NCBI GenBank assembly: GCA_963712305.1
Contig: CAVQHI010000002.1
Coordinates: 1,488,885-1,552,884 of the forward strand
Source of the DNA: an uncultured bacterium
Lineage (GTDB): Bacteria > Bacteroidota > Rhodothermia > Balneolales > DATFMH01
Reading direction: 5' to 3'
DNA: 64,000 nt
Part shown: in pieces, positions 1-64,000 of the stretch
Position numbering within the stretch: position 1 is the stretch's first letter
Layout: every line of letters starts with the position of its first letter
Translations under genes and position numbers: made by a program
Notes under the pieces: model-generated
Databases searched by the model: none
What the model was told of the DNA's origin: nothing
Seen by the model: only the letters and a program-made list of their open reading frames with translations

Positions 1-528
1 TTGTTTCAGATCGGGTTCCGGACGTTTGAGTATGATAGATGGAGCGCCATCGGTTCCATCGGGCCATAACGGAGCGGTCAATTGCGATTTATGACCATCC
101 CGGTCGATACTCCAGACTCCTGTGTCCACATTTCCTGCTATGAGGAGTCCTGTCGACGGCTTATAACAAAGTCCCATGGATGGAATGCCATTCAGGCAAA
201 ATCCGATCAGGATGAAAAAATTATCTTTCCCGGCGACAAACTGGCGGGTGCCATCAATTGGATCGATAAACCATAATCGCTCGGCACCACTAGGATATTC
301 TTTTGATTCGGATTCTTCTCCCACTAAAGCTTCGCCGGGAAAATGTTGTTCAATCACATCAGTAAAATAGCTGTTTGCCCAGATATCGGCATTCGAGACT
401 GGAGAATCATCCGGCTTTTGTATCACCGTAAAGCTGGATTCATCCCTCATCCGTGTAACCTGGTCGCCGGCGGTTCTCAAATAAGGGTGTAATTGTCGAA
501 TTCTCTTCTCAAAATCGATTTTAGTCAT
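1..528 (-). CDS. Inositol monophosphatase-family phosphatase (CysQ/SuhB-like); 3' end runs off the window
   Basis: Absent from the ORF track because there is no stop inside the window. Reverse-strand ATG at 528-526 opens a stop-free frame to position 1: MTKIDFEKRIRQLHPYLRTAGDQV...VIQKPDDSPVSNADIWANSYF...ALVGEESE...ERLWFIDPIDGTRQFVAGKDNFFILIGF. The EE metal site and the WxIDPIDGT motif are IMPase/CysQ family signatures. Confidence 0.75.
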   Translation of the reverse strand, partial: MTKIDFEKRIRQLHPYLRTAGDQVTRMRDESSFTVIQKPDDSPVSNADIWANSYFTDVIEQHFPGEALVGEESESKEYPSGAERLWFIDPIDGTRQFVAGKDNFFILIGFCLNGIPSMGLCYKPSTGLLIAGNVDTGVWSIDRDGHKSQLTAPLWPDGTDGAPSIILKRPEPDLKQ

Positions 529-861
529 AAACTATAAGTGAAATTGAATGTTATTCCGATTCTGCAAAAACGGGAGCTGATAGTATGTTTTCGGTCACTA
601 AGCCCGACAGAAATTCGAAATTGAATAATTAGAAATTTGATGGAATCAGTTTGCAGAATTATTTGTAATGTCCGTCCGGCCTAAACAGTTTCGATGCATG
701 CTTTTGATTTCATTCCGGTAAAAGTGAAACGAATTTCTAATTATCTGATTTTTATTAACTGATTATCGTTTACTATCCAAAGTGAATGCACGTAATAGCC
801 TGTAGTGTTCTGTATATTACAGAGTGTAAGATAACGGAAATTGATCATAAAAATTTAGATT

Positions 862-1038
862 ATGAGTACTTCTTCCAAAGGAATTCATTCGAAAAAAGAT
901 TTGAAACGTCAATCGAAACACGAATATCGTAAAATGAGACGTTACGTCAGAGCTAATCCGGAAACAGGATTGATTGTAACTCTTATTGGTGGTTTTACGC
1001 TCGGCTTGTTAATTTCCGCACTAGTCCGTCCCAGGTGA
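862..1038 (+). CDS. Small (58 aa) basic protein with a C-terminal transmembrane tail; hypothetical
   Basis: ATG 862 to TGA 1036-1038, below the track's size cut-off: MSTSSKGIHSKKDLKRQSKHEYRKMRRYVRANPETGLIVTLIGGFTLGLLISALVRPR. A Lys/Arg-rich N-half is followed by a single hydrophobic helix ending in R-P-R, reminiscent of tail-anchored DUF883/ElaB-type C-termini. No other support. Confidence 0.35.
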   Translation: MSTSSKGIHSKKDLKRQSKHEYRKMRRYVRANPETGLIVTLIGGFTLGLLISALVRPR

Positions 1039-1101
1039 TCTTAAGGAGAAAATTGGCGGAAGTTTAAAATAGTTTCAAAATAGTAAGAAAGGGAAAACAC
1101 A

Positions 1102-2221
1102 TTGTCTCAGACTGAAGTACTGTACACGACCGAACAATTGTCCGAACTATTTCAGCGCGTGGATGCGCTGAGGAGGTATCTTTGACTACGATAATCGTAA
1201 AAATCGGATAAAAGAGCTCGAAGATCAGGCTCAGCAGCCAGGGTTTTGGGATGATGCGGATCATGCCCAGGAGATCATGAAAGAACTCAATGATGAAAAA
1301 GAGTGGGTTAAGTCATGGGATGAAGTTGATGAATTGCGTCAGAGTATCCAGGTATTCAGGGAATTTCTCAAGGAAGGGGAAGATGTTGCCGACGAACTGA
1401 ACAAGGAGATTGAACGACTTAAATCGCGTGTTGAAGATCTTGAGCTGAAGAATATGCTGCAAGGCGAGGATGATCATCGGGATGCTATCCTCACGATCAA
1501 TCCCGGTGCCGGCGGAACGGAAAGCCAGGACTGGGCGCAGATGTTATACCGGATGTTCGTACGCTGGGGTGAACGAAGAGGCTATAGTGTCAACACTCTC
1601 GAATATCAGCCGGGCGATGTAGCTGGCATTAAAAGTGCCACAATCGAGTTTAAAGGCAATTTTGCATATGGATATCTGAAAGCTGAGACAGGTGTGCATC
1701 GCCTGGTCAGAATTTCACCCTTTGACAGCAATGCCAGGCGTCATACTTCTTTTTGTTCGGTATTTGTATACCCGGTAGTCGATGATAATATCGAAATCGA
1801 TCTTAATCCGGATGACGTTGAGCTGCAGCGTTTCCATTCCAGCGGTAAAGGTGGACAGAACGTCAATAAGGTTGAAACGGGGGTACGTCTTATCTGGACC
1901 GGCAAGCTTTCTGACGGATCATCAGACCGGGTAGTAGCAGAGTGTCAGCAGGAACGGTCACAGCTGCAGAATCGTGAAAAAGCGATGCAGATGCTTAAGT
2001 CACGCGTCTACGAGCTGGAAAAACGGATTCGCGACGAGGCCCGGGATCAACTCGAATCAACCAAGAAAGCAAATGAATGGGGATCTCAGATTCGGTCCTA
2101 TGTAATGCATCCGTATAACATGGTTAAAGACCACCGAACGGATCATGAAACGTCCAATGTTAGTGCTGTCATGGATGGCGAGCTGGACGATTTTATCAAA
2201 GCTTACCTCATGAGTGAATGA
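1102..2221 (+). CDS. prfB: Peptide chain release factor 2, requires programmed +1 ribosomal frameshift at 1180-1186
   Basis: Frame 0 runs from TTG 1102 to CTT(1180-1182) TGA(1183-1185) and encodes MSQTEVLYTTEQLSELFQRVDALRRYL*. The +1 frame from GAC 1184 (DYDNRKNRIKELEDQAQQPGFWDDADHAQEIMKEL...) is contiguous with the 314-aa track ORF 1277..2221. RF2 hallmarks present: SPF (RISPFDS) and GGQ (SGKGGQNVNK). The TTG start is inferred as the first start codon after the in-frame TAA at 1084. Confidence 0.9.
1171..1186 (+). promoter_or_regulatory. prfB autoregulatory +1 frameshift site (internal SD-like AGGAGG, slippery CTT, in-frame TGA followed by C)
   Basis: The sequence AGGAGG TAT CTT TGA C matches the canonical bacterial prfB recoding cassette: SD-like element 3 nt before CUU, then UGA-C. 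Confidence 0.85.
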
Positions 2222-3804
2222 AACACGAATACGACTTTCTCATCATTGGCAGTGGTGCTGCAGGACTTAGTTATGCATTAAAAGTGGCTGACCATGGCCG
2301 GGTGTGCATCATCACAAAAAAGGAGAAATCGGAGGCGAATACCAATTATGCCCAGGGTGGAATCGCTGCCGTAATGCTTCCTGATGATAGCATCCAGCAA
2401 CACATCGAAGATACGTTAATTGCCGGGGCCGGACTTTGCAACCGTGATGCGGTTGAACAAATCGTACGCGATGGCCCGGGGAAAGTACGGGAGATGATTG
2501 AGATGGGTGTCCAATTTTCCAAATCGCACGGTGATCTGGATCTTGGACGCGAGGGGGGACACTCGGCGAATCGCATTGTACATGCCAAGGACACTACCGG
2601 ACATGAGATCGAAAGAGTTCTGCTTGAACGTGTTCATGAACATCCAAACATCAGTATGTTTGAACACCATTTCGCTCTTGAACTGATCACGGAACATCAT
2701 ATTGGTCGCCATGTAACCAGATATGACGAAGACATTCACTGTTTCGGGGCCTATGTCCTGGACATCGAAGCCAACCGCGTTGATGCCTATCTCGCCAAAT
2801 CAACGCTGCTTGCATCCGGTGGATCAGGCCAGGTTTACTTGCACACTACCAACCCGGAAGTCGCAACGGGTGATGGCGTCGCGATGGCATACCGGGCAAA
2901 GGCAAGGATGGCAAACATGGAATTTTTCCAGTTTCATCCTACGACTCTTTGCCTGCCGGACGCCGGATCTTTCCTTATATCCGAAGCAGTACGTGGTCAC
3001 GGAGGCATATTGCGAAACAATAAGGGTGAGCCCTTCATGAAACAGTATGATGAGCGTGCCGATCTTGCTCCGCGTGATATTGTTGCACGTTCGATCGATG
3101 ACCAATTGAAACGATCAGGCGACGACTGTGCCTTTCTTGATGTTACTCATATTGATTCTGATGATATCAAATCGCGTTTCCCGCACATCTATAATACCTG
3201 TCTCAATTACGGTCTGGATATCACGAAAGAATATATCCCTGTTGTTCCTGCAGCCCACTATCAGTGCGGAGGCGTATTGACTGATCTTGATGGCAGGACT
3301 ACGATAAGTGGTTTGTTTGCCTGTGGTGAGGTTGCCTGTACCGGTGTTCATGGTGCTAATCGTCTGGCGTCAAATAGTTTGCTTGAGGCAGCGGTTTTTG
3401 CCGATCATTCTGCTGATGCGGCCATCGGTTATGTAGCTTCTTTAACTGGTCATGTTGATGTTCCGGAGTGGGATGAAAGCGGGACATTTGATACTGAAGA
3501 GTGGATCTTGATTTCCCATAATCGATTGGAACTCAAACAGATTATGTGGGATTATGTTGGGATTGTAAGAAGCACGCTGCGACTTGAACGGGCGTTTCGG
3601 AGAACAAAACTGCTGTATGACGAGATTGAAGATTTTTATGAACGCAACAGGGTGAGTGTGCCGCTGTGTGAGCTGAGGAATATGATCGCAGTCTGTTACT
3701 TGATTATACGTTCAGCCATGTCGCGCAGAGAAAGCCGGGGATTGCATTATACCACTGATTATCCGGAGACATCAGAGGCTGAAAAAAGATATACCCTGGT
3801 CTGA
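2218..3804 (+). CDS. nadB: L-aspartate oxidase
   Basis: 528 aa. N-terminal FAD-binding fold DFLIIGSGAAGLSYA, NYAQGGIAA, and the flavoprotein C-terminal motif HGANRLASNSLLE. Length and lack of an Fe-S partner gene fit NadB rather than SdhA/FrdA. Its ATG overlaps the prfB stop (ATGA at 2218-2221). Confidence 0.9.
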   Translation: MKHEYDFLIIGSGAAGLSYALKVADHGRVCIITKKEKSEANTNYAQGGIAAVMLPDDSIQQHIEDTLIAGAGLCNRDAVEQIVRDGPGKVREMIEMGVQFSKSHGDLDLGREGGHSANRIVHAKDTTGHEIERVLLERVHEHPNISMFEHHFALELITEHHIGRHVTRYDEDIHCFGAYVLDIEANRVDAYLAKSTLLASGGSGQVYLHTTNPEVATGDGVAMAYRAKARMANMEFFQFHPTTLCLPDAGSFLISEAVRGHGGILRNNKGEPFMKQYDERADLAPRDIVARSIDDQLKRSGDDCAFLDVTHIDSDDIKSRFPHIYNTCLNYGLDITKEYIPVVPAAHYQCGGVLTDLDGRTTISGLFACGEVACTGVHGANRLASNSLLEAAVFADHSADAAIGYVASLTGHVDVPEWDESGTFDTEEWILISHNRLELKQIMWDYVGIVRSTLRLERAFRRTKLLYDEIEDFYERNRVSVPLCELRNMIAVCYLIIRSAMSRRESRGLHYTTDYPETSEAEKRYTLV

Positions 3805-3956
3805 AGTACTTAAAGTGCCTAAAGTACTTAGGAATACTAAGAGTTTTTTCTCTATGTAAGGAGTGAGAAACGATGCTTCTGAGGACTGGATATGATAGAA
3901 ATCAATGAGGAAGAGATTCATAACGCAAGAAATGGAATCAACTTTAGGCACTTAAT

Positions 3957-4562
3957 ATGATTAAAGTGGGTGTCACAGGTGGCATAGGCAGCGGCAAGTC
4001 TGCCGTTTGTCGTGTTTGGGAATCTCTGGGAGCCAAGGTCGTCTATGCCGATGATCTTGCCAAGGATTTGATGACCAATGATGACAAGTTGAGAGATGCG
4101 ATCAAATCAATTTTTGGGAATTCGGCTTATGATGAAAAGGGGAAATTGAACCGGAGTTACCTCGCTATGGAAGCCTTTAATAAAGGACGTGTGCAGGAAT
4201 TAAATAATCTGGTACATCCCAGAGTCAAAGAAGAGGTTAACCGGCTGGCATTGGCAGCAGCAGAAGAAGGATACTCCATGTTTGTTGAAGAGGCCGCGCT
4301 CCTGTTAAATGAAGGACGCCCCGGGCACCTGGATGTCATAGTGTTGGTGGAGGCCTCTGAAAAACATCGGCTAAATCGTGTAAAAGCAAGGGATAAGGTA
4401 GATCTGGAACAGATACAGGCCAGGATCCAGCGGCAGCAGGATCCTAAACAACTTCGTATTTTTGCCGATTATATTCTTGTTAATGATGGATCTATGGACG
4501 AATTGACTGAAAGATCCAAGACCTTATACCACAAATTGTTGCTTATAAAGACCCCAAAATGA
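3957..4562 (+). CDS. coaE: Dephospho-CoA kinase
   Basis: 201 aa. P-loop at the extreme N-terminus (IKVGVTGGIGSGKSAV), VHP...V motif, typical CoaE size. Confidence 0.88.
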   Translation: MIKVGVTGGIGSGKSAVCRVWESLGAKVVYADDLAKDLMTNDDKLRDAIKSIFGNSAYDEKGKLNRSYLAMEAFNKGRVQELNNLVHPRVKEEVNRLALAAAEEGYSMFVEEAALLLNEGRPGHLDVIVLVEASEKHRLNRVKARDKVDLEQIQARIQRQQDPKQLRIFADYILVNDGSMDELTERSKTLYHKLLLIKTPK

Positions 4563-5167
4563 ATATCCCGCTCGATTCGGATACTTCCCTGGTATTATTC
4601 GAAAGGACTCAAACAGTTGAACTGTTTCATCTTATTTCTATGAATCATGATCATTTGAAAAACTGGGAGCGGTGGACTGTCAATATGAGCACGTTGAAGG
4701 CAGCACAGTATTTCATTGATCAGAATAAACGCCAGTTTGATGAATTATTTGAGTCTGAGAATCCCGCCGGAAACCATCCTGGTTTTCAACTTGGTATTCT
4801 GCACGATAAGAAAATCATTGGATTGGTTGGGTTTCAGGGATTGCGTCTTACCGATCACATTTGTGCACTTGGCTATTGGATAGATGAGCATAGGCAAGGG
4901 AAAGGTTTTGTGAGCCGCTCCTGCAAGGCGTTGACTGACTATGCATTCAGAGAGCTTGGAATGAACAGGGTCGAGATACAATGCGCTGTTGAAAATGAAC
5001 GCAGCCAGAAAGTTGCAGAACGACTCGGTTTCTGCCGGGAGGCAAGACTAGCAGAAGTGGAATGTAACAATGGAGAGTATATAGACCATTATCTCTACCG
5101 GATGCTCAAAAAAGATTGGGAACAGAACCCCATTATAAAATCTTACAGTAAGCACTTACATAATTAA
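4559..5167 (+). CDS. GNAT family N-acetyltransferase (RimJ/RimL-like)
   Basis: 202 aa. Acetyl-CoA binding core GYWIDEHRQGKGFVSRSCKALTDYAF...LGMNRVEIQCAVENERSQKVAERLGF. Start overlaps the coaE stop (ATGA). Confidence 0.8.
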   Translation: MNIPLDSDTSLVLFERTQTVELFHLISMNHDHLKNWERWTVNMSTLKAAQYFIDQNKRQFDELFESENPAGNHPGFQLGILHDKKIIGLVGFQGLRLTDHICALGYWIDEHRQGKGFVSRSCKALTDYAFRELGMNRVEIQCAVENERSQKVAERLGFCREARLAEVECNNGEYIDHYLYRMLKKDWEQNPIIKSYSKHLHN

Positions 5168-5263
5168 TTTCACTTGTTACATTATGTAAGAAGTCGTACC
5201 ATCAAAAAAGCGCTTTTTCATAAATTATTACCAGGTCCCAAAAACAAATGATCGAGGCAACGA

Positions 5264-6310
5264 ATGGCTGATTTTGAATCGGATAGACTTATAACGCTCG
5301 AAGAATACATCATTTCAACGCAGAACAGGTTTCCCGGGGCGACCGGAGAACTTTCACAATTGCTTAGGGACATTAGCCTGGCAGCTAAAATCATTTCACG
5401 AGAGGTAAATAAGGCAGGGATTACGAATATTCTTGGATTCGAAGGAAGCATGAACGTGCATGGCGAGAGAGTAAAAAAACTCGATGTCTTTGCAAACGAC
5501 CAGATGCTTTCGGCCTTGTCACGATCAAACATCGTGTCCACGATTATTTCTGAAGAGAGTGAAGGGGTTATCCATCTGAAAAATACCTCGGGTAAATATA
5601 TCGTGTACACCGATCCGCTCGACGGTTCATCAAACATCGATGTTAATATTTCAATAGGTACAATCTTCTCTGTATATATGAGGAAATCACATCGGGCTGA
5701 TTATCCTACAGATGATGATCCTATACAACGCGGCATCCACCAAATAGCGGCCGGATATGTCATTTACGGATCGAGTACGATGCTGGTCTATACCACGGGA
5801 CTTGGCGTCAGCTCATTTACGCTTGATCCCAGCATTGGAGAATTCTTCCTGACAAAAAAAAATATCAAGATACCGGAGATTGGTCCGTACTATAGTATCA
5901 ATGAAGGCAGCTATAATTCATGGGAACCGGGTCTGAAGAAATATATAAAATTCTGCCAGATGGAGGACAAGGAGACCATGCGTCCATATTCTGCACGTTA
6001 TGTCGGATCGATGGTTGCTGATGTGCACAGGACAATGCTCAAGGGAGGAATCTTCATTTATCCGCCAAGTAAAAAGTATCCGGATGGAAAGCTTCGTCTA
6101 ATGTATGAGTGCAATCCGCTGGCATTTCTTATTGAGCAGGCAGGCGGGAGAGCAAGCAATGGATTCGGGAGAGTTATGGAAGTGGAGCCCAACAGTATTC
6201 ATCAACGAACGCCCATTTATATCGGGTCAACATATAACGTGGAACAGGCCGAATACTTTTTGAAGAAGTATGAAGCGGTAGGTTTGGAACGGAGTGCGTC
6301 AGCATCCTGA
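5264..6310 (+). CDS. fbp: Fructose-1,6-bisphosphatase class 1
   Basis: 348 aa. TLEEYII...GELSQLLRDISLAAKIISREVNKAG, metal-binding DPLDGSSNIDVN, GKLRLMYECNPLAFLIEQAGG. These are classical class I FBPase motifs. Confidence 0.92.
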   Translation: MADFESDRLITLEEYIISTQNRFPGATGELSQLLRDISLAAKIISREVNKAGITNILGFEGSMNVHGERVKKLDVFANDQMLSALSRSNIVSTIISEESEGVIHLKNTSGKYIVYTDPLDGSSNIDVNISIGTIFSVYMRKSHRADYPTDDDPIQRGIHQIAAGYVIYGSSTMLVYTTGLGVSSFTLDPSIGEFFLTKKNIKIPEIGPYYSINEGSYNSWEPGLKKYIKFCQMEDKETMRPYSARYVGSMVADVHRTMLKGGIFIYPPSKKYPDGKLRLMYECNPLAFLIEQAGGRASNGFGRVMEVEPNSIHQRTPIYIGSTYNVEQAEYFLKKYEAVGLERSASAS

Positions 6311-6677
6311 TATTAAGTTATTCAACAACACCAAACCGTGTACAAGTGGAGACGGAATACAAGTATATCGTGAATCGCACTGCGATGGATTCTATTCTGT
6401 TGGGCTAAAGATCCAATGAGTTCATGAAGACAAGATCTGCTTCAGCAAAGCTATTTTGTTTCAAAGTCCCGGAATGATAGGCTGAGACCCAAAATTCACC
6501 CGATTGTACTAAGTTACGCCTGTCTATATATTTTAAGATATTACATTCGATTTATTCAGTCTGCCCGGATATTGTAAATGTGAATGGTAAAGTAAGTTAA
6601 AGGATATTAGGCAGATAACATGTGAAGGTAATCGATATCAAACGAACGTTATATTAATAATTAGACAGACCGGAATA

Positions 6678-8573
6678 ATGAAACATAAAGGTTTGCTGAT
6701 CCTATTGGCATGTATCTTGTTTTCGGGAAAAGTCTTTTCAGAACCGAATAAAGTTACAGTTGAATCACCCGATCATCATTTGAGGATGGAGTTTTATCTT
6801 AAGAAAGATAAAGACCAAAATGCGCTGTTGCACTACGATGTATCCTATAATGGAATGCCTGTTGTCCTGGACTCTCAAATGGGGTTGAATGTAGAGGGAA
6901 AATCTTACTGGAAAGAAAATTACGAGATTACCGGAGTTGAACAATCTACAAAGGATACAACCTGGAAACCGATTTACGGTCAGAGGGATGTTATAAAAGA
7001 TGACTACAACGAGTTGATCGTACATTTGGCAAAAATTCAGTATCCATCGAGGAAGATGGATCTGGTCATTCGCGCGTACAATGCAGGTGTGGCTTTTAAG
7101 TATGCGTTTCCAAAATCTAAAGACGGTAAGAGTCTCTTTTATATAACAGGTGATGAGACTCAGTTCACGATGCCGGCCGATACGAAAGGATGGGTTGCCT
7201 ACCGGCCCCAGGGTACCTACGAAAAGCTTCCGCTGTCCGGCTGGAAAGGAAACGTGTGTCGCCCGCTGACCCTTGAGCTTAAAAACGGTCTGTACGTATC
7301 TTTGACGGAGGCAGAGATGGTTACTTTTGCCCGGGCACAGTTCACACTTGATGAAAGTAAGACTAATACCATTGTCTGTTCGCAGTCAGGGGATGTTACT
7401 AAATACCTGCCATTTGCCACACCGTGGCGGGTGATTATGGTGGCTGAAACACCGGGTGACCTGATCGAAGATGATGATCTGATACTAAACCTGAATCCGC
7501 CGAATAAAATTAAAGATCCCTCCTGGATTAAGCCAGGCAAGGTCATGCGGGAAATTTCCCTCAGTACGACGGGCGCAGAACAGGTTGTGGATTTTGCAGT
7601 AAAGCATGATATACAATACATGTTGTTTGATGCAAGGTGGTATGGCAATGAATACGATATAAGTTCCGATGCGACGACGATAGATACGGTTCGTCACGAT
7701 TTAAATTTACATCATGCTATCTCATATGCCAGAAAGAATAATATCGGTGTGATATTGTATGTGAACCAGGAACAGCTAACTTATCAAATTGATGAATTGC
7801 TGCCTCTTTACAGAAAATGGGGAGCTGTCGGGGTTAAATACGGCTTTGTACATGTGGGGTCGCAATTTTGGACAACCTGGCTTCACAATGCCGTAAAGAA
7901 GGCCGCCGACAATCATTTAATGGTTGATATACACGATAAATACCGCCCTACCGGGTTTAGCCGCACCTATCCGAATCTTATGACCCAGGAGGGCATTCGC
8001 GGCAATGAGGAATTTCCTGATGCGACGACCAATACCATTCTTCCTTTTACCCGTTTTCTGGCTGGTCCGGCAGATTATACGATATGTTACTATGACAAAC
8101 GGTTAAAGACCACACACGCCCATCAGCTGGCACTTTCAGTAGTCTATTATAGTCCGTTGCAGTTACTGTTTTGGTATGATAAACCCTCCTATTACCAGGG
8201 AGAGCCCGAGGTGCAGTTCTTTGATCATGTGAAGACAGTTTGGGACGAGACGAAAGTCGTAAATGGGGAAATCGGCAAATATATAACCGTGGCAAGACGC
8301 AGCGGCAAAGAATGGTTTGTTGGGACGATAAACAACGACAAGGGACGAAAACTTAGCGTTTCCTTTTCATTTCTGGATCCAAATAAAAAGTACGTTGCTC
8401 ATATATATACAGACGGGGGAGACGAGGTGAAAACCAGGACTCATGTTAAAGTCGGCCAATATATTGTCACATCTTCGGATAGGATCAGTTTGGTTTTAAA
8501 AGCCAGTGGGGGATGCGCTATTCGGTTAGTACCCGCTACTAGTCAGGACCTGAAACAGATTAGGAAATTGTGA
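6678..8573 (+). CDS. Glycoside hydrolase family 97-like (alpha-glucosidase/alpha-galactosidase type), secreted
   Basis: 631 aa with a signal peptide. N-terminal pattern SPDHHLRMEFYL...LHYDVSYNGMPVVLDSQMGL resembles the GH97 N-domain. Central TIM-barrel block WGAVGVKYGFV...MVDIHDKYRPTGFSRTYPNLMTQEGIRGNE resembles the GH97 catalytic core. Called from memory of family motifs, not from an alignment. Confidence 0.65.
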   Translation: MKHKGLLILLACILFSGKVFSEPNKVTVESPDHHLRMEFYLKKDKDQNALLHYDVSYNGMPVVLDSQMGLNVEGKSYWKENYEITGVEQSTKDTTWKPIYGQRDVIKDDYNELIVHLAKIQYPSRKMDLVIRAYNAGVAFKYAFPKSKDGKSLFYITGDETQFTMPADTKGWVAYRPQGTYEKLPLSGWKGNVCRPLTLELKNGLYVSLTEAEMVTFARAQFTLDESKTNTIVCSQSGDVTKYLPFATPWRVIMVAETPGDLIEDDDLILNLNPPNKIKDPSWIKPGKVMREISLSTTGAEQVVDFAVKHDIQYMLFDARWYGNEYDISSDATTIDTVRHDLNLHHAISYARKNNIGVILYVNQEQLTYQIDELLPLYRKWGAVGVKYGFVHVGSQFWTTWLHNAVKKAADNHLMVDIHDKYRPTGFSRTYPNLMTQEGIRGNEEFPDATTNTILPFTRFLAGPADYTICYYDKRLKTTHAHQLALSVVYYSPLQLLFWYDKPSYYQGEPEVQFFDHVKTVWDETKVVNGEIGKYITVARRSGKEWFVGTINNDKGRKLSVSFSFLDPNKKYVAHIYTDGGDEVKTRTHVKVGQYIVTSSDRISLVLKASGGCAIRLVPATSQDLKQIRKL

Positions 8574-9096
8574 CATAATCCGGCATGGCTGAAAGGTCCG
8601 AATTTACTAAGCTTGGAAAGTAATATTCTCAAGCTGGTTCTATCGTTAATCCACTGCGAACAGGCTGCTAAAACAATAATGGTTCAAAACATTATTGATG
8701 TTAATAAGGGAAATGCCCTCTGCCCATTAAGATGTTTTATCCCATTCACTTATTTATTTCGTTCATTTGAGTAAAGTTTTATAATTATAGTTATCGGTAA
8801 CATTTTTTATCTGAATTCTCTGAGTGTAGTGTTTCATTAATTATTATTTTGATTTTTATACCGAAAATATTTTTCCTAAGTCTATGTAATATTAATTATT
8901 AAAACATTTTATAAACAAGTTGTTTTGTGATTAAATCTTATTTATAAATACCTGAAATGGCCATAAAATTGAAGATGTAATAGCGATTTTTTGTTACGAT
9001 ATAGTTGACATTTTACAGCATAATCAATATTTACCCTTAATTAATTTACTTCAGGTAAATTGATAAGTGGTAAAAATCGCAAAATAAGGTGATCAT

Positions 9097-12000
9097 ATGA
9101 GAAAAAGATGTACAGTCTTTTATGTGTTACCGGTAACTTTACTTATGCTTTTTGCATCAGTTAGTGCATTCGCCCAGAGTGTGACAGTTACCGGGAAAGT
9201 TGTAGATAGTTCCACAAAAGAAGCGCTTCCTGGCGTAAACGTAGTTGTTTCAGGCACAACTATCGGAACAGCAACTGACGCAAACGGAAAATATTCGCTT
9301 TCTGTTCCAAGTGCCCGGGACACACTTGTGTATACATATATTGGTTATGTGACAAAGAAAGTAGCTTTGAATGGACGTTCAGAAGTCAATGTATCTCTCG
9401 GCCAAAAGGCTGTCCAGGGTAAGGAACTGGTTGTTATTGGTTATGGGACACAAAGACGCCAGAATCTTACAACCTCAGTCAGTACCATTAAAGGAGAGAA
9501 GGTAGCTCAGTCTGGTGCAGTTAATCCTTTAAATGGATTGCAGGGCAGAGTTGCAGGAGCAGATATTACTGCCAGTTCTGGTCGACCTGGAACCGATTTT
9601 AATATTACCATACGAGGGAAAAACTCACTGACAGGTAATAATAACCCGTTATACGTGGTTGATGGAGTGATCACGGATAATATTAACTTTCTGAATCCTC
9701 AGGAAATCCAGGATATCAGTATCCTTAAGAGTGCTGCAGCAACTGCAATTTACGGTTCACGTGGCTCCAATGGGGTTGTGATTGTCACTACGAAAGAAGG
9801 AAGTACACAAGGTGGCCAGGTACATATAACGTACAATGGCTCTTTTGGTCTCCGAACACCTGCCAGAGAACCCAAGTTTATGAACGGTACCAGATGGTGG
9901 GAATTCAGACAGGATGCATACATTACGGACGCTATTCAAAGCGGTTCCTCATATGATAATACGGTGGGTGGAATCGCTAATAGTTCAGTACTTGCCAATC
10001 GTGTCAATAATCATATTTACACAGATTGGACTAAATACGTTCTCAGAAACGCTGCACAAGACAACCAGTATTTATCCATTGATGGTTCGACAAGCGACAA
10101 AAGTGTTAACTATAATGTCGGTCTTGGTTATCAAAATGTAGAAGGTAATCTGAAAGGACAGGCATACAAGCAATACAATATAAAGACCGCATTGAAGGCG
10201 CAGATAACGCCTAAATGGTCAGCTGGAGCCAACATTAATTTTTCATTCGAAAATAATGATCTTGGCAACCACCACGCGGTAAGAACGGCATATCGGATGT
10301 CGCCTCTGGTAACGCCCTATGATTCCCTTGGAAATCTAATTTTTAAACCAGGCAAGTACGCCGGGATCAGCTTTACGAGTTCTGTTAATCCTCTCGAGGA
10401 TATAAAAAATACCGTAAATAATGAACGTAATAGCCAGGGTCTTGGTCAGGTGTATTTACAGTATGAGCCGTTAAGCTGGCTGCAAGTGAAATCGAGTTTT
10501 GCTCCTCAGTTTAGCTTCCAGAGACACGGTATCTACCTGGGGCCTAAAACGGACGAACGTCAACTTCAGGATGCTTCTGCTTCTCTAAGTAAGGATCAGG
10601 CACTCTCCTATATTTGGGATAATAAAATATCGGCTAATAGAGATTTCGGAGATCACCATGTCGACGTGATGGGACTGTATAGTATCGAATCACACCGGCA
10701 TGAAGGAAGCAATGTTGATGTAGCTAATCTGCCATTCAATTCTTCATTCTACAACATTGGGTCGGCCAGTGACTACCAGAGTGTAGGCAGCTATTTCAGA
10801 AAAACAACCTTGATGTCCTTCATGTTCAGGGTGAATTACTCTTACAAGGATAAATATTTGCTCACCGTCACTAACCGTTGGGATGGATCTTCAGTCCTTG
10901 CTGCCGGTCATAAATGGGCCATGTTCCCATCCATCTCAGCAGGATGGCGTTTGAGCCAGGAAAATTTCCTGAAAAACATCGATGCTATCTCCGAGTTGAA
11001 ACTCAGGGCCAGCTACGGTCTTACAGGCAACAACGATGTTAATCCGTATTCCACCCAAATTCTGGCCAATTCACAAACATATTACGATTACGGCGGTTCA
11101 CTCGCAAAAGGGTTTGCTCCCAGTGGAGTTGCCAATTCTAATCTGACCTGGGAAAAAACGCACGAGGTCGATGCTGGTCTTGATTTCGGTCTCTTTAATG
11201 AGAGAATCAGCGGTAGCATTGACTATTACAACAGGCTCTCTTACAAGTTATTGATGGATCGTCAACTTCCGCTCGAAACTGGTGCAGGAAGTATTACCGA
11301 TAACATTGGTTCTGTCAGGAATAAAGGGATAGATATCAGCCTGAATACGGTAAATATCATTACCAAAGATTTCAGATGGTCGACATCCTTTACATTCTCA
11401 AAGAATAATAACAGTATTGTCTCCCTCTATGGGAACAACCAGAATGATATCGGAAACGGATGGTTTATCGGTCAGCCTATCAATGTCAATTACACGTATG
11501 TATTTGATGGCATATGGCAGCAGGATCAGGCCGCTGAAGCTGCTAAATATGGACAAACTCCAGGTCAGGCCCGTGTCAAGGATCTGAATGGGGATGGTGC
11601 CATTACCAGCGACGACCGGAAGATCATCGGAACTCCTGAGCCCTCATGGACCGGTGGTTTCACCACTGAAATCGACTACAAAGGATTCGCTTTCTCAACA
11701 ACGATCTCTGCACGTCAGGGGGTTCAGGTCTACAGTCCTTTTCATAATGAATTCCTGAACCTGGATGACAGGGGACGAGCAAAGCTGGATGTACCATTTT
11801 ATATGCCTCAGAATAGTGTAACACCAACGCATAGCTCCAATTCATATCCACAGCCGCACAATATCGGCCCGTACTGGAGAGAGGTCTCATCCTATCAGAA
11901 TGCCTCATATGTCGAAGTAAACAATATCAGATTGGGATACACATTGCCCGGCAAGACGATAAGAAAGCTCGGTATCAGCGGACTCAATATCTACTTCAAT

Positions 12001-12129
12001 GTGCAGAATCCCTTTGTGTTCACTCCTTATACAGGGTTTGATCCGCAGTGGGCCGATCTGCAGATATATAATGCTGATAACGTGACTAGTTCGATCAATT
12101 ATCAATTAGGCATCAATCTGAGAATTTAG
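9097..12129 (+). CDS. SusC-like TonB-dependent outer-membrane transporter (no STN domain)
   Basis: 1010 aa. Signal peptide, carboxypeptidase-regulatory-like domain (VTGKVVDSSTKEALPGVNVVVSGTTIGTATDANGKYSL), plug region (LVVIGYGTQRRQNLTTSVSTI; NPLYVVDGV; AAATAIYGSRGSNGVVIVTTK), then a long beta-barrel. A SusD-like gene follows 20 nt downstream. Confidence 0.93.
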   Translation: MRKRCTVFYVLPVTLLMLFASVSAFAQSVTVTGKVVDSSTKEALPGVNVVVSGTTIGTATDANGKYSLSVPSARDTLVYTYIGYVTKKVALNGRSEVNVSLGQKAVQGKELVVIGYGTQRRQNLTTSVSTIKGEKVAQSGAVNPLNGLQGRVAGADITASSGRPGTDFNITIRGKNSLTGNNNPLYVVDGVITDNINFLNPQEIQDISILKSAAATAIYGSRGSNGVVIVTTKEGSTQGGQVHITYNGSFGLRTPAREPKFMNGTRWWEFRQDAYITDAIQSGSSYDNTVGGIANSSVLANRVNNHIYTDWTKYVLRNAAQDNQYLSIDGSTSDKSVNYNVGLGYQNVEGNLKGQAYKQYNIKTALKAQITPKWSAGANINFSFENNDLGNHHAVRTAYRMSPLVTPYDSLGNLIFKPGKYAGISFTSSVNPLEDIKNTVNNERNSQGLGQVYLQYEPLSWLQVKSSFAPQFSFQRHGIYLGPKTDERQLQDASASLSKDQALSYIWDNKISANRDFGDHHVDVMGLYSIESHRHEGSNVDVANLPFNSSFYNIGSASDYQSVGSYFRKTTLMSFMFRVNYSYKDKYLLTVTNRWDGSSVLAAGHKWAMFPSISAGWRLSQENFLKNIDAISELKLRASYGLTGNNDVNPYSTQILANSQTYYDYGGSLAKGFAPSGVANSNLTWEKTHEVDAGLDFGLFNERISGSIDYYNRLSYKLLMDRQLPLETGAGSITDNIGSVRNKGIDISLNTVNIITKDFRWSTSFTFSKNNNSIVSLYGNNQNDIGNGWFIGQPINVNYTYVFDGIWQQDQAAEAAKYGQTPGQARVKDLNGDGAITSDDRKIIGTPEPSWTGGFTTEIDYKGFAFSTTISARQGVQVYSPFHNEFLNLDDRGRAKLDVPFYMPQNSVTPTHSSNSYPQPHNIGPYWREVSSYQNASYVEVNNIRLGYTLPGKTIRKLGISGLNIYFNVQNPFVFTPYTGFDPQWADLQIYNADNVTSSINYQLGINLRI

Positions 12130-12149
12130 ATTATCAAAAGGTATTTGTT

Positions 12150-13826
12150 ATGAAGAAGAACTTAATTTTCCTATTTGGAATATGCGTGTTGCTGGTAGCA
12201 GCCAGTTGTAAGAACTTCTTGTCTGAGGATAATAAATCAGACATAGTTGCAGACAGCTACTACAAAACCAAGGACGGCTATGAAAAGCTGATCAATTCCA
12301 CGTATGCACAACTGCGTACCATATATGGTAAGAGCGATGATGTATGGATGTATTGCGGCGGTACCGATATGTACTGGCGCGGGCGATCTGATAATAATGA
12401 TGACAATGGTTTAAGTTCATACCAGGATTTAACCCCCTCAAATGGTATTGTTACCACGTATTATCAGGATTCATACAAGGCAATCCAGGTTGCTAATACA
12501 GCCGTCTACTACAACTCGAAAACAGAATCCTTCCCACAGCTCAAAAGCCGATTGGGAGAAGCAAAATTCCTCAGAGCGCTGTTCTACTTTAACCTGGTGC
12601 GCCAGTTTGGCGGTGTGGCTCTTGTCAAAAATCGCATTAACCAGGCGATCCTCAATTTCCACAGGGCATCAGCTGATTCGGTTTATACATTCATCATAAA
12701 TGAGATGAAGGATGCACTCAGTGATGTTCCGGAGACGAATGATCCAGGCAGAGTAGATAAGCGAACAGTACGCTTTTACCTGGCTAAGGTTTATTTGAGA
12801 AGAGGATACCAAAGCTTTGGCTCTCCGGATGACTTTAAGCAAGCTGCAAATTACGCTGATGCTGCTATAAATGGTCAAAAACTGGGACTTACGTTCAAGC
12901 AACAGTGGTTCCCGGGATTGGATTTGAATTCGGATAATATCTTTTCCGTGCAATACAGCAGTTCGTCAATTGTGGATCCGTCGTCTGATGGCAACGACCA
13001 GAACTATTTCTTCAGTCCCTATTTGGGTGGAGAAGGACAAACACAAGGATACCCATACCGCTCACATACCTTGTTCCCGGACAAGTATGTGTTCAACCTG
13101 TTCACTCAGTATGATACCCGTCTTGATAATACATTCATGACTAAGTTCTACAGCCCATACTATGGTTATTTTAATCAGAACGGTTCGTTGGACAAGCTGA
13201 ATGTTCAGTATTACTACGTTCCCAAATGGGCAGAAGCCGATACAACGGCCTGGAAAGCTGCTGATCCGGCACACCGCGACAGCACCATCATCATTCCTTT
13301 CGAGAACTGGACGCCGGATATTGCATTTGATCCGTACCGCGGTGCACCACTGCCAGTTCCGGTTAAGAAATTCGATGATCCGACAGCTGTCTTTGCTGGT
13401 AACTCGAGTACACGTAATATTGCTCTTGCTCGCCTTGCAGGGGCCTATCTCGTTTCGGCCGAGGCGTATTTCAAACAAGGCGATGTTGCTACAGCTGCCG
13501 ACCGAATTAATGAGGTCAGGACACGAGCTGCGGAACCGGGTCATGAGTCAGCCATGACGATTCCACCGGATTCAGTGAGTATTGATTTCATTCTTGACGA
13601 GCGCGCACGTGAGTTATTAGGCGAATATCACCGCTGGTTCGACCTTACGCGTACCGGAACGTTGATTGATAGAGATAAGAAGTACAACCGCAACATTCAG
13701 GTTTGGTTTAGTCAGGGAATCAATCCATTCAAAGGGGCCGGTGGCGGACTCAAGATCTTGCGTCCGATTCCGCAAAGCGCGATTGACCTTAACCATTCAC
13801 AGGTTCAACAAAACCCTGGTTATTAA
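12150..13826 (+). CDS. SusD/RagB-family outer-membrane lipoprotein
   Basis: 558 aa. Lipobox LLVAASC, TPR-like core (EAKFLRALFYFNLVRQFGGV) and C-terminal ERARELLGEYHRWFDLTRTG motif. Paired with the upstream SusC. Confidence 0.9.
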   Translation: MKKNLIFLFGICVLLVAASCKNFLSEDNKSDIVADSYYKTKDGYEKLINSTYAQLRTIYGKSDDVWMYCGGTDMYWRGRSDNNDDNGLSSYQDLTPSNGIVTTYYQDSYKAIQVANTAVYYNSKTESFPQLKSRLGEAKFLRALFYFNLVRQFGGVALVKNRINQAILNFHRASADSVYTFIINEMKDALSDVPETNDPGRVDKRTVRFYLAKVYLRRGYQSFGSPDDFKQAANYADAAINGQKLGLTFKQQWFPGLDLNSDNIFSVQYSSSSIVDPSSDGNDQNYFFSPYLGGEGQTQGYPYRSHTLFPDKYVFNLFTQYDTRLDNTFMTKFYSPYYGYFNQNGSLDKLNVQYYYVPKWAEADTTAWKAADPAHRDSTIIIPFENWTPDIAFDPYRGAPLPVPVKKFDDPTAVFAGNSSTRNIALARLAGAYLVSAEAYFKQGDVATAADRINEVRTRAAEPGHESAMTIPPDSVSIDFILDERARELLGEYHRWFDLTRTGTLIDRDKKYNRNIQVWFSQGINPFKGAGGGLKILRPIPQSAIDLNHSQVQQNPGY

Positions 13827-13839
13827 TCTGTAAAGCGAA

Positions 13840-15756
13840 ATGCGTCATAGTCGCCTAAATCTTATAATCCTTTTTTTATTGTTAGTTGCTTTAGCAGCGG
13901 TTGGCTGTAGAAAGAATCCCTTGGGTGATACTGGTGGCGGTACCGGCGGTGCCGGCCAGGATACGACATCCCATAGTCAAAATAATCCATATGGATTTAC
14001 AGGTGATGGTAAGACAGATAACACTGATCTTATCCAGGCGGCTATTGACAGCATATCGAACGCAGGCGGCGGAGTTGTTGAGTTTAGTAACGGTACCTTC
14101 TTGACGGGACCTATTGAACTTAAGAGTGATGTCACGCTCGAGATTAAAGGCTCGGCGACGCTGCTCGCTACTAAAAATATGAAAGCATACTATCCGGCAG
14201 GGGCAGATACAAACGGTCCCCTGCCGAGTAGTTTGCGTCCTCTGATCACCTCTGATCATGCTGATAACATCAGAATTTCCGGCGATGGAACAATAGATGG
14301 AAACGGACAGCAGTGGTGGACTTTATATGAAAATGCCAAGACGAGCGGGAATACACTGCCTGCGCGTCCGAGGCTGATTAAGCTGAATCATTCTACTAAT
14401 ATTGCAATCGATAGTGTTAAGCTTACTAATTCGCCGCAGTTCCATGTCTCGCTCGAGAATTGCTGGCATGTCAAAATAGAGCATGTAACCATAACTGCTC
14501 CTTCCAACTCACCCAATACAGATGGAATTGATCCGGCCACATCTCATTTTGTGACTATTTCGAATTGTACCATCGATACAGGTGATGATAATGTCGCGGT
14601 GAAATCCGGTAGATACGACCCGACTGATCCGCATGCCGGAACAACGAATATTACGATATCTAACTGTACGTTTTTGCACGGCCACGGAGTATCAATTGGA
14701 AGTGAAACCTCCGGTGGCGTTGATAGTATGTATGTGAGAAATTGTACGTTTAATGGAACTACCAACGGATTTCGAATAAAATCATACCGTGGAAATGGCG
14801 GGGATATCAGGAATGTTGTGTACAGCAACAATAACATGCAGGATGTCGAATATCCAATACTTTTCACAGGTTATTATCCAAAAATTCCTTCCGAATCTGA
14901 TCCGGCTCAACCGGTAACGTCAAAGACACCGTATTATCATGATATAACTATCGAAAATTTGACGTCGAGAAATTCACCGTCAGCGGGATTAATCATCGGT
15001 CTGCCTGAGAAACCGATGAAGAATATCATCCTTAAACATATAAATATTACTGCTAAATCAGGCCTTTCAATACGGAATGCAACGGTCGATACCTTAGATG
15101 CAGTGATAAACACACCTGAGACCGGGGATGGGCAGGTAACAGCGTCCGCTGAATCAATCGTTGGCCTGGATCCGGCATATGAAATTCCTCCAGAGGGGAC
15201 CACACGAGAAGTACAGAAATTAAAGCCAGACGCATCAACAAGCAGTTCCTCCGGAACAAATACATGGCCGGATGAGAGCAAACTGAATTCGGACAGGTAT
15301 GTAGAATTTTCTCTTTCCCCCAAAACAAACTACAACCTGACAGTCGACTCTCTATCAATGCTGATTGGTAATAAGGGGATCAGGGGGATGTGGTCTGCTA
15401 TTTATTATTCAACCAATTCAACGTTTTCAAACCCCAGAAAGATTACTGAAATAGATTCACTGACGGAAAATGGTGTGACTGATACCACCTTTACAGGCTA
15501 CAGCATAAGTGGTATGAATATCTCGGTGAATGATGGGCAGACCCTGTATATCAGGGTTTATCCATGGTTACCGGGTGGGACAACCAGCACGTCTAAGTAT
15601 ATGTACATCGGTAATGTACGTGTATTTGGTACAACGCAGACGCCAACGGCTTCTGCGACAGTGATATGGCCACTGACAGGTGGCACAAAGCAACAACCAG
15701 CTCCTTTCTCTGGCGGGTTTATCCTTCAGAAAGGTGCTGCTATGAATGGCATATAA
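13840..15756 (+). CDS. GH28 polygalacturonase-family lipoprotein with an unassigned ~165-aa C-terminal domain
   Basis: 638 aa. Lipobox LAAVGC. GH28 catalytic motifs NSPNTDGIDP, GDDNVAVKSG, GHGVSIGSE, FRIKSYRG. The C-terminal segment (about 15135-15640) is homologous to the N-terminal part of the next gene. Confidence 0.88.
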   Translation: MRHSRLNLIILFLLLVALAAVGCRKNPLGDTGGGTGGAGQDTTSHSQNNPYGFTGDGKTDNTDLIQAAIDSISNAGGGVVEFSNGTFLTGPIELKSDVTLEIKGSATLLATKNMKAYYPAGADTNGPLPSSLRPLITSDHADNIRISGDGTIDGNGQQWWTLYENAKTSGNTLPARPRLIKLNHSTNIAIDSVKLTNSPQFHVSLENCWHVKIEHVTITAPSNSPNTDGIDPATSHFVTISNCTIDTGDDNVAVKSGRYDPTDPHAGTTNITISNCTFLHGHGVSIGSETSGGVDSMYVRNCTFNGTTNGFRIKSYRGNGGDIRNVVYSNNNMQDVEYPILFTGYYPKIPSESDPAQPVTSKTPYYHDITIENLTSRNSPSAGLIIGLPEKPMKNIILKHINITAKSGLSIRNATVDTLDAVINTPETGDGQVTASAESIVGLDPAYEIPPEGTTREVQKLKPDASTSSSSGTNTWPDESKLNSDRYVEFSLSPKTNYNLTVDSLSMLIGNKGIRGMWSAIYYSTNSTFSNPRKITEIDSLTENGVTDTTFTGYSISGMNISVNDGQTLYIRVYPWLPGGTTSTSKYMYIGNVRVFGTTQTPTASATVIWPLTGGTKQQPAPFSGGFILQKGAAMNGI

Positions 15757-15828
15757 ATTATAAACAGGAGAACAACTCTATTGTTGAATAATGTTACTGT
15801 TAACAAATAAACAAAAGGGGTAATAACT

Positions 15829-16827
15829 ATGAAAAAAGCCTTTACTGGATTACTGACTGTTTCTATGATCCTGGCCTTTGCCGGTCTGTCGCTGGCTCAG
15901 TCCCAGGGAATGGCAACCTGGTCATTGAGTAAGCAAGATACCATTTCAGCTAAAGTCACCGGTAATGTTGTGGCCGATACTGAAAGTGTTGTCGGGCTGG
16001 TTCCAGGCTATGAGGATCCGACATCGAGTTTCGATCCGCCGTATCCCAGTTGGTGGGTCTCAGGAACATATCTTCAGAAGGTGAAACCTGACGCTTCCAC
16101 AGACGATCATGCTAACACCGGTACTGATAACTCCTGGCCAGCTGAAAGCACATATAATCCTAAAAGGTATGTGCAATTTTCTGTCGGACCTAAAAGTGGT
16201 TATGACATGACTGTTGACACCCTTTCTATGTGGATAGGCGCCAAAGGGTATGACGGAATTATAGGAGCTATTTATTATTCGACTAATTCCGACTTTTCAA
16301 ATGCCAAAAAGTTGGCGGGAAATAAGGATACTTTAATTGAGCACAGTATGGTAGATACGACCTTTAAAGGTGTCAAATTCGGTCCTGCATATACCGGACT
16401 TGGGATAACGGTTAAAGACGGGCAAAAACTATACGTCAGGGTCTATCCCTATACACCTGCCGGAAAAAATAGTGGTTCCAAATATATGTATATAGGTAAT
16501 GTTGTCGCCTATGGAACCACAGAGATGTCCACACCAATTGAAAAGACTCCGACGACAACGCCTGGTGGATTCGCCCTGAAGCAAAACTATCCGAATCCTT
16601 TCAACCCCACAACAAATATTGAATATCAGATACCAGAGAAAAGCATGGTAACACTGAAAGTATATAATATTGTGGGACAGGAAGTGGCTACGCTCGTTCA
16701 AGGTGTGAAGGCACGTGGAAGCTATACTGTGAGGTTCGATGGTTCCGGGCTTTCCAGCGGTGTATATATGTACAGGCTGACGGCCGGATCCTTCACAAAG
16801 TCAAAACAACTCACACTGATTAAGTAA
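15829..16827 (+). CDS. Secreted protein: unassigned ~165-aa domain plus T9SS C-terminal sorting domain
   Basis: 332 aa. Signal peptide (LAFAGLSLAQS). The central domain shares roughly 40-50% identity by eye with the GH28 C-terminus (QKVKPDAST, RYVQFS, TVDTLSMWIG, AIYYSTNSDFSN, SKYMYIGNV). C-terminal ~80 aa (QNYPNPFNPTTNIEYQIP...SGVYMYRL...) is a type A Por secretion tail. Confidence 0.75.
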   Translation: MKKAFTGLLTVSMILAFAGLSLAQSQGMATWSLSKQDTISAKVTGNVVADTESVVGLVPGYEDPTSSFDPPYPSWWVSGTYLQKVKPDASTDDHANTGTDNSWPAESTYNPKRYVQFSVGPKSGYDMTVDTLSMWIGAKGYDGIIGAIYYSTNSDFSNAKKLAGNKDTLIEHSMVDTTFKGVKFGPAYTGLGITVKDGQKLYVRVYPYTPAGKNSGSKYMYIGNVVAYGTTEMSTPIEKTPTTTPGGFALKQNYPNPFNPTTNIEYQIPEKSMVTLKVYNIVGQEVATLVQGVKARGSYTVRFDGSGLSSGVYMYRLTAGSFTKSKQLTLIK

Positions 16828-16841
16828 AGTCGGCTCACTTT

Positions 16842-16954
16842 CACCGGTGGAATTCACCCAATAATGCGGGCGCCATTTTCAAGTGAATCATGATCATCAA
16901 TTTTTACCCAATGATCATGACGCAAGCTGAGGGTGAGTTCATCGGTGTTTTTTT
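16842..16954 (+). terminator. Large nested hairpin ending in a T7 tract (putative intrinsic terminator or structured 3' element)
   Basis: Perfect 10-bp inner stem TCATGATCAT (16888-16897) / ATGATCATGA (16911-16920). Imperfect outer inverted repeat CACCGGTGGAATTCACCC (16842-16859) / GGGTGAGTTCATCGGTG (16931-16947). Followed by TTTTTTT (16948-16954). Begins 15 nt after the stop at 16827. Confidence 0.5.
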
Positions 16955-17292
16955 ATTGCTCTATGAGTAGAAAAGAAGGAGTATTTCCAAAGAGAACAGT
17001 CCTGAAATATAATTTTGGATGATACTTTCCACTTTCAAAGCCACATCAAACACATCGACGAAGATATATATGCTAATTGTAAAGGGCGTTTTTCTTGTGC
17101 TGATAGCTATTAGTTGGTAAACAATCATTATTAACAACGAGCATCCTTTAATTCATCATTGGGTAACAGGCCTTATTGTAGGCTTAAGAAAACGCATGCT
17201 TGTGAAATAATTTTTTTAGCAACTCATCTAAAAGTTGTGTCAGACGATTCGGATCAATGGCAAACATCAGGATTAATTTTAAGAAAGAATTT

Positions 17293-18789
17293 ATGATGAA
17301 AAAGATACTGGTTATTACTGTTTTCATTATCTGTGGAGCATTTCTTAAAGCAAATGCGCAGATTTATGTATCGCCGAAAGGGGATGATTCAAATCCCGGT
17401 ACAATCAACAAGCCTCTAAAATCAGTAAGTCTTGCAATGAGCAAGGCTTATGCGGATACAACGATATATTTACGTGATGGTATATACGATCTGAGCAGCA
17501 CCTTACATACTTCCAGAAACGGAACTCCAGGACATTACATAAAATTGTTCGCTTATCCCGGCGAGCATCCAATACTGGATTTTTCCAATCAGAGTTATTC
17601 CTCAAGTTCCAGGGGGTTCGAACTATCTAATTATTACTGGTATTTAAAAGGAATCACAATCCGTAATGCTGGTGACAACGGCATTCATATATCCGGTGGC
17701 TATAATATCGTTGAAGACTGTAAATTCTATGGAAATAAAGATACCGGACTTCAGATAAGTAACGGTGGTCGTAATAATTTTATTCATGATTGTGATTCAT
17801 ACAAAAACTATGATCCGGCGACTCATGGAGAAAATGCCGATGGTTTTGCATGTAAGTTAGATAATGGTCCGAACAATAGATTTGTCGGCGATCGGTCGTA
17901 CTCTAATGCCGATGACGGTTGGGATTTTTACGAATCGAAGTATAAAATAGTCCTCGATAGCTGCTGGTCATTTAGTAATGGTCATAATATTTGGAACGAT
18001 TCCAATTACCAGGGCGATGGAAATGGTTTTAAGGTGGGGGGCAATTATGTCGCGGCTCCACATACAGTCACCAACTGTGTTGCTTTCTATAATAAAGGAA
18101 AGGGCTTTGATCAAAACCATAATACAGCCGGAGTAAAAGTGATTAATTGTACCAGCTATAATAACGGCAAAAACTTTTCCTTTTATGAAAAACCGACGAC
18201 GGGAGTTGATAGTTTAATAAACGATTTATCTTTCGGTGCCAGTATAGATATTGAAGGTAGCGCAGTGCAAAAAACGGACTCATGGAATGGATTCAGCGTT
18301 ACTTCTGCTGATTTCATTAGTCTTGATACTCCGTTGGCAACTGCCCCCCGGATGGCAAATGGCAGTTTACCCGATAATGGATTTCTTCATTTGGCCGATG
18401 GAAGCTCACTCATTGATGCGGGAACCAAAGTAGGATTATCATTTTCTGGCAAGGCTCCCGACATTGGAGCATTCGAATATGGCAATAACAGCACTTCAAT
18501 AAGTGAGATGAATGATTATTCACCTGCAAAATTTTCTCTTAACCAGAACTATCCCAATCCATTCAATCCCACGACGAATATCACATTTGATATACCACAA
18601 AAGAGTATGGTTACTCTGAAGGTATACAACATCCTGGGACAACTCGTGGCAACATTAGTGCACAGAGTCAGGCAGCAGGGCCATTATACGGTCAGGTTTA
18701 ATGGAGAAGAGCTCTCAAGCGGCGTTTATATCTATCGCATTCAGGCGGGATCATTCACCCAGGTAAAGGAACTTACACTGCTTAAGTAA
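17293..18789 (+). CDS. Right-handed beta-helix polysaccharide lyase, PL9-like pectate lyase, with T9SS C-terminal sorting domain
   Basis: The track ORF starts at ATG 17257, but the signal peptide MMKKILVITVFIICGAFLKANAQ begins at 17293. Beta-helix repeats. Motif series ENADGF-x20-DDGWD-x30-GDGNGFKVGG has D-x23-DDxxD-x35-K spacing. That matches my recollection of the Ca2+ ligands and catalytic Lys of Dickeya Pel9A. C-terminus QNYPNPFNPTTNITFDIP...SGVYIYRI is a T9SS tail. Confidence 0.72.
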   Translation: MMKKILVITVFIICGAFLKANAQIYVSPKGDDSNPGTINKPLKSVSLAMSKAYADTTIYLRDGIYDLSSTLHTSRNGTPGHYIKLFAYPGEHPILDFSNQSYSSSSRGFELSNYYWYLKGITIRNAGDNGIHISGGYNIVEDCKFYGNKDTGLQISNGGRNNFIHDCDSYKNYDPATHGENADGFACKLDNGPNNRFVGDRSYSNADDGWDFYESKYKIVLDSCWSFSNGHNIWNDSNYQGDGNGFKVGGNYVAAPHTVTNCVAFYNKGKGFDQNHNTAGVKVINCTSYNNGKNFSFYEKPTTGVDSLINDLSFGASIDIEGSAVQKTDSWNGFSVTSADFISLDTPLATAPRMANGSLPDNGFLHLADGSSLIDAGTKVGLSFSGKAPDIGAFEYGNNSTSISEMNDYSPAKFSLNQNYPNPFNPTTNITFDIPQKSMVTLKVYNILGQLVATLVHRVRQQGHYTVRFNGEELSSGVYIYRIQAGSFTQVKELTLLK

Positions 18790-19006
18790 AATAGACTCAG
18801 CAAGCACATAGGTTAATCAATGAATAAAACAATAACTGCTCGGGTAAACGGCTTCTTGAATCAAACTAAGGACTCACGGAGCAGTTATTCGTTATTAGTT
18901 GTTCAGCAAAGTGCAATATGCAGATCATTATTGTACTTTATTAGGGTGTATAAAAATGCTATTCCCTGAAGTTTTGCAGTTAATTTTAATCGATTTTCAG
19001 TAATAA

Positions 19007-20194
19007 ATGTTTATGATTAAAAAATTCAGGTTTCTGTTTTTAATCTTCTGCATGCTGCCATTTGGTTTGGCAACAGGTCAGTCGGTCCCATGGTCTCAAC
19101 GGATGGCGAATTCCGTTGTTGATCAGCTATGGCCCGATTCCATCTATACAAATCAAAACAAGCCGGTAAAGTGGAGTTATGATCAGGGTGTAGTCCTGAA
19201 GGGTATTGAATGCGTTTGGAAAAATACTGGCAAGCAGAAATACATAAATTACATACAGAACATCATTGATCATTTCATAGCCCCCGACGGCTCTATTCGT
19301 ACGTATGATCCTAACGATTATAAGTTAGATGATATCAATAACGGGAAGCTTCTTTTATTGCTCTACAAGGTTACCGGTAACAAAAAGTACTGGAAGGCTG
19401 CAACACAATTAAGAGATCAACTTAGAACACAACCTCGCACCAAGTCGGGTGGATTCTGGCACAAGAAAATTTATCCGCACCAGATGTGGCTCGACGGTTT
19501 GTACATGGCTGAACCTTTTTATGCCCATTATGCGGAAATGACCCACGATAGCAAAGCATTTGATGATATAACGCATCAGTTTGTGCTGATGGAACAGCAT
19601 GCACGCGATCCCAAAACGGGGTTGTTATATCATGGCTGGGATGAATCAAAACAACAAAAATGGGCAAACCCTAAAACCGGAGATTCACCAAATTTTTGGG
19701 GAAGAGCGATGGGATGGTATGCCATGGCCTTGGTGGATGCGCTCGATTATTTTCCGAAAAACAGCGCGGATAGTGACTCGCTGGTAACCATTTTGAACCG
19801 ACTGGCTACGGCCGTTAGCAAATACCAGGATCCCCAAACGGGTTTGTGGTGGCAGGTCTTGAACATGCCTCACAAAAAAGGGAATTACCTGGAGGCTTCC
19901 GCATCATGTATGTTTGTGTATTCCCTGGCCAAAGGCGTGAGGAAAGGATATTTGCCGGATAAATTCGCAAAGGTAGCCAGTAAAGGTTACAAGGGAATAA
20001 TCCACAACTTGATAAAAACGGATTCGAACGGTCAGGTAAATCTGACCGGAACATGCAGCGTCGCCGGACTTGGCGGGCATCCTTACCGCGATGGCAGTTT
20101 CGAATATTATGTCAATGAACCGGTAAGAACGAATGATCCAAAAGGTATTGGTGCATTTATCATGGCTAGTTGCCAAATCGAATATTTGCAGTGA
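19007..20194 (+). CDS. GH105 unsaturated rhamnogalacturonyl hydrolase (YteR/YesR-like)
   Basis: 395 aa, signal peptide, (alpha/alpha)6 family motifs WSYDQGVVLKGI, MWLDGLYMAEPFYA, FWGRAMGWYAMALVD (Glyco_hydro_88/105 superfamily). The pectin context favours GH105. Confidence 0.82.
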   Translation: MFMIKKFRFLFLIFCMLPFGLATGQSVPWSQRMANSVVDQLWPDSIYTNQNKPVKWSYDQGVVLKGIECVWKNTGKQKYINYIQNIIDHFIAPDGSIRTYDPNDYKLDDINNGKLLLLLYKVTGNKKYWKAATQLRDQLRTQPRTKSGGFWHKKIYPHQMWLDGLYMAEPFYAHYAEMTHDSKAFDDITHQFVLMEQHARDPKTGLLYHGWDESKQQKWANPKTGDSPNFWGRAMGWYAMALVDALDYFPKNSADSDSLVTILNRLATAVSKYQDPQTGLWWQVLNMPHKKGNYLEASASCMFVYSLAKGVRKGYLPDKFAKVASKGYKGIIHNLIKTDSNGQVNLTGTCSVAGLGGHPYRDGSFEYYVNEPVRTNDPKGIGAFIMASCQIEYLQ

Positions 20195-20218
20195 TCAGTA
20201 AACAATAAGCAGTTATCA

Positions 20219-22060
20219 ATGAAGCTGTTATTACCATATTATCCTCGTTCCTATGCTCTGCATGGGTACGGAAGCTTAGAGGAGAAAAGATGCCTTTCCA
20301 CTTGTGAAGTGAATGTGGTCAATCCCCCCAGACCTCCCGAAAACTTTCGGGACCAAGGGGGAGTAAGGGTTTCCAACTCGCAACTCGTAACCCGCAACTC
20401 TACTAACACACAATTCTCTTTTTATTCCCTTATTTCCCTATTCCTTATACTCCTTCTGAGTGTGAACGACCTTTATGCTCAAGCTTCAAAAAGCAACTCG
20501 GGTAATTCTGTTTCGAACGTCTGGGTTCCGGATCTTGGGAACGGGAAGTATAAAAATCCAGTGATTTTCGCGGATTACTCGGACCCGGATGTGTGCCGCG
20601 CAGGTGATGATTATTACCTGGTGGCATCCAGTTTTGATGCTGTTCCCGGACTACCCATTCTGCATTCAAAAGATTTAGTCAACTGGACGATTATCGGGCA
20701 TGCACTCAAAAGACAACCGCCATATGGTCACTTTTCGAAAACCCAGCATGGGAATGGCGTTTGGGCGCCGGCTATTAGATATCATAACGGGGAATTCTAC
20801 ATTTATTATCCGGATCCTGACTATGGTATTTACATGGTAAAAGCAAAAAATCCAGCAGGTCCCTGGTCTGATCCTGTACTTGTCCAGGGCGGAAAAGGAT
20901 TGATTGATCCATGTCCACTCTGGGATGATGACGGGCAGGCTTATCTGGTGCACGCCTATGCGGGAAGTCGCGCTGGTATCAAAAGCATCTTGACGATTAA
21001 CCGGATGAAACCTGATGGGACAAAATTGTTGGATCATGCGGTAATTGTTTATGATGGACATGAACAGGATCCAACGGTCGAAGGCCCAAAGCTCTATAAA
21101 CGTAAAGGTTACTACTACATCTTTGCTCCGGCGGGTGGTGTTACGGGTGGGTGGCAAATTGTATTGCGCTCAAAGAATATCTATGGTCCATATGAACGAC
21201 GATTGGTCATGAAGCAGGGATCAACACCAATTAACGGTCCGCACCAGGGGGCGTGGATTACAACCCCGAAGGGAGTATCATGGTTCGTTCATTTTCAGGA
21301 TCGAGGGCCCTACGGCAGGGTAACTCTGCTTGAACCCATGAAGTGGAAAAACGATTGGCCGGTCATAGGTGCCGATCCTGATGGAGATGGTACTGGTGTT
21401 CCCGTCATTACCTATAAAAAACCGGATGTCGATGTTAAGATGCCGGTAGCTACACCGCAGACTTCCGACGAGTTTAATACACCGGGGCTCGGGCTCCAGT
21501 GGCAGTGGCAAGCCAATCCCAAAGAAACCTGGGAATATTCCAGGAGCGGGGAGGGATATCTTCGTCTTTACTGCGAGTTGTACCCGGATAGTGCAAGTAA
21601 CTATTGGGATGTGCCTAATGTTCTGATGCAGAAATTCCCTGCTCCGGAGTTCACAACAAAGACGAAGCTGACTTTCCATCCACAAAATACTGGCGACAAG
21701 GTCGGTTTTATCATAATGGGCAGAAGCTATGCGTACTTGTCGCTCATCCAAAAAGAAGATGGCGTTTACCTCTCATATACTGTTTGCGAGCATGCGGATA
21801 AAGGGAATAAAGAACAAGAACAGGTGATTCGCAAGGTTTCGGGCAGCACTATTTATTTTGCTGTACATGTTGATAAAAACGCTGTTTGCCATTTCAGCTA
21901 CAGCCTGGATGGGAAAACATATCACACTATAAAAGCTCAACCATTTCATGCCGTAGAGGGAAAATGGATCGGCGCCAAGGTCGGACTGTTTACCACCAGT
22001 ACCCAAAAAGCACACGACTCAGGATATGCCGATTTTGATTGGTTTAGAATTGAAAAGTAA
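20219..22060 (+). CDS. GH43 beta-xylosidase/alpha-L-arabinofuranosidase-type hydrolase with C-terminal lectin-like domain; N-terminus uncertain
   Basis: GH43 five-bladed propeller motifs NPVIFADYSDPDVCRAGDDYYLVASSF, GVWAPAIRY, IDPCPLWDDDG, VEGPKLYKRKGYYYIF. C-terminal beta-sandwich (ADFDWFRIEK). The first ~70 codons run through an intergenic-type repeat before a signal-peptide-like h-region (FYSLISLFLILLLSVNDLYAQA). Confidence 0.85.
   Translation: MKLLLPYYPRSYALHGYGSLEEKRCLSTCEVNVVNPPRPPENFRDQGGVRVSNSQLVTRNSTNTQFSFYSLISLFLILLLSVNDLYAQASKSNSGNSVSNVWVPDLGNGKYKNPVIFADYSDPDVCRAGDDYYLVASSFDAVPGLPILHSKDLVNWTIIGHALKRQPPYGHFSKTQHGNGVWAPAIRYHNGEFYIYYPDPDYGIYMVKAKNPAGPWSDPVLVQGGKGLIDPCPLWDDDGQAYLVHAYAGSRAGIKSILTINRMKPDGTKLLDHAVIVYDGHEQDPTVEGPKLYKRKGYYYIFAPAGGVTGGWQIVLRSKNIYGPYERRLVMKQGSTPINGPHQGAWITTPKGVSWFVHFQDRGPYGRVTLLEPMKWKNDWPVIGADPDGDGTGVPVITYKKPDVDVKMPVATPQTSDEFNTPGLGLQWQWQANPKETWEYSRSGEGYLRLYCELYPDSASNYWDVPNVLMQKFPAPEFTTKTKLTFHPQNTGDKVGFIIMGRSYAYLSLIQKEDGVYLSYTVCEHADKGNKEQEQVIRKVSGSTIYFAVHVDKNAVCHFSYSLDGKTYHTIKAQPFHAVEGKWIGAKVGLFTTSTQKAHDSGYADFDWFRIEK
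20380..20399. repeat. 20-nt arm GCAACTCGTAACCCGCAACT, inverted partner at 22075-22094
   Basis: Exact reverse-complement match read directly from the sequence. The arms lie just inside the 5' end and just after the stop of the GH43 gene. Confidence 0.9.
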
Positions 22061-22074
22061 GATGAAAAATTAGC

Positions 22075-22094
22075 AGTTGCGGGTTACGAGTTGC
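22075..22094. repeat. 20-nt arm AGTTGCGGGTTACGAGTTGC, inverted partner of 20380-20399
   Basis: Exact reverse complement of 20380-20399. Confidence 0.9.
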
Positions 22095-22109
22095 CGGTTT
22101 GAACTACTC

Positions 22110-22134
22110 TGTCGCAAGTTTGCAACTTGTGACA
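22110..22134. repeat. 25-nt hairpin repeat TGTCGCAAGTTTGCAACTTGTGACA (copy 1)
   Basis: Identical 25-mer recurs at 29102-29126. It folds as a 10-bp stem GUCGCAAGUU/AACUUGUGAC (one G-U pair) with a 3-nt loop. Located after the GH43 stop. Confidence 0.9.
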
Positions 22135-22206
22135 TAAGGAACTGACCGCTGGACACTAACAAGAGACTGATTGACAAATATTTAACGACTAAAAGGATTT
22201 GATTCT

Positions 22207-23652
22207 ATGGGAAATCATGATATCACACGAAAAGAAGCTTTAAAAAGAATGGGCTTCCTGATCGCGAGCCCAATGATGTTAAAACCGTTGGCAAACTCTT
22301 CGTTACTGTATGCCGGCGCTAAACAGGGTTGGGACGAGTTGCCGGATATCCTGAAAAATATTGTCCCTCCCAAATTTCCCGACAGAAACTTCACGATTAC
22401 TGATTTTGGGGCAAAGTCAGGAGGTCAGGCAGACTGTCTTCCAGCTATTAAAGAAGCCATATCAAAATGTAATCAGGCAGGTGGCGGACGAGTGGTCATA
22501 CCTTCAGGAACATGGTTTGTTAAAGGTCCAATCCACTTTAAAAGCAATGTAAATCTGCATCTCGATAAAGGGGCACATGTGAAATTCAGCACTGAAGCTG
22601 ACGACTATCTTCCTGTTGTGTATACTCGTTTCGAAGGTGTCGAGTTGATGAATTACTCACCGCTGATTTATGCGTATGGTAAGCAGAACATAGCATTAAC
22701 CGGAGATGGAATACTGGACGGCCAGGCAGATAATAATCACTGGTGGAACTGGGTAGGAAAGAAAATATACGGCTGGAAAGAAGGCATGCCTACCCAGCAT
22801 GATAAGGATAACGAACCTAAGCTCATGGAAATGGCCAGTAATGGTGTGCCTGTAAAAGATCGTGTGTTTGGGAAGGGCCACTACATGCGACCAACATTCG
22901 TCGAATTTTACCGCAGCAAAAATATCCTGATCCAGGGTGTGACCATGAAAAACACACCGTTTTGGATCATTCACCCGACACTGAGTCAGAATGTGACCGT
23001 TGATGGAGTTACAACAATAAGCCACGGACCGAACAATGATGGCTGTGATCCAGAATGTTGTACGGACGTGCATATCAAGAATTGTTTTTTTAGTAATGGA
23101 GATGATTGTATCGCCATCAAAAGCGGTAAGAATGAAGATGGCCGCCGCGTTGGTGTGCCTTCAAAGAATATCATTGTCGAAGACTGTAAGATGCGCGATG
23201 GCCACGGCGGGGTTGTCATCGGAAGCGAAACATCGGGTGGTGTTGAAAATGTATATGCGCAGAACTGCGAGATGAGCAGCAAAAATCTGGAACGTGCCAT
23301 TCGTATTAAGTCGAATGCTTGTCGCGGCGGGGTACTAAAGAACTACTATTTCAGGGACCTTAAGGTTGGAACTGTCCGTGAAGCTGTAGTGAAAGTCAAC
23401 ATGTTCTATGGTGGTGAACAGGGTAGTGGCTGCCATTATCCACCAACACTGGTTAACGTAAATGTTGATAATGTGGTCAGCGAAAAGAGTGAATATGCAA
23501 TATACATCGAGGGAAGGGATGATAAGCCCGTGCGTGACATCACCATCAGAAACTGCACGTTCAGAGATGTTGAAAAGAAGAATTTCATAAAAGATGCGAA
23601 ACACCTGAGCGTCTTGAACACGACGGTGAATGGCAAAAAAGTGAGTATCTGA
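22207..23652 (+). CDS. GH28 family hydrolase (exo-polygalacturonase/rhamnogalacturonase type)
   Basis: 481 aa. GH28 motifs GPNNDGCDP, GDDCIAIKSG, GHGGVVIGSE, RAIRIKSN. The N-terminus TRKEALKRMGFLIASP looks like a degenerate Tat motif (RK instead of RR). Confidence 0.88.
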   Translation: MGNHDITRKEALKRMGFLIASPMMLKPLANSSLLYAGAKQGWDELPDILKNIVPPKFPDRNFTITDFGAKSGGQADCLPAIKEAISKCNQAGGGRVVIPSGTWFVKGPIHFKSNVNLHLDKGAHVKFSTEADDYLPVVYTRFEGVELMNYSPLIYAYGKQNIALTGDGILDGQADNNHWWNWVGKKIYGWKEGMPTQHDKDNEPKLMEMASNGVPVKDRVFGKGHYMRPTFVEFYRSKNILIQGVTMKNTPFWIIHPTLSQNVTVDGVTTISHGPNNDGCDPECCTDVHIKNCFFSNGDDCIAIKSGKNEDGRRVGVPSKNIIVEDCKMRDGHGGVVIGSETSGGVENVYAQNCEMSSKNLERAIRIKSNACRGGVLKNYYFRDLKVGTVREAVVKVNMFYGGEQGSGCHYPPTLVNVNVDNVVSEKSEYAIYIEGRDDKPVRDITIRNCTFRDVEKKNFIKDAKHLSVLNTTVNGKKVSI

Positions 23653-23989
23653 ATGATTTCATCTTTGATCCCAAAGTCAGCCATTTTTGAAACGTGGTAT
23701 CAATCCCCCCGGCACCCTTCGACAAGGGGGAGAATATCTTCCCCCTTTCCCATAGGGATCCTTACGGAAAAGCGAGGATTAAGGTGTGTGTCAAGAAGCC
23801 TAACATTGTCTGATAGACTGCTCATGATGAAACGGAGGGCACTCCTTTTTTGGCCCATTTATGGGACAAATAATCCTCCTTGGAGAAGGAGGTCGGGAGG
23901 ATTGATCCATCCCAGACAAAGATTTTATCCGATTATCCATCCGATGAAAAAATGTGCTGTCTCAAGACTTAAGAATTATCTCATTAATT

Positions 23990-25675
23990 ATGAAACCGAA
24001 CAGTTATCCCTATTTAGTTAAGGTCTGTCTTTTACTTTTCGTGTTGTCTGTGCTTAGTTTCCAATCCGGATTCTCGCAGGCTGATCGGATAAAAAACCTG
24101 GAATACTATGTAAAAAACGCCCCATTCCAGATGCCCGATATTCAGGAACCCGAGTTTCCCGATCGGACATTTAACATAACAGATTATGGTGCTGTCGGCG
24201 ATGGACAGATGTTAAATACCCAGGCCATGCAACATACGATTGAAACCTGCGCCAAGGCCGGCGGTGGGACCGTGGTTGTACCACCGGGATTATGGCTGAC
24301 GGGTCCCATTGAACTGAAGAGTAACGTGAACCTGCATGTTGAGCGAGGTGCTGTCATACAGTTTTCAGCGAATCAAGCTGTCTATCCAATTATCAAAATG
24401 CCGCATACGGATGATGAGTACAAAGTGATGCCGCCCCTTTATGGCCACGACTTGACGAATGTAGCCATAACTGGCGGTGGAATTTTCGACGGCAATGGAC
24501 AGGCATGGAGGCCGGTCAAGAAAGCTAAAGTGACGGAAGCACACTGGAAACGACTTTTGAAATTGAGTGATGCTCTCAGTGATAATGGCTCTATCTGGTG
24601 GCCCAGTCAGAAAGCGATGAATGGGGAGAAGTATATCAAATCACTGAAATCTTTAGGTCGGGAACTCAGTGCGCAGGATTACCTGCCAGCTCGTACGTAC
24701 ATGCGGCCTTACATGATTCAATTGCTGTACTGTAAAAATGTGTTATTCGACGGCCCGACATTCCGGAATGCTCCCAAGTTTGCCATGTTCCCTAAGTTTT
24801 GCACAAATATGATCATTCGTAACGTCACGGTTGATAATGCATATTGGGCACAGAACGGTGACGGCATCGACATAGGCGGGGGGAAAAACATCGCCATTTA
24901 CCGATGCACAGTCACGGCTGGTGATGATGGGATTTGCATGAAATCAAGTCCCACGGATGTTGGGGGATTCAGCAATCCGGCATTGCAAAACGTCATCATT
25001 GCAGAATCCATGGTACATCATGGACACGGCGGCTTTGTGATAGGGAGTAATACCGATGGCGGGATCAAAAATGTGTCTGTAAAAAATTGCTCCTTTATCG
25101 GAACAGACCGCGGACTGCGTTTCAAAAGCCGCAGGGGCAGGGGAGCTCTCGTTCACAATATCTATGTGGATCATGTATCTATGTCGCGTATAGTCGATCA
25201 GGCTATCTACTTCAACACATATTATGAGTTATCCCAAAAAGGGAAAGAAGGCCAAACCCCTGAAGTGAACAGCACGACACCGCGCTTCCAGGATTTCCAT
25301 ATCAGCCATCTCTACTGTCGGGGGGCTAATACGGCAATATCGATGACCGGCTTACCTGAGATGCCTATTAAGGACATCACACTTACGGATGTACATATAT
25401 CGGCAAAACATGGATTTGAATCAGAAGAGGTTGACGGCATCAAACTAAACAACGTTACGATTCTGCCGAAATCCGGAGTCGTATTTTCGATGGATAACAG
25501 TCGTAATGTTGTTTTAAATAATGTAGATGTTCCCATTAACACAGAGAAATTCATGACCGTAACCGGAAGCAAGACGGCCGGTATCGATGTCATGAAGACC
25601 AATCTGGAGAATCCCGGTAAGTATGTTGAGAAAGGGGAGAACGTGAGTTCTGGTGCTCTAACGATTGATCAATGA
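23990..25675 (+). CDS. GH28 polygalacturonase, secreted
   Basis: The track ORF starts at GTG 23954. ATG 23990 gives MKPNSYPYLVKVCLLLFVLSVLSFQSGFSQ, a clean signal peptide. Motifs ITDYGAVGDG, QNGDGIDI, GDDGICMKS, GHGGFVIGS, RGLRFKS. Confidence 0.88.
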   Translation: MKPNSYPYLVKVCLLLFVLSVLSFQSGFSQADRIKNLEYYVKNAPFQMPDIQEPEFPDRTFNITDYGAVGDGQMLNTQAMQHTIETCAKAGGGTVVVPPGLWLTGPIELKSNVNLHVERGAVIQFSANQAVYPIIKMPHTDDEYKVMPPLYGHDLTNVAITGGGIFDGNGQAWRPVKKAKVTEAHWKRLLKLSDALSDNGSIWWPSQKAMNGEKYIKSLKSLGRELSAQDYLPARTYMRPYMIQLLYCKNVLFDGPTFRNAPKFAMFPKFCTNMIIRNVTVDNAYWAQNGDGIDIGGGKNIAIYRCTVTAGDDGICMKSSPTDVGGFSNPALQNVIIAESMVHHGHGGFVIGSNTDGGIKNVSVKNCSFIGTDRGLRFKSRRGRGALVHNIYVDHVSMSRIVDQAIYFNTYYELSQKGKEGQTPEVNSTTPRFQDFHISHLYCRGANTAISMTGLPEMPIKDITLTDVHISAKHGFESEEVDGIKLNNVTILPKSGVVFSMDNSRNVVLNNVDVPINTEKFMTVTGSKTAGIDVMKTNLENPGKYVEKGENVSSGALTIDQ

Positions 25676-25720
25676 ACAATGAAAAGTAAACAATGATCAG
25701 TAATCAGTTAACCGTGACCA

Positions 25721-27007
25721 ATGAAAACTGAACTTGAACCTCAATCTTGTTACGATGCTCTGCTTCGTAACACCACCTGTCGGGTGCTCTGCTTCCGCAT
25801 TAGAAGCAGAGCTTGGGAACGAGGTGGATTTCCTAATTATCTAATTTCTAATTTCGGTAGTCTGATACTGGTTTTGGCAGTCCTGCTTTCAATAAATGTA
25901 CCTGAAACGGCATTCGCCCAACAAAAAACAAAGACGATCGACATCACAGGATTTCATGACAGTGCGCATCACTGGAAAGATATCACAGATCATGAGCAGG
26001 TGATCGTTAGATTGAAAAATCAAAAGAAATACAAACCGACTCAGATCAGGAAGATTGCTGACAACATTATTCTCTACCAGCAACCGAATGGAGGTTGGCC
26101 GAAGAATTACGACATGCTTGCCATCCTGACTTCCGGGCAAAAACGGATCCTGGCTGAGAAGAAAGATTCAGATCATACAACGTTTGATAACGGCGCCACA
26201 CACTCTCAGATAGAGTATCTGGCTCACGCATACACAATGACACGTGATTCCCGGTACAAGGATGCGGCACTTCGGGGGATAAATTTCATTCTCAGAGCAC
26301 AATATCCGAATGGCGGCTGGCCACAGTTTTATCCTGATACCAGTGGCTACCGTAAATACATCACATTTAATGATGATGCTATGGTCGGTGTAATGACCGT
26401 TTTACATCACATCGTTCAGAATAAATCCTACTATTCATTTGTGGGCAATACGACACGGGAAAAGGTCAGGAAGGCATTTTGGAAAGGCATTGATTGTATT
26501 CTTATGATGCAAATTAAAGAGGACGGGGAGCTGACGGTATGGTGCCAGCAGCACGACAACGAAACCTTGAAACCACGTGGTGCCCGGACCTTCGAACTAC
26601 CGTGCAAGGCAAGTGAAGAAAGCGCTCAGATCGTGGAATTGCTCATGAGTATTGATCATCCGAGTCAGAAGGTCATCCAGTCTGTTCAGAGTGCTGTTCG
26701 ATGGTTCAAAGATTCTGAAATTGACGGAATCAGGATCAAGACGGTGGCAGCCCGCAAAGTGATATACAAATTTCACGAAGCTGATTCGGATAAAGTGGTT
26801 GTTAAGGACTCATCGGCACCACCAATATGGGCAAGGTATTATGAACTGGGTACAAACCGCCCATTTTTTGCCAACCGTGACGGCAAGAAAGTGTACAAAC
26901 TCTCCGATGTATCTCGCGAACGCCGGACCGGATATGGTTGGTATGGATATTGGCCGGAGCATATGTTAAAAGAATACCCTGAATGGGGTAAAGAAAATTT
27001 GAACTAA
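25721..27007 (+). CDS. PL10-like pectate lyase (PelA/Pel-15E family); N-terminus uncertain
   Basis: 428 aa. Repeated helical-toroid motifs QQPNGGWPKNYDM, FDNGATHSQIEYLAHAY, LRAQYPNGGWPQFYP, ITFNDDAM, as I recall for the PelA/Pel-15E family. The first ~45 codons cross an intergenic-type repeat before the h-region LILVLAVLLSINVPETAFAQ. Confidence 0.65.
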   Translation: MKTELEPQSCYDALLRNTTCRVLCFRIRSRAWERGGFPNYLISNFGSLILVLAVLLSINVPETAFAQQKTKTIDITGFHDSAHHWKDITDHEQVIVRLKNQKKYKPTQIRKIADNIILYQQPNGGWPKNYDMLAILTSGQKRILAEKKDSDHTTFDNGATHSQIEYLAHAYTMTRDSRYKDAALRGINFILRAQYPNGGWPQFYPDTSGYRKYITFNDDAMVGVMTVLHHIVQNKSYYSFVGNTTREKVRKAFWKGIDCILMMQIKEDGELTVWCQQHDNETLKPRGARTFELPCKASEESAQIVELLMSIDHPSQKVIQSVQSAVRWFKDSEIDGIRIKTVAARKVIYKFHEADSDKVVVKDSSAPPIWARYYELGTNRPFFANRDGKKVYKLSDVSRERRTGYGWYGYWPEHMLKEYPEWGKENLN

Positions 27008-27021
27008 AAAAGGGATGAAAG

Positions 27022-27687
27022 ATGAAGTTGACCACGAAAAAATTCTTCTCATTAACTATAGTTTTAAGTATTGCAGCCTTATTTGCCATAAACTATCGCA
27101 TTGGAATCCATGGCAAGGTGGTTTGTTTTGGTGATTCGATAACGCACGGGGCCAAGGTTGACGGACATAGTTGGGTTTGGTATCTCGAAAAAGATCATGG
27201 CAACAGTGCCGACTTTGTAAATGCGGGACGCAATGGAAGAAAGACATCCGACCGGGAAGAACTTCTGCCGGTCTTGAAAGAAAATCCGAATGCTGATTAT
27301 TACCTGATATTCCTAGGCGTTAATGATTTGAAAGACGGCACGAAAGCGATGGTCGATGATTGTGTAAAGAACATGAAATGGATGATTGGGGAGATCCGCA
27401 ATACTGATCCCAAGGCGAATATCGTGATTCTTGCGCCAACGGATATCAATCTGAAGACCATGGCACCTATTAACGTCAAAAAGAAGTACAACGAGAATAC
27501 CAGGAAATCTCTCTACAGTCTGGAAAAACGCTATAAAAAACTGGCAAAAGAAGAACACACTAAATTTCTTTCGTTGCTTCATGTAGTGTCTCCGCCAAAT
27601 TATGTAGATGGTCTGCATCCGGATACAACAGGTCAGAAGCAAATTGAAACGGCTGTCTGGAAAGGATTGAATCGGATCTATAACTGA
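27022..27687 (+). CDS. SGNH/GDSL-family esterase
   Basis: 221 aa. Blocks I-V: VCFGDSITHG, GRNGRKT, FLGVNDL, DGLHPD. Signal/anchor at the N-terminus. Confidence 0.75.
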   Translation: MKLTTKKFFSLTIVLSIAALFAINYRIGIHGKVVCFGDSITHGAKVDGHSWVWYLEKDHGNSADFVNAGRNGRKTSDREELLPVLKENPNADYYLIFLGVNDLKDGTKAMVDDCVKNMKWMIGEIRNTDPKANIVILAPTDINLKTMAPINVKKKYNENTRKSLYSLEKRYKKLAKEEHTKFLSLLHVVSPPNYVDGLHPDTTGQKQIETAVWKGLNRIYN

Positions 27688-27875
27688 GCGTTCAGCTATC
27701 AGCTATCACTTTTGATTAGACAATTGAAGATTATTTCGGATAGAAAACCCCATATAACCAGGTTGTAAAATTGAGAATGAATAGAAGATTCGATAAGTCC
27801 CCCTTTGAAGGGGGCTGGGGGATGACCTCGTCGTTTCATTATGAATCCGCTTGTTGCACTATCAGAGGCGCGGGC

Positions 27876-27906
27876 AACACCCACCTTAGTCCTCCCTCAA
27901 GGGAGG
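27876..27906 (+). repeat. Hairpin repeat AACACCCACCTTAGTCCTCCCTCAAGGGAGG (family B, copy 1)
   Basis: Near-identical copies at 27999-28028 (+) and 55047-55075 (reverse orientation). The core CCTCCCTC(G/A)AGGGAGG is self-complementary. Confidence 0.9.
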
Positions 27907-27998
27907 TGATTTACCCCGTCTCCTGGAGGGGACTTATAGGGGGTGTTCACTCAGCGATTCATCATGAATTACGCTCATCAGATAACGAAACGCACATT

Positions 27999-28028
27999 AA
28001 CACCCACCTTAATCCTCCCTCGAGGGAG
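27999..28028 (+). repeat. Hairpin repeat AACACCCACCTTAATCCTCCCTCGAGGGAG (family B, copy 2), abutting the CE8 start codon
   Basis: A 14-nt perfect palindrome CTCCCTCGAGGGAG (28015-28028) ends immediately before ATG 28029. Confidence 0.9.
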
Positions 28029-29048
28029 ATGAAAAGGCTTTTTCCAAAAAGAACTATCTGGATTCTCCTTTGTCTGTTTCTTCTTGCTCAAGCCCAATGT
28101 TTTGCCAGTTCGAAGAATTCAACGACAAACGCATCTGCTCCCAAATACAAAACTCACTATACCGTAGCCAAAAACGGCAGCGGTGACTTTACATCCATCC
28201 AGGATGCCATTGATGCCTGCAAGTCATTTCCTTACAAGCGTATCACGATTTATATAAAGGACGGTGTATATCATGAAAAAGTGAAGGTGCCTTCCTGGAA
28301 TACTAAGATCACCATGATCGGAGAGAGTAAGGACAAAACGATCATCACTTATGGGGATTACTTTGATAAAATCAAACGCGGCCGCAATAGCACGTTTTTT
28401 ACATATACCTTGCGGGTTGATGGGAATGACTTCAGGGCAGAAAACCTGACGATCAAAAATAGCGCCGGACCGGTCGGACAGGCCGTGGCTTTGCATGTGG
28501 AGGCAGACCGCTGCACATTCGTGAACTGCCGCATCCTCGGCAACCAGGATACCGTATATCTTGCCGGAGAAAATTCCCGTGACTATTTCAAAGAATGTTA
28601 TATCGATGGAACAACAGATTACATTTTTGGACAGGCAACAGTGCTCTTTGAAAATTGTGCGATACAGAGCAAGGATAATTCGTATGTAACGGCAGCTTCA
28701 ACGCCTGAAGGAGTTCCATATGGCTTCGTCTTTAAAAACTGCAAGCTGACTGCAGCAAATGGAGTGAACGAAGTTTTCCTCGGACGTCCCTGGCGTGACT
28801 ATGCCAAGACGGTCTTTATTCATTGCTGGATGGGTAAACAGATACGCCCGGCGGGCTGGTATAACTGGAACAGTAAACGGGCTGAGAAGGAATCATTCTA
28901 TGCCGAATACAAGAGTGAAGGACCGGGTGCTGATGCATCGGCACGGGTTTCGTGGTCGCATCAGCTTACCGAAAAGCAAGCTGCAAAGTACACCATCAGT
29001 AATATTTTCGATGGCTGGAAACCGGAAATCAAGGAAATAGGGAAATGA
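28029..29048 (+). CDS. Pectin methylesterase (CE8), secreted
   Basis: The track ORF begins at TTG 27771 but runs through repeats. ATG 28029 gives MKRLFPKRTIWILLCLFLLAQAQCFA. CE8 motifs VAKNGSGDFTSIQDAIDA, GNQDTVY, DYIFGQ, LGRPWRDYAK. Confidence 0.9.
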   Translation: MKRLFPKRTIWILLCLFLLAQAQCFASSKNSTTNASAPKYKTHYTVAKNGSGDFTSIQDAIDACKSFPYKRITIYIKDGVYHEKVKVPSWNTKITMIGESKDKTIITYGDYFDKIKRGRNSTFFTYTLRVDGNDFRAENLTIKNSAGPVGQAVALHVEADRCTFVNCRILGNQDTVYLAGENSRDYFKECYIDGTTDYIFGQATVLFENCAIQSKDNSYVTAASTPEGVPYGFVFKNCKLTAANGVNEVFLGRPWRDYAKTVFIHCWMGKQIRPAGWYNWNSKRAEKESFYAEYKSEGPGADASARVSWSHQLTEKQAAKYTISNIFDGWKPEIKEIGK

Positions 29049-29101
29049 GGGAAACAGCGGTCAGACGGTTAGAACCGTCAGACCGTTATAGGAATCCCAT
29101 A

Positions 29102-29126
29102 TGTCGCAAGTTTGCAACTTGTGACA
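29102..29126. repeat. 25-nt hairpin repeat TGTCGCAAGTTTGCAACTTGTGACA (copy 2)
   Basis: Identical to 22110-22134. It lies after the CE8 stop, inside a ~160-bp block of further hairpins (29049-29205). Confidence 0.9.
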
Positions 29127-29275
29127 CAGCACTACGCCAGTCAGGTCACAAGTCACAGACTTGCGACCTGATGCGGCGGTCATCCTGAAAGTTTTCGGGA
29201 TAAACCGTCAGGCTGCTTTAATAATGATAACGGTCTGGCAACTTATAATAATCAACTATCCAACCCTGGCATTTG

Positions 29276-30058
29276 ATGAAGGTAGATTTTATAAAAAAGC
29301 CAATCTTGAAATTCAGCGTGATCGGCATTTTGCTGCTGCTCACCGGATTTTCTGCCATAAAACCGAAGAAAATCACCGTATATCTTATTGGCGATTCGAC
29401 GGTAGCCGACAAAGAGGTGAAAGCCTATCCGGAGACCGGCTGGGGAATGCCGTTTCACTACTTTTTTGATTCCGGTGTCACTGTGGATAATCGTGCTAAA
29501 AACGGCCGGAGCACACGGACTTTCCTGGAAGAAGGCCGCTGGAAACCGGTAGTGGAACACTTGCAAAAGGGAGACTATGTACTCGTTCAATTTGGCCACA
29601 ATGATGAGGTCAAAACCAAGAAAAGCTATACAACTCCAGACCAATTCACGGCAAACCTTGTTAAGTATGTTACCGAAACAAGAGACAAAGGAGCACATCC
29701 TGTCCTGATTACCCCTGTTGCACGCAGGCGGTTCGATTCAAATGGTCGCGTCGTAGAAACACATGCCTTTTACGCCGGACTCGTTCGCGATGTGGCACGC
29801 AAATATCATGTTCCCCTGATTGATCTCGATAAAACCAGCCAGGCTCTTTTACAGAAATTTGGTCCCGAAGATTCGAAGTATCTGTTCAACCATCTGGCAC
29901 CGGGAGAGAATCCACACTATCCCGATGGAAGACAGGACAATACGCATTTCAGTGAACTCGGCGCCCGAAAGATGGCAGAATTGGTACTGGATGGGATAAA
30001 AGAATTGCACCTTGGACTGGCACAAAGAATCAGGCAGGTACAGCCTAAAGCAAAATAG
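29276..30058 (+). CDS. Rhamnogalacturonan acetylesterase (CE12, SGNH fold)
   Basis: TTG 29273 / ATG 29276. VYLIGDSTVADK...TGWGMPF...NRAKNGRSTRTF...VLVQFGHNDE...DNTHFSELGA, the typical RhgT/YesT pattern. Confidence 0.85.
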   Translation: MKVDFIKKPILKFSVIGILLLLTGFSAIKPKKITVYLIGDSTVADKEVKAYPETGWGMPFHYFFDSGVTVDNRAKNGRSTRTFLEEGRWKPVVEHLQKGDYVLVQFGHNDEVKTKKSYTTPDQFTANLVKYVTETRDKGAHPVLITPVARRRFDSNGRVVETHAFYAGLVRDVARKYHVPLIDLDKTSQALLQKFGPEDSKYLFNHLAPGENPHYPDGRQDNTHFSELGARKMAELVLDGIKELHLGLAQRIRQVQPKAK

Positions 30059-30268
30059 AACTGATGAACCATGTATAAAATCATGAACGACTATCTCTGT
30101 AATGCCACACGGTATAAAAAGACACAGTGTGCACAAAGATAACACCGAGAACCCCAGAGAGAAATCCAGGATAGGTCTTTGTGGTCCTCTGAGATTCTTG
30201 GGTTACGTAATATGTTGCTGTCAAAGTGAATCATGGCGGATAGTCGTCATTAAATTATCCAACGTAAG

Positions 30269-31027
30269 ATGAATAAAAACAGATATAAAATTGTCGGCGT
30301 TATTGGTGTTCTGTTGCTCTTGCTTATGCCCCATCCTAAAAAGAAAGTAACTGTATGGATGATTGGGGATTCTACGATGTGCCAATACAAACCGAACCGT
30401 TTTCCACTAACAGGCTGGGGAATGAAGTTTGCCGACTATTTTGATTCATCAGTTACCATTAAAAACAGGGCGAAAGGCGGTCGAAGTACCCGGACATTTC
30501 TTTCGCAAGGCCGCTGGAAACCTATTGTCGACAGCCTTCAGGAAGGCGATTATGTAATCATTCAGTTTGGTCACAACGATGAGGCAAAAGATTACCCCGA
30601 TCGATATACGCCGCCTGATGATTACCGTAAAAACCTGATCAAATTCATAACCGAGACCCGCAGCAAAAAAGCTATCCCGGTTTTAATTAGCCCGGTTTCT
30701 CGTCGCTATTTTGATAGTTTCGGTCATATCAGGGAAACACATAAGCCTTACTCGGGAATTGTCAGGGATCTTGCAAGGAAATACAATGTGCCTGTGATTG
30801 ATCTGGATGAAATGAGTCGGAAACTATTTCAAAAGTACGGACCAGTGAATTCAAAACTGTTGTTCATGCAACTCAACAAGGGAGAGAATCCCAATTATCC
30901 GAATGGGATACACGACAACACCCATTTCAATGCTTATGGTGCCCGGCATGTTGCAGAGTTGGTTCTGCAGGGCGTTGAAAATAATAAAGCACTCTCCAGG
31001 CTGTGCAGTAGAATAGTTACGAGATAG
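30269..31027 (+). CDS. Rhamnogalacturonan acetylesterase (CE12), paralog of the preceding gene
   Basis: VWMIGDSTMCQYK...TGWGMKF...NRAKGGRSTRTF...VIIQFGHNDE...DNTHFNAYGA. Collinear with 29276..30058. Confidence 0.85.
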   Translation: MNKNRYKIVGVIGVLLLLLMPHPKKKVTVWMIGDSTMCQYKPNRFPLTGWGMKFADYFDSSVTIKNRAKGGRSTRTFLSQGRWKPIVDSLQEGDYVIIQFGHNDEAKDYPDRYTPPDDYRKNLIKFITETRSKKAIPVLISPVSRRYFDSFGHIRETHKPYSGIVRDLARKYNVPVIDLDEMSRKLFQKYGPVNSKLLFMQLNKGENPNYPNGIHDNTHFNAYGARHVAELVLQGVENNKALSRLCSRIVTR

Positions 31028-31062
31028 AGGGATATGGGAAATATGTGAATAAGGGAAATCTG

Positions 31063-32031
31063 ATGAATCGTACTGTTATAGTAAGTGTTATCCTGGTTGT
31101 TATGATTGGGTCTTGTGCACATAAGAACAAACGCATCGTCGTTGCAAAGGATGGTAGTGGCGATTTTACATCTGTACAAGCTGCTTTTGACTCAGTCCCG
31201 TTGAACAACACTACACCTGTTATCATCTATATAAAAGACGGCGTGTACAAAGAGAAGTTGCATCTTGATTCCACCAAGAGTAATGTCACGCTTATTGGAC
31301 AGGATCGCTTCAAGACGATTCTTACCTATGATGATCACACGGGAAAAGTTATTGCTCCCGGAGACACGATCAACACACGGACATCCCACAGTTTCCTGAT
31401 AGCAGCTAATAACTTCACCGCGATAAATATCACATTTCAAAACAATGCTGGTTTTTATGCGGGCCAGGCAGTTGCCGTCGAAGTTCTGGGGGACAAAGCG
31501 GCGTTTATCGATTGCCGAATCATTGGGAATCAGGATATATTATTCACAAATAATCCCAACAGCCGTGAATATTATAGAAACTGTTATCTGGAAGGAACGA
31601 CAGATTTTATCTTTGGCAATGCCACAGCATTCTTTGACCAGTGTCATATTCATAGCAAAAAGGACTCTCATGTTACAGCGGCATCAACGCCCGAAGATCA
31701 TCCCTTCGGCTATGTCTTTTACGATTGTGAGTTGACGGGCGACACAACTGTAACAAATGCCTCACTCGGCAGACCCTGGCGTGCTTATGCAAGCGTAACT
31801 TACCTGCATTGTTATATCGGCAGGCATATCCGGAAGGAGGGATGGTCGAACTGGCACGACACGGACAGGTACAAAACAGCACGATATTCCGAGTATGAAG
31901 ACTACGGTCCGGGAGCAGACACGGCAGACCGGGTATCATGGTCACATCAGTTAACCGACCAAGAGGCAAAGAAATACACGATTGAGAACGTATTGAATGG
32001 CTGGATACCGCCTGATAGCAAGTGGGAATGA
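31063..32031 (+). CDS. Pectin methylesterase (CE8), second copy
   Basis: GTG 31045 in the track; the first ATG is at 31063. VAKDGSGDFTSVQAAFDS, GNQDILF, DFIFGN, LGRPWRAYAS. Confidence 0.88.
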   Translation: MNRTVIVSVILVVMIGSCAHKNKRIVVAKDGSGDFTSVQAAFDSVPLNNTTPVIIYIKDGVYKEKLHLDSTKSNVTLIGQDRFKTILTYDDHTGKVIAPGDTINTRTSHSFLIAANNFTAINITFQNNAGFYAGQAVAVEVLGDKAAFIDCRIIGNQDILFTNNPNSREYYRNCYLEGTTDFIFGNATAFFDQCHIHSKKDSHVTAASTPEDHPFGYVFYDCELTGDTTVTNASLGRPWRAYASVTYLHCYIGRHIRKEGWSNWHDTDRYKTARYSEYEDYGPGADTADRVSWSHQLTDQEAKKYTIENVLNGWIPPDSKWE

Positions 32032-32032
32032 A

Positions 32033-32154
32033 TGTCATTGCGAGTCGTACCGATAGGGCGACGAGGCAATCTCGCATGTATTCGGCAACGATCGTTGCAG
32101 GATGCGAAACGAGATCCTACGTCGGTTTGCAAGCAAACCGACATCAGGATGACA
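32033..32154 (+). repeat. MITE-like GC-rich element (family A, copy E1), bounded by TGTCAT...ATGACA
   Basis: Starts 2 nt after the CE8 stop. It contains a perfect 10-bp palindrome GTCGGTTTGC/GCAAACCGAC (32121-32142). It shares the blocks GTTGCAGGA, AACGAGATCC and CAGGATGA with 59506-59648. It shares the GAATGTCAT...ATGACAGTT termini with 59743-59876. Confidence 0.7.
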
Positions 32155-32306
32155 GTTTAATTGAATAAGAGTGAGCTTTTTATGAAGAAATCCAGAAATA
32201 TGGAAATGTACTGCAAGTCCATGTCAGTCAACAACCCACAAGTATGAACAAACCTTATGTCGCTCAGAATATTGAGGTAACTTGTGAGCAACCGAAGTAA
32301 CCAATT

Positions 32307-34322
32307 ATGAAAAGATTAATAAGATTTGTCCTGGTGACCGGCGTATTCATGATTATCATATCTGGACATTCTTATGCTCAGCATAAATACGATGTATTGC
32401 CTTGGAAAAGTCACGTCTCCCTGTTTCAATACCTGATGCAGCAGGTTGATCGCCAGTATGACCAGCGTTTGGATAATCTGAATGCGGCGATAGAATCTCC
32501 GGTTTCCATGCGCCAGTATCGCAACAGCCGAAAAGAGCGGTTTTTAAACTTACTGGGACAGCTCCCCCACAAAGCGCCATTAGATGTCAAGATAACTGGA
32601 AAAATAAAACGCGACGGCTATCACATTGAAAAAGTGATTTATCAGAGCTTCCCACACCATCACGTGACGGCAAACCTGTATGTTTCGGATAATACAAGGG
32701 GCAAGGTGCCCGGTGTCCTCTTTTTCTGCGGACATGAGATGACCTCCAAGGCCACCGAATCCTATCAAAAAACGGCTATCCTTTTTGCAACTCACGGATT
32801 CGTTGTTCTGGTCATCGATCCTATTTCACAGAGCGAGCGAATTCAGCTGACCGACAAACAAGGAATTAATCTAACACGCGGAGCGACGACCGAGCACACG
32901 ATGCTAAACGCAGGATCTAATCTGGTCGGTACCAGCGTTGTTGCGTATCAACTCTGGGATAATGAACGGGGACTCGACTACTTGTTATCCAGACCGGAAG
33001 TTGATACCACGAGAATAGGTGTTGTAGGAAATTCGGGAGGTGGAACACAGGCGACCTATTTTATGGCCTATGAACCCCGGGCAAAAGTAGCTGTTCCATG
33101 CAGTTTTGTAACAAGAAGGGCAAATGTATTCCAAACCATTGGCCCTCAAGATGGCTGCTGGTGGATTCCATTTGAAGGTAGCGATCGATTGGATATCGGC
33201 GACTTTTTGATAATGCACGCCCCACAGCCATTGTTGATCTTGTCAGCCCGCTACGACTTTTTTGACTATGCAGGAACAAAGGAAACTTACGAAAAGATGA
33301 AACAGGTGTACCGGGTTTTTGGCGCTCCGGAGAAAGTGATGAAGTTTACCTGGAGTGATGGTCATGGCATCTCAAAACCAAAAAGAGAAGCTGCTGTAAC
33401 CTGGTTTCGCAGGTGGTTTTATCAGGACACTACCAAAGTGAAAGAGGGGGATCTCCAGATTTTGTCACCCGGAGAACTGCAATGCACAAAAACAGGACAA
33501 GTTAATACCAGTTTTCCGGATGAAGTGGATGTTCAGGATCACAATCTGGCGATAGCCGACAGTCTGAAGCAGGTTAGAAAAGCTTTTCATAAACAAAGTA
33601 CACGAACCGAATTCTTGACTCAGATTCGCAAGACACTGGGTCTGCCAGGAAAAGAAACCACCAAAGTCGAACCTGAATGGCGTGGAGAAGTCAGCAACGG
33701 ATCGGTCACTTTTAAAAAAGTGATCATTCGTAGGGAAGGCCAGATTCCACTTCCGGCTCTTGTTGCCTATCCCAAACAGGAAACCGGCATTAGAAAAGTC
33801 GTTGTCTGGTTTGATGAAAAAGGGAAATCAGTCGTAGCGGACAGCACAGATCTCATCAAAAAATACTTGAATAATAGAGATGCAGTGATTCTGGCTGATA
33901 TGCGCGGTATGGGCGAGGCTGAAGATCCCAAAGAGTACAATGCATCCAAATACTTCGATCACGAATATAGAAATGTGATGATCTCGCTGCATATCGGCCG
34001 TCCACTGTTAGGTCAGCGGGTCGAGGATGTGATGACAGTGATGGATTTTATACGCACTCAGGATCCGCTAAAAGATAAAGCTGTTGAAATCCACGCAACC
34101 GGAATTGCTGCTCCGGCTGTTTTACATGCTGCAGTTTTTGATCACCAGATATCAAAACTCTATCTGTCCCATACAATTACCAGTTATCACTATATCCTGG
34201 AACATCCTATGATGATGGATGCGTATTCGTATGTATTGCCAAACGTTCTGAGATATTACGACTTGCCGGATTTAGTTAGCCTGATCGGCAAATCCAGAGT
34301 GCTGTACAGTGACACCTTTTAG
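32307..34322 (+). CDS. Alpha/beta-fold hydrolase (putative carbohydrate esterase), two-domain
   Basis: 671 aa with a signal peptide. The N-half has the nucleophile elbow VVGNSGGGTQATYF and an AXE1/dienelactone-hydrolase-like context (VLFFCGHEM...HGFVVLVIDP). The C-half looks like a second alpha/beta fold without a GxSxG serine (HATGIAAP). Confidence 0.65.
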   Translation: MKRLIRFVLVTGVFMIIISGHSYAQHKYDVLPWKSHVSLFQYLMQQVDRQYDQRLDNLNAAIESPVSMRQYRNSRKERFLNLLGQLPHKAPLDVKITGKIKRDGYHIEKVIYQSFPHHHVTANLYVSDNTRGKVPGVLFFCGHEMTSKATESYQKTAILFATHGFVVLVIDPISQSERIQLTDKQGINLTRGATTEHTMLNAGSNLVGTSVVAYQLWDNERGLDYLLSRPEVDTTRIGVVGNSGGGTQATYFMAYEPRAKVAVPCSFVTRRANVFQTIGPQDGCWWIPFEGSDRLDIGDFLIMHAPQPLLILSARYDFFDYAGTKETYEKMKQVYRVFGAPEKVMKFTWSDGHGISKPKREAAVTWFRRWFYQDTTKVKEGDLQILSPGELQCTKTGQVNTSFPDEVDVQDHNLAIADSLKQVRKAFHKQSTRTEFLTQIRKTLGLPGKETTKVEPEWRGEVSNGSVTFKKVIIRREGQIPLPALVAYPKQETGIRKVVVWFDEKGKSVVADSTDLIKKYLNNRDAVILADMRGMGEAEDPKEYNASKYFDHEYRNVMISLHIGRPLLGQRVEDVMTVMDFIRTQDPLKDKAVEIHATGIAAPAVLHAAVFDHQISKLYLSHTITSYHYILEHPMMMDAYSYVLPNVLRYYDLPDLVSLIGKSRVLYSDTF

Positions 34323-34398
34323 ATTTAAGATGTGCGCATAACAGTTCATAGTTGATAGACTCCATAATGACAACTGAAGTACTATCAACTAATATCTT

Positions 34399-35205
34399 TT
34401 ATTTATGCTGACGAAACAGCCACGCCATCACCTGCGGATCACTATAAGCTCCAAGCCATGAATAATGACCTACGGCGGGATAGACCGTGTATCCGGGATG
34501 TGCGCCGGCTTTAAGCAGTGCGTTGATCATTGCATGGGAATAATTTGGATCGACAGCCGCGTCTTCAGCTCCATGGAAATCCCAGATCGGAATATGTGCA
34601 ATTCGATCGGCTTTCGACGGATCACCTCCACCGGCAACCGGGATGGCAGCGGCAAACAAGTCCGGCCAGCGTTCGATGGCGTCATACGTCCCAAAACCAC
34701 CCATTGATAATCCCGTAATATATATTCTTGACGAATCGACTGGAGCTTTCTTCATGAGTTCATGAACCAGTCCAATCACAAGTCTCATTGGCTCGGATGG
34801 CTCCGAAAGCATATGTAGTGTCTGATCCTTGCGGAATCCTGTAAAATTAGACCAACTCATGCTGTCCGGGCATTGTGGAGCCAGGACAAGCGCAGAATAT
34901 GCCATCATGTTCTGATCAGTCGCAAAGTTCATGACGCCCCATTTCAACTGCGCCTTGTTGTCGTGTCCCCGCTCGCCCGAACCGTGAAGGAAAATAACGA
35001 GTGGGTAGGTACGCAAAGTATCATAATCAGGATACAGAATTCGATAGTTAAGCGTGTCACCTTTTCCATCTGTGTACTGTTGAGCATCGAATCGAGATTC
35101 CTGGGCATGCGAGATGAGCGCAAAATTCAGCAGCGTAAGACCCGTTAGAATGATGCTGAAAATACTCTTGCTGTTGTTCCGGTGGGTAAAAACATTGATT
35201 GACAT
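34399..35205 (-). CDS. Alpha/beta hydrolase, phospholipase/carboxylesterase (CE1-like) family, secreted
   Basis: The track ORF extends to 35259. Internal ATG at 35205 gives MSINVFTHRNNSKSIFSIILTGLTLLNFALISHAQ. Motifs YPLVIFLHGSGERG, GLSMGGFGT (GxSxG), HGAEDAAV. Confidence 0.7.
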   Translation of the reverse strand: MSINVFTHRNNSKSIFSIILTGLTLLNFALISHAQESRFDAQQYTDGKGDTLNYRILYPDYDTLRTYPLVIFLHGSGERGHDNKAQLKWGVMNFATDQNMMAYSALVLAPQCPDSMSWSNFTGFRKDQTLHMLSEPSEPMRLVIGLVHELMKKAPVDSSRIYITGLSMGGFGTYDAIERWPDLFAAAIPVAGGGDPSKADRIAHIPIWDFHGAEDAAVDPNYSHAMINALLKAGAHPGYTVYPAVGHYSWLGAYSDPQVMAWLFRQHK

Positions 35206-35431
35206 GCAAAATCCTCCAAAAAGTTGTAATACAAAAGAAGGTATTAACATATTTAGCAAATAATTTTATCAAACAAAACAACCGTATCAATTGATTTGCA
35301 TGAGTTTGCAAGCATACTTGTGGTTTAGGAACAAATTAGATAAGCTTTCACCTGTGAATGAATGCCGTTTGATAAATGGAGATATCAGGGGTATAAGACT
35401 CATCTTTTTTTGAATTTTTAAAAATGGTGCC

Positions 35432-37075
35432 ATGCGAAAAGTATTCATTATTCTTATCCTGAGTGGATTTTTAGCTGTTTCAGGACATGCGCAATCCACA
35501 GATACAAACAGTAAACCACCTGTTGTGCAAACTGCGAATGGGGCTATCGAAGGAATCAACGATTCCGGAGTTCGCATATTTAAAGGGATTCCTTTTGCAC
35601 AACCGCCGGTCGGGGACTTGAGATGGAAGCAGCCGCAGCCTGTGAAAGATTGGAGTGGTGTGTTAAAGACACAAAATTTTGGTCCGGGGTGCATGCAGCG
35701 CCCGATATTCGGGGATATGAATTTCCGTTTTCCTAAAAAGAGTGAAAATTGTCTGTACCTGAATGTCTGGACGCCTGCAAAGAAAAGTGATGAGAAACTT
35801 CCTGTTCTGGTGTATTTCTATGGCGGCGGATTTATGGCTGGTGATGGATCAGAACCACGCTATGATGGAGAAAGCATGGCGCGCAACAAAGGTATTGTGG
35901 CCATCACAGCTAACTACCGGCTTAGTGTCTTTGGCTTTTTCTCTCATCCCGGACTGACAAAAGAATCTCCAAATAATGCTTCCGGAAATTATGGATTGAT
36001 GGATCAGGCGCAAGTCCTGCGTTGGGTTAAGAAAAATATCGCGGCTTTTGGCGGAGATCCTAATAAAGTAACGATAGACGGTGAGTCGGCCGGTTCTATA
36101 TCCGTTAGCGCACTGATGGCGTCACCTTTGTCAAAAGATTTATTCAGGGGGGCTGTCGGTGAAAGCGGTGGACTGTTCACCCCAATCACTCCAACGCCTT
36201 TAAAAAAGACTGAGGAAGACGGAGTTAAATTCGAAAAGATGGTTGGTGCAAAGTCACTTTCAGATTTACGAAATATGTCAGCCGAGGATCTGCTCAAAGC
36301 AACGGGGCAAAAGGGAGCACCACGCTTTTGGCCAAATGTTGACGGCTATTTTCTGCCAAAAACGCCAAAAGAGATTTTTTCGGAAGGGAATCAGGCTCAT
36401 GTGCCATTGCTGCTTGGATGGAATTCCGAAGAGATGAATTTTATGGCTTTTTTGCGGGGCAATAAACCCACGCCTGAGAATTTCGTTGATGCAGTGAAGA
36501 ATATGTACGGTAAAAATGCCGACGAAATGCTAAAACTGTTTCCTCATTCAAATGAACAGGAAGTCGTGGAATCAGCTACTAACCTTGCCAGTGATAACTT
36601 TACGTTATTCAGTACATGGAAATGGGCAGAACTTCAGAGCAAAACGGGCGGAAAACCAGTGTACCGTTATTTCTATTCCCGTCCGCGTCCACCTATGAAT
36701 GCGAGCATGGGTAATGCCAGAGCGGGACTTGCCGGTGGTGTTGTGAAGGGTGATAAATCGGATACCACAAAACCAAAACCTGCATCTGGTGCCGTTCATT
36801 CAGCGGAGATCGAATATGTGATGGGGAATCTGCCCACAAACAAGGTTTACGCCTGGACGGCAGACGACTACAAGGTTTCTAATATTTTCCAGGATTTTGT
36901 TGCCAATTTTGTCAAGACCGGGGATCCTAACGGTCTCGGTTTGCCAACATGGGTTCCTTTCAATGAAGGGGTGAATCACCCGGTTATGCAGATTGATGTC
37001 AATACCTATCTGCGACCCGCAAAGCATCGTGAACAGTTATTGTATCTCGATAAATTATTCAACAGCAACAAATAG
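35432..37075 (+). CDS. Carboxylesterase type B (para-nitrobenzyl esterase-like), secreted
   Basis: 547 aa. FKGIPFAQPPVGDLRWKQPQP, ENCLYLNVWTP, VYFYGGGF, nucleophile elbow GESAGS. Confidence 0.88.
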   Translation: MRKVFIILILSGFLAVSGHAQSTDTNSKPPVVQTANGAIEGINDSGVRIFKGIPFAQPPVGDLRWKQPQPVKDWSGVLKTQNFGPGCMQRPIFGDMNFRFPKKSENCLYLNVWTPAKKSDEKLPVLVYFYGGGFMAGDGSEPRYDGESMARNKGIVAITANYRLSVFGFFSHPGLTKESPNNASGNYGLMDQAQVLRWVKKNIAAFGGDPNKVTIDGESAGSISVSALMASPLSKDLFRGAVGESGGLFTPITPTPLKKTEEDGVKFEKMVGAKSLSDLRNMSAEDLLKATGQKGAPRFWPNVDGYFLPKTPKEIFSEGNQAHVPLLLGWNSEEMNFMAFLRGNKPTPENFVDAVKNMYGKNADEMLKLFPHSNEQEVVESATNLASDNFTLFSTWKWAELQSKTGGKPVYRYFYSRPRPPMNASMGNARAGLAGGVVKGDKSDTTKPKPASGAVHSAEIEYVMGNLPTNKVYAWTADDYKVSNIFQDFVANFVKTGDPNGLGLPTWVPFNEGVNHPVMQIDVNTYLRPAKHREQLLYLDKLFNSNK

Positions 37076-37170
37076 ATAACCACAGGTTTCAGGTAAAATC
37101 AGTCATCTATAATTCATTCTCCCAATCTCATTATGAGGTCTACTTGGAGAGAATGAATTAAAAATTGTTG

Positions 37171-37207
37171 GGCCGATCGGCGATTTCTTCGTCTATCGGC
37201 CTTTTTA
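37171..37207 (+). terminator. Rho-independent terminator after the carboxylesterase gene
   Basis: GGCCGAT...ATCGGCC stem followed by TTTTTA. A further imperfect hairpin AATTCATTCTCCCAA/TTGGAGAGAATGAATT lies at about 37110-37160. Confidence 0.65.
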
Positions 37208-37834
37208 TCATGTATTCATCTTTTATAGTGCAATTATTTTAGGTGAGTTCGATATAAGCAATGAAGAAATCGTTAAAAACGATTAGTTTTAGATTCGTTG
37301 ACTCATAGCAGCCGGATTAATACGGGTGTTAGGGAGAATTCGTTAATACCTGAACCGTTCTAACGGTTTATGCCGGTCCGGATATACGCCTGTATATGTG
37401 AAATCAGCATCTTTGCAGGTTTATCTTATGTTGAACTCACGTTAATTAAGATTGAGGCCATTCGACAGTTTGCAGGGGACAAGCAGACGATTTTGAAAAT
37501 AAACCTGGCCGGATTGGATCGATAATGACCCCTAAAATCAGACAATGTATCTGAGACTGAGCATACAACAATCCGATGGTAAACCTATCATTTTTAATTT
37601 TTCTGCGTACAGTGCTGAGTGATTTTTGCTTTTTTTGAAGGCTCAGTGCAAATTTTTTTCTATCTGTTCCTTCCTATTTTTTTGTTTAAAGATGTAAATC
37701 ACCGTTTACCGCTTTCTAAGGGCACCTCAGTTCTTTTCCATCTTCAAAAAAAATTGCTATATAAAGGCAAACCTCATTTGGTTATCAGCAAGGAGTGAAT
37801 AGAGTTTCCAAAGAGGGTATCGTGTGGTTACTGG

Positions 37835-40492
37835 ATGGTTAAGAAACGGATTATAAATATGGTACATCGTCTTCGAAGTTTAATTCTGCCCGCCTTATGT
37901 ACGTTCCTTTTGGTTTCAACGGGTTTTGCGCAATCGGGTAACTGGTCTTTTAAAGACAGTGAACTCAAGGATAACTGGCAATTACAGTCGTCTTTTAAAG
38001 TACAACAGCCAGGAGATGTCGTATCAACATCAGAGTTTGATCCCAAAGATTGGTATAGTGTGGAAGTGCCGACTACCGTTCTGGCGGCTTTGGTGAAGAA
38101 GGGGGTATACAAAAACGTCTACTTTAATAGAAACCTTAGTAAAATTGATCCTTATCAATTTAATGTGCCCTGGTGGTATCGTACAGCGTTTGATCTGAAT
38201 CAGGTGGCAACTGATCAGACAACACGTCTTCAGTTCAACGGGATCAACTACAGTGCTGGTATTTGGCTGAATGGTAAAAAAATTGCATCGTCTGACACCC
38301 TGAAGGGAAGTTTCAGAAGGTTTACGATTGATGTCAGTCGTTATGTACATTCCGGTAAGAACATACTTGCTGTTGCGGTATCCCGTCCGGGACCCGGGGA
38401 CCTGGCCGTCGGTTTTGTCGACTGGAACCCGGAACCTGCAGATCATGATATGGGGATCTGGCGTACGGTGCATCTGTTAGTGTCTGGTCCCGTTTCAGTT
38501 GACCAGCCGTTTGTTGAAACGAAAGTAGATACGGCAACCCTGAAACACGCAGACCTGACAGTAAGTGCCTTGATTTGCAATCATTCAGATAAAACGGTTA
38601 AGGGAACGCTTAAAGGCACCATCGGCGATAATATTCAGATTTCGCAGGATGTAGCGCTTTCAGGTGGAGAAGCACGGAGGGTGACGTTTACACCAAATCA
38701 GTTCAAGCAACTCAGTATCAAAAATCCCAAACTCTGGTGGACACATACGCTGGGTAAACCCAACCTGTATTCGCTGAACCTTCAGTTTGTTACAGATAAC
38801 AAGGTATCTGACCAAAAATCAAAACGCTTCGGAATTCGTACGGTTTCGGATTACATAAATAAGGACGGATTTCGGGGTTACAGGCTGAATGGCAAAAAGA
38901 TCCTTATCAAAGGTGGAGGCTGGACCGATCCCATGTTGCTCGATGCTACCTCGGACTATGAAGAAGCGGGTATCGATTATGCGGTACAGATGAATTTAAA
39001 TACTATTCGCATGGAAGGGTTCTGGGGTGTGAACCAGCATTTGTATAATCTGTGCGATGAAAAAGGTATTCTCATCCAGGTTGGATTTAGCTGCCAGTGG
39101 GAATGGCCGGAGTATTTTGGAACACCAGCTGATAAATATGGGGGGATCATCACTCCTGAGCAGATGAATATCGCTGCAAATTCGTTTCGCGATCAGATCA
39201 CGTGGCTTCGCAATCATCCCAGTATTTTTGTCTGGATGTACGGAAGCGACAAGTGGCCGCGGCCTGAGCTTGAAAAGAAGTATCTTTCCGTTCTGAAAGA
39301 GTTTGATCCTACCAGACCTTCGCTCGCCTCGGCAGCTGAGTGGACGAGCGAAATCACCGGTCCGACAGCCGTAAAAATGAGAGGTCCCTACGATTATGTG
39401 CCCCCTGATTACTGGTATATCGATACTAAAAACGGCGGGGCATTCGGGTATAATACCGAAACGAGTCCGGGACCGGAAGTGCCTGTGCTGGAGAGTCTCA
39501 AGAAGATGATTCCGGCTGATTCACTGTGGCCGATCAGCAGTTCGTGGTTATATCATGCCGCGCGCTACAACTTCCATAACCTGACCCGCTATAACCGGGC
39601 GATGGATCAGAGGCTTGGAAAACCGGCGAGTTTAAATGACTACTTGCGGAAAGCTCAATACCTGAATTATGAAGGAATGCGTGCCATGTACGAGGCGTTT
39701 GAGGCCAACCGGTATAAAGCGACAGGTATCATTCAGTGGATGTACAACGCCTCCTGGCCTAAACTGTGGTGGCAACTCTACGACTATTACCTGATGCCCA
39801 CCGGCGCTTTTTACGGGGCACGAAAGGCAAACGAACCTCTTCACATCTCATATAATTACGGCAAGAGGGCCATTGATGTGATGAATAATACCCTGGACAG
39901 AGCCCGTAACCTCAATGCTGAGATTCGCGTGCTGGATTTCAATTTAAAACCAGTGATGGTGAAAACGGTACGTGTAAAATCACTCCCGGAACGAAAAACG
40001 ATGGGCATTCTGCAGCTCCCGGATAACATGAAGCTGAGCAAGACCTATTTCCTCGATCTCAAACTGACGGATCGTTCGAAACACGTTGTCAGCTCCAATT
40101 TCTACGTGCTCTCTGCACAGAAGGACAAGATTGATCCATCAAAAGCTACCTGGTTCGTTACTCCTCAGACACAGTTTGCTGATTTGAAAATGCTGGAACA
40201 ACTGCCGTCGGTCAAACTCGATGTACAGCGTACTTTCGAAAAACGGGGTGATGATACGTATGCCAATGTAACGGTGAAAAACCCGTCAACCAGCCTGGCA
40301 TTTATGGTGCATCTCGACATGAGAAAAGGAGAGGAAGGAGACTCGGTCGTTCCTGTTTTCTGGGATGATAATTACATAACCCTGATGCCTGGTGAAGAAC
40401 GTACGATTACCGGACATTGTCATTCAAAAGATCTGGAAGGAAAACAGCCGGCTGTGACAATCAGTGGATGGAATACAGGAAAGAAGGAATAA
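37835..40492 (+). CDS. GH2 family glycosidase, exo-beta-D-glucosaminidase/beta-mannosidase-like
   Basis: 885 aa with a signal peptide. GH2 sugar-binding domain (WYRTAFDL...LQFNGINYSAGIWLNGKKI). Catalytic barrel with NHPSIFVWMYGSD (Asp where most GH2 have the NE acid/base, as I recall for CsxA-type glucosaminidases) and FGYNTETSPG. Confidence 0.78.
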   Translation: MVKKRIINMVHRLRSLILPALCTFLLVSTGFAQSGNWSFKDSELKDNWQLQSSFKVQQPGDVVSTSEFDPKDWYSVEVPTTVLAALVKKGVYKNVYFNRNLSKIDPYQFNVPWWYRTAFDLNQVATDQTTRLQFNGINYSAGIWLNGKKIASSDTLKGSFRRFTIDVSRYVHSGKNILAVAVSRPGPGDLAVGFVDWNPEPADHDMGIWRTVHLLVSGPVSVDQPFVETKVDTATLKHADLTVSALICNHSDKTVKGTLKGTIGDNIQISQDVALSGGEARRVTFTPNQFKQLSIKNPKLWWTHTLGKPNLYSLNLQFVTDNKVSDQKSKRFGIRTVSDYINKDGFRGYRLNGKKILIKGGGWTDPMLLDATSDYEEAGIDYAVQMNLNTIRMEGFWGVNQHLYNLCDEKGILIQVGFSCQWEWPEYFGTPADKYGGIITPEQMNIAANSFRDQITWLRNHPSIFVWMYGSDKWPRPELEKKYLSVLKEFDPTRPSLASAAEWTSEITGPTAVKMRGPYDYVPPDYWYIDTKNGGAFGYNTETSPGPEVPVLESLKKMIPADSLWPISSSWLYHAARYNFHNLTRYNRAMDQRLGKPASLNDYLRKAQYLNYEGMRAMYEAFEANRYKATGIIQWMYNASWPKLWWQLYDYYLMPTGAFYGARKANEPLHISYNYGKRAIDVMNNTLDRARNLNAEIRVLDFNLKPVMVKTVRVKSLPERKTMGILQLPDNMKLSKTYFLDLKLTDRSKHVVSSNFYVLSAQKDKIDPSKATWFVTPQTQFADLKMLEQLPSVKLDVQRTFEKRGDDTYANVTVKNPSTSLAFMVHLDMRKGEEGDSVVPVFWDDNYITLMPGEERTITGHCHSKDLEGKQPAVTISGWNTGKKE

Positions 40493-40500
40493 TTGAAAAA

Positions 40501-40534
40501 GCTGTCAGCCTTCAGCACTCAGCTGGCTGACAGC
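40501..40534 (+). other. Perfect 10-bp hairpin between GH2 and MFS genes (no U-tract)
   Basis: GCTGTCAGCC (40501-40510) / GGCTGACAGC (40525-40534) with a 14-nt loop. It could be an attenuator, an RNA-stability element or another repeat family member. Confidence 0.4.
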
Positions 40535-40594
40535 CGATAGCTGATTGCTGAAAGCTATTTAAAACTGGTGTGTAAACAAAGGAAAGGATAATCG

Positions 40595-41887
40595 ATGAAG
40601 CGTAATTATTACATTGTAGCCCTGATCATGCTGACATTCTTCGTAGTGTCATTCTTGACCAATATCATAGGGCCGTTGGTGCCGGATATTATTAAGGGTT
40701 TTAACCTAAGTCTGACACTTGTTGCGTTGCTGCCGTTTGCGTTCTTTATAGCATACGGAGTCGTTTCGATACCGACGGGAGTGCTGATTGAGAAGTATAA
40801 GGAGAAGAAGGTGATGATCGCCGCCTTCGTCGTCGCTTTCATTGGTGCCCTGATCCTGGCTATGTTCCCCAACTATCTTACCGCAGTGATTTCGTTGTTC
40901 CTGATTGGTTCAGGGATGGCCATGTTGCAGGTGGTAATCAATCCATTACTGCGCGCTGCCGGTGGTGAAGAGAATTACGCGTTCAACTCGGTACTCGCAC
41001 AGCTCATTTTTGGGCTGGCTTCCTTTGTGAGCCCTCTCGTGTACTCATACCTGGTTTTGAATCTCAAAAATTCAGCGGCTTCGCACGATGTCATCCTTTC
41101 CACACTTGATTCTCTGGTACCCAAAAGCCTGCCATGGATTTCGCTGTACTGGCTGTTTACCATCATCTGTCTGGCAATGATCGTTGTCATTTTTTTCTCG
41201 CGCTTTCCAAAAGTGGAGCTTAGCGAAGACGAACAGGTCGAACCGGTAAACGTGTACATTCAATTACTCAAGAAACCTATCGTTATTCTTTTCTTTTTTG
41301 GGATCTTCATGTATGTAGGTACAGAGCAAGGAGTTGCCAACTGGATGTCACAATTCCTGCAGACCTATCACGGCTATGACCCGCAAACGACTGGTGCCGA
41401 AGAAGTATCCCGGTTTTGGGGGCTTATGACGGCGGGTGGCGTGCTCGGACTCTTTCTGCTTAAGGTTATGGACAGCCGGAAGATATTGATCAGTTTTACA
41501 GTGCTTGCCCTCGTCTCTCTGAGCGTGGCACTTTTTGGGAGCGGATCATCAGCACTGTATGCATTTCCTATCATCGGATTTTTCGCCTCTGTGATGTATC
41601 CTGTTATTTTCTCACTGGCATTGAACTCCCTTGAAGAACATCACGGTGCATTTGCTGGTATCCTGGTTACAGGTATCATTGGCGGGGCCATTGTTCCATT
41701 GGTTATCGGGTGGTTCGGTGACATGTTTGGCTTGAGAACCGGGATGTTGTTCTTATATATCACGATGGGATTCATATTGAGTATTGGATTCTGGGCGAAG
41801 CCCATTATTACGAATAAGACGATTCAGATGTCACGTAAAGAAGCCGCGGATAAACTCGATTCATCGTCAGAAACAGGAGTGGCATGA
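40595..41887 (+). CDS. MFS sugar transporter (FucP/GluP glucose-galactose type)
   Basis: 430 aa, about 12 predicted hydrophobic helices. N-terminal LTFFVVSFLTNIIGPLVPDI pattern typical of the FucP/GluP family. Confidence 0.82.
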   Translation: MKRNYYIVALIMLTFFVVSFLTNIIGPLVPDIIKGFNLSLTLVALLPFAFFIAYGVVSIPTGVLIEKYKEKKVMIAAFVVAFIGALILAMFPNYLTAVISLFLIGSGMAMLQVVINPLLRAAGGEENYAFNSVLAQLIFGLASFVSPLVYSYLVLNLKNSAASHDVILSTLDSLVPKSLPWISLYWLFTIICLAMIVVIFFSRFPKVELSEDEQVEPVNVYIQLLKKPIVILFFFGIFMYVGTEQGVANWMSQFLQTYHGYDPQTTGAEEVSRFWGLMTAGGVLGLFLLKVMDSRKILISFTVLALVSLSVALFGSGSSALYAFPIIGFFASVMYPVIFSLALNSLEEHHGAFAGILVTGIIGGAIVPLVIGWFGDMFGLRTGMLFLYITMGFILSIGFWAKPIITNKTIQMSRKEAADKLDSSSETGVA

Positions 41888-42741
41888 ACGGAAAGAGAGT
41901 CATGGGCATCGATTTGGGCGGGACCAACGCCCGGGCCGGAATTATCGATAATGATGAACTTGGAGAGGTAAGTTCCGTACGTATTCATTCTGATGGTACC
42001 GTTGGTGATGTGATGAGCGACCTGTTTGGTCTTGTGGATAAATCCATTGATTCGTCTGTTGAAGCCATAGGAATAGGCGTTCCGAGTGTCGTGGATGTAG
42101 ATGAGGGCATCGTTTATGATGTGCAAAATATACCGTCATGGAAGGAAGTCCATCTTCGGGAATTGATGGAAGACCGCTACAATTTGCCGGTTCTGGTTAA
42201 CAATGATGCCAACTGCTTTGCCCTGGGTGAGAAGTACTTCGGCAAGGGCAGGGGGGCACATTCAATGATCGGCCTGATCATCGGGACGGGCATGGGAGCC
42301 GGTCTTGTCGTAAATGATCACTTATATGCGGGACCCAACTGCGGTGCCGGCGAGTTCGGAATGGTTGATTACCTGGACCAGAATTACGAATACTATGCAA
42401 GCGGGCAATTCTTCGAACAGGTTCACCTGACGGCAGGAGAGAAAGTGTTCAAAAGTGCCAGTCAGGGAGATCAGACAGCATTAGAGATATTCGAAGAACT
42501 GGGTGTTCACATCGGCAATGCGATCAAGATGATCCTCTACACCTTCGATCCCGAACTGGTTATTCTGGGTGGTTCGGTCAGTCAGGCATATACATACTTT
42601 GAAAAGTCGATGTGGCGACGAATTCGAACGTTTGCTTATTCCAAATCGCTTGAGAAATTCCGCATTGAGGTTTCAGAACTTGAGAATTGCGGTGTGCTGG
42701 GTGCCGCAGCATTGTATTACGATTCCAAACGAGATATTTAA
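41884..42741 (+). CDS. ROK family sugar kinase (glucokinase/N-acetylglucosamine kinase-like)
   Basis: 285 aa. ATP-binding MGIDLGGTNARAG, ROK core NDANCFALGE, GTGMGAGLV. Start overlaps the MFS stop (ATGA). Confidence 0.85.
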   Translation: MNGKRVMGIDLGGTNARAGIIDNDELGEVSSVRIHSDGTVGDVMSDLFGLVDKSIDSSVEAIGIGVPSVVDVDEGIVYDVQNIPSWKEVHLRELMEDRYNLPVLVNNDANCFALGEKYFGKGRGAHSMIGLIIGTGMGAGLVVNDHLYAGPNCGAGEFGMVDYLDQNYEYYASGQFFEQVHLTAGEKVFKSASQGDQTALEIFEELGVHIGNAIKMILYTFDPELVILGGSVSQAYTYFEKSMWRRIRTFAYSKSLEKFRIEVSELENCGVLGAAALYYDSKRDI

Positions 42742-42750
42742 AATTCAGAA

Positions 42751-43119
42751 TTAATCGACATTTTCGTTTTTGTTTAGATCTTCAAGTAACCGCAGCATCT
42801 CCAGATGGTTCTTTTTGTTGGTGCCGTCAATCCAAATCAGCAGAAAGAGCACCGTCATCCACATCGATAGATTAAGCTGGGCCTCTGTCGATCCGGCAAA
42901 AATCTGAATGACATAGAAAGCAACGAAAATGATGGATGAGAACAAGCCCAGTTTACTACTCTTTCTGGCTTTTTCGATCTCGTTTTGGAAATTGAAGTAG
43001 ATTCTGATAAACCGTTTTTTATCCCTTATAAACAGTTTCCGGATATCGGTTGTGCATTTCCATTTAAGACGAACGATCTGTTCCTGGTATTCCATATTAA
43101 CCTGCTTCACATCAATCAC
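42751..43119 (-). CDS. Hypothetical small membrane protein (two predicted TM helices)
   Basis: 122-aa ORF with two hydrophobic segments (LGLFSSIIFVAFYVIQIFAG; MWMTVLFLLIWI). No recognisable family. Confidence 0.45.
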   Translation of the reverse strand: MIDVKQVNMEYQEQIVRLKWKCTTDIRKLFIRDKKRFIRIYFNFQNEIEKARKSSKLGLFSSIIFVAFYVIQIFAGSTEAQLNLSMWMTVLFLLIWIDGTNKKNHLEMLRLLEDLNKNENVD

Positions 43120-43191
43120 ATAAGGATATTACTTTTGAAATATTGTAGATAAATATCAGGTCATTTGCCAGAAGATGAGGTACTTGTAATG

Positions 43192-43235
43192 TGGCTGTTG
43201 CAGGGGCGCTTCGCGAAGCGCCCCTGCAACAGCCA
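43192..43235. repeat. 44-nt perfect palindrome
   Basis: TGGCTGTTGCAGGGGCGCTTCG|CGAAGCGCCCCTGCAACAGCCA is exactly self-complementary. It lies between the bglX terminator and the start of the small membrane-protein gene. Confidence 0.9.
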
Positions 43236-43253
43236 GACAATAAACGTCCTGCA

Positions 43254-43290
43254 TAAAAAAAGGAGATGCGGAATTTCCACATCTCCTTTC
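43254..43290 (-). terminator. Rho-independent terminator of the GH3 gene
   Basis: The minus strand reads GGAGATGTGG-AAATT-CCGCATCTCC followed by TTTTTTT, about 20 nt after the TAA stop (43311-43313). Confidence 0.8.
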
Positions 43291-43310
43291 TAAAAATCAG
43301 CTAAAAGCTA

Positions 43311-45605
43311 TTAGTTGCCGGATTCACCCGTTACGGTAAAATCAGCTGTTTTTACAGAATCGGAGTTCGTTCCGACCATTACAGAGTATGCTCCCGGAGC
43401 GATAACTTTCTTCATGTTGATGTCGTACCGTTCCAGTTTTTTGGGTGTCACTTTAAACGTTACTTCCCTGCTTTCACCGGGTTGCAGTGTCACACTTTTG
43501 AAGCCTTTCAGCTCTTTCACCGGTGGTGATACCTCATTGTAGTGTTCGTGCAGGTACATCTGAACCATCTCTTCGCCTTCAACTTTTCCCGTGTTTGTAA
43601 CGGTTGTGGTGACGGTTAGGGAGTCCGTTGGTGAGATGCTGGTTGCACTAAGCTGAGGTGCGGAATAAGAGAATGTTGTATAGCTCAAGCCAAAACCGAA
43701 CGGATAAAGGGGTGAGTTAAGAACATCCAGGTATTTAGAAGTATACTTGTTGTTAGGGTTTCTCGGGCGCCCGGTATTCGTGTGATTGTAATAGACCGGT
43801 ATCTGACCAACATCACGCGGGAAAGACATAGTGAGCTTACCACTTGGGTTGTAATCGCCAAAAAGGACGTCGGCGATGGCGTGACCGCCTTCAACTCCGG
43901 GATACCATGCTTCGAGAATGGACGGAACATTGTCGTGCAGCCAGTCTATGGTAAGCGGACGTCCGTTCATTAGTACGACGACAACCGGTTTGCCGGTCTT
44001 TATCACAGCTTTAACCAGTTCAACCTGGTTGCCAGGGATGCCTATCTTCGACCGGCTGGCAGCCTCACCTGTCATGGCACGTGATTCACCGATTACCAGG
44101 ACCACCACATCTGAACTGCTGGCGGCAGCGACAGCAGCGGGGAAACCGGATTTCGATGTTCCTTCGATGTCAGTTCCCTTCACATAATGAATTTTTGTGC
44201 TGGATGACACTGCTTCCTTCATTCCCTGCAGGATGGTCACGACATCCTTTGCTTCCCCGGCACCTGACCATGAACCGAGTAAATCATCCTGATCATCAGC
44301 AAGAGGGCCGATCAGAGCAATGTTGTGGAAATCTTTTGACAGCGGGAGAATGCTGCCGTCATTTTTCAACAGTACCATGGACTTGCGGGCTACCTTGCGT
44401 GCTAGTTTGCGGTTTCCATCGTTGAGGATCGTTTGTGCCGCACGGACTGAATCGCTGTAGGCATAAGGATTATCAAAAAGACCAAGTTTGAATTTGGTTG
44501 CCAGGATACGGCGAACGGCCTGGTCAATTAAATCTTCGCTGACTTTGCCTTCGTGAACAAGTTTGGGCAGCTGGGTAAGGAAATAACCGGCCTGCATGTC
44601 CATATCAACGCCGGCTTTAACAGAACGTAGCGCAGCCTGGGCTGAATCTTTGGCAACTTCGTGATTCTGCAGTTCCATAATTGCCGTATAATCGGTAACA
44701 ACAAATCCTTTGAAACCCCACTCGTGGCGAAGGACGTCTGTCATAAGAAAATGATTTTCCGTAGACGGGACACCATTGAGCGTATTAAATGAGGTCATGA
44801 CGGTTGCCGCACCGGCATCCACGGCAGCCTTGTAAGTCGGCAGATACATGGTGCGAAGACGACGCATCGACATATCTACGGTATTGTATTCCCGGCCCGC
44901 TTCGACAGCACCGTAGGCCGCAAAGTGTTTTACGCAAGCCAGCACGGTATTGGGAGCGGACAGGTCCGTTCCCTGAAACCCATGAACAGCAGCAGCAGCG
45001 ATTTTTGATCCCAGGTATGGATCTTCACCGGCACCTTCCATAACGCGGCCCCAGCGGGGATCCCTTGAGATATCGACCATGGGTGCAAACGTCCAGTGCA
45101 ATCCTTCGGAGGCGGCTTCAGCAGCTGCCACGCTGTCAGCCTGACGAACCATATTGGGATCCCATGTACACGACTCTGCAAGGTTAATAGGGAAGATGGT
45201 CCGAAAACCGTGAATCACATCAAAACCAAATAGCAGTGGAATATGTAGCCGTGTACTATCGACGGCCAGTTTCTGGAGCTTTCGGGTATATTTCCAGCCA
45301 ATGGCGTTGAAAATGGAACCCACCTTGCCTTCCTTAACAAGGTTTCGATAGTTGGGATTGATCGTTGGACCCGTTGTTGCATAAGTGCTGGTAAACTGGG
45401 TCATTTGTCCCACTTTCTCTTCAATGGTCATTTTGGAGAGAACAGAATCTGCTTTGTGTAGAATTTCCGGCGTTGCAAATTGTTTTTGTGCTGGTGGCAC
45501 GTTCTGCACGCTTTGCTCGTTTACGGGCTCACAACCAGCTACCAAAAGGATTGAAATCACTATCGGTATCAGGCTGGCAGCTAATTTTTTGATATTACTC
45601 CACAT
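43311..45605 (-). CDS. bglX: GH3 periplasmic beta-glucosidase
   Basis: 764 aa. Lipobox-like LLVAGC. KVGQMTQ, GFDVIHGFRT, SRDPRWGRVMEGAGEDP, nucleophile region GFVVTDY, C-terminal Fn3-like domain. Confidence 0.92.
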   Translation of the reverse strand: MWSNIKKLAASLIPIVISILLVAGCEPVNEQSVQNVPPAQKQFATPEILHKADSVLSKMTIEEKVGQMTQFTSTYATTGPTINPNYRNLVKEGKVGSIFNAIGWKYTRKLQKLAVDSTRLHIPLLFGFDVIHGFRTIFPINLAESCTWDPNMVRQADSVAAAEAASEGLHWTFAPMVDISRDPRWGRVMEGAGEDPYLGSKIAAAAVHGFQGTDLSAPNTVLACVKHFAAYGAVEAGREYNTVDMSMRRLRTMYLPTYKAAVDAGAATVMTSFNTLNGVPSTENHFLMTDVLRHEWGFKGFVVTDYTAIMELQNHEVAKDSAQAALRSVKAGVDMDMQAGYFLTQLPKLVHEGKVSEDLIDQAVRRILATKFKLGLFDNPYAYSDSVRAAQTILNDGNRKLARKVARKSMVLLKNDGSILPLSKDFHNIALIGPLADDQDDLLGSWSGAGEAKDVVTILQGMKEAVSSSTKIHYVKGTDIEGTSKSGFPAAVAAASSSDVVVLVIGESRAMTGEAASRSKIGIPGNQVELVKAVIKTGKPVVVVLMNGRPLTIDWLHDNVPSILEAWYPGVEGGHAIADVLFGDYNPSGKLTMSFPRDVGQIPVYYNHTNTGRPRNPNNKYTSKYLDVLNSPLYPFGFGLSYTTFSYSAPQLSATSISPTDSLTVTTTVTNTGKVEGEEMVQMYLHEHYNEVSPPVKELKGFKSVTLQPGESREVTFKVTPKKLERYDINMKKVIAPGAYSVMVGTNSDSVKTADFTVTGESGN

Positions 45606-45905
45606 AATAAGAAATGGTTAAGGTTGGCATAAAAAAAGGTCAGGCGACCAGTGGTGAAATTTCGTTTTGCATAAACAGTGCAATTGTATGAAAATGAATG
45701 GTATTATATTCAATTGCAAGTAAACAGGTTATACTCTTTTGACTGAATTTTTAGTTTTTGTGGTCATAATTGTATTAGATTTTAAATACTTGTCGTGATG
45801 AACATTAAGACGGAATATCTCGCCAATTTTTTTTGTTAGTATATACCGAAGCGTTTTTTTCATTTTTTAAGTTCATCGAACGTTTCCTTCATAACCTTGA
45901 ATGTG

Positions 45906-46532
45906 ATGTCTCATCCATCCAAAATAAGTGAAAATGTAGAATTAGAGAACCTCTGGTCAGGAGTTCGAGAGGGAGACAAGCGTGCTTTTTCAGCATTATT
46001 TCTTCAGAATTATAACCATCTCTACAATTACGGCCGCAAATTATATAATGAAAGCGATATTGTTGAAGACGCGATACAGGATGTTTTTGCAACGATCTGG
46101 CAAACCAAGGAGAGGCTCTCGCCGGTTTCTTCAGTCAAGGCTTATCTGATCATATCGCTGCGCAGGCAGTTGCTTCGGATGCTTCAAAAGAAACGGATGG
46201 TGGATCCGATAGGCGACAGCATAAAAGACATCATTCCAAATATCGAATTTAGCGCTGACGAGATCGTACTCAATTCAGACCACGATCCTTTGCACAAATC
46301 ACTCGTTGAAGTCCTTAATCAGCTGCCGAATCAGAAAAAGGAAGTGATCTATCTGTACTTTTACAGTGGTATGGACTATGAAGAAATAGCTCAAATAATG
46401 GACCTAACTATCCAAACGGTAAGGAATTACATGTCAATGGCCTTATCACGTGCAAAAGATATCATTATTGAAAATAAACTCCCTCAGTTTCTGCTTATAC
46501 TGACCATTTTGGCCATGATTCTCCCACATTAA
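45906..46532 (+). CDS. ECF-type RNA polymerase sigma factor (Bacteroidetes PUL type)
   Basis: TTG 45897 in the track; the first ATG is at 45906. Region 2 (FSALFLQNYNHLYNYGRKL...DAIQDVFATIW) and region 4 HTH (MDYEEIAQIMDLTIQTVRNYMSMA). Followed by anti-sigma and STN-SusC genes. The C-terminus has a hydrophobic tail FLLILTILAMIL. Confidence 0.85.
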   Translation: MSHPSKISENVELENLWSGVREGDKRAFSALFLQNYNHLYNYGRKLYNESDIVEDAIQDVFATIWQTKERLSPVSSVKAYLIISLRRQLLRMLQKKRMVDPIGDSIKDIIPNIEFSADEIVLNSDHDPLHKSLVEVLNQLPNQKKEVIYLYFYSGMDYEEIAQIMDLTIQTVRNYMSMALSRAKDIIIENKLPQFLLILTILAMILPH

Positions 46533-46746
46533 AAGTTGCCGGGGCGAGTTAGGGGAATTCCATTTATCAAAATATTTCCACCCTTTTTATCCATATATTT
46601 TATTAAAAAACAACTATTTGTAAAGAAACAAGGTATGAGTATTTACAAATTTCTCAAAAAAAAAACTCTTTCAAACGATTATAAACGGGAAGGTTTCGTC
46701 TCTCTAAACTCAGACAAAGAAAGAAGAGGAACACTAATCACGACAA

Positions 46747-47817
46747 TTGGAAGAGAATTCACATTCACTGGAATCGCTGCTCGGAGATGAGTCATTTCAT
46801 CGCTGGGTACTTAATAAGTCAAATAAAGAGGAAGCCGAATATTGGAAGCAATGGATCCGGGCTTCTTTGGAAAACAGAGTTTTAGCTGATAAGGCCAGCA
46901 AGGTTCTGCTGGATCTAAAAATTGTTTCAAAGTATCAGCCCGATGCGGTGAAGCAGTTGAAGAAGCTCAATCAAAGGATTAACGACGATCATTCATCATC
47001 TTTGATGTTCCCTTTTGAAAGCAGACGTAAAAACAAGATTTGGAAGACTGCATTTCGTTATGCAGCTGTTATCCTGATCGCTGCGCTTTCCGGGTATGGC
47101 TATTGGCTATATCAGGGCCGAAGTCACACAAAGGATGAAAAAGTGGCAATGCTGGAGGTCAATACGAAGTATGGAGAACAGAAGGTTCTGAAGCTGTCTG
47201 ATGGTTCTCAGATCTATCTCGCTCCAAATTCCCATTTAAGATATGCCTCCAACTGGTTGAAGCAGCCAGTCAGGAAGTTGCATCTGGATGGTGAAGCTTA
47301 TTTCAATATCGTCGGGACACGCCAGCCGGTAAAAGCTGAGTATGAAATACAAACAGACGCTGGCATCATTCGCGATTTAGGAACACAGTTCAACGTTTCA
47401 ACTTTTAATAACCGAACTTCGGTAGTCCTGAGAAAGGGACTTGTGACAGTAAAAGCAAAGAAAAGTAAGGAGAGCGAAGAAGTTAAACTGCAACCCGGTC
47501 AGATGGCTTCGATCCGCGGCAACGATACCAGGGTAAATATCACCAGTGTGAATCCGGAAGTCTACACTTCATGGACGACCAACCTCCTGGTATTTGATCA
47601 TACACCGTTGAACAGCTTCATACAGATGCTCAAAGATCTCTACGGTGTCGATGTGGTCGTTAAAGAACCATCTCTTCTGAATAAAGAACTGACCGGTGAT
47701 ATTGAAAAACAAAGCCTCAGCACCATACTGACGGCGGTTTCCAGGGTTTTAAATTTAAATGTGTACCAACGGGGACAAACGGTATTTATCGATAGTAAGG
47801 TCCTCGAAAAGAACTAA
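46747..47817 (+). CDS. FecR-family anti-sigma factor / transmembrane sensor
   Basis: TTG start. N-terminal LLGDESFHRWVL...EYWKQWI, single TM (AAVILIAALSGYGYWLY), FecR domain (LSDGSQIYLAPNSHLRY...LDGEAYFNI), C-terminal DUF4974-like segment. Confidence 0.85.
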   Translation: MEENSHSLESLLGDESFHRWVLNKSNKEEAEYWKQWIRASLENRVLADKASKVLLDLKIVSKYQPDAVKQLKKLNQRINDDHSSSLMFPFESRRKNKIWKTAFRYAAVILIAALSGYGYWLYQGRSHTKDEKVAMLEVNTKYGEQKVLKLSDGSQIYLAPNSHLRYASNWLKQPVRKLHLDGEAYFNIVGTRQPVKAEYEIQTDAGIIRDLGTQFNVSTFNNRTSVVLRKGLVTVKAKKSKESEEVKLQPGQMASIRGNDTRVNITSVNPEVYTSWTTNLLVFDHTPLNSFIQMLKDLYGVDVVVKEPSLLNKELTGDIEKQSLSTILTAVSRVLNLNVYQRGQTVFIDSKVLEKN

Positions 47818-47831
47818 TAAGGAGTAATCAT

Positions 47832-50800
47832 ATGAACAGGAGTAAGCTACTGTTTCCAGGGATTTTCCTGTTGAATTTTATGATTGTCGGGGGAGCTTTA
47901 GCGGCTGTCCCGCAATCAACACAAAATGCAAATCATGAAGAATTGACCTCGATCTACCGACCCACGATTAAGAAGAGTGTATATGTTCATGATTTGTCGA
48001 TACAACAGGCACTAAATATCATACAGGATAATTACCACGTCATTTTTCTCCATGAAAGCGGGTTACTGGACGGGAAAACAGTAAAGTACGAAGAAGCACT
48101 TCCTAATGATCCTTTTATGGCTATAAAAGCGATTTTATCAGGTTATAATCTGCAGGTTGACCGGCTTAATGATCATTCGTTTGTTATCTATCCAGAGACG
48201 GCGGAAAAGAAAGTGGAAGCCTCGCCGGTAGATGCCGCCATACAGCAGGCCATAAGCGGTAAGGTAACTGATGCTTCAACCGGTGAATCTTTGCCTGGTG
48301 TCAACATTATCGTCCCGGGCACGAGTATTGGTACAGCTACTGATGCCAACGGTCAATACACCCTTGATGCACCCGAATCGGCTGATAGTCTCATGTTTTC
48401 CTATATCGGATACGCTACTCAAACAGTTGCCATTAACGGCCGGTCAACGATTAATATCACACTCTCTCCGACCACCCTGAAATCCAGCCAGGTTGTGGTA
48501 GTTGGTTACGGTACCCAGAGAAAGAAAGATTTGACCGGATCGATTTCGCAGGTCAGCGGATCGGACATTGCGAAAATACCAACAACTGATGTAAACAACG
48601 CTTTGCAGGGAAAATTGGCCGGTGTTCAGGTTACTCCTAATTCGGGTCAGCCCGGGGCAAGCGCAACGGTCAGAATCCGCGGGGTTGGAACATTGAATAA
48701 TGCTTCGCCTATTTATGTGGTTGATGGGATGATTACAGATGATATTTCGTACCTCAATCCTGATAACATTGAATCGATGGAGGTTCTGAAAGATGCCTCT
48801 GCCACGGCTATTTACGGTTCTCGCGGTGCGAATGGTGTGATCATAATTACTACGAAGCATGGCAGCCGAAACCAGGGAGCCCAATATAGTTTCAACGCCT
48901 ATTATGGCTGGCAGGAAATTCAACATAAGATTGGCCTGGCAAACGGTGAGCAATATGCCACGTTAGTTAATGAATTAAATGCCAATGAAGGCCGGGGACC
49001 TGCGTTCCAAAATCCGTCACAATTTGGTAATGGAACAGACTGGCAGAATTTGGTATACAATACCGCTCCAATGATGAATTATGATATGTCGGTGAACGGC
49101 GGCACCACACACATGACCTATAATGTCAGCGGCAGCTATATAAAACAGAAAGGAATAATCGATGGGAGTAATTACGAACGTATGTCACTTCGTGTAAACA
49201 ATACCTATTTCCTTTCTGATTTTGTTCATATTGCACACAACATATCGTTTACGCACAGCTATCAGCAAGATGCTGCCAACGGGGTGATTGGAGATGCCTA
49301 TCGCGCAGATCCGACAAAATCAGCTTATGACTCGAATGGTGATTTCAGTAACATTACAGCTCTTGCTCCGGTTGGAAACCCATTGGCTGCAATATACTAC
49401 TTGCATAATCGCCACTATGCGGATCGACTTGTTGGAAATGTATATGCTGACTTTAATTTTCTGAAAAGTTTCGAATTCAAATCCAGTTTTGGATTGGATG
49501 CCTGGTGGAAAGACAATAAAAACTTCACTCCCCAGTATATCGTATCGCCGATCCAGCAGAGCCAGTACAGTACACTTTCGGTTGGAAATGACCAGTCGAG
49601 AAACTGGCTGTGGGAAAATACGTTGCATTATCGTGCCACATATGGTGAAAGCAATATTACAGCGTTGGCTGGTGTGACTTTCCAGGGATTCAAAGATGAA
49701 ACCCTGACTGGAAGTCGTAACAATATCGCTGCAAACGGATATGATCCGGCTCTTTGGTATTTGCAGGCCGGTGATCAGACCACTGCCGGTAACGGCAACA
49801 CAGCTTATGACTGGAGCATGCTGTCGTATCTTTTCCGTGTAAATTATTCCCTCATGGATCGTTATCTGTTGACGGCCACTTATCGTATTGATGGATCTTC
49901 CCGTTTCGGTAAGAATAACCAGTATGGTCATTTCCCATCGATAGCTGCCGGCTGGCGTATTTCTGAAGAGCCATTCATGAGAGATATCTCGTTTATAAAT
50001 AATCTGAAGCTGCGTGCCAGTTGGGGAAAGATCGGTAATGATAAAATCAGCGCCTATCCTGGTATTCCGACCATCACTACAAATCTGAATTATCCCCTGG
50101 GACCGGGTGAGACCCTGAATTCAGGGGCAACCATTGTAGCTCTTGCAAATCCAAATGTCAGATGGGAAGAAACCGATCAGACTGATATAGGGCTTGAGTC
50201 AGATTTTCTTGACAGTAGATTGTCATTTGAAGTGGATTATTACAATCGTAAGACCAAGGGAATCCTTGTTGAGGCGCCAATTCCTTCATATGTCGGTGCC
50301 AGCAATAATCCAGTTGTAAACGCTGCAGAAGTGACGAATAAGGGTTTTGATTTCAATGCGAAATGGAATGATCTGATTGGCGACCTGAGCTATAACATCG
50401 GCCTGGTGGCTTCTACTGTTCACAATGAAGTTAACAGTATCGGACAGGGACGCGACGCCATCTTCAGTGGTGGAACCGGTGAAGGTGGGAAACTGGCAAC
50501 CAGGACGGCCCCCGGTCATCCTATCGGAGCTTTTTATGGCTACAATGTGATTGGCGTATTCCAAAACCAGAGTCAGCTGGATAACAACGCACAGTATGGA
50601 ACCGAACAGCCAGGTGACCTGATGTATCAGGATCTTAATGGCGATGGTGTGATTACGGACCAGGACAGGATGTATCTTGGCTCGCCTATTCCAAGCTTCA
50701 TCTTTGGAGCTAACCTTGGTGCAAGATATAAAGGTGTTGACCTGTCAGTGAGCATAAGTGGCCAAACGGGTAACAAGATCTACAATGCAAAGAAAACAGC

Positions 50801-51173
50801 TCGATTTGGAACACCCAATTTTGAGACATCGTACCTGAACCGCTGGCATGGAGAAGGAACCAGTAACTGGGAACCCAGAGTTACGAATGGTGGTGTCGAT
50901 TATCTCGTATCCAATCGTTTCCTCGAAGACGGATCTTACCTGAAGATCCAGAATATCCAGTTGGGTTATACGCTGCCATCACGCTTCATGAATCAGGCCT
51001 ATCTGAAAAGGGTTCGTATTTATGTCAGTGGGACGAACCTGGTAACATTCACAAAATACAGTGGATACACGCCTGAAATCCCAAGCCAGAGCAGTGTTCT
51101 TAGCAATAGCATCGACACAGGAATATACCCGGTTGCCCGGACATTCACGGTTGGTGTAAATGTTGATTTCTAA
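47832..51173 (+). CDS. SusC-like TonB-dependent transporter with N-terminal STN signalling domain
   Basis: 1113 aa. STN domain (LSIQQALNIIQDNYHVIFLHESGLLDGKTV...ILSGYNLQVDRLNDHSFVIY). Carboxypeptidase-regulatory-like domain (ISGKVTDASTGESLPGVNIIVPGTSIGTATDANGQYTL). Plug (VVVGYGTQRKKDLTGS), then a barrel ending VNVDF. Confidence 0.93.
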   Translation: MNRSKLLFPGIFLLNFMIVGGALAAVPQSTQNANHEELTSIYRPTIKKSVYVHDLSIQQALNIIQDNYHVIFLHESGLLDGKTVKYEEALPNDPFMAIKAILSGYNLQVDRLNDHSFVIYPETAEKKVEASPVDAAIQQAISGKVTDASTGESLPGVNIIVPGTSIGTATDANGQYTLDAPESADSLMFSYIGYATQTVAINGRSTINITLSPTTLKSSQVVVVGYGTQRKKDLTGSISQVSGSDIAKIPTTDVNNALQGKLAGVQVTPNSGQPGASATVRIRGVGTLNNASPIYVVDGMITDDISYLNPDNIESMEVLKDASATAIYGSRGANGVIIITTKHGSRNQGAQYSFNAYYGWQEIQHKIGLANGEQYATLVNELNANEGRGPAFQNPSQFGNGTDWQNLVYNTAPMMNYDMSVNGGTTHMTYNVSGSYIKQKGIIDGSNYERMSLRVNNTYFLSDFVHIAHNISFTHSYQQDAANGVIGDAYRADPTKSAYDSNGDFSNITALAPVGNPLAAIYYLHNRHYADRLVGNVYADFNFLKSFEFKSSFGLDAWWKDNKNFTPQYIVSPIQQSQYSTLSVGNDQSRNWLWENTLHYRATYGESNITALAGVTFQGFKDETLTGSRNNIAANGYDPALWYLQAGDQTTAGNGNTAYDWSMLSYLFRVNYSLMDRYLLTATYRIDGSSRFGKNNQYGHFPSIAAGWRISEEPFMRDISFINNLKLRASWGKIGNDKISAYPGIPTITTNLNYPLGPGETLNSGATIVALANPNVRWEETDQTDIGLESDFLDSRLSFEVDYYNRKTKGILVEAPIPSYVGASNNPVVNAAEVTNKGFDFNAKWNDLIGDLSYNIGLVASTVHNEVNSIGQGRDAIFSGGTGEGGKLATRTAPGHPIGAFYGYNVIGVFQNQSQLDNNAQYGTEQPGDLMYQDLNGDGVITDQDRMYLGSPIPSFIFGANLGARYKGVDLSVSISGQTGNKIYNAKKTARFGTPNFETSYLNRWHGEGTSNWEPRVTNGGVDYLVSNRFLEDGSYLKIQNIQLGYTLPSRFMNQAYLKRVRIYVSGTNLVTFTKYSGYTPEIPSQSSVLSNSIDTGIYPVARTFTVGVNVDF

Positions 51174-51214
51174 AACACAGCGGGAAAACAGGAATTTTTA
51201 AAAGTATAGATACT

Positions 51215-53098
51215 ATGAAGATGATAACCTCAAAAAAACAAACGATTGCCGGCCTGACAGTGGCAGTACTAGCGATAGTGCTGGTTTCAGGCTGTAATAA
51301 TTTTTTGAATAAGAAGCCGCTGGGTCAACAGACATCGGAAACCTTTTTCCAAAACCAGCAGGACGCGATTGATGCAACCAATGCTACCTATCAAATTCTG
51401 CAAACATGGCAGGTTCACGTATTTTCATGGCTTGGTCTGACCGATATCATATCGGACGATGCCGATAAAGGAAGCACGCCAACAGATGCATCATTTCTGC
51501 TGGACTTGGATAACCTGCAATATGATCCGGGAAATCTTGCTTTCTCAGATCCATGGGGCGGTTACTACAAGGGAATTTTCCGGGCTAATCAGGCCATAGC
51601 CAATATCCCGAATATCAAAAATATGGACGCAAATTTGAAAGCGCGTCTTATCGGGGAAAACAAGTTTCTGAGGGCCTACTTCTATTTCTTCCTGGTACGT
51701 GGCTGGCAGAAAATACCGTTGATCACCAAGCCTCTCTTACCCTCCGAGTATTATAATCAGGCAAACTCAACCCCCGACTCAGTGTATAACCAGATTATCA
51801 GTGATTTAACGGATGCGGCTCAGTCACTTCCGCTTAAATCGCAATATGCTTCGTCTGATCTGGGGCGTGCAACAAAAGGTGCAGCAGAAGGGATGCTCGC
51901 TAAAGTATATCTGTATCACAAAGACTATGCGAATGCACTCAAATATGCCGAGATGGTTATCAATTCCGGGGAGTATGCGCTTGATCCGAATTATTCGAAT
52001 ATATTCACTCAGGCTGGGGAAAATTCCTCAGAGAACATTTTCTCAGTTCAAAATACAGCAACTGAGACTGGTCAGGGCGGCAGCCAGTACAACCAGGTTC
52101 AAGGTGTTCGCGGCAATCCAAATCTTGGCTGGGGTTTCAATAATCCGTCTCAAGACCTGATTGCTTCTTATAGCCAGGGCGATCCACGTCAGGAATCGAC
52201 GGTCCTGTTCGTTTGGGAAGCTCTACCCGATGGATCCGGTTTGGCCGTACATGATAATCCCAACATGAACAATGAGGACTACAATCAAAAAGCATTCGTT
52301 CCTCTGGATCATTTGGGAGGACAAGGTGATGGCCCCGGTAATATTCGTATCCTTCGCTATTCAGACGTATTGCTGATTGCTTCTGAAGCTGCCTACCAAA
52401 CAGGTGATGCTACCACAGCACAGAAATATCTGAACATGGTCCGTGAGCGTGCTCGTGGTGGCGTTACAGCTACAATTGGTGCCGCAACAGAAGGTGTCGC
52501 ACCGGTCATTGCTGATACACTGAATATGCCGAATCTCAGTGGCATGCCGTTCATCCGTTACGCCTGGGCTAACAGTCCTGCGGCTAATGCAGGATTGAAA
52601 AACTTCTCCTACTCGCTGCAGAACAACAGCAGCCTGATTGTCGTCGACACGATGGATGTCATTCAGAGTGTCAATGGAACGGCAGTGAGCAGTGAGGCTG
52701 ATTTCATGAATGCGATGAAGGGAATTTCTCCTGGTCAGAATGTAACTCTGACTGTACAGCGCATCATGCAAACCTACGATGGTCAGTCACAAACCAATAC
52801 AACTACTACGCAGGCTGTGGTGGCAAATATGACAGCTGAGGCACTGCTTCCTGATGTGACTGCCACGGGAACAGATCTGTTGCACGCTATCTGGCATGAG
52901 CGTCGCTCTGAACTGGCAATGGAACAGCATCGCTGGTTTGACCTACTGCGCGAAAACAGCGTTGAGCCGGGATGGGCACAAGCTCAAATGGCCAAAGACG
53001 GAAAGACCTTCACGGATAAGAATACCGTCTTCCCAATCCCGCAAACCGAAATTGATCTGAGCAACGGAACGCTTAAACAAAACACGCCTCCGTGGTGA
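51215..53098 (+). CDS. SusD/RagB-family lipoprotein carrying a ~120-aa PDZ-like insertion
   Basis: 627 aa. Lipobox LVSGC. SusD core (ENKFLRAYFYFFLVRGW; HERRSELAMEQHRWFDLLRE). Relative to the other SusD in the window, an extra segment lies between VRERARGG and DLLHAIWHERR. Confidence 0.88.
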   Translation: MKMITSKKQTIAGLTVAVLAIVLVSGCNNFLNKKPLGQQTSETFFQNQQDAIDATNATYQILQTWQVHVFSWLGLTDIISDDADKGSTPTDASFLLDLDNLQYDPGNLAFSDPWGGYYKGIFRANQAIANIPNIKNMDANLKARLIGENKFLRAYFYFFLVRGWQKIPLITKPLLPSEYYNQANSTPDSVYNQIISDLTDAAQSLPLKSQYASSDLGRATKGAAEGMLAKVYLYHKDYANALKYAEMVINSGEYALDPNYSNIFTQAGENSSENIFSVQNTATETGQGGSQYNQVQGVRGNPNLGWGFNNPSQDLIASYSQGDPRQESTVLFVWEALPDGSGLAVHDNPNMNNEDYNQKAFVPLDHLGGQGDGPGNIRILRYSDVLLIASEAAYQTGDATTAQKYLNMVRERARGGVTATIGAATEGVAPVIADTLNMPNLSGMPFIRYAWANSPAANAGLKNFSYSLQNNSSLIVVDTMDVIQSVNGTAVSSEADFMNAMKGISPGQNVTLTVQRIMQTYDGQSQTNTTTTQAVVANMTAEALLPDVTATGTDLLHAIWHERRSELAMEQHRWFDLLRENSVEPGWAQAQMAKDGKTFTDKNTVFPIPQTEIDLSNGTLKQNTPPW

Positions 53099-53119
53099 TG
53101 CTCCGCAAAGTGACATAAA

Positions 53120-53160
53120 AAGTAAGGGATGTCTGGTTCAGGCATCCCTTACTTTTAATT
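53120..53160 (+). terminator. Rho-independent terminator after SusD
   Basis: Perfect 12-bp stem AAGTAAGGGATG / CATCCCTTACTT with an 11-nt loop, running into TTTTAATT. Confidence 0.7.
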
Positions 53161-53258
53161 ATGAATTTTAAGTTTTGAATTTTGAATTGATTTATGTAAA
53201 AAGAGGCGAAATATTAAAAAACAATAGCTTTTGCATTCTGACACTAATACAGTAAGCC

Positions 53259-55040
53259 TTGCCCAACTATCAACGATCCACTAACAACAAACGACTGACT
53301 ATTCAGATAATCATGGTTGGGTGGTTTGCATTTGTAAACCCTGTATCAGCACAGTCGACGAAACGTCTCACGTACTGCAACCCGGTTGACATCAACTATC
53401 AGTACCAGTATCTCCATCAGGATAAAGGTATATCGTACCGTTCGGGTGCCGACCCGGTGATAGAGAATTATAAAGGCGATTACTACCTGTTTGCAACGAA
53501 TTCCAATGGGTGGTGGCATTCGAAAGATTTGGTGAACTGGAACTACGTCGTACCAACGCTTTGGCCAAAGGAACACGTCAATGCACCGGCCGTCAGGGTC
53601 GTAGACGACACTCTCTTCATGATACAATCGGGACGCGCTCCTCTGTTTTACAGCACTGATCCCGCAAGCGGGAAGCTTCACTATTACAACCGGATGATGC
53701 CGAAAATTCCCGGCAAGGCACCACAGGTCGATCCTGATATTTTTTACGACAGCAACTCTGGAAAGTGGTTTATGTATTACGGCTCATCTAATTATTATCC
53801 GCTCTATGCCATTCAGCTCAATTACAATAAAAAGCTGGCATACGAGGGAGATCCGATACCACTGCTCCGGCTTCATCCAAAAGAACATGGCTGGGAGCGA
53901 TTCGGTTATGATCATCGTGATACCACCATCACTCCATTTATTGAAGGCGCATGGATGACCAAACATGATGGCAAATACTACCTTCAGTATGCCGCACCCG
54001 GCACGGAATTCAATGTTTATGGAAATGGTACCTATATCGGCAATAGTCCGACCGGTCCCTTTACCTATGCGCCGAATAACCCGGTTTCATATAAACCTGG
54101 TGGATTTGTTACAGGCACGGGTCACGGTAACACATTCAGAGACAATTATGGCAATTACTGGAATACGGGAACCTGCTGGATAGGAGTAAACTGGAATTTC
54201 GAGCGGCGGATCGTGATGTTTCCATCCAAATTCGACAAGGACGGAGAATACCATGCGGATACGAGATTTGGTGATTTCCCACATTATTTCCCGGATCACA
54301 AATGGAATAACGGCGCATCGCTATTTACCGGGTGGATGCTGCTGTCCTATAAGAAACCGGTCACAGCATCATCTACAGCGGACACATTTCTTGTCGCCAA
54401 TGTTACAGATGAAAATCCACGAACGTTCTGGGTGGCAAAGACCAATCACGAGGGAGAAGGACTGACGGTTGATCTTCAACATGCAGACAGTGTAAAAGCT
54501 GTCCAGGTTAATTACAGCGATTATAAATCCAATATTTATCACAGCACTGATTCTGTCCATACGCAGATTCGACTTTACGCATCGACGGATGACCAGCACT
54601 GGACCAAGATAGCCGATCTGACGGATCAGAAGAAAGATCGACCCAACGCTTACATCCCGCTCGATACGCCGGTAAAGGCCCGTTACATTAAATTTGAAAA
54701 TGTCTATGTAGCTTCACTCCATCTGGCGATCAGCGATATCAGGATATTCGGAAACAGCGATGAGCCCAATCCCGGGACGCCCGGTGATTTTACGGTTAAG
54801 CGTGAGAATGATCAGCGAAATGCTAAGGTTAGATGGAATAACGTGCCGGGGGCTGTCGGGTACAATATTCTATGGGGCATCAAAAAAGATAAGCTATACG
54901 AAACGTACCAGATCTTTGCTGATCAGGGAAATTCGAAAGAAATTCGGTCACTGGATACCGGTCAGGCTTACTGGTTTGCCATCGAAGCTTTTAACGAACA
55001 CGGCGTATCAAAACGGAGCAAAGCCATTCATGTTGAATGA
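53259..55040 (+). CDS. GH43-like five-bladed propeller hydrolase with F5/8 type C (discoidin/CBM32-like) and Fn3 domains
   Basis: The TTG start gives the signal peptide NNKRLTIQIIMVGWFAFVNPVSAQ. Propeller motifs SGADPVI, VDPDIF, FIEGAWM. Discoidin-like block VTASSTADTFLVANVTDENPRTFWVAK...AVQVNY. C-terminal Fn3 (PGDFTVKRE...VRWNNVPGAVGYNILWG). Confidence 0.78.
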   Translation: MPNYQRSTNNKRLTIQIIMVGWFAFVNPVSAQSTKRLTYCNPVDINYQYQYLHQDKGISYRSGADPVIENYKGDYYLFATNSNGWWHSKDLVNWNYVVPTLWPKEHVNAPAVRVVDDTLFMIQSGRAPLFYSTDPASGKLHYYNRMMPKIPGKAPQVDPDIFYDSNSGKWFMYYGSSNYYPLYAIQLNYNKKLAYEGDPIPLLRLHPKEHGWERFGYDHRDTTITPFIEGAWMTKHDGKYYLQYAAPGTEFNVYGNGTYIGNSPTGPFTYAPNNPVSYKPGGFVTGTGHGNTFRDNYGNYWNTGTCWIGVNWNFERRIVMFPSKFDKDGEYHADTRFGDFPHYFPDHKWNNGASLFTGWMLLSYKKPVTASSTADTFLVANVTDENPRTFWVAKTNHEGEGLTVDLQHADSVKAVQVNYSDYKSNIYHSTDSVHTQIRLYASTDDQHWTKIADLTDQKKDRPNAYIPLDTPVKARYIKFENVYVASLHLAISDIRIFGNSDEPNPGTPGDFTVKRENDQRNAKVRWNNVPGAVGYNILWGIKKDKLYETYQIFADQGNSKEIRSLDTGQAYWFAIEAFNEHGVSKRSKAIHVE

Positions 55041-55046
55041 AAATCT

Positions 55047-55075
55047 CCTCCCTCGAGGGAGGACTAAGGTGGGTG
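55047..55075 (-). repeat. Family B hairpin repeat (copy 3, reverse orientation)
   Basis: CCTCCCTCGAGGGAGGACTAAGGTGGGTG is the reverse complement of CACCCACCTTAGTCCTCCCTCGAGGGAGG. The 16-nt perfect palindrome starts 7 nt after the TGA at 55038-55040. Confidence 0.9.
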
Positions 55076-55341
55076 TGACCGCACGTCTCATCCTACAAAG
55101 AGTGAATTCTTTCCCTCGTTACGCTGCTCATATGCGTGATGTCACCCGCGGTGCTCTCCTCCGGGAGAAAGAGGCAGCAGAGCGGCCTTCGTTTCGTTGC
55201 GCAGCAGAGCACCGCAACGAGGGAAGGTGGATGTTTAACCGATCGTTGCAATCAGGAGCGATTGGTTTCAGTATAATCGTTGTGGTAACACCCCTGTGGC
55301 CCTCTCAAGGGACATAAGTGTAATGGTAGTTCAGATTTCTC

Positions 55342-57606
55342 ATGAATTTATCAACAAATAAAGCAAGAAGATCAATAACCCGTAATTCATGCCTGATCAT
55401 GGTGGTTGGCTTGATCTTCTTTCAAGCCTGTACGGAGCATAGCGTTCAAAAAAAGATGGCAGAACATGGTGAAACTGCGATGAATGCTAAGATCGATTCG
55501 CTGCTCAGTCAAATGACACTGGAAGAAAAGGTCGGTCAGTTGACAGTCATGGGCGCAGATCGTAAGAACCTCAAAGAATTAATCAAAGAGGGTAAAGTCG
55601 GTGGCACGAATGGTGTGTTGCCCGGCAGGGATGTGGGTCCATATACAAATGAGATGCAGAAACTGGCGATGCAGTCCCGGTTGAAAATCCCGCTTATGTT
55701 CATGGGCGATGTGATCCATGGCTTCCGGACCGTATTCCCGGTCCCTTTAGCCCTGACTTCCTCGTGGGACCCTGAACTTACACAAGAAATGGACAGTGTA
55801 TCTGCTATTGAAGCTACGGCCGCGGGCGTCGATTGGACCTTCACGCCTATGGTCGATATCAGCCGGGATCCGCGCTGGGGTCGTGTTGTTGAAGGCGCCG
55901 GAGAAGATCCTTGCCTCGGATCAAAAATTGCTGCGGCAGCGGTACACGGATTTCAGGGAAGCAGTCTGTCCGATCCCAATACTATGATGGCAACCGCTAA
56001 ACATTTTGCAGGTTACGGAGCTGTGGAAAGCGGGCGTGATTACAATACGGCGGATATGTCCGATCGTCGTTTGAAAACGATATATCTACCCCCATTCAAA
56101 GCAGCAAACGATCAGGGCATCGGCTCGTTCATGGCCGCTTTTGTTTCATTCGATGGTGTCCCGGCAACAGCTAACAGCTACTTGTTAACGGATATTTTAC
56201 GCAAACAGTGGGGTTTCAATGGACTTGTCGTCTCAGATTATGATGCCATTCCGGAACTGCAACAACATGGCATAGCAGGTTCACCGGCAGAAGCCGCACG
56301 CCTGGCTATCAATGCCGGAATCGACGTAGACCTGCACAGTGGAACTTACATTGATAATCTCCCGGAATTGGTGAAGGATGGGAAAGTCAAAGAATCAGTT
56401 ATTGATAATGCGGTGCGACATGTTCTTGAAGCGAAGTACAAGCTGGGACTTTTTGATGATCCTTATAAATATGGTGGAGCAAATCGTAAAAACCAGGAAG
56501 AATTGCTCAAGGAACATCGACCGATTGCCAGGGATATTGCCCGTAAGTCGATGGTACTGCTAAAAAATGAGGATCATCTGCTTCCTCTTAATAAAGATGT
56601 AAAATCGATCGCCGTCATTGGTCCGCTTGCAGATGATAAAGAAGATTTACTGGGGGCCGTACATGCTCTTGGACGTCCTGAAGAAGCGTTAACCGTGCTT
56701 CAGGGAATCAAAAATGCCGTTTCACCGAATACCAAAGTTGTTTATTCGAAAGGAACCGGAATAGACAGTCATGATACCACAGGTTTTGCTGAGGCAGTGT
56801 CAGCGGCCCGGAAGTCAGATATTGTTGTTATGGCTGTTGGCGAGAGTGCCGGGATGAGCGGGGAAGGCGATAGCCGGTCAATGCTTAATCTGCCCGGAAA
56901 CCAATTGGACCTTGTGAAAGCCGTGATGAATACAGGTAAACCGGTCGTCGTAGTGTTATTGAATGGCCGGCCATTAGTCATCAACTGGCTCCATGATCAC
57001 GTTCCAGCCATTCTCGAATCGTGGCTTCCGGGAACGGAAGGAGGACCGGCTGTCGCAGATGTATTGTTCGGTGATTACAATCCGTCGGGAAAACTGCCCA
57101 TGACATTTCCCCGCGATGTCGGACAAATTCCGATCTACTATGATCACCTGAATACCGGCAGGCCGTTCAAGCCGGACCAAAAATATGTTAGCCGCTATAT
57201 CGATATACCAAATACGCCGCTCTATTCCTTTGGATATGGATTGAGTTACACAACCTTTTCGTATTCGTCGATTCATCTTAATACACAAAACATGGGGTGG
57301 AATGATACGCTGCAAGTCTCAGCAAATGTTAAAAACACTGGTGACAGAAAAGGCTCAGACGTTGTTCAGTTATATATTCACGATGTCGTTGCGAGCATCA
57401 GTCCCCCGGTAAGAGAATTGAAAGGATTTCAACGTGTGAAACTCAATCCGGGTGAATCGAAAGCAGTCACATTCAGACTAACGCGTAACGATCTTGCTTT
57501 CTATAAAAAAGACATGAGTTTTGGTGCAGAACCGGGCAGGTTTGAAGTTTATGTGGGCGGAAATCCGGATTCGCTTCGGCAGGCTGATTTTACACTATCG
57601 ATGTAG
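55342..57606 (+). CDS. bglX: GH3 beta-glucosidase, paralog of 43311..45605
   Basis: 754 aa. KVGQLTV, GDVIHGFRT, SRDPRWGRVVEGAGEDP, GLVVSDY. Collinear with the other GH3, roughly 60% identity by eye. Confidence 0.92.
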   Translation: MNLSTNKARRSITRNSCLIMVVGLIFFQACTEHSVQKKMAEHGETAMNAKIDSLLSQMTLEEKVGQLTVMGADRKNLKELIKEGKVGGTNGVLPGRDVGPYTNEMQKLAMQSRLKIPLMFMGDVIHGFRTVFPVPLALTSSWDPELTQEMDSVSAIEATAAGVDWTFTPMVDISRDPRWGRVVEGAGEDPCLGSKIAAAAVHGFQGSSLSDPNTMMATAKHFAGYGAVESGRDYNTADMSDRRLKTIYLPPFKAANDQGIGSFMAAFVSFDGVPATANSYLLTDILRKQWGFNGLVVSDYDAIPELQQHGIAGSPAEAARLAINAGIDVDLHSGTYIDNLPELVKDGKVKESVIDNAVRHVLEAKYKLGLFDDPYKYGGANRKNQEELLKEHRPIARDIARKSMVLLKNEDHLLPLNKDVKSIAVIGPLADDKEDLLGAVHALGRPEEALTVLQGIKNAVSPNTKVVYSKGTGIDSHDTTGFAEAVSAARKSDIVVMAVGESAGMSGEGDSRSMLNLPGNQLDLVKAVMNTGKPVVVVLLNGRPLVINWLHDHVPAILESWLPGTEGGPAVADVLFGDYNPSGKLPMTFPRDVGQIPIYYDHLNTGRPFKPDQKYVSRYIDIPNTPLYSFGYGLSYTTFSYSSIHLNTQNMGWNDTLQVSANVKNTGDRKGSDVVQLYIHDVVASISPPVRELKGFQRVKLNPGESKAVTFRLTRNDLAFYKKDMSFGAEPGRFEVYVGGNPDSLRQADFTLSM

Positions 57607-57706
57607 AAGCTGGTTTAAGCGTTCTCGCTTGAACCGCGCCAGTGTATGATACTGGCGAGGACGCCTATACCAGCGAAAGAGAAGTATTTTAAAAACTGCA
57701 AATTTG

Positions 57707-59143
57707 ATGCAAAAGGAAAATCTTATGAAAACGTCTTCGAATAAAACAGGATTGGCACTTGCCGTATTGATGTGCATACTGGTATTCGGCGGGTGCAAGC
57801 AGCGATCGACGAATGAGAATTCTGGTCCGGACAGTACCATCACCGAGAACGATAAAGTGTTCCTGGATACGCTCGAACTGCGGACGTTTCATTATTTCTG
57901 GGATCTGGCCGATCCGAATACAGGGCTCATTCCAGATCGAGCGCCCACAAAATCATTTTCAAGTATAGCGGCGACGGGTTTTGGTCTGGCTTCATACGTT
58001 ATTGGTGTTGAACGCGGGTACGTCTCCCGCCAGGATGCTGCAGCCCGCGTACTCAAGACGCTCAAATTCTTCTGGAACGCCCCTATGGGCTCCGATGCAA
58101 CCGGTGTGTCAGGGTACAAAGGCTTCTATTATCACTTCCTGGATATGAGTACCGGTGAGAGGTTCAAAAATGTAGAACTTTCTACAATCGATACGACCTG
58201 GCTGTTGGCGGGCATCCTGACCTGCCGCGATTACTTCGACGGTTCATCCGCCGACGAAACGCAAATTCGGGCACTTGCAGATTCTATTAATAATCGTGTC
58301 GACTGGCCGTGGATTACGAAGAGCGACGGACTGGTCAGTATGGGTTGGCATCCGGAGAGTGGGTTTTTGAACGCCGAATGGAGTGGATACAACGAGGGAA
58401 TGTTTTTATACGTGTTGGCGCTGGGCTCACCAACTCATCCACTCCCGGGCAGTGCGTGGACGAAGTGGACACAGACGTATCAATGGGGAAATTTCTATGG
58501 ATATCTCGGCGTGCAGTTTGGTCCGCTGTTTGGTCACCAGTATTCCCAGATGTTTGTCGATTATAAGGGGATCCAGGATGCGTACATGAAACAGAAAGGC
58601 AGTGATTATTTCGAAAACGCAAAGAATGCCACCCTTGGCCAGATTGCTTATGCAGAGAAAAATCCGAAACAGTTCGATGGTTATGGTGAAAATGTCTGGG
58701 GACTTACAGCATGCGACGGTCCCGGTGACACAACCATAACCGTGTATGGCAACTCGATTCACTTCAGAGGCTACAGTGCCAGGGGGGAAGCTGCCAATTA
58801 TGATGTTGATGATGGCACCTTAGCGCCCACTGCTGCCGGCGGCTCGATAGCCTTTACACCAAAAAGAAGTATTGCAGCCCTGGAGTATATGAAAAGCAAC
58901 TACCCCGGAATCTGGAGCGACTACGGGTTTAAAGACTCATTCAATCCCACCTGGCCGCTGAAGCAAAACGGTGAGAAAGCGTGGTATGATAAGGATTATC
59001 TTGGCATTGACCAGGGACCCATCCTGATCATGGCTGAAAATTACCGAACCGGTTTAATCTGGAACCTGTTAAAGAAAGACTCCGTAGTTGTGCGCGGGTT
59101 GAAAAAAGCCGGTTTCTCTGGCGGCTGGCTGAACATAAAATAG
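57707..59143 (+). CDS. GH144-like (putative glucoamylase/DUF3131 family) endo-beta-1,2-glucanase candidate, lipoprotein
   Basis: TTG 57704, ATG 57707. ATG 57725 gives MKTSSNKTGLALAVLMCILVFGGC (lipobox). TFHYFWDLADPNTGLIPDR, SSIAATGFGLASYVIGVERGY, GFYYHFLDMSTGERF, ELSTIDTTWLLAGIL. These match my recollection of the Pfam Glycoamylase/GH144 family. Confidence 0.72.
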   Translation: MQKENLMKTSSNKTGLALAVLMCILVFGGCKQRSTNENSGPDSTITENDKVFLDTLELRTFHYFWDLADPNTGLIPDRAPTKSFSSIAATGFGLASYVIGVERGYVSRQDAAARVLKTLKFFWNAPMGSDATGVSGYKGFYYHFLDMSTGERFKNVELSTIDTTWLLAGILTCRDYFDGSSADETQIRALADSINNRVDWPWITKSDGLVSMGWHPESGFLNAEWSGYNEGMFLYVLALGSPTHPLPGSAWTKWTQTYQWGNFYGYLGVQFGPLFGHQYSQMFVDYKGIQDAYMKQKGSDYFENAKNATLGQIAYAEKNPKQFDGYGENVWGLTACDGPGDTTITVYGNSIHFRGYSARGEAANYDVDDGTLAPTAAGGSIAFTPKRSIAALEYMKSNYPGIWSDYGFKDSFNPTWPLKQNGEKAWYDKDYLGIDQGPILIMAENYRTGLIWNLLKKDSVVVRGLKKAGFSGGWLNIK

Positions 59144-59505
59144 TGGGGAATGGGCTGAAACCACATGTGTAAGGATAAGTTAACCTTTGCAGGCCGGACT
59201 GGCAGTCCAGCCTGCTCGAATATTACACCACCAGCCGTCGATCATCCTGACGATTACAGTTGATGTGAACGTGGCAAACAAGGAAAAGAGAAAAATATTC
59301 AGTGGGCGTACAACGAATCGGATTCAGGATTCTAAATCGATGAGAAATCGGCAGCAGTGAGCACCAGGGTGTGCATGTCCGATACGTAAAATCATTCCCG
59401 TCAAGATAAAGACTACGGTGTGTGGATAACCTGCAGACGATCTTCTCCGATGTTTTCTTCGGCAAGCGTTTGTACCGTCGGACTGGTAGTCCGACCTACG
59501 ACAGG

Positions 59506-59648
59506 TGTCATACGCCGCGGCGAATCTCTTTAGTTGCAGGAAGTGGACCCGTTCATGTGCTTCGATCGGTTCCGGCGTGCTAACGAGATCCCTCGGCCCG
59601 CTGGATCGTAGCCGAAGGAAGGATTTGGCTTGGGCTTCAGGATGAAAG
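59506..59648 (+). repeat. Family A GC-rich element (copy E3)
   Basis: Begins with TGTCAT and ends with CAGGATGAAAG. It shares GTTGCAGGA and AACGAGATCC with 32033-32154. Confidence 0.65.
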
Positions 59649-59742
59649 AATTGGTGTTTTGGGTATGGTAACTAGCGGCGGATATTTGCCTGGCAAACGA
59701 CCGGAAACACTAGCAACGCAACATCACCCCAAACGCAAAGAA

Positions 59743-59876
59743 TGTCATCCTGCTGTCGATCCCGGACGTTCCCGGGATCGGCTTAGGATCCCGTCTGCAA
59801 GTGGCAACATGCGATCGGTGCCGGATGCTCGCGGGATTCTACGTTCCCCTGCAAGTCGGAGAATATCGGCATGACA
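59743..59876 (+). repeat. Family A MITE-like element (copy E2), TGTCAT...ATGACA termini
   Basis: Flanked by the same GAATGTCAT ... ATGACAGTT ends as E1. Internal palindrome GATCCCGGACGTTCCCGGGATC. It shares the (G)AT(C/T)CTACGT and CTGCAAG blocks with E1. Confidence 0.65.
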
Positions 59877-59973
59877 GTTCTTTTGGGGGGAGGGAATAAT
59901 AGCATCTCATAAAAATTAATCATTATATCGTGCACACATTAAAAAAGGGTTGCGGGACATAGGGATTGAGATT

Positions 59974-60762
59974 ATGGGATTTGCAATCTATGCTGATTTT
60001 ATAGCTAATCTTAATGTAACTCTTGTTTTCAAGGAAAAATCAGCTATTTTGTTTCATGATCGTGTACAAGATACACTTCTTTTTATAACAACGAATTGGT
60101 CGTGTCAAAGACAAATTTATAAACGATTAAGAACGATATCAGAGTTGGTTGATGATAGCAGCATATTGAAAGAGGGAGATGAGTTACAATATTGGCACCG
60201 TATCTCACAGGGGGATATTGAGACCTATGAGTATGTGTTCAAATCCTACTACTCCGATCTTTATGGCTATGGCCTGAAACTCAGCGGAAGACCGGAGTTG
60301 GTTAAGGATGTCATCCAGGAACTGTTTGTTATGATATGGGAGCGTCGGGGGCAGCTTGATACGATTTACTCTCTGAAAGTATATCTTATGGTGTCTCTCA
60401 GGAGACAGATTCTGAAAACATTGTACAGAGAGAGACGGGAAATAGAAATCCTGAATAATCAAAATGATGTACCTGAAATTCATTTCACGGCTGAAGAAAT
60501 CATCATTAGGGATGAATCCCTGGAAGAACGCAGAAAAGAATTGCAGGATGCTTTGAACAGTTTGCCACCCCGGCAAAAAGAAGTAATATATCTTCGGTTT
60601 TACAATGGGATGAGTTATGAAGAAATTGAAGAAATTCTGTCGATCAACTATCAATCCATAAGGAATCATGTTCACCGGGCAATAAAAAATCTTCGAGAGA
60701 TACTGCAGGAAAATATGCCCAAAATAGTTGCTTTAAGTCTTCTCGGTTTTTTCCTCTCTTAA
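59974..60762 (+). CDS. ECF-type sigma factor, no adjacent anti-sigma gene; start uncertain
   Basis: Region 2 (YEYVFKSYYSDLYGYGLKL...VIQELFVMIW) and region 4 (MSYEEIEEILSINYQSIRNHVHRA). The track start is TTG 59950 and the first ATG is 59974. The conserved part begins near TTG 60145, so the AT-rich first ~190 nt may be leader. Hydrophobic C-terminal tail IVALSLLGFFLS. Confidence 0.72.
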   Translation: MGFAIYADFIANLNVTLVFKEKSAILFHDRVQDTLLFITTNWSCQRQIYKRLRTISELVDDSSILKEGDELQYWHRISQGDIETYEYVFKSYYSDLYGYGLKLSGRPELVKDVIQELFVMIWERRGQLDTIYSLKVYLMVSLRRQILKTLYRERREIEILNNQNDVPEIHFTAEEIIIRDESLEERRKELQDALNSLPPRQKEVIYLRFYNGMSYEEIEEILSINYQSIRNHVHRAIKNLREILQENMPKIVALSLLGFFLS

Positions 60763-61000
60763 TGCTCGCGTATGTTGTGTCCCCGGAAATCATCATGAAC
60801 AATTTGCTGCGTAAAAAGGGTGTTTCCGGTGTGAATCTTTAGTGGATTGGCATGTCCCTGTAATTTAAATTCGATTTTGAGTACAAAAGACAGAACGGCG
60901 TCTCTTTAATCATCAGAATTGATAATTAGGAACAGAATTTTGTCAGCGACGACAAAACGAAGAGTCGACATTTCAATATTCATTCTTCACGACTAATGTT

Positions 61001-63871
61001 ATGATTAATAGAATTAATAGATTGGTTGGTGTCTTTATAAGCCTGGTAGCGCTAATAATTTTTTTTACAGCTTGTAATAGTGGTCCAAATTATAAGAAAC
61101 TGAAAGATGGGGTCCTGGTGAGACTCCCTGATGCTTCCGGAAAGGATGCCAGGCTGGTTAAATTGCAGGTTGTTACCCCGAAAATTATCCACGTGACTGC
61201 CAGCCCTGTTGATTCATTTCCACATGCCACGGATTTGATGATTGTTAAAAAGAACCGCCCTGCAGTTGTATGGAATCTGAAAGAGAATGATAAAAAACTG
61301 GTACTATCAACCTCTGAAATCAGTGCAACAGTATCTTTAGAAACCGGTCGGGTATCCTTCGCCGACAGCACGGGGAAACCATTACTGCAGGAAGAAAAGG
61401 GGGGAGGTAAAACCTTCTTGCCGGATTCGGCAGACGGCGAGCCGTTTTACCAGGTTCACCAGGTGTTCCAATCGCCGCAAAACGAGGCGTTTTATGGGTT
61501 AGGTGAGCATCAGACCGGGATCATGGATCTGAAGGGGCACAATGTGGTTCTGGCGCAGCATAATACCGAAGCTGCCGTCCCATTCCTGGTATCAAATCGT
61601 AATTATGGACTCCTCTGGGATAATTACTCGATCACCCGATTCGGGTACGATAAACCTTACGATGAACTTTCCTCGCTGCACTTGTATGGAACCGATGGGA
61701 AGGAAGGCGGATTGACCGCAAAATACACTTCTAAAACCGATACGACGGATGTTTTTGATAACCGCACAGAAGATTCCATTGATTATGAGTTCATCAGCGA
61801 CATGAAAAAGTTTCCCAGTGACTTCCACGGGCAGCGCATGTCGGACGGTATGGTTACCTGGGAAGGATCGGTAGCATCCGACTTCTCCGGTGTACATAAG
61901 CTGAAACTTACCTCTGCCGGTTATGTTAAACTTTGGTTCAACGACTCATTGTTGACATCCCGCTGGCGGCAGGCCTGGAACCCGGTCACCTCCCGTTTTG
62001 ATGTTACTATGGAAAAGGGGAAAAAATGCCCCATAAAGATTCAGTGGATACCCGACGGAGGAGAATCATACATCGCACTGAAATGGCGCAAGCCCATGCC
62101 GGAATTGGATAAACATCAGCTGTCGCTGCATTCTGAAATAGCCAATGATATTAACTACTATTTCGTGTACGGGAAGAACATGGACCAGATCATCAGCGGC
62201 TATAGAAACCTGACAGGTAAAGCTCCCATCATGCCGAAATGGGCCATGGGATTCTGGCAAAGTCGGGAGCACTACGATTCGCAGAAGCAGATTTTATCCG
62301 TAGTCAAAGAATTTCGTCAGAGAAACATTCCATTGGATAATATCGTACAGGACTGGTTTTACTGGGAAAAAGACAAGTGGGGCAGCCAGCGGTTTGATTC
62401 AACCCGCTATCCGGATCCGGAAAAGATGATCCGGGAACTGCACGATTTATATCACACTCATTTTATGATCTCGGTATGGCCCAAGTTTTACACCGGAACC
62501 AAAGAGTTTGAGTATTTCTGGAACAAGGGATGGTTATACAAGAAGAATGTTCAGGATTCTCAGAAGGACTGGGTAGGCTATGTATCGACCTTCTATGATG
62601 CTTTTAATCCCAATGCCCGCAAGGCGTTTTGGGATATGGTCAATCAACGTTTGTTTAGCCTGGGCGTCGACGCCTGGTGGCTTGATGCCTCGGAACCCGA
62701 CATCTATTCCAATACTACCATCAAAATGCGCAAGGAATTGATGGACCCCACGTATCTTGGCCCGGCGGCGCAGTACTTCAACGCGTATCCGTTGGTTGAT
62801 GCGGAGGCTTTTTATAATGGTCAGCGTGAAGTCAAACCGGATCAGAGAGTGTTCATTTTAACGCGATCGGGTTTTGCGGGACTTCAGCGATATTCTGCGG
62901 CCGTATGGAGCGGAGACATTGGAACCACCTGGAACGACATGAGGAACCAGATTGCCGTCGGACTTAATTTCTCCATGGCAGGCGTCCCGTTCTGGACTAT
63001 GGATATTGGTGGATTTGCGGTTGAATCCCGCTATATCCACCCGGATAAGAAGAACCTGGAGGAATGGCGTGAACTGGAGACCCGGTGGTACCAGTTTGGT
63101 GCTTTTGCCCCGTTGTTCCGTTCGCACGGGCAGCTCCCCTATCGCGAGGTATTCAATATCGCACCGGCCGGTACCCCAACCTATCAGAGCATCCTGTATT
63201 ATGATCAGCTGAGATATCGTCTCATGCCTTATATCTACTCGCTGGACGGCATGGTGCATTTTGATAACTACACCATCATGCGTGGTCTGGCGATGGATTT
63301 TCCGCAAGATAAAAATGTCTTGAATATCGGCGACGAGTATATGTTCGGTCCCAGCCTGTTGATTAACCCTGTGTACAAGTACAAGGCGCGCAGTCGCTCA
63401 GTTTATTTGCCGGAGTCGAAAGGATGGTACGATCTTTATTCAGGCAAATATCTTGAGGGAGGACAAACGATCAATGCGAGCGCACCGTATTCACGAATGC
63501 CGATATTTGTTAAGGCAGGTTCAATCCTTCCATTTGGACCCGAAATCCAATACACAGGACAGAAACCGAACAACCCGATAACCCTGTTTGTATACACCGG
63601 CGCAGACGGTCATTTTACCCTTTATGAAGATGACGGTACAACATATAATTATGAAAAAGGGCAGTATACAGACATTCCCATCACGTATAATGAACAGGAT
63701 CACAGCCTGACTATCGGAAAGAGGGAGGGTTCATTCCCCGGTACCATCCAGGAACGAACTTTCCGGGTTGTCTGGCTGAGCAGGGATCATCCGGCTAAGC
63801 TTAATTTTGAAGCCAGACCTGACGCGGTCATTAAATACAACGGCGAAGAAACGACCGTCAGGATGAAGTGA
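61001..63871 (+). CDS. GH31 alpha-xylosidase/alpha-glucosidase with PA14-like insert, lipoprotein
   Basis: 956 aa. Lipobox FFTAC. GH31 motifs WAMGFWQSREHY, IVQDWFYW, GVDAWWLDASEPD (nucleophile region), FILTRSGFAGLQRYSAAVWSGDI, FWTMDIGGF. The insert GLTAKYTSK...VKLWFNDSLL...IKIQW looks like PA14, as in characterised alpha-xylosidases. Confidence 0.88.
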   Translation: MINRINRLVGVFISLVALIIFFTACNSGPNYKKLKDGVLVRLPDASGKDARLVKLQVVTPKIIHVTASPVDSFPHATDLMIVKKNRPAVVWNLKENDKKLVLSTSEISATVSLETGRVSFADSTGKPLLQEEKGGGKTFLPDSADGEPFYQVHQVFQSPQNEAFYGLGEHQTGIMDLKGHNVVLAQHNTEAAVPFLVSNRNYGLLWDNYSITRFGYDKPYDELSSLHLYGTDGKEGGLTAKYTSKTDTTDVFDNRTEDSIDYEFISDMKKFPSDFHGQRMSDGMVTWEGSVASDFSGVHKLKLTSAGYVKLWFNDSLLTSRWRQAWNPVTSRFDVTMEKGKKCPIKIQWIPDGGESYIALKWRKPMPELDKHQLSLHSEIANDINYYFVYGKNMDQIISGYRNLTGKAPIMPKWAMGFWQSREHYDSQKQILSVVKEFRQRNIPLDNIVQDWFYWEKDKWGSQRFDSTRYPDPEKMIRELHDLYHTHFMISVWPKFYTGTKEFEYFWNKGWLYKKNVQDSQKDWVGYVSTFYDAFNPNARKAFWDMVNQRLFSLGVDAWWLDASEPDIYSNTTIKMRKELMDPTYLGPAAQYFNAYPLVDAEAFYNGQREVKPDQRVFILTRSGFAGLQRYSAAVWSGDIGTTWNDMRNQIAVGLNFSMAGVPFWTMDIGGFAVESRYIHPDKKNLEEWRELETRWYQFGAFAPLFRSHGQLPYREVFNIAPAGTPTYQSILYYDQLRYRLMPYIYSLDGMVHFDNYTIMRGLAMDFPQDKNVLNIGDEYMFGPSLLINPVYKYKARSRSVYLPESKGWYDLYSGKYLEGGQTINASAPYSRMPIFVKAGSILPFGPEIQYTGQKPNNPITLFVYTGADGHFTLYEDDGTTYNYEKGQYTDIPITYNEQDHSLTIGKREGSFPGTIQERTFRVVWLSRDHPAKLNFEARPDAVIKYNGEETTVRMK

Positions 63872-63883
63872 GAATCTGAAATG

Positions 63884-63923
63884 AAACCGGTTGAAGACGG
63901 CTTGTATTCAACCGGTTTTTTTT
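63884..63923 (+). terminator. Rho-independent terminator after GH31
   Basis: Perfect 12-bp stem AAACCGGTTGAA / TTCAACCGGTTT running into a T8 tract. Confidence 0.85.
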
Positions 63924-64000
63924 ATGGAGGAGACAATCCGCAGTCTGCGATACGATTCTGATTGGAGGTCGGACAGGAGTAGTTATGTCTGTCTGAAATA

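What the first reader, a model, noticed from the sequence alone, without database searches (positions are those of the whole stretch)
52460..52870. PDZ-like domain inserted into a SusD-family lipoprotein
The two SusD-like proteins in the window can be compared directly. In the first, about 18 aa separate VRTRAA from IDFILDERARELLGEYHRWFDL. In the second, 137 aa separate VRERARGG from DLLHAIWHERRSELAMEQHRWFDL. The extra segment reads MPFIRYAWANSPAANAGLK...DVIQSVNGTAVSSEADFMNAMKGISPGQNVTLTVQRIMQ...TTTTQAVVANM. This reproduces the HtrA/Prc-type PDZ pattern (V..V..SPA..AGL..GD.I..VNG..V.S..D....L....G..V.L.V.R), apart from an ~18-aa gap between AGLK and DVI. I am not aware of SusD-family glycan-binding proteins carrying a PDZ module. 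It sits in the helical C-terminal region that faces the SusC lid. It could add a peptide or C-terminus binding function, or tether a partner enzyme.
Basis: partly seen in the sequence, partly recalled or inferred. Interest (0 to 1): 0.7.

Follow-up and report, generated by a model that had tools for sequence, protein, structure and literature searches.

The report
HtrA-type PDZ domain inside SusD lid
The outer-membrane "lid" lipoprotein (SusD) of a likely beta-1,2-glucan uptake locus carries a complete, well-folded PDZ domain of the kind found in HtrA proteases. The domain was gained once and is conserved in a clade of soil and sediment bacteria, but the literature I could search does not describe it and its function is unknown.

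Summary
The 627-aa SusD (51215..53098, +) has 137 residues where the window's other SusD has 16 and the closest solved SusD about 12. The true insertion is about residues 417-542 (nt 52463-52840).

It is a real PDZ domain:
- Pfam PDZ_2 scores above the curated cutoff.
- AlphaFold2 confidence is about 94-99 across the insert.
- All top 50 fold matches are PDZ-bearing HtrA/Deg-family proteases or isolated HtrA PDZ domains.
- The ΦGΦ ligand loop is conserved.

It is not unique. All 120 best homologs carry it (Balneolales, Rhodothermales, Gemmatimonadota). They form one clade, sister to insert-less orthologs (Saprospiraceae, Lewinellaceae) in the same SusC/SusD + GH144 + GH3 locus type. The insert is under purifying selection (dN/dS about 0.06-0.13), and independent assemblies span it.

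By homology to SusD-dex it follows TPR4 helix α13, on the surface-facing scaffold and not the SusC-facing ligand region.

Function is inferred only. I favour a docking module for another surface component, at modest confidence. Tests for a partner C-terminal motif and for matching SusC indels were negative. The searchable literature does not describe it. I rate it a new variant of a known kind.

The parts
51215..53098 (+). susD-like gene, 627 aa; lipoprotein (lipobox LVSGC, Cys27)
   Evidence: ORF. Pfam SusD-like_3 at E = 1.3e-24 and SusD_RagB at E = 4.2e-31. AlphaFold2 pLDDT 91.6, pTM 0.90. Foldseek hits to solved SusDs. Cys27 is invariant in 121 homologs.
52358..52456 (+). Helices 382-395 and 399-414, equivalent to TPR4 (alpha12/alpha13) of SusD-dex; the insertion follows directly
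   Evidence: Secondary structure of the model. Alignment to 9sje_B residues 311-414. TPR assignment in the SusD-dex paper.
52463..52840 (+). Inserted HtrA-type PDZ domain, residues about 417-542
   Evidence: PDZ_2 at 34.2 bits against a cutoff of 27. Insert-only model pLDDT 95.5. Foldseek top 50 all HtrA/Deg-family proteins. Boundaries from insert-less orthologs. dN/dS 0.13 against the 96%-identical relative.
52472..52483 (+). T-I-G-A (family consensus T-L-G-I): the ΦGΦ carboxylate-binding loop at the start of strand betaB
   Evidence: T420 in 118 of 121 and G422 in 119 of 121 homologs. Aligns with 'LGI' of HtrA PDZ domains.
52547..52564 (+). Strand 445-450 (PFIRYA) holding R448, invariant in all 121 homologs and specific to this family
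   Evidence: The 12 aligned HtrA PDZ domains have M, N, Q, A or V at this column.
52601..52654 (+).
   Evidence: Strands 465-469 and 474-486 in the model. The nearest HtrA PDZ domains have a 15-20 aa segment at the same place.
52694..52720 (+). Helix 494-502 (alphaB), which would flank the canonical ligand groove; its surface positions vary
   Evidence: for the helix; for per-position variability.
52739..52834 (+). Long C-terminal beta-hairpin (509-522 and 527-540), about 15 residues longer than in HtrA PDZ domains; the SusD-specific elaboration
   Evidence: for the strands; for the alignment gaps in all 12 HtrA PDZ domains.
52841..52873 (+). Native SusD loop (ALLPDVTATGT) shared with insert-less orthologs
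   Evidence: Insert-less orthologs read xxVLPDVTTTDQ at this place. P546 and G552 are invariant.
47832..51173 (+). susC-like TonB-dependent transporter, 1113 aa, with an N-terminal extension of about 110 aa
   Evidence: Pfam CarbopepD_reg_2, Plug and TonB_dep_Rec_b-barrel.
45897..46532 (+). ECF-type sigma factor
   Evidence: Pfam Sigma70_r2 and r4_2.
46747..47817 (+). FecR-type anti-sigma factor
   Evidence: Pfam FecR and FecR_C.
43311..45605 (-). GH3 glycosidase (lipobox LVAGC)
   Evidence: Pfam GH3 N-terminal, C-terminal and Fn3-like domains; N-terminus.
53259..55040 (+). GH43-like protein with an F5/8 type C domain
   Evidence: Pfam. The same gene follows the SusD in L081 and L082.
55342..57606 (+). 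GH3 glycosidase
   Evidence: Pfam.
57704..59143 (+). GH144-family protein, a likely endo-beta-1,2-glucanase (lipobox VFGGC)
   Evidence: Pfam PF10091. E = 1.3e-142 to 8xul XCC2207 (XcSGL) and 3e-53 to 5gzh endo-beta-1,2-glucanase. XcSGL is a characterised GH144 beta-1,2-glucanase (PMC12102758).

Best explanation
Shown: the gene is the SusD lid lipoprotein of a SusC/SusD + GH144 + GH3 locus, most likely for beta-1,2-glucan. It carries a complete PDZ domain of about 126 aa nested in the short loop after TPR4 helix alpha13. The domain derives from the hairpin-bearing subclass of HtrA-protease PDZ domains. It was gained once in the ancestor of a SusD clade now found in Balneolales, Rhodothermales and Gemmatimonadota. 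It has been kept under purifying selection and is predicted to be a compact domain with a confident position on the SusD body. Inferred: because the insertion point lies on the TPR scaffold, which faces the cell surface in SusD-dex, the PDZ projects outward from the lid and not into the transporter. Most likely mechanism (inference, about 0.4): it is a docking module. It would use the conserved ΦGΦ loop and the betaB/alphaB groove to bind a strand or terminus of another surface component, such as a glycan-binding protein, the GH144 lipoprotein or a neighbouring complex, holding that component at the lid. Its canonical glycan-binding region is conserved at sequence level between insert-bearing and insert-less orthologs. 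My confidence that it is a real, conserved, HtrA-derived PDZ insertion is about 0.95. The confidence given below is for the whole statement including the docking role.
For: Identity: PDZ_2 above cutoff; 50 of 51 homolog inserts match PDZ_2 at E <= 0.01; pLDDT about 94-99 across the insert and pTM 0.90 for the whole protein; Foldseek top 50 all HtrA/Deg-family proteins; profile hits to DegP, DegQ, Deg1 and Deg8 in the PDB; the nearest non-SusD relatives among 1.84 billion representatives are Trypsin_2 + PDZ_2 proteases, which share the 15-20 aa hairpin. Single gain: insert-bearing proteins are monophyletic on a tree built from core columns only, sister to insert-less orthologs in the same locus type. 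Selection: dN/dS 0.06-0.13 in the closer Balneolales-type pairs; T420, G422, R448, D481, G488, G507 and R516 are at least 92% conserved. Not an artefact: independent contigs span it. Outward placement: TPR region described as the surface-facing side, TPR4 as alpha12/13, and no named SusC contact near the site. Docking role: the ΦGΦ loop is retained; established knowledge is that HtrA-type PDZ domains bind peptide strands or C-termini by beta-augmentation; utilisome work shows accessory lipoproteins assembling around SusCD and moving above the closed lid. Canonical site kept: the N[LI]GWGFNxP motif of the ligand region is shared by insert-bearing and insert-less orthologs.
Against: No ligand or partner was identified. 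The C-termini of GH144, GH3 and GH43 proteins in insert-bearing loci show no shared hydrophobic motif distinguishing them from insert-less loci. No gene is specific to insert-bearing loci except a LacI regulator. Surface positions of helix alphaB vary, which argues against one conserved peptide ligand. The outward placement rests on homology and a paper's description, not on coordinates; I could not inspect the model in 3D or model the SusC complex. The high pTM suggests rigid packing, which fits a purely structural role equally well.
Confidence: 0.45

Rival explanations
1. Accessory glycan-capture module. The PDZ fold has been repurposed as an extra carbohydrate-binding or hand-over surface on the outside of the lid. 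It would do the job that a separate surface glycan-binding protein does in related loci.
For: 36 of the 54 insert-less orthologous loci encode a roughly 900-aa T9SS-anchored protein with a sub-threshold CBM_4_9 match. True orthologs are absent from all 26 insert-bearing loci. The insertion sits on the exposed side of the lid, where the glycan-binding protein's C-terminal domain is seen in the dextran utilisome. The family-specific invariant R448 and the mostly aromatic residue 449 are not typical of HtrA PDZ domains.
Against: To my knowledge no PDZ domain is known to bind carbohydrate. The anticorrelation is fully confounded with phylogeny, since it separates Saprospiraceae-type Bacteroidota from Balneolales and Gemmatimonadota. 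No cluster of conserved exposed aromatic residues could be shown without coordinates.
Confidence: 0.22
2. Structural brace. The PDZ has no external ligand. It packs rigidly on SusD, and possibly against SusC loops or the second SusCD unit of a dimer, to stabilise the lid or tune its opening and closing in these outer membranes.
For: Very high model confidence and pTM 0.90 indicate a defined position against the SusD body. The invariant R448 and the SusD-specific elongated hairpin could form the domain interface. Purifying selection is weaker than in the core, with dN about 1.5 times higher in most of the closer pairs.
Against: No SusC indel co-varies with the insert in 19 versus 38 SusC partners. 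Insert-less orthologs operate the same locus type without it. The strongly conserved ΦGΦ loop suggests a retained binding function.
Confidence: 0.25
3. Artefact or decaying passenger: an assembly chimera, or a recently acquired domain with no function.
For: None found. The weakest point is that function is unproven.
Against: Independent contigs from three runs span both junctions without indels. All 120 best homologs across several orders and two phyla keep a 126-149 aa insert. dN/dS is far below 1. The fold is confident.
Confidence: 0.02

Closest known systems
SusD/RagB family lid lipoproteins; closest solved is SusD-dex of the Bacteroides thetaiotaomicron dextran utilisome (9SJK, 9SJJ, 9SJE)
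   Same: Lipoprotein with four TPR pairs and a ligand region. Encoded directly after a SusC transporter inside a glycan-utilisation locus. phmmer E = 1.4e-54. Fold matches to levan, laminarin and beta-glucan SusDs.
   Different: Solved SusDs bridge the site after TPR4 alpha13 with about 12 residues. This protein has a 126-aa PDZ domain there. No solved SusD among the sequence hits has an extra domain at this site.
PDZ domains of HtrA-family serine proteases (Pfam PDZ_2), especially the hairpin-bearing type seen in plant Deg1 and Deg8 and cyanobacterial HhoA
   Same: Same fold. ΦGΦ loop, the helix after betaB, the SPA..AGL motif, the D-[VI]-I-x-[SA]-[VI]-[ND]-G strand and the G..V.L.V.R strand all align. 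There is a 15-20 aa hairpin at the same place.
   Different: No protease domain. Nested inside another protein's loop, so both ends rejoin SusD. Expected at the cell surface rather than in the periplasm. Longer C-terminal hairpin. Invariant Arg448. Only 19-30% identity to the nearest HtrA PDZ domains.
Insert-less orthologous SusDs of Saprospiraceae, Lewinellaceae and other Bacteroidia GH144/GH3 loci (loci L026-L080)
   Same: 52-60% identity in the core. Same partner SusC, GH144 and GH3 genes. Same native loop motif VLPDVT.
   Different: 12-14 residues at the site in place of the PDZ. These loci usually add a T9SS-anchored CBM-like protein and place GH144 and GH3 upstream of susC.
GH144 beta-1,2-glucanase systems (CpSGL 5GZH, XcSGL 8XUL)
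   Same: The locus encodes a close GH144 homolog plus GH3 enzymes.
   Different: Here the enzymes are coupled to a SusC/SusD importer. I did not find a characterised SusCD-type beta-1,2-glucan locus in the papers searched.

Membership tests
SusD/RagB family | Matches both SusD-like_3 (PF14322) and SusD_RagB (PF07980) above the curated cutoffs | tested here: met
   88.0 bits against a cutoff of 27, and 109.1 bits against 23.1.
SusD/RagB family | Lipoprotein signal peptide with a lipobox cysteine | tested here: met
   The N-terminus is MKMITSKKQTIAGLTVAVLAIVLVSGC. Cys27 is invariant in 121 homologs. Read from the sequence; no predictor was run.
SusD/RagB family | Encoded immediately downstream of a SusC-type TonB-dependent transporter | tested here: met
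   SusC at 47832..51173 ends 41 nt before the susD start. The pairing is conserved in nearly all of the 80 related loci.
SusD/RagB family | All-alpha TPR-scaffold fold like solved SusDs | tested here: met
   AlphaFold2 pLDDT 91.6. Foldseek E down to 5.5e-22 with target TM-scores 0.73-0.81 for the top hits.
SusD/RagB family | Binds the target glycan and caps SusC | not testable with these tools
   Needs biochemistry or a structure of the complex.
PDZ domain (Pfam PDZ_2, HtrA type) | Profile match above the curated cutoff | tested here: met
   30.8 and 34.2 bits against a cutoff of 27. 50 of 51 homolog inserts match at E <= 0.01.
PDZ domain (Pfam PDZ_2, HtrA type) | PDZ fold (beta-sandwich with helices alphaA and alphaB) | tested here: met
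   Insert-only model pLDDT 95.5. Foldseek probability 1.00 to Deg8, Deg1, DegP, DegS, DegQ and AlgW. Query TM-score is only 0.5-0.6 because of the extra hairpins.
PDZ domain (Pfam PDZ_2, HtrA type) | ΦGΦ carboxylate-binding loop before strand betaB | tested here: met
   T-[LI]-G-[IFL] with G422 in 119 of 121 homologs. Aligns with 'LGI' of HtrA PDZ domains.
PDZ domain (Pfam PDZ_2, HtrA type) | Binds a peptide C-terminus or strand in the betaB/alphaB groove | not testable with these tools
   An indirect test for conserved partner C-termini was negative.
HtrA/DegP protease family | Trypsin-like serine protease domain N-terminal to the PDZ | tested here: not met
   No Trypsin_2 or Trypsin match in the 627-aa protein. 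Only the PDZ is HtrA-like, so this is not an HtrA protease.
Beta-1,2-glucan utilisation locus (GH144-based) | Encodes a GH144 endo-beta-1,2-glucanase homolog | tested here: met
   E = 1.3e-142 to XcSGL (8xul) and 3e-53 to CpSGL (5gzh). The enzymology is from PMC12102758.
Beta-1,2-glucan utilisation locus (GH144-based) | Encodes beta-glucosidase-type GH3 enzymes to finish degradation | tested here: met
   Two GH3 genes. GH3 linkage is seen in 18 of 26 insert-bearing and 36 of 54 insert-less loci. Substrate specificity was not tested.
Beta-1,2-glucan utilisation locus (GH144-based) | Induced by, and required for growth on, beta-1,2-glucan | not testable with these tools
   Needs culture work, for example in Rhodohalobacter sp. 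SW132, which encodes homolog P0060.

The most novel reading that the evidence does not exclude
The PDZ domain is a built-in partner-docking or glycan hand-over arm on the outer face of the SusD lid. It would functionally replace the separate surface glycan-binding protein of related loci. That would be a PDZ domain working at the bacterial cell surface in glycan import, and an example of a SusD lid that recruits its own accessory function by domain insertion, then spread between Balneolales/Rhodothermales and Gemmatimonadota.
Probability: 0.3. Interest if true: 0.75.

Novelty: new variant of a known kind. Interest (0 to 1): 0.55.

Why it matters
In the solved structures I compared, SusD lids are single-domain proteins that differ mainly in their ligand-binding loops. 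A whole foreign interaction domain grafted onto the scaffold side, and kept under selection across two phyla, suggests the lid can do more than bind glycan. It may recruit partners or extend capture. This bears on how SusCD machines are organised outside the well-studied gut Bacteroides.

The system offers a natural experiment. Orthologous loci exist with and without the domain, so swap or deletion constructs are obvious. At least one cultured organism, Rhodohalobacter sp. SW132, carries a homolog. The locus itself is also a candidate SusCD-type importer for beta-1,2-glucan, a substrate whose enzymology has only recently been worked out.

Tried and rejected
1. Partner C-terminus test. I compared the last 10 residues of GH144, GH3 and GH43 proteins in insert-bearing and insert-less loci. 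No insert-specific hydrophobic motif emerged.

2. SusC co-variation. Among 19 SusC partners of insert-bearing SusDs and 38 of insert-less ones, no indel tracks the insert, even at relaxed thresholds.

3. Insert-specific neighbour genes. The only enriched cluster (13 of 26 versus 1 of 54 loci) is a LacI-type regulator, not a structural partner. The four apparent insert-bearing members of the CBM-protein cluster share only the Por secretion tail.

4. A DNA-pattern scan with the insert alignment failed because no stretch was conserved enough. The full-length alignment was used instead.

5. A Pfam scan of the full 121-sequence alignment exceeded the residue limit. It was redone on the insert segments.

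6. The SusC-SusD interface spreadsheet of the SusD-dex paper is not held, so the interface could not be checked residue by residue.

7. The first dN/dS run on L083 was misaligned by compensating indels. It was redone with protein-guided codon alignments. The high-GC Gemmatimonadota pairs give unreliable dS and were not used.

8. The apparent dispersed repeat at 53154-53190, seen as inflated depth, is only AT-rich low-complexity sequence.

9. Peptide import in the manner of RagAB was considered and rejected as the main role, because the locus content is glycoside hydrolases.

Full report
**Observation**

The ORF 51215..53098 (+) encodes a 627-aa protein. It matches both SusD family models far above their cutoffs. 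VRERARGG is residues 409-416 and DLLHAIWHERR begins at residue 554, so 137 residues (nt 52463-52873) lie between them. The AGLK-to-DVI gap is exactly 18 residues, and all quoted strings are present. The closest solved SusD, 9sje_B, crosses the site in about 12 residues.

**Is it a PDZ domain?**

Yes, on several lines of evidence:
- Pfam PDZ_2 scores 30.8 bits in the whole protein and 34.2 bits for the insert alone, against a curated cutoff of 27. PDZ_6 is just below its cutoff.
- Of 51 insert segments taken from homologs, 50 match PDZ_2 on their own at E <= 0.01.
- AlphaFold2 with a 121-sequence alignment gives pLDDT 91.6 and pTM 0.90 for the whole protein, with about 94-99 across the insert. 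The insert modelled alone gives pLDDT 95.5.
- Foldseek of the insert model against the PDB returns only PDZ-bearing HtrA/Deg-family proteases or isolated HtrA PDZ domains in the top 50: Deg8, Deg1, DegP, DegS, DegQ, AlgW, HhoA and others. The best E-value is 3.6e-5 and the probability is 1.00.
- The full model returns only SusD structures.
- A profile of the insert finds DegP, DegQ, Deg1 and Deg8 in the PDB by sequence. The alignment includes the N-terminal strand and helix that the Pfam match had missed.

**Where did the domain come from?**

I searched 1.84 billion representative proteins with the insert profile. Only about 15 representatives cover most of the profile or run through to its end. 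They are 618-631 aa with the match at about 414-563, or shorter proteins that look like fragments; the one I scanned, P0121, is a SusD fragment. Every other hit covers only the PDZ core. The nine I examined include six trypsin-like proteases with PDZ_2 domains, that is HtrA family, and three PDZ-only proteins.

A direct alignment shows three things:
- The ΦGΦ carboxylate-binding loop lines up. HtrA reads 'LGI', the window reads 'IGA', and the SusD family consensus is 'LGI'.
- The SusD version uniquely has a C-terminal hairpin about 15 residues longer, and an invariant Arg448.

Identity to these HtrA PDZ domains is 19-30%.

**How common is it?**

All 120 best database homologs (50-96% identity, 595-651 aa) have a 126-149 aa insert at this site. 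Roughly half carry precomputed PDZ hits. The sources name them only as RagB/SusD family proteins.

A scan of one genome per species returned 80 loci in two classes:
- 26 loci with SusDs of about 611-647 aa (shorter only where the ORF is cut at a contig end), from Balneolales, Cyclonatronaceae, Rhodothermales, Salinivenus, Gemmatimonadaceae and Longimicrobiales.
- 54 loci with SusDs of about 483-546 aa, from Saprospiraceae, Lewinellaceae and other Bacteroidia.

Core identity to the query is similar in both classes. Both are linked to SusC, a GH144-family gene and GH3.

On a neighbour-joining tree built only from core columns, the insert-bearing proteins form one clade, sister to the insert-less ones. 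The insert-less proteins have 12-14 residues at the site and share the flanking motif VLPDVT. This indicates a single gain and fixes the inserted module at about residues 417-542.

**Is it real and maintained?**

Contigs assembled independently from three metagenome runs cross the region without indels or joints. One is a variant about 93% identical, and its listed differences fall almost entirely at sites spaced by multiples of three. Against the 96%-identical relative, dN/dS is 0.13 in the insert and 0.04 in the core. Other moderately diverged pairs give 0.06-0.11 for the insert. The insert is thus under purifying selection, somewhat more relaxed than in the core.

**Locus and likely substrate**

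The neighbouring genes are as follows:

| Coordinates | Strand | Product |
|---|---|---|
| 43311..45605 | - | GH3 |
| 45897..46532 | + | ECF sigma factor |
| 46747..47817 | + | FecR-type anti-sigma factor |
| 47832..51173 | + | SusC |
| 51215..53098 | + | SusD with PDZ |
| 53259..55040 | + | GH43-like protein with an F5/8 type C domain |
| 55342..57606 | + | GH3 |
| 57704..59143 | + | PF10091 protein (GH144 family) |

The PF10091 protein matches XCC2207 (XcSGL) at E = 1.3e-142 and the Chitinophaga endo-beta-1,2-glucanase at E = 3e-53. XcSGL is a characterised GH144 beta-1,2-glucanase (PMC12102758). The locus is therefore most likely a beta-1,2-glucan utilisation locus. This is inferred from homology and conserved linkage, not shown.

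**Where does the domain sit?**

I had no model coordinates. By alignment to SusD-dex, residues 382-414 correspond to TPR4 (alpha12/alpha13). The SusD-dex paper states that the four TPR pairs form the cell-surface-facing side, and that the ligand region (248-381) forms the side facing SusC. None of the SusC contacts it names lies near residues 414-426: alpha1, Trp105, Arg106, Trp109, Phe164, Asn204, Arg208, Gln274, Gln289 and Asp24. So the insertion most likely projects from the scaffold side of the lid and not into the transporter. It is an inference, and the supplementary interface table was not available.

**Mechanism**

Three live readings remain.

*(a) Docking module.* The PDZ keeps the ΦGΦ loop (T420 and G422 at about 98%), and HtrA-type PDZ domains are known to bind strands or C-termini. 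Utilisome structures show accessory lipoproteins arranged around SusCD and moving above the closed lid. Against this reading, PUL-encoded enzymes show no insert-specific C-terminal motif, no partner gene is specific to insert-bearing loci, and the alphaB surface positions vary.

*(b) Glycan-capture surface.* 36 of the 54 insert-less loci encode a roughly 900-aa T9SS-anchored protein with a sub-threshold CBM_4_9 match. It has no true ortholog in insert-bearing loci. This would fit the PDZ standing in for a separate glycan binder. However, the contrast is confounded with phylogeny, and I know of no carbohydrate-binding PDZ domain.

*(c) Structural brace.* The high pTM suggests rigid packing. However, no SusC indel co-varies with the insert, and insert-less orthologs work in the same locus type.

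I favour (a) at about 0.4, with (b) and (c) at about 0.2-0.25 each. An artefact or a dead passenger domain is excluded.

**Novelty**

Three literature searches found no description of a PDZ-bearing SusD, and no solved SusD has a domain at this site. The architecture is nonetheless visible in public databases as automatic Pfam hits, and it is conserved in a sizeable clade. I rate it a new variant of a known kind: a SusD lid with a nested HtrA-derived PDZ domain. Interest is moderate to high for specialists, limited by the lack of functional evidence.

Noticed in passing
window 53112-53165: A strong hairpin directly after the susD stop codon, with a fully paired stem of 17 base pairs (22 pairs in the fold), -27.7 kcal/mol and z = -8.0 against shuffles, followed by UUUUAAUU. 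It is a likely intrinsic terminator or attenuator between susD and the GH43 gene. The simple terminator scan missed it.
   Followed up: partly
window 53154-53190: AT-rich low-complexity stretch (TTTTGAA repeats) with 3-7 times the surrounding depth. Many unrelated metagenome contigs match it on both strands. This is a mapping effect of simple sequence and not a mobile element.
   Followed up: yes
window 47832-48250 (SusC residues 1-140); loci L001, L002, L019: The SusC has an N-terminal extension of about 110 aa (1113 aa against about 1000-1030). SusCs of 1117-1123 aa occur in the related loci that also carry sigma and/or FecR anti-sigma genes. This fits trans-envelope signalling. Other insert-bearing loci use a LacI-type regulator instead, and some insert-less loci have a Reg_prop/Y_Y_Y/LuxR-type regulator.
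   Followed up: partly
L034:4148-6853 and orthologs in 36 of 54 insert-less loci: A roughly 900-aa protein with a sub-threshold CBM_4_9 match and a T9SS C-terminal sorting domain sits upstream of GH144-GH3-SusC-SusD in Saprospiraceae-type loci. It has no true ortholog in the PDZ-bearing loci.
   Followed up: partly
L001 (MAG contig CAWBCD010000045.1), SusDs starting at 10001 and 19925: One contig carries two SusC/SusD pairs about 10 kb apart, both with the PDZ insert (80% and 66% identical to the window protein). They are separated by GH3, sigma and anti-sigma genes, so the PDZ-SusD has duplicated within a genome.
   Followed up: no
Insert segments of Gemmatimonadota homologs (alignment A2); GH144 C-termini in L004-L024: In several Gemmatimonadota homologs the PDZ hairpin holds a pair of cysteines (for example CSDVGCASA and CSGENNTCPS). 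The linked GH144 proteins often end in ...GGWLEGRC. This suggests disulfides in an oxidising, extracytoplasmic setting.
   Followed up: no
L019 (contig binned as Chitinophagales): This PDZ-bearing SusD nests inside the Balneolales-type clade next to the window protein (63-64% identity, with the same FecR-SusC-SusD-GH43 order). The bin label may be wrong, or the locus was transferred.
   Followed up: no
window 6678-15756 and 37835-42741 and 59950-63871: The window holds further glycan-utilisation genes. These are GH97; a second SusC/SusD pair followed by GH28; a GH2 (exo-glucosaminidase-like) with an MFS transporter and a ROK kinase; and a second sigma factor followed by a GH31 with a PA14 domain.
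   Followed up: no
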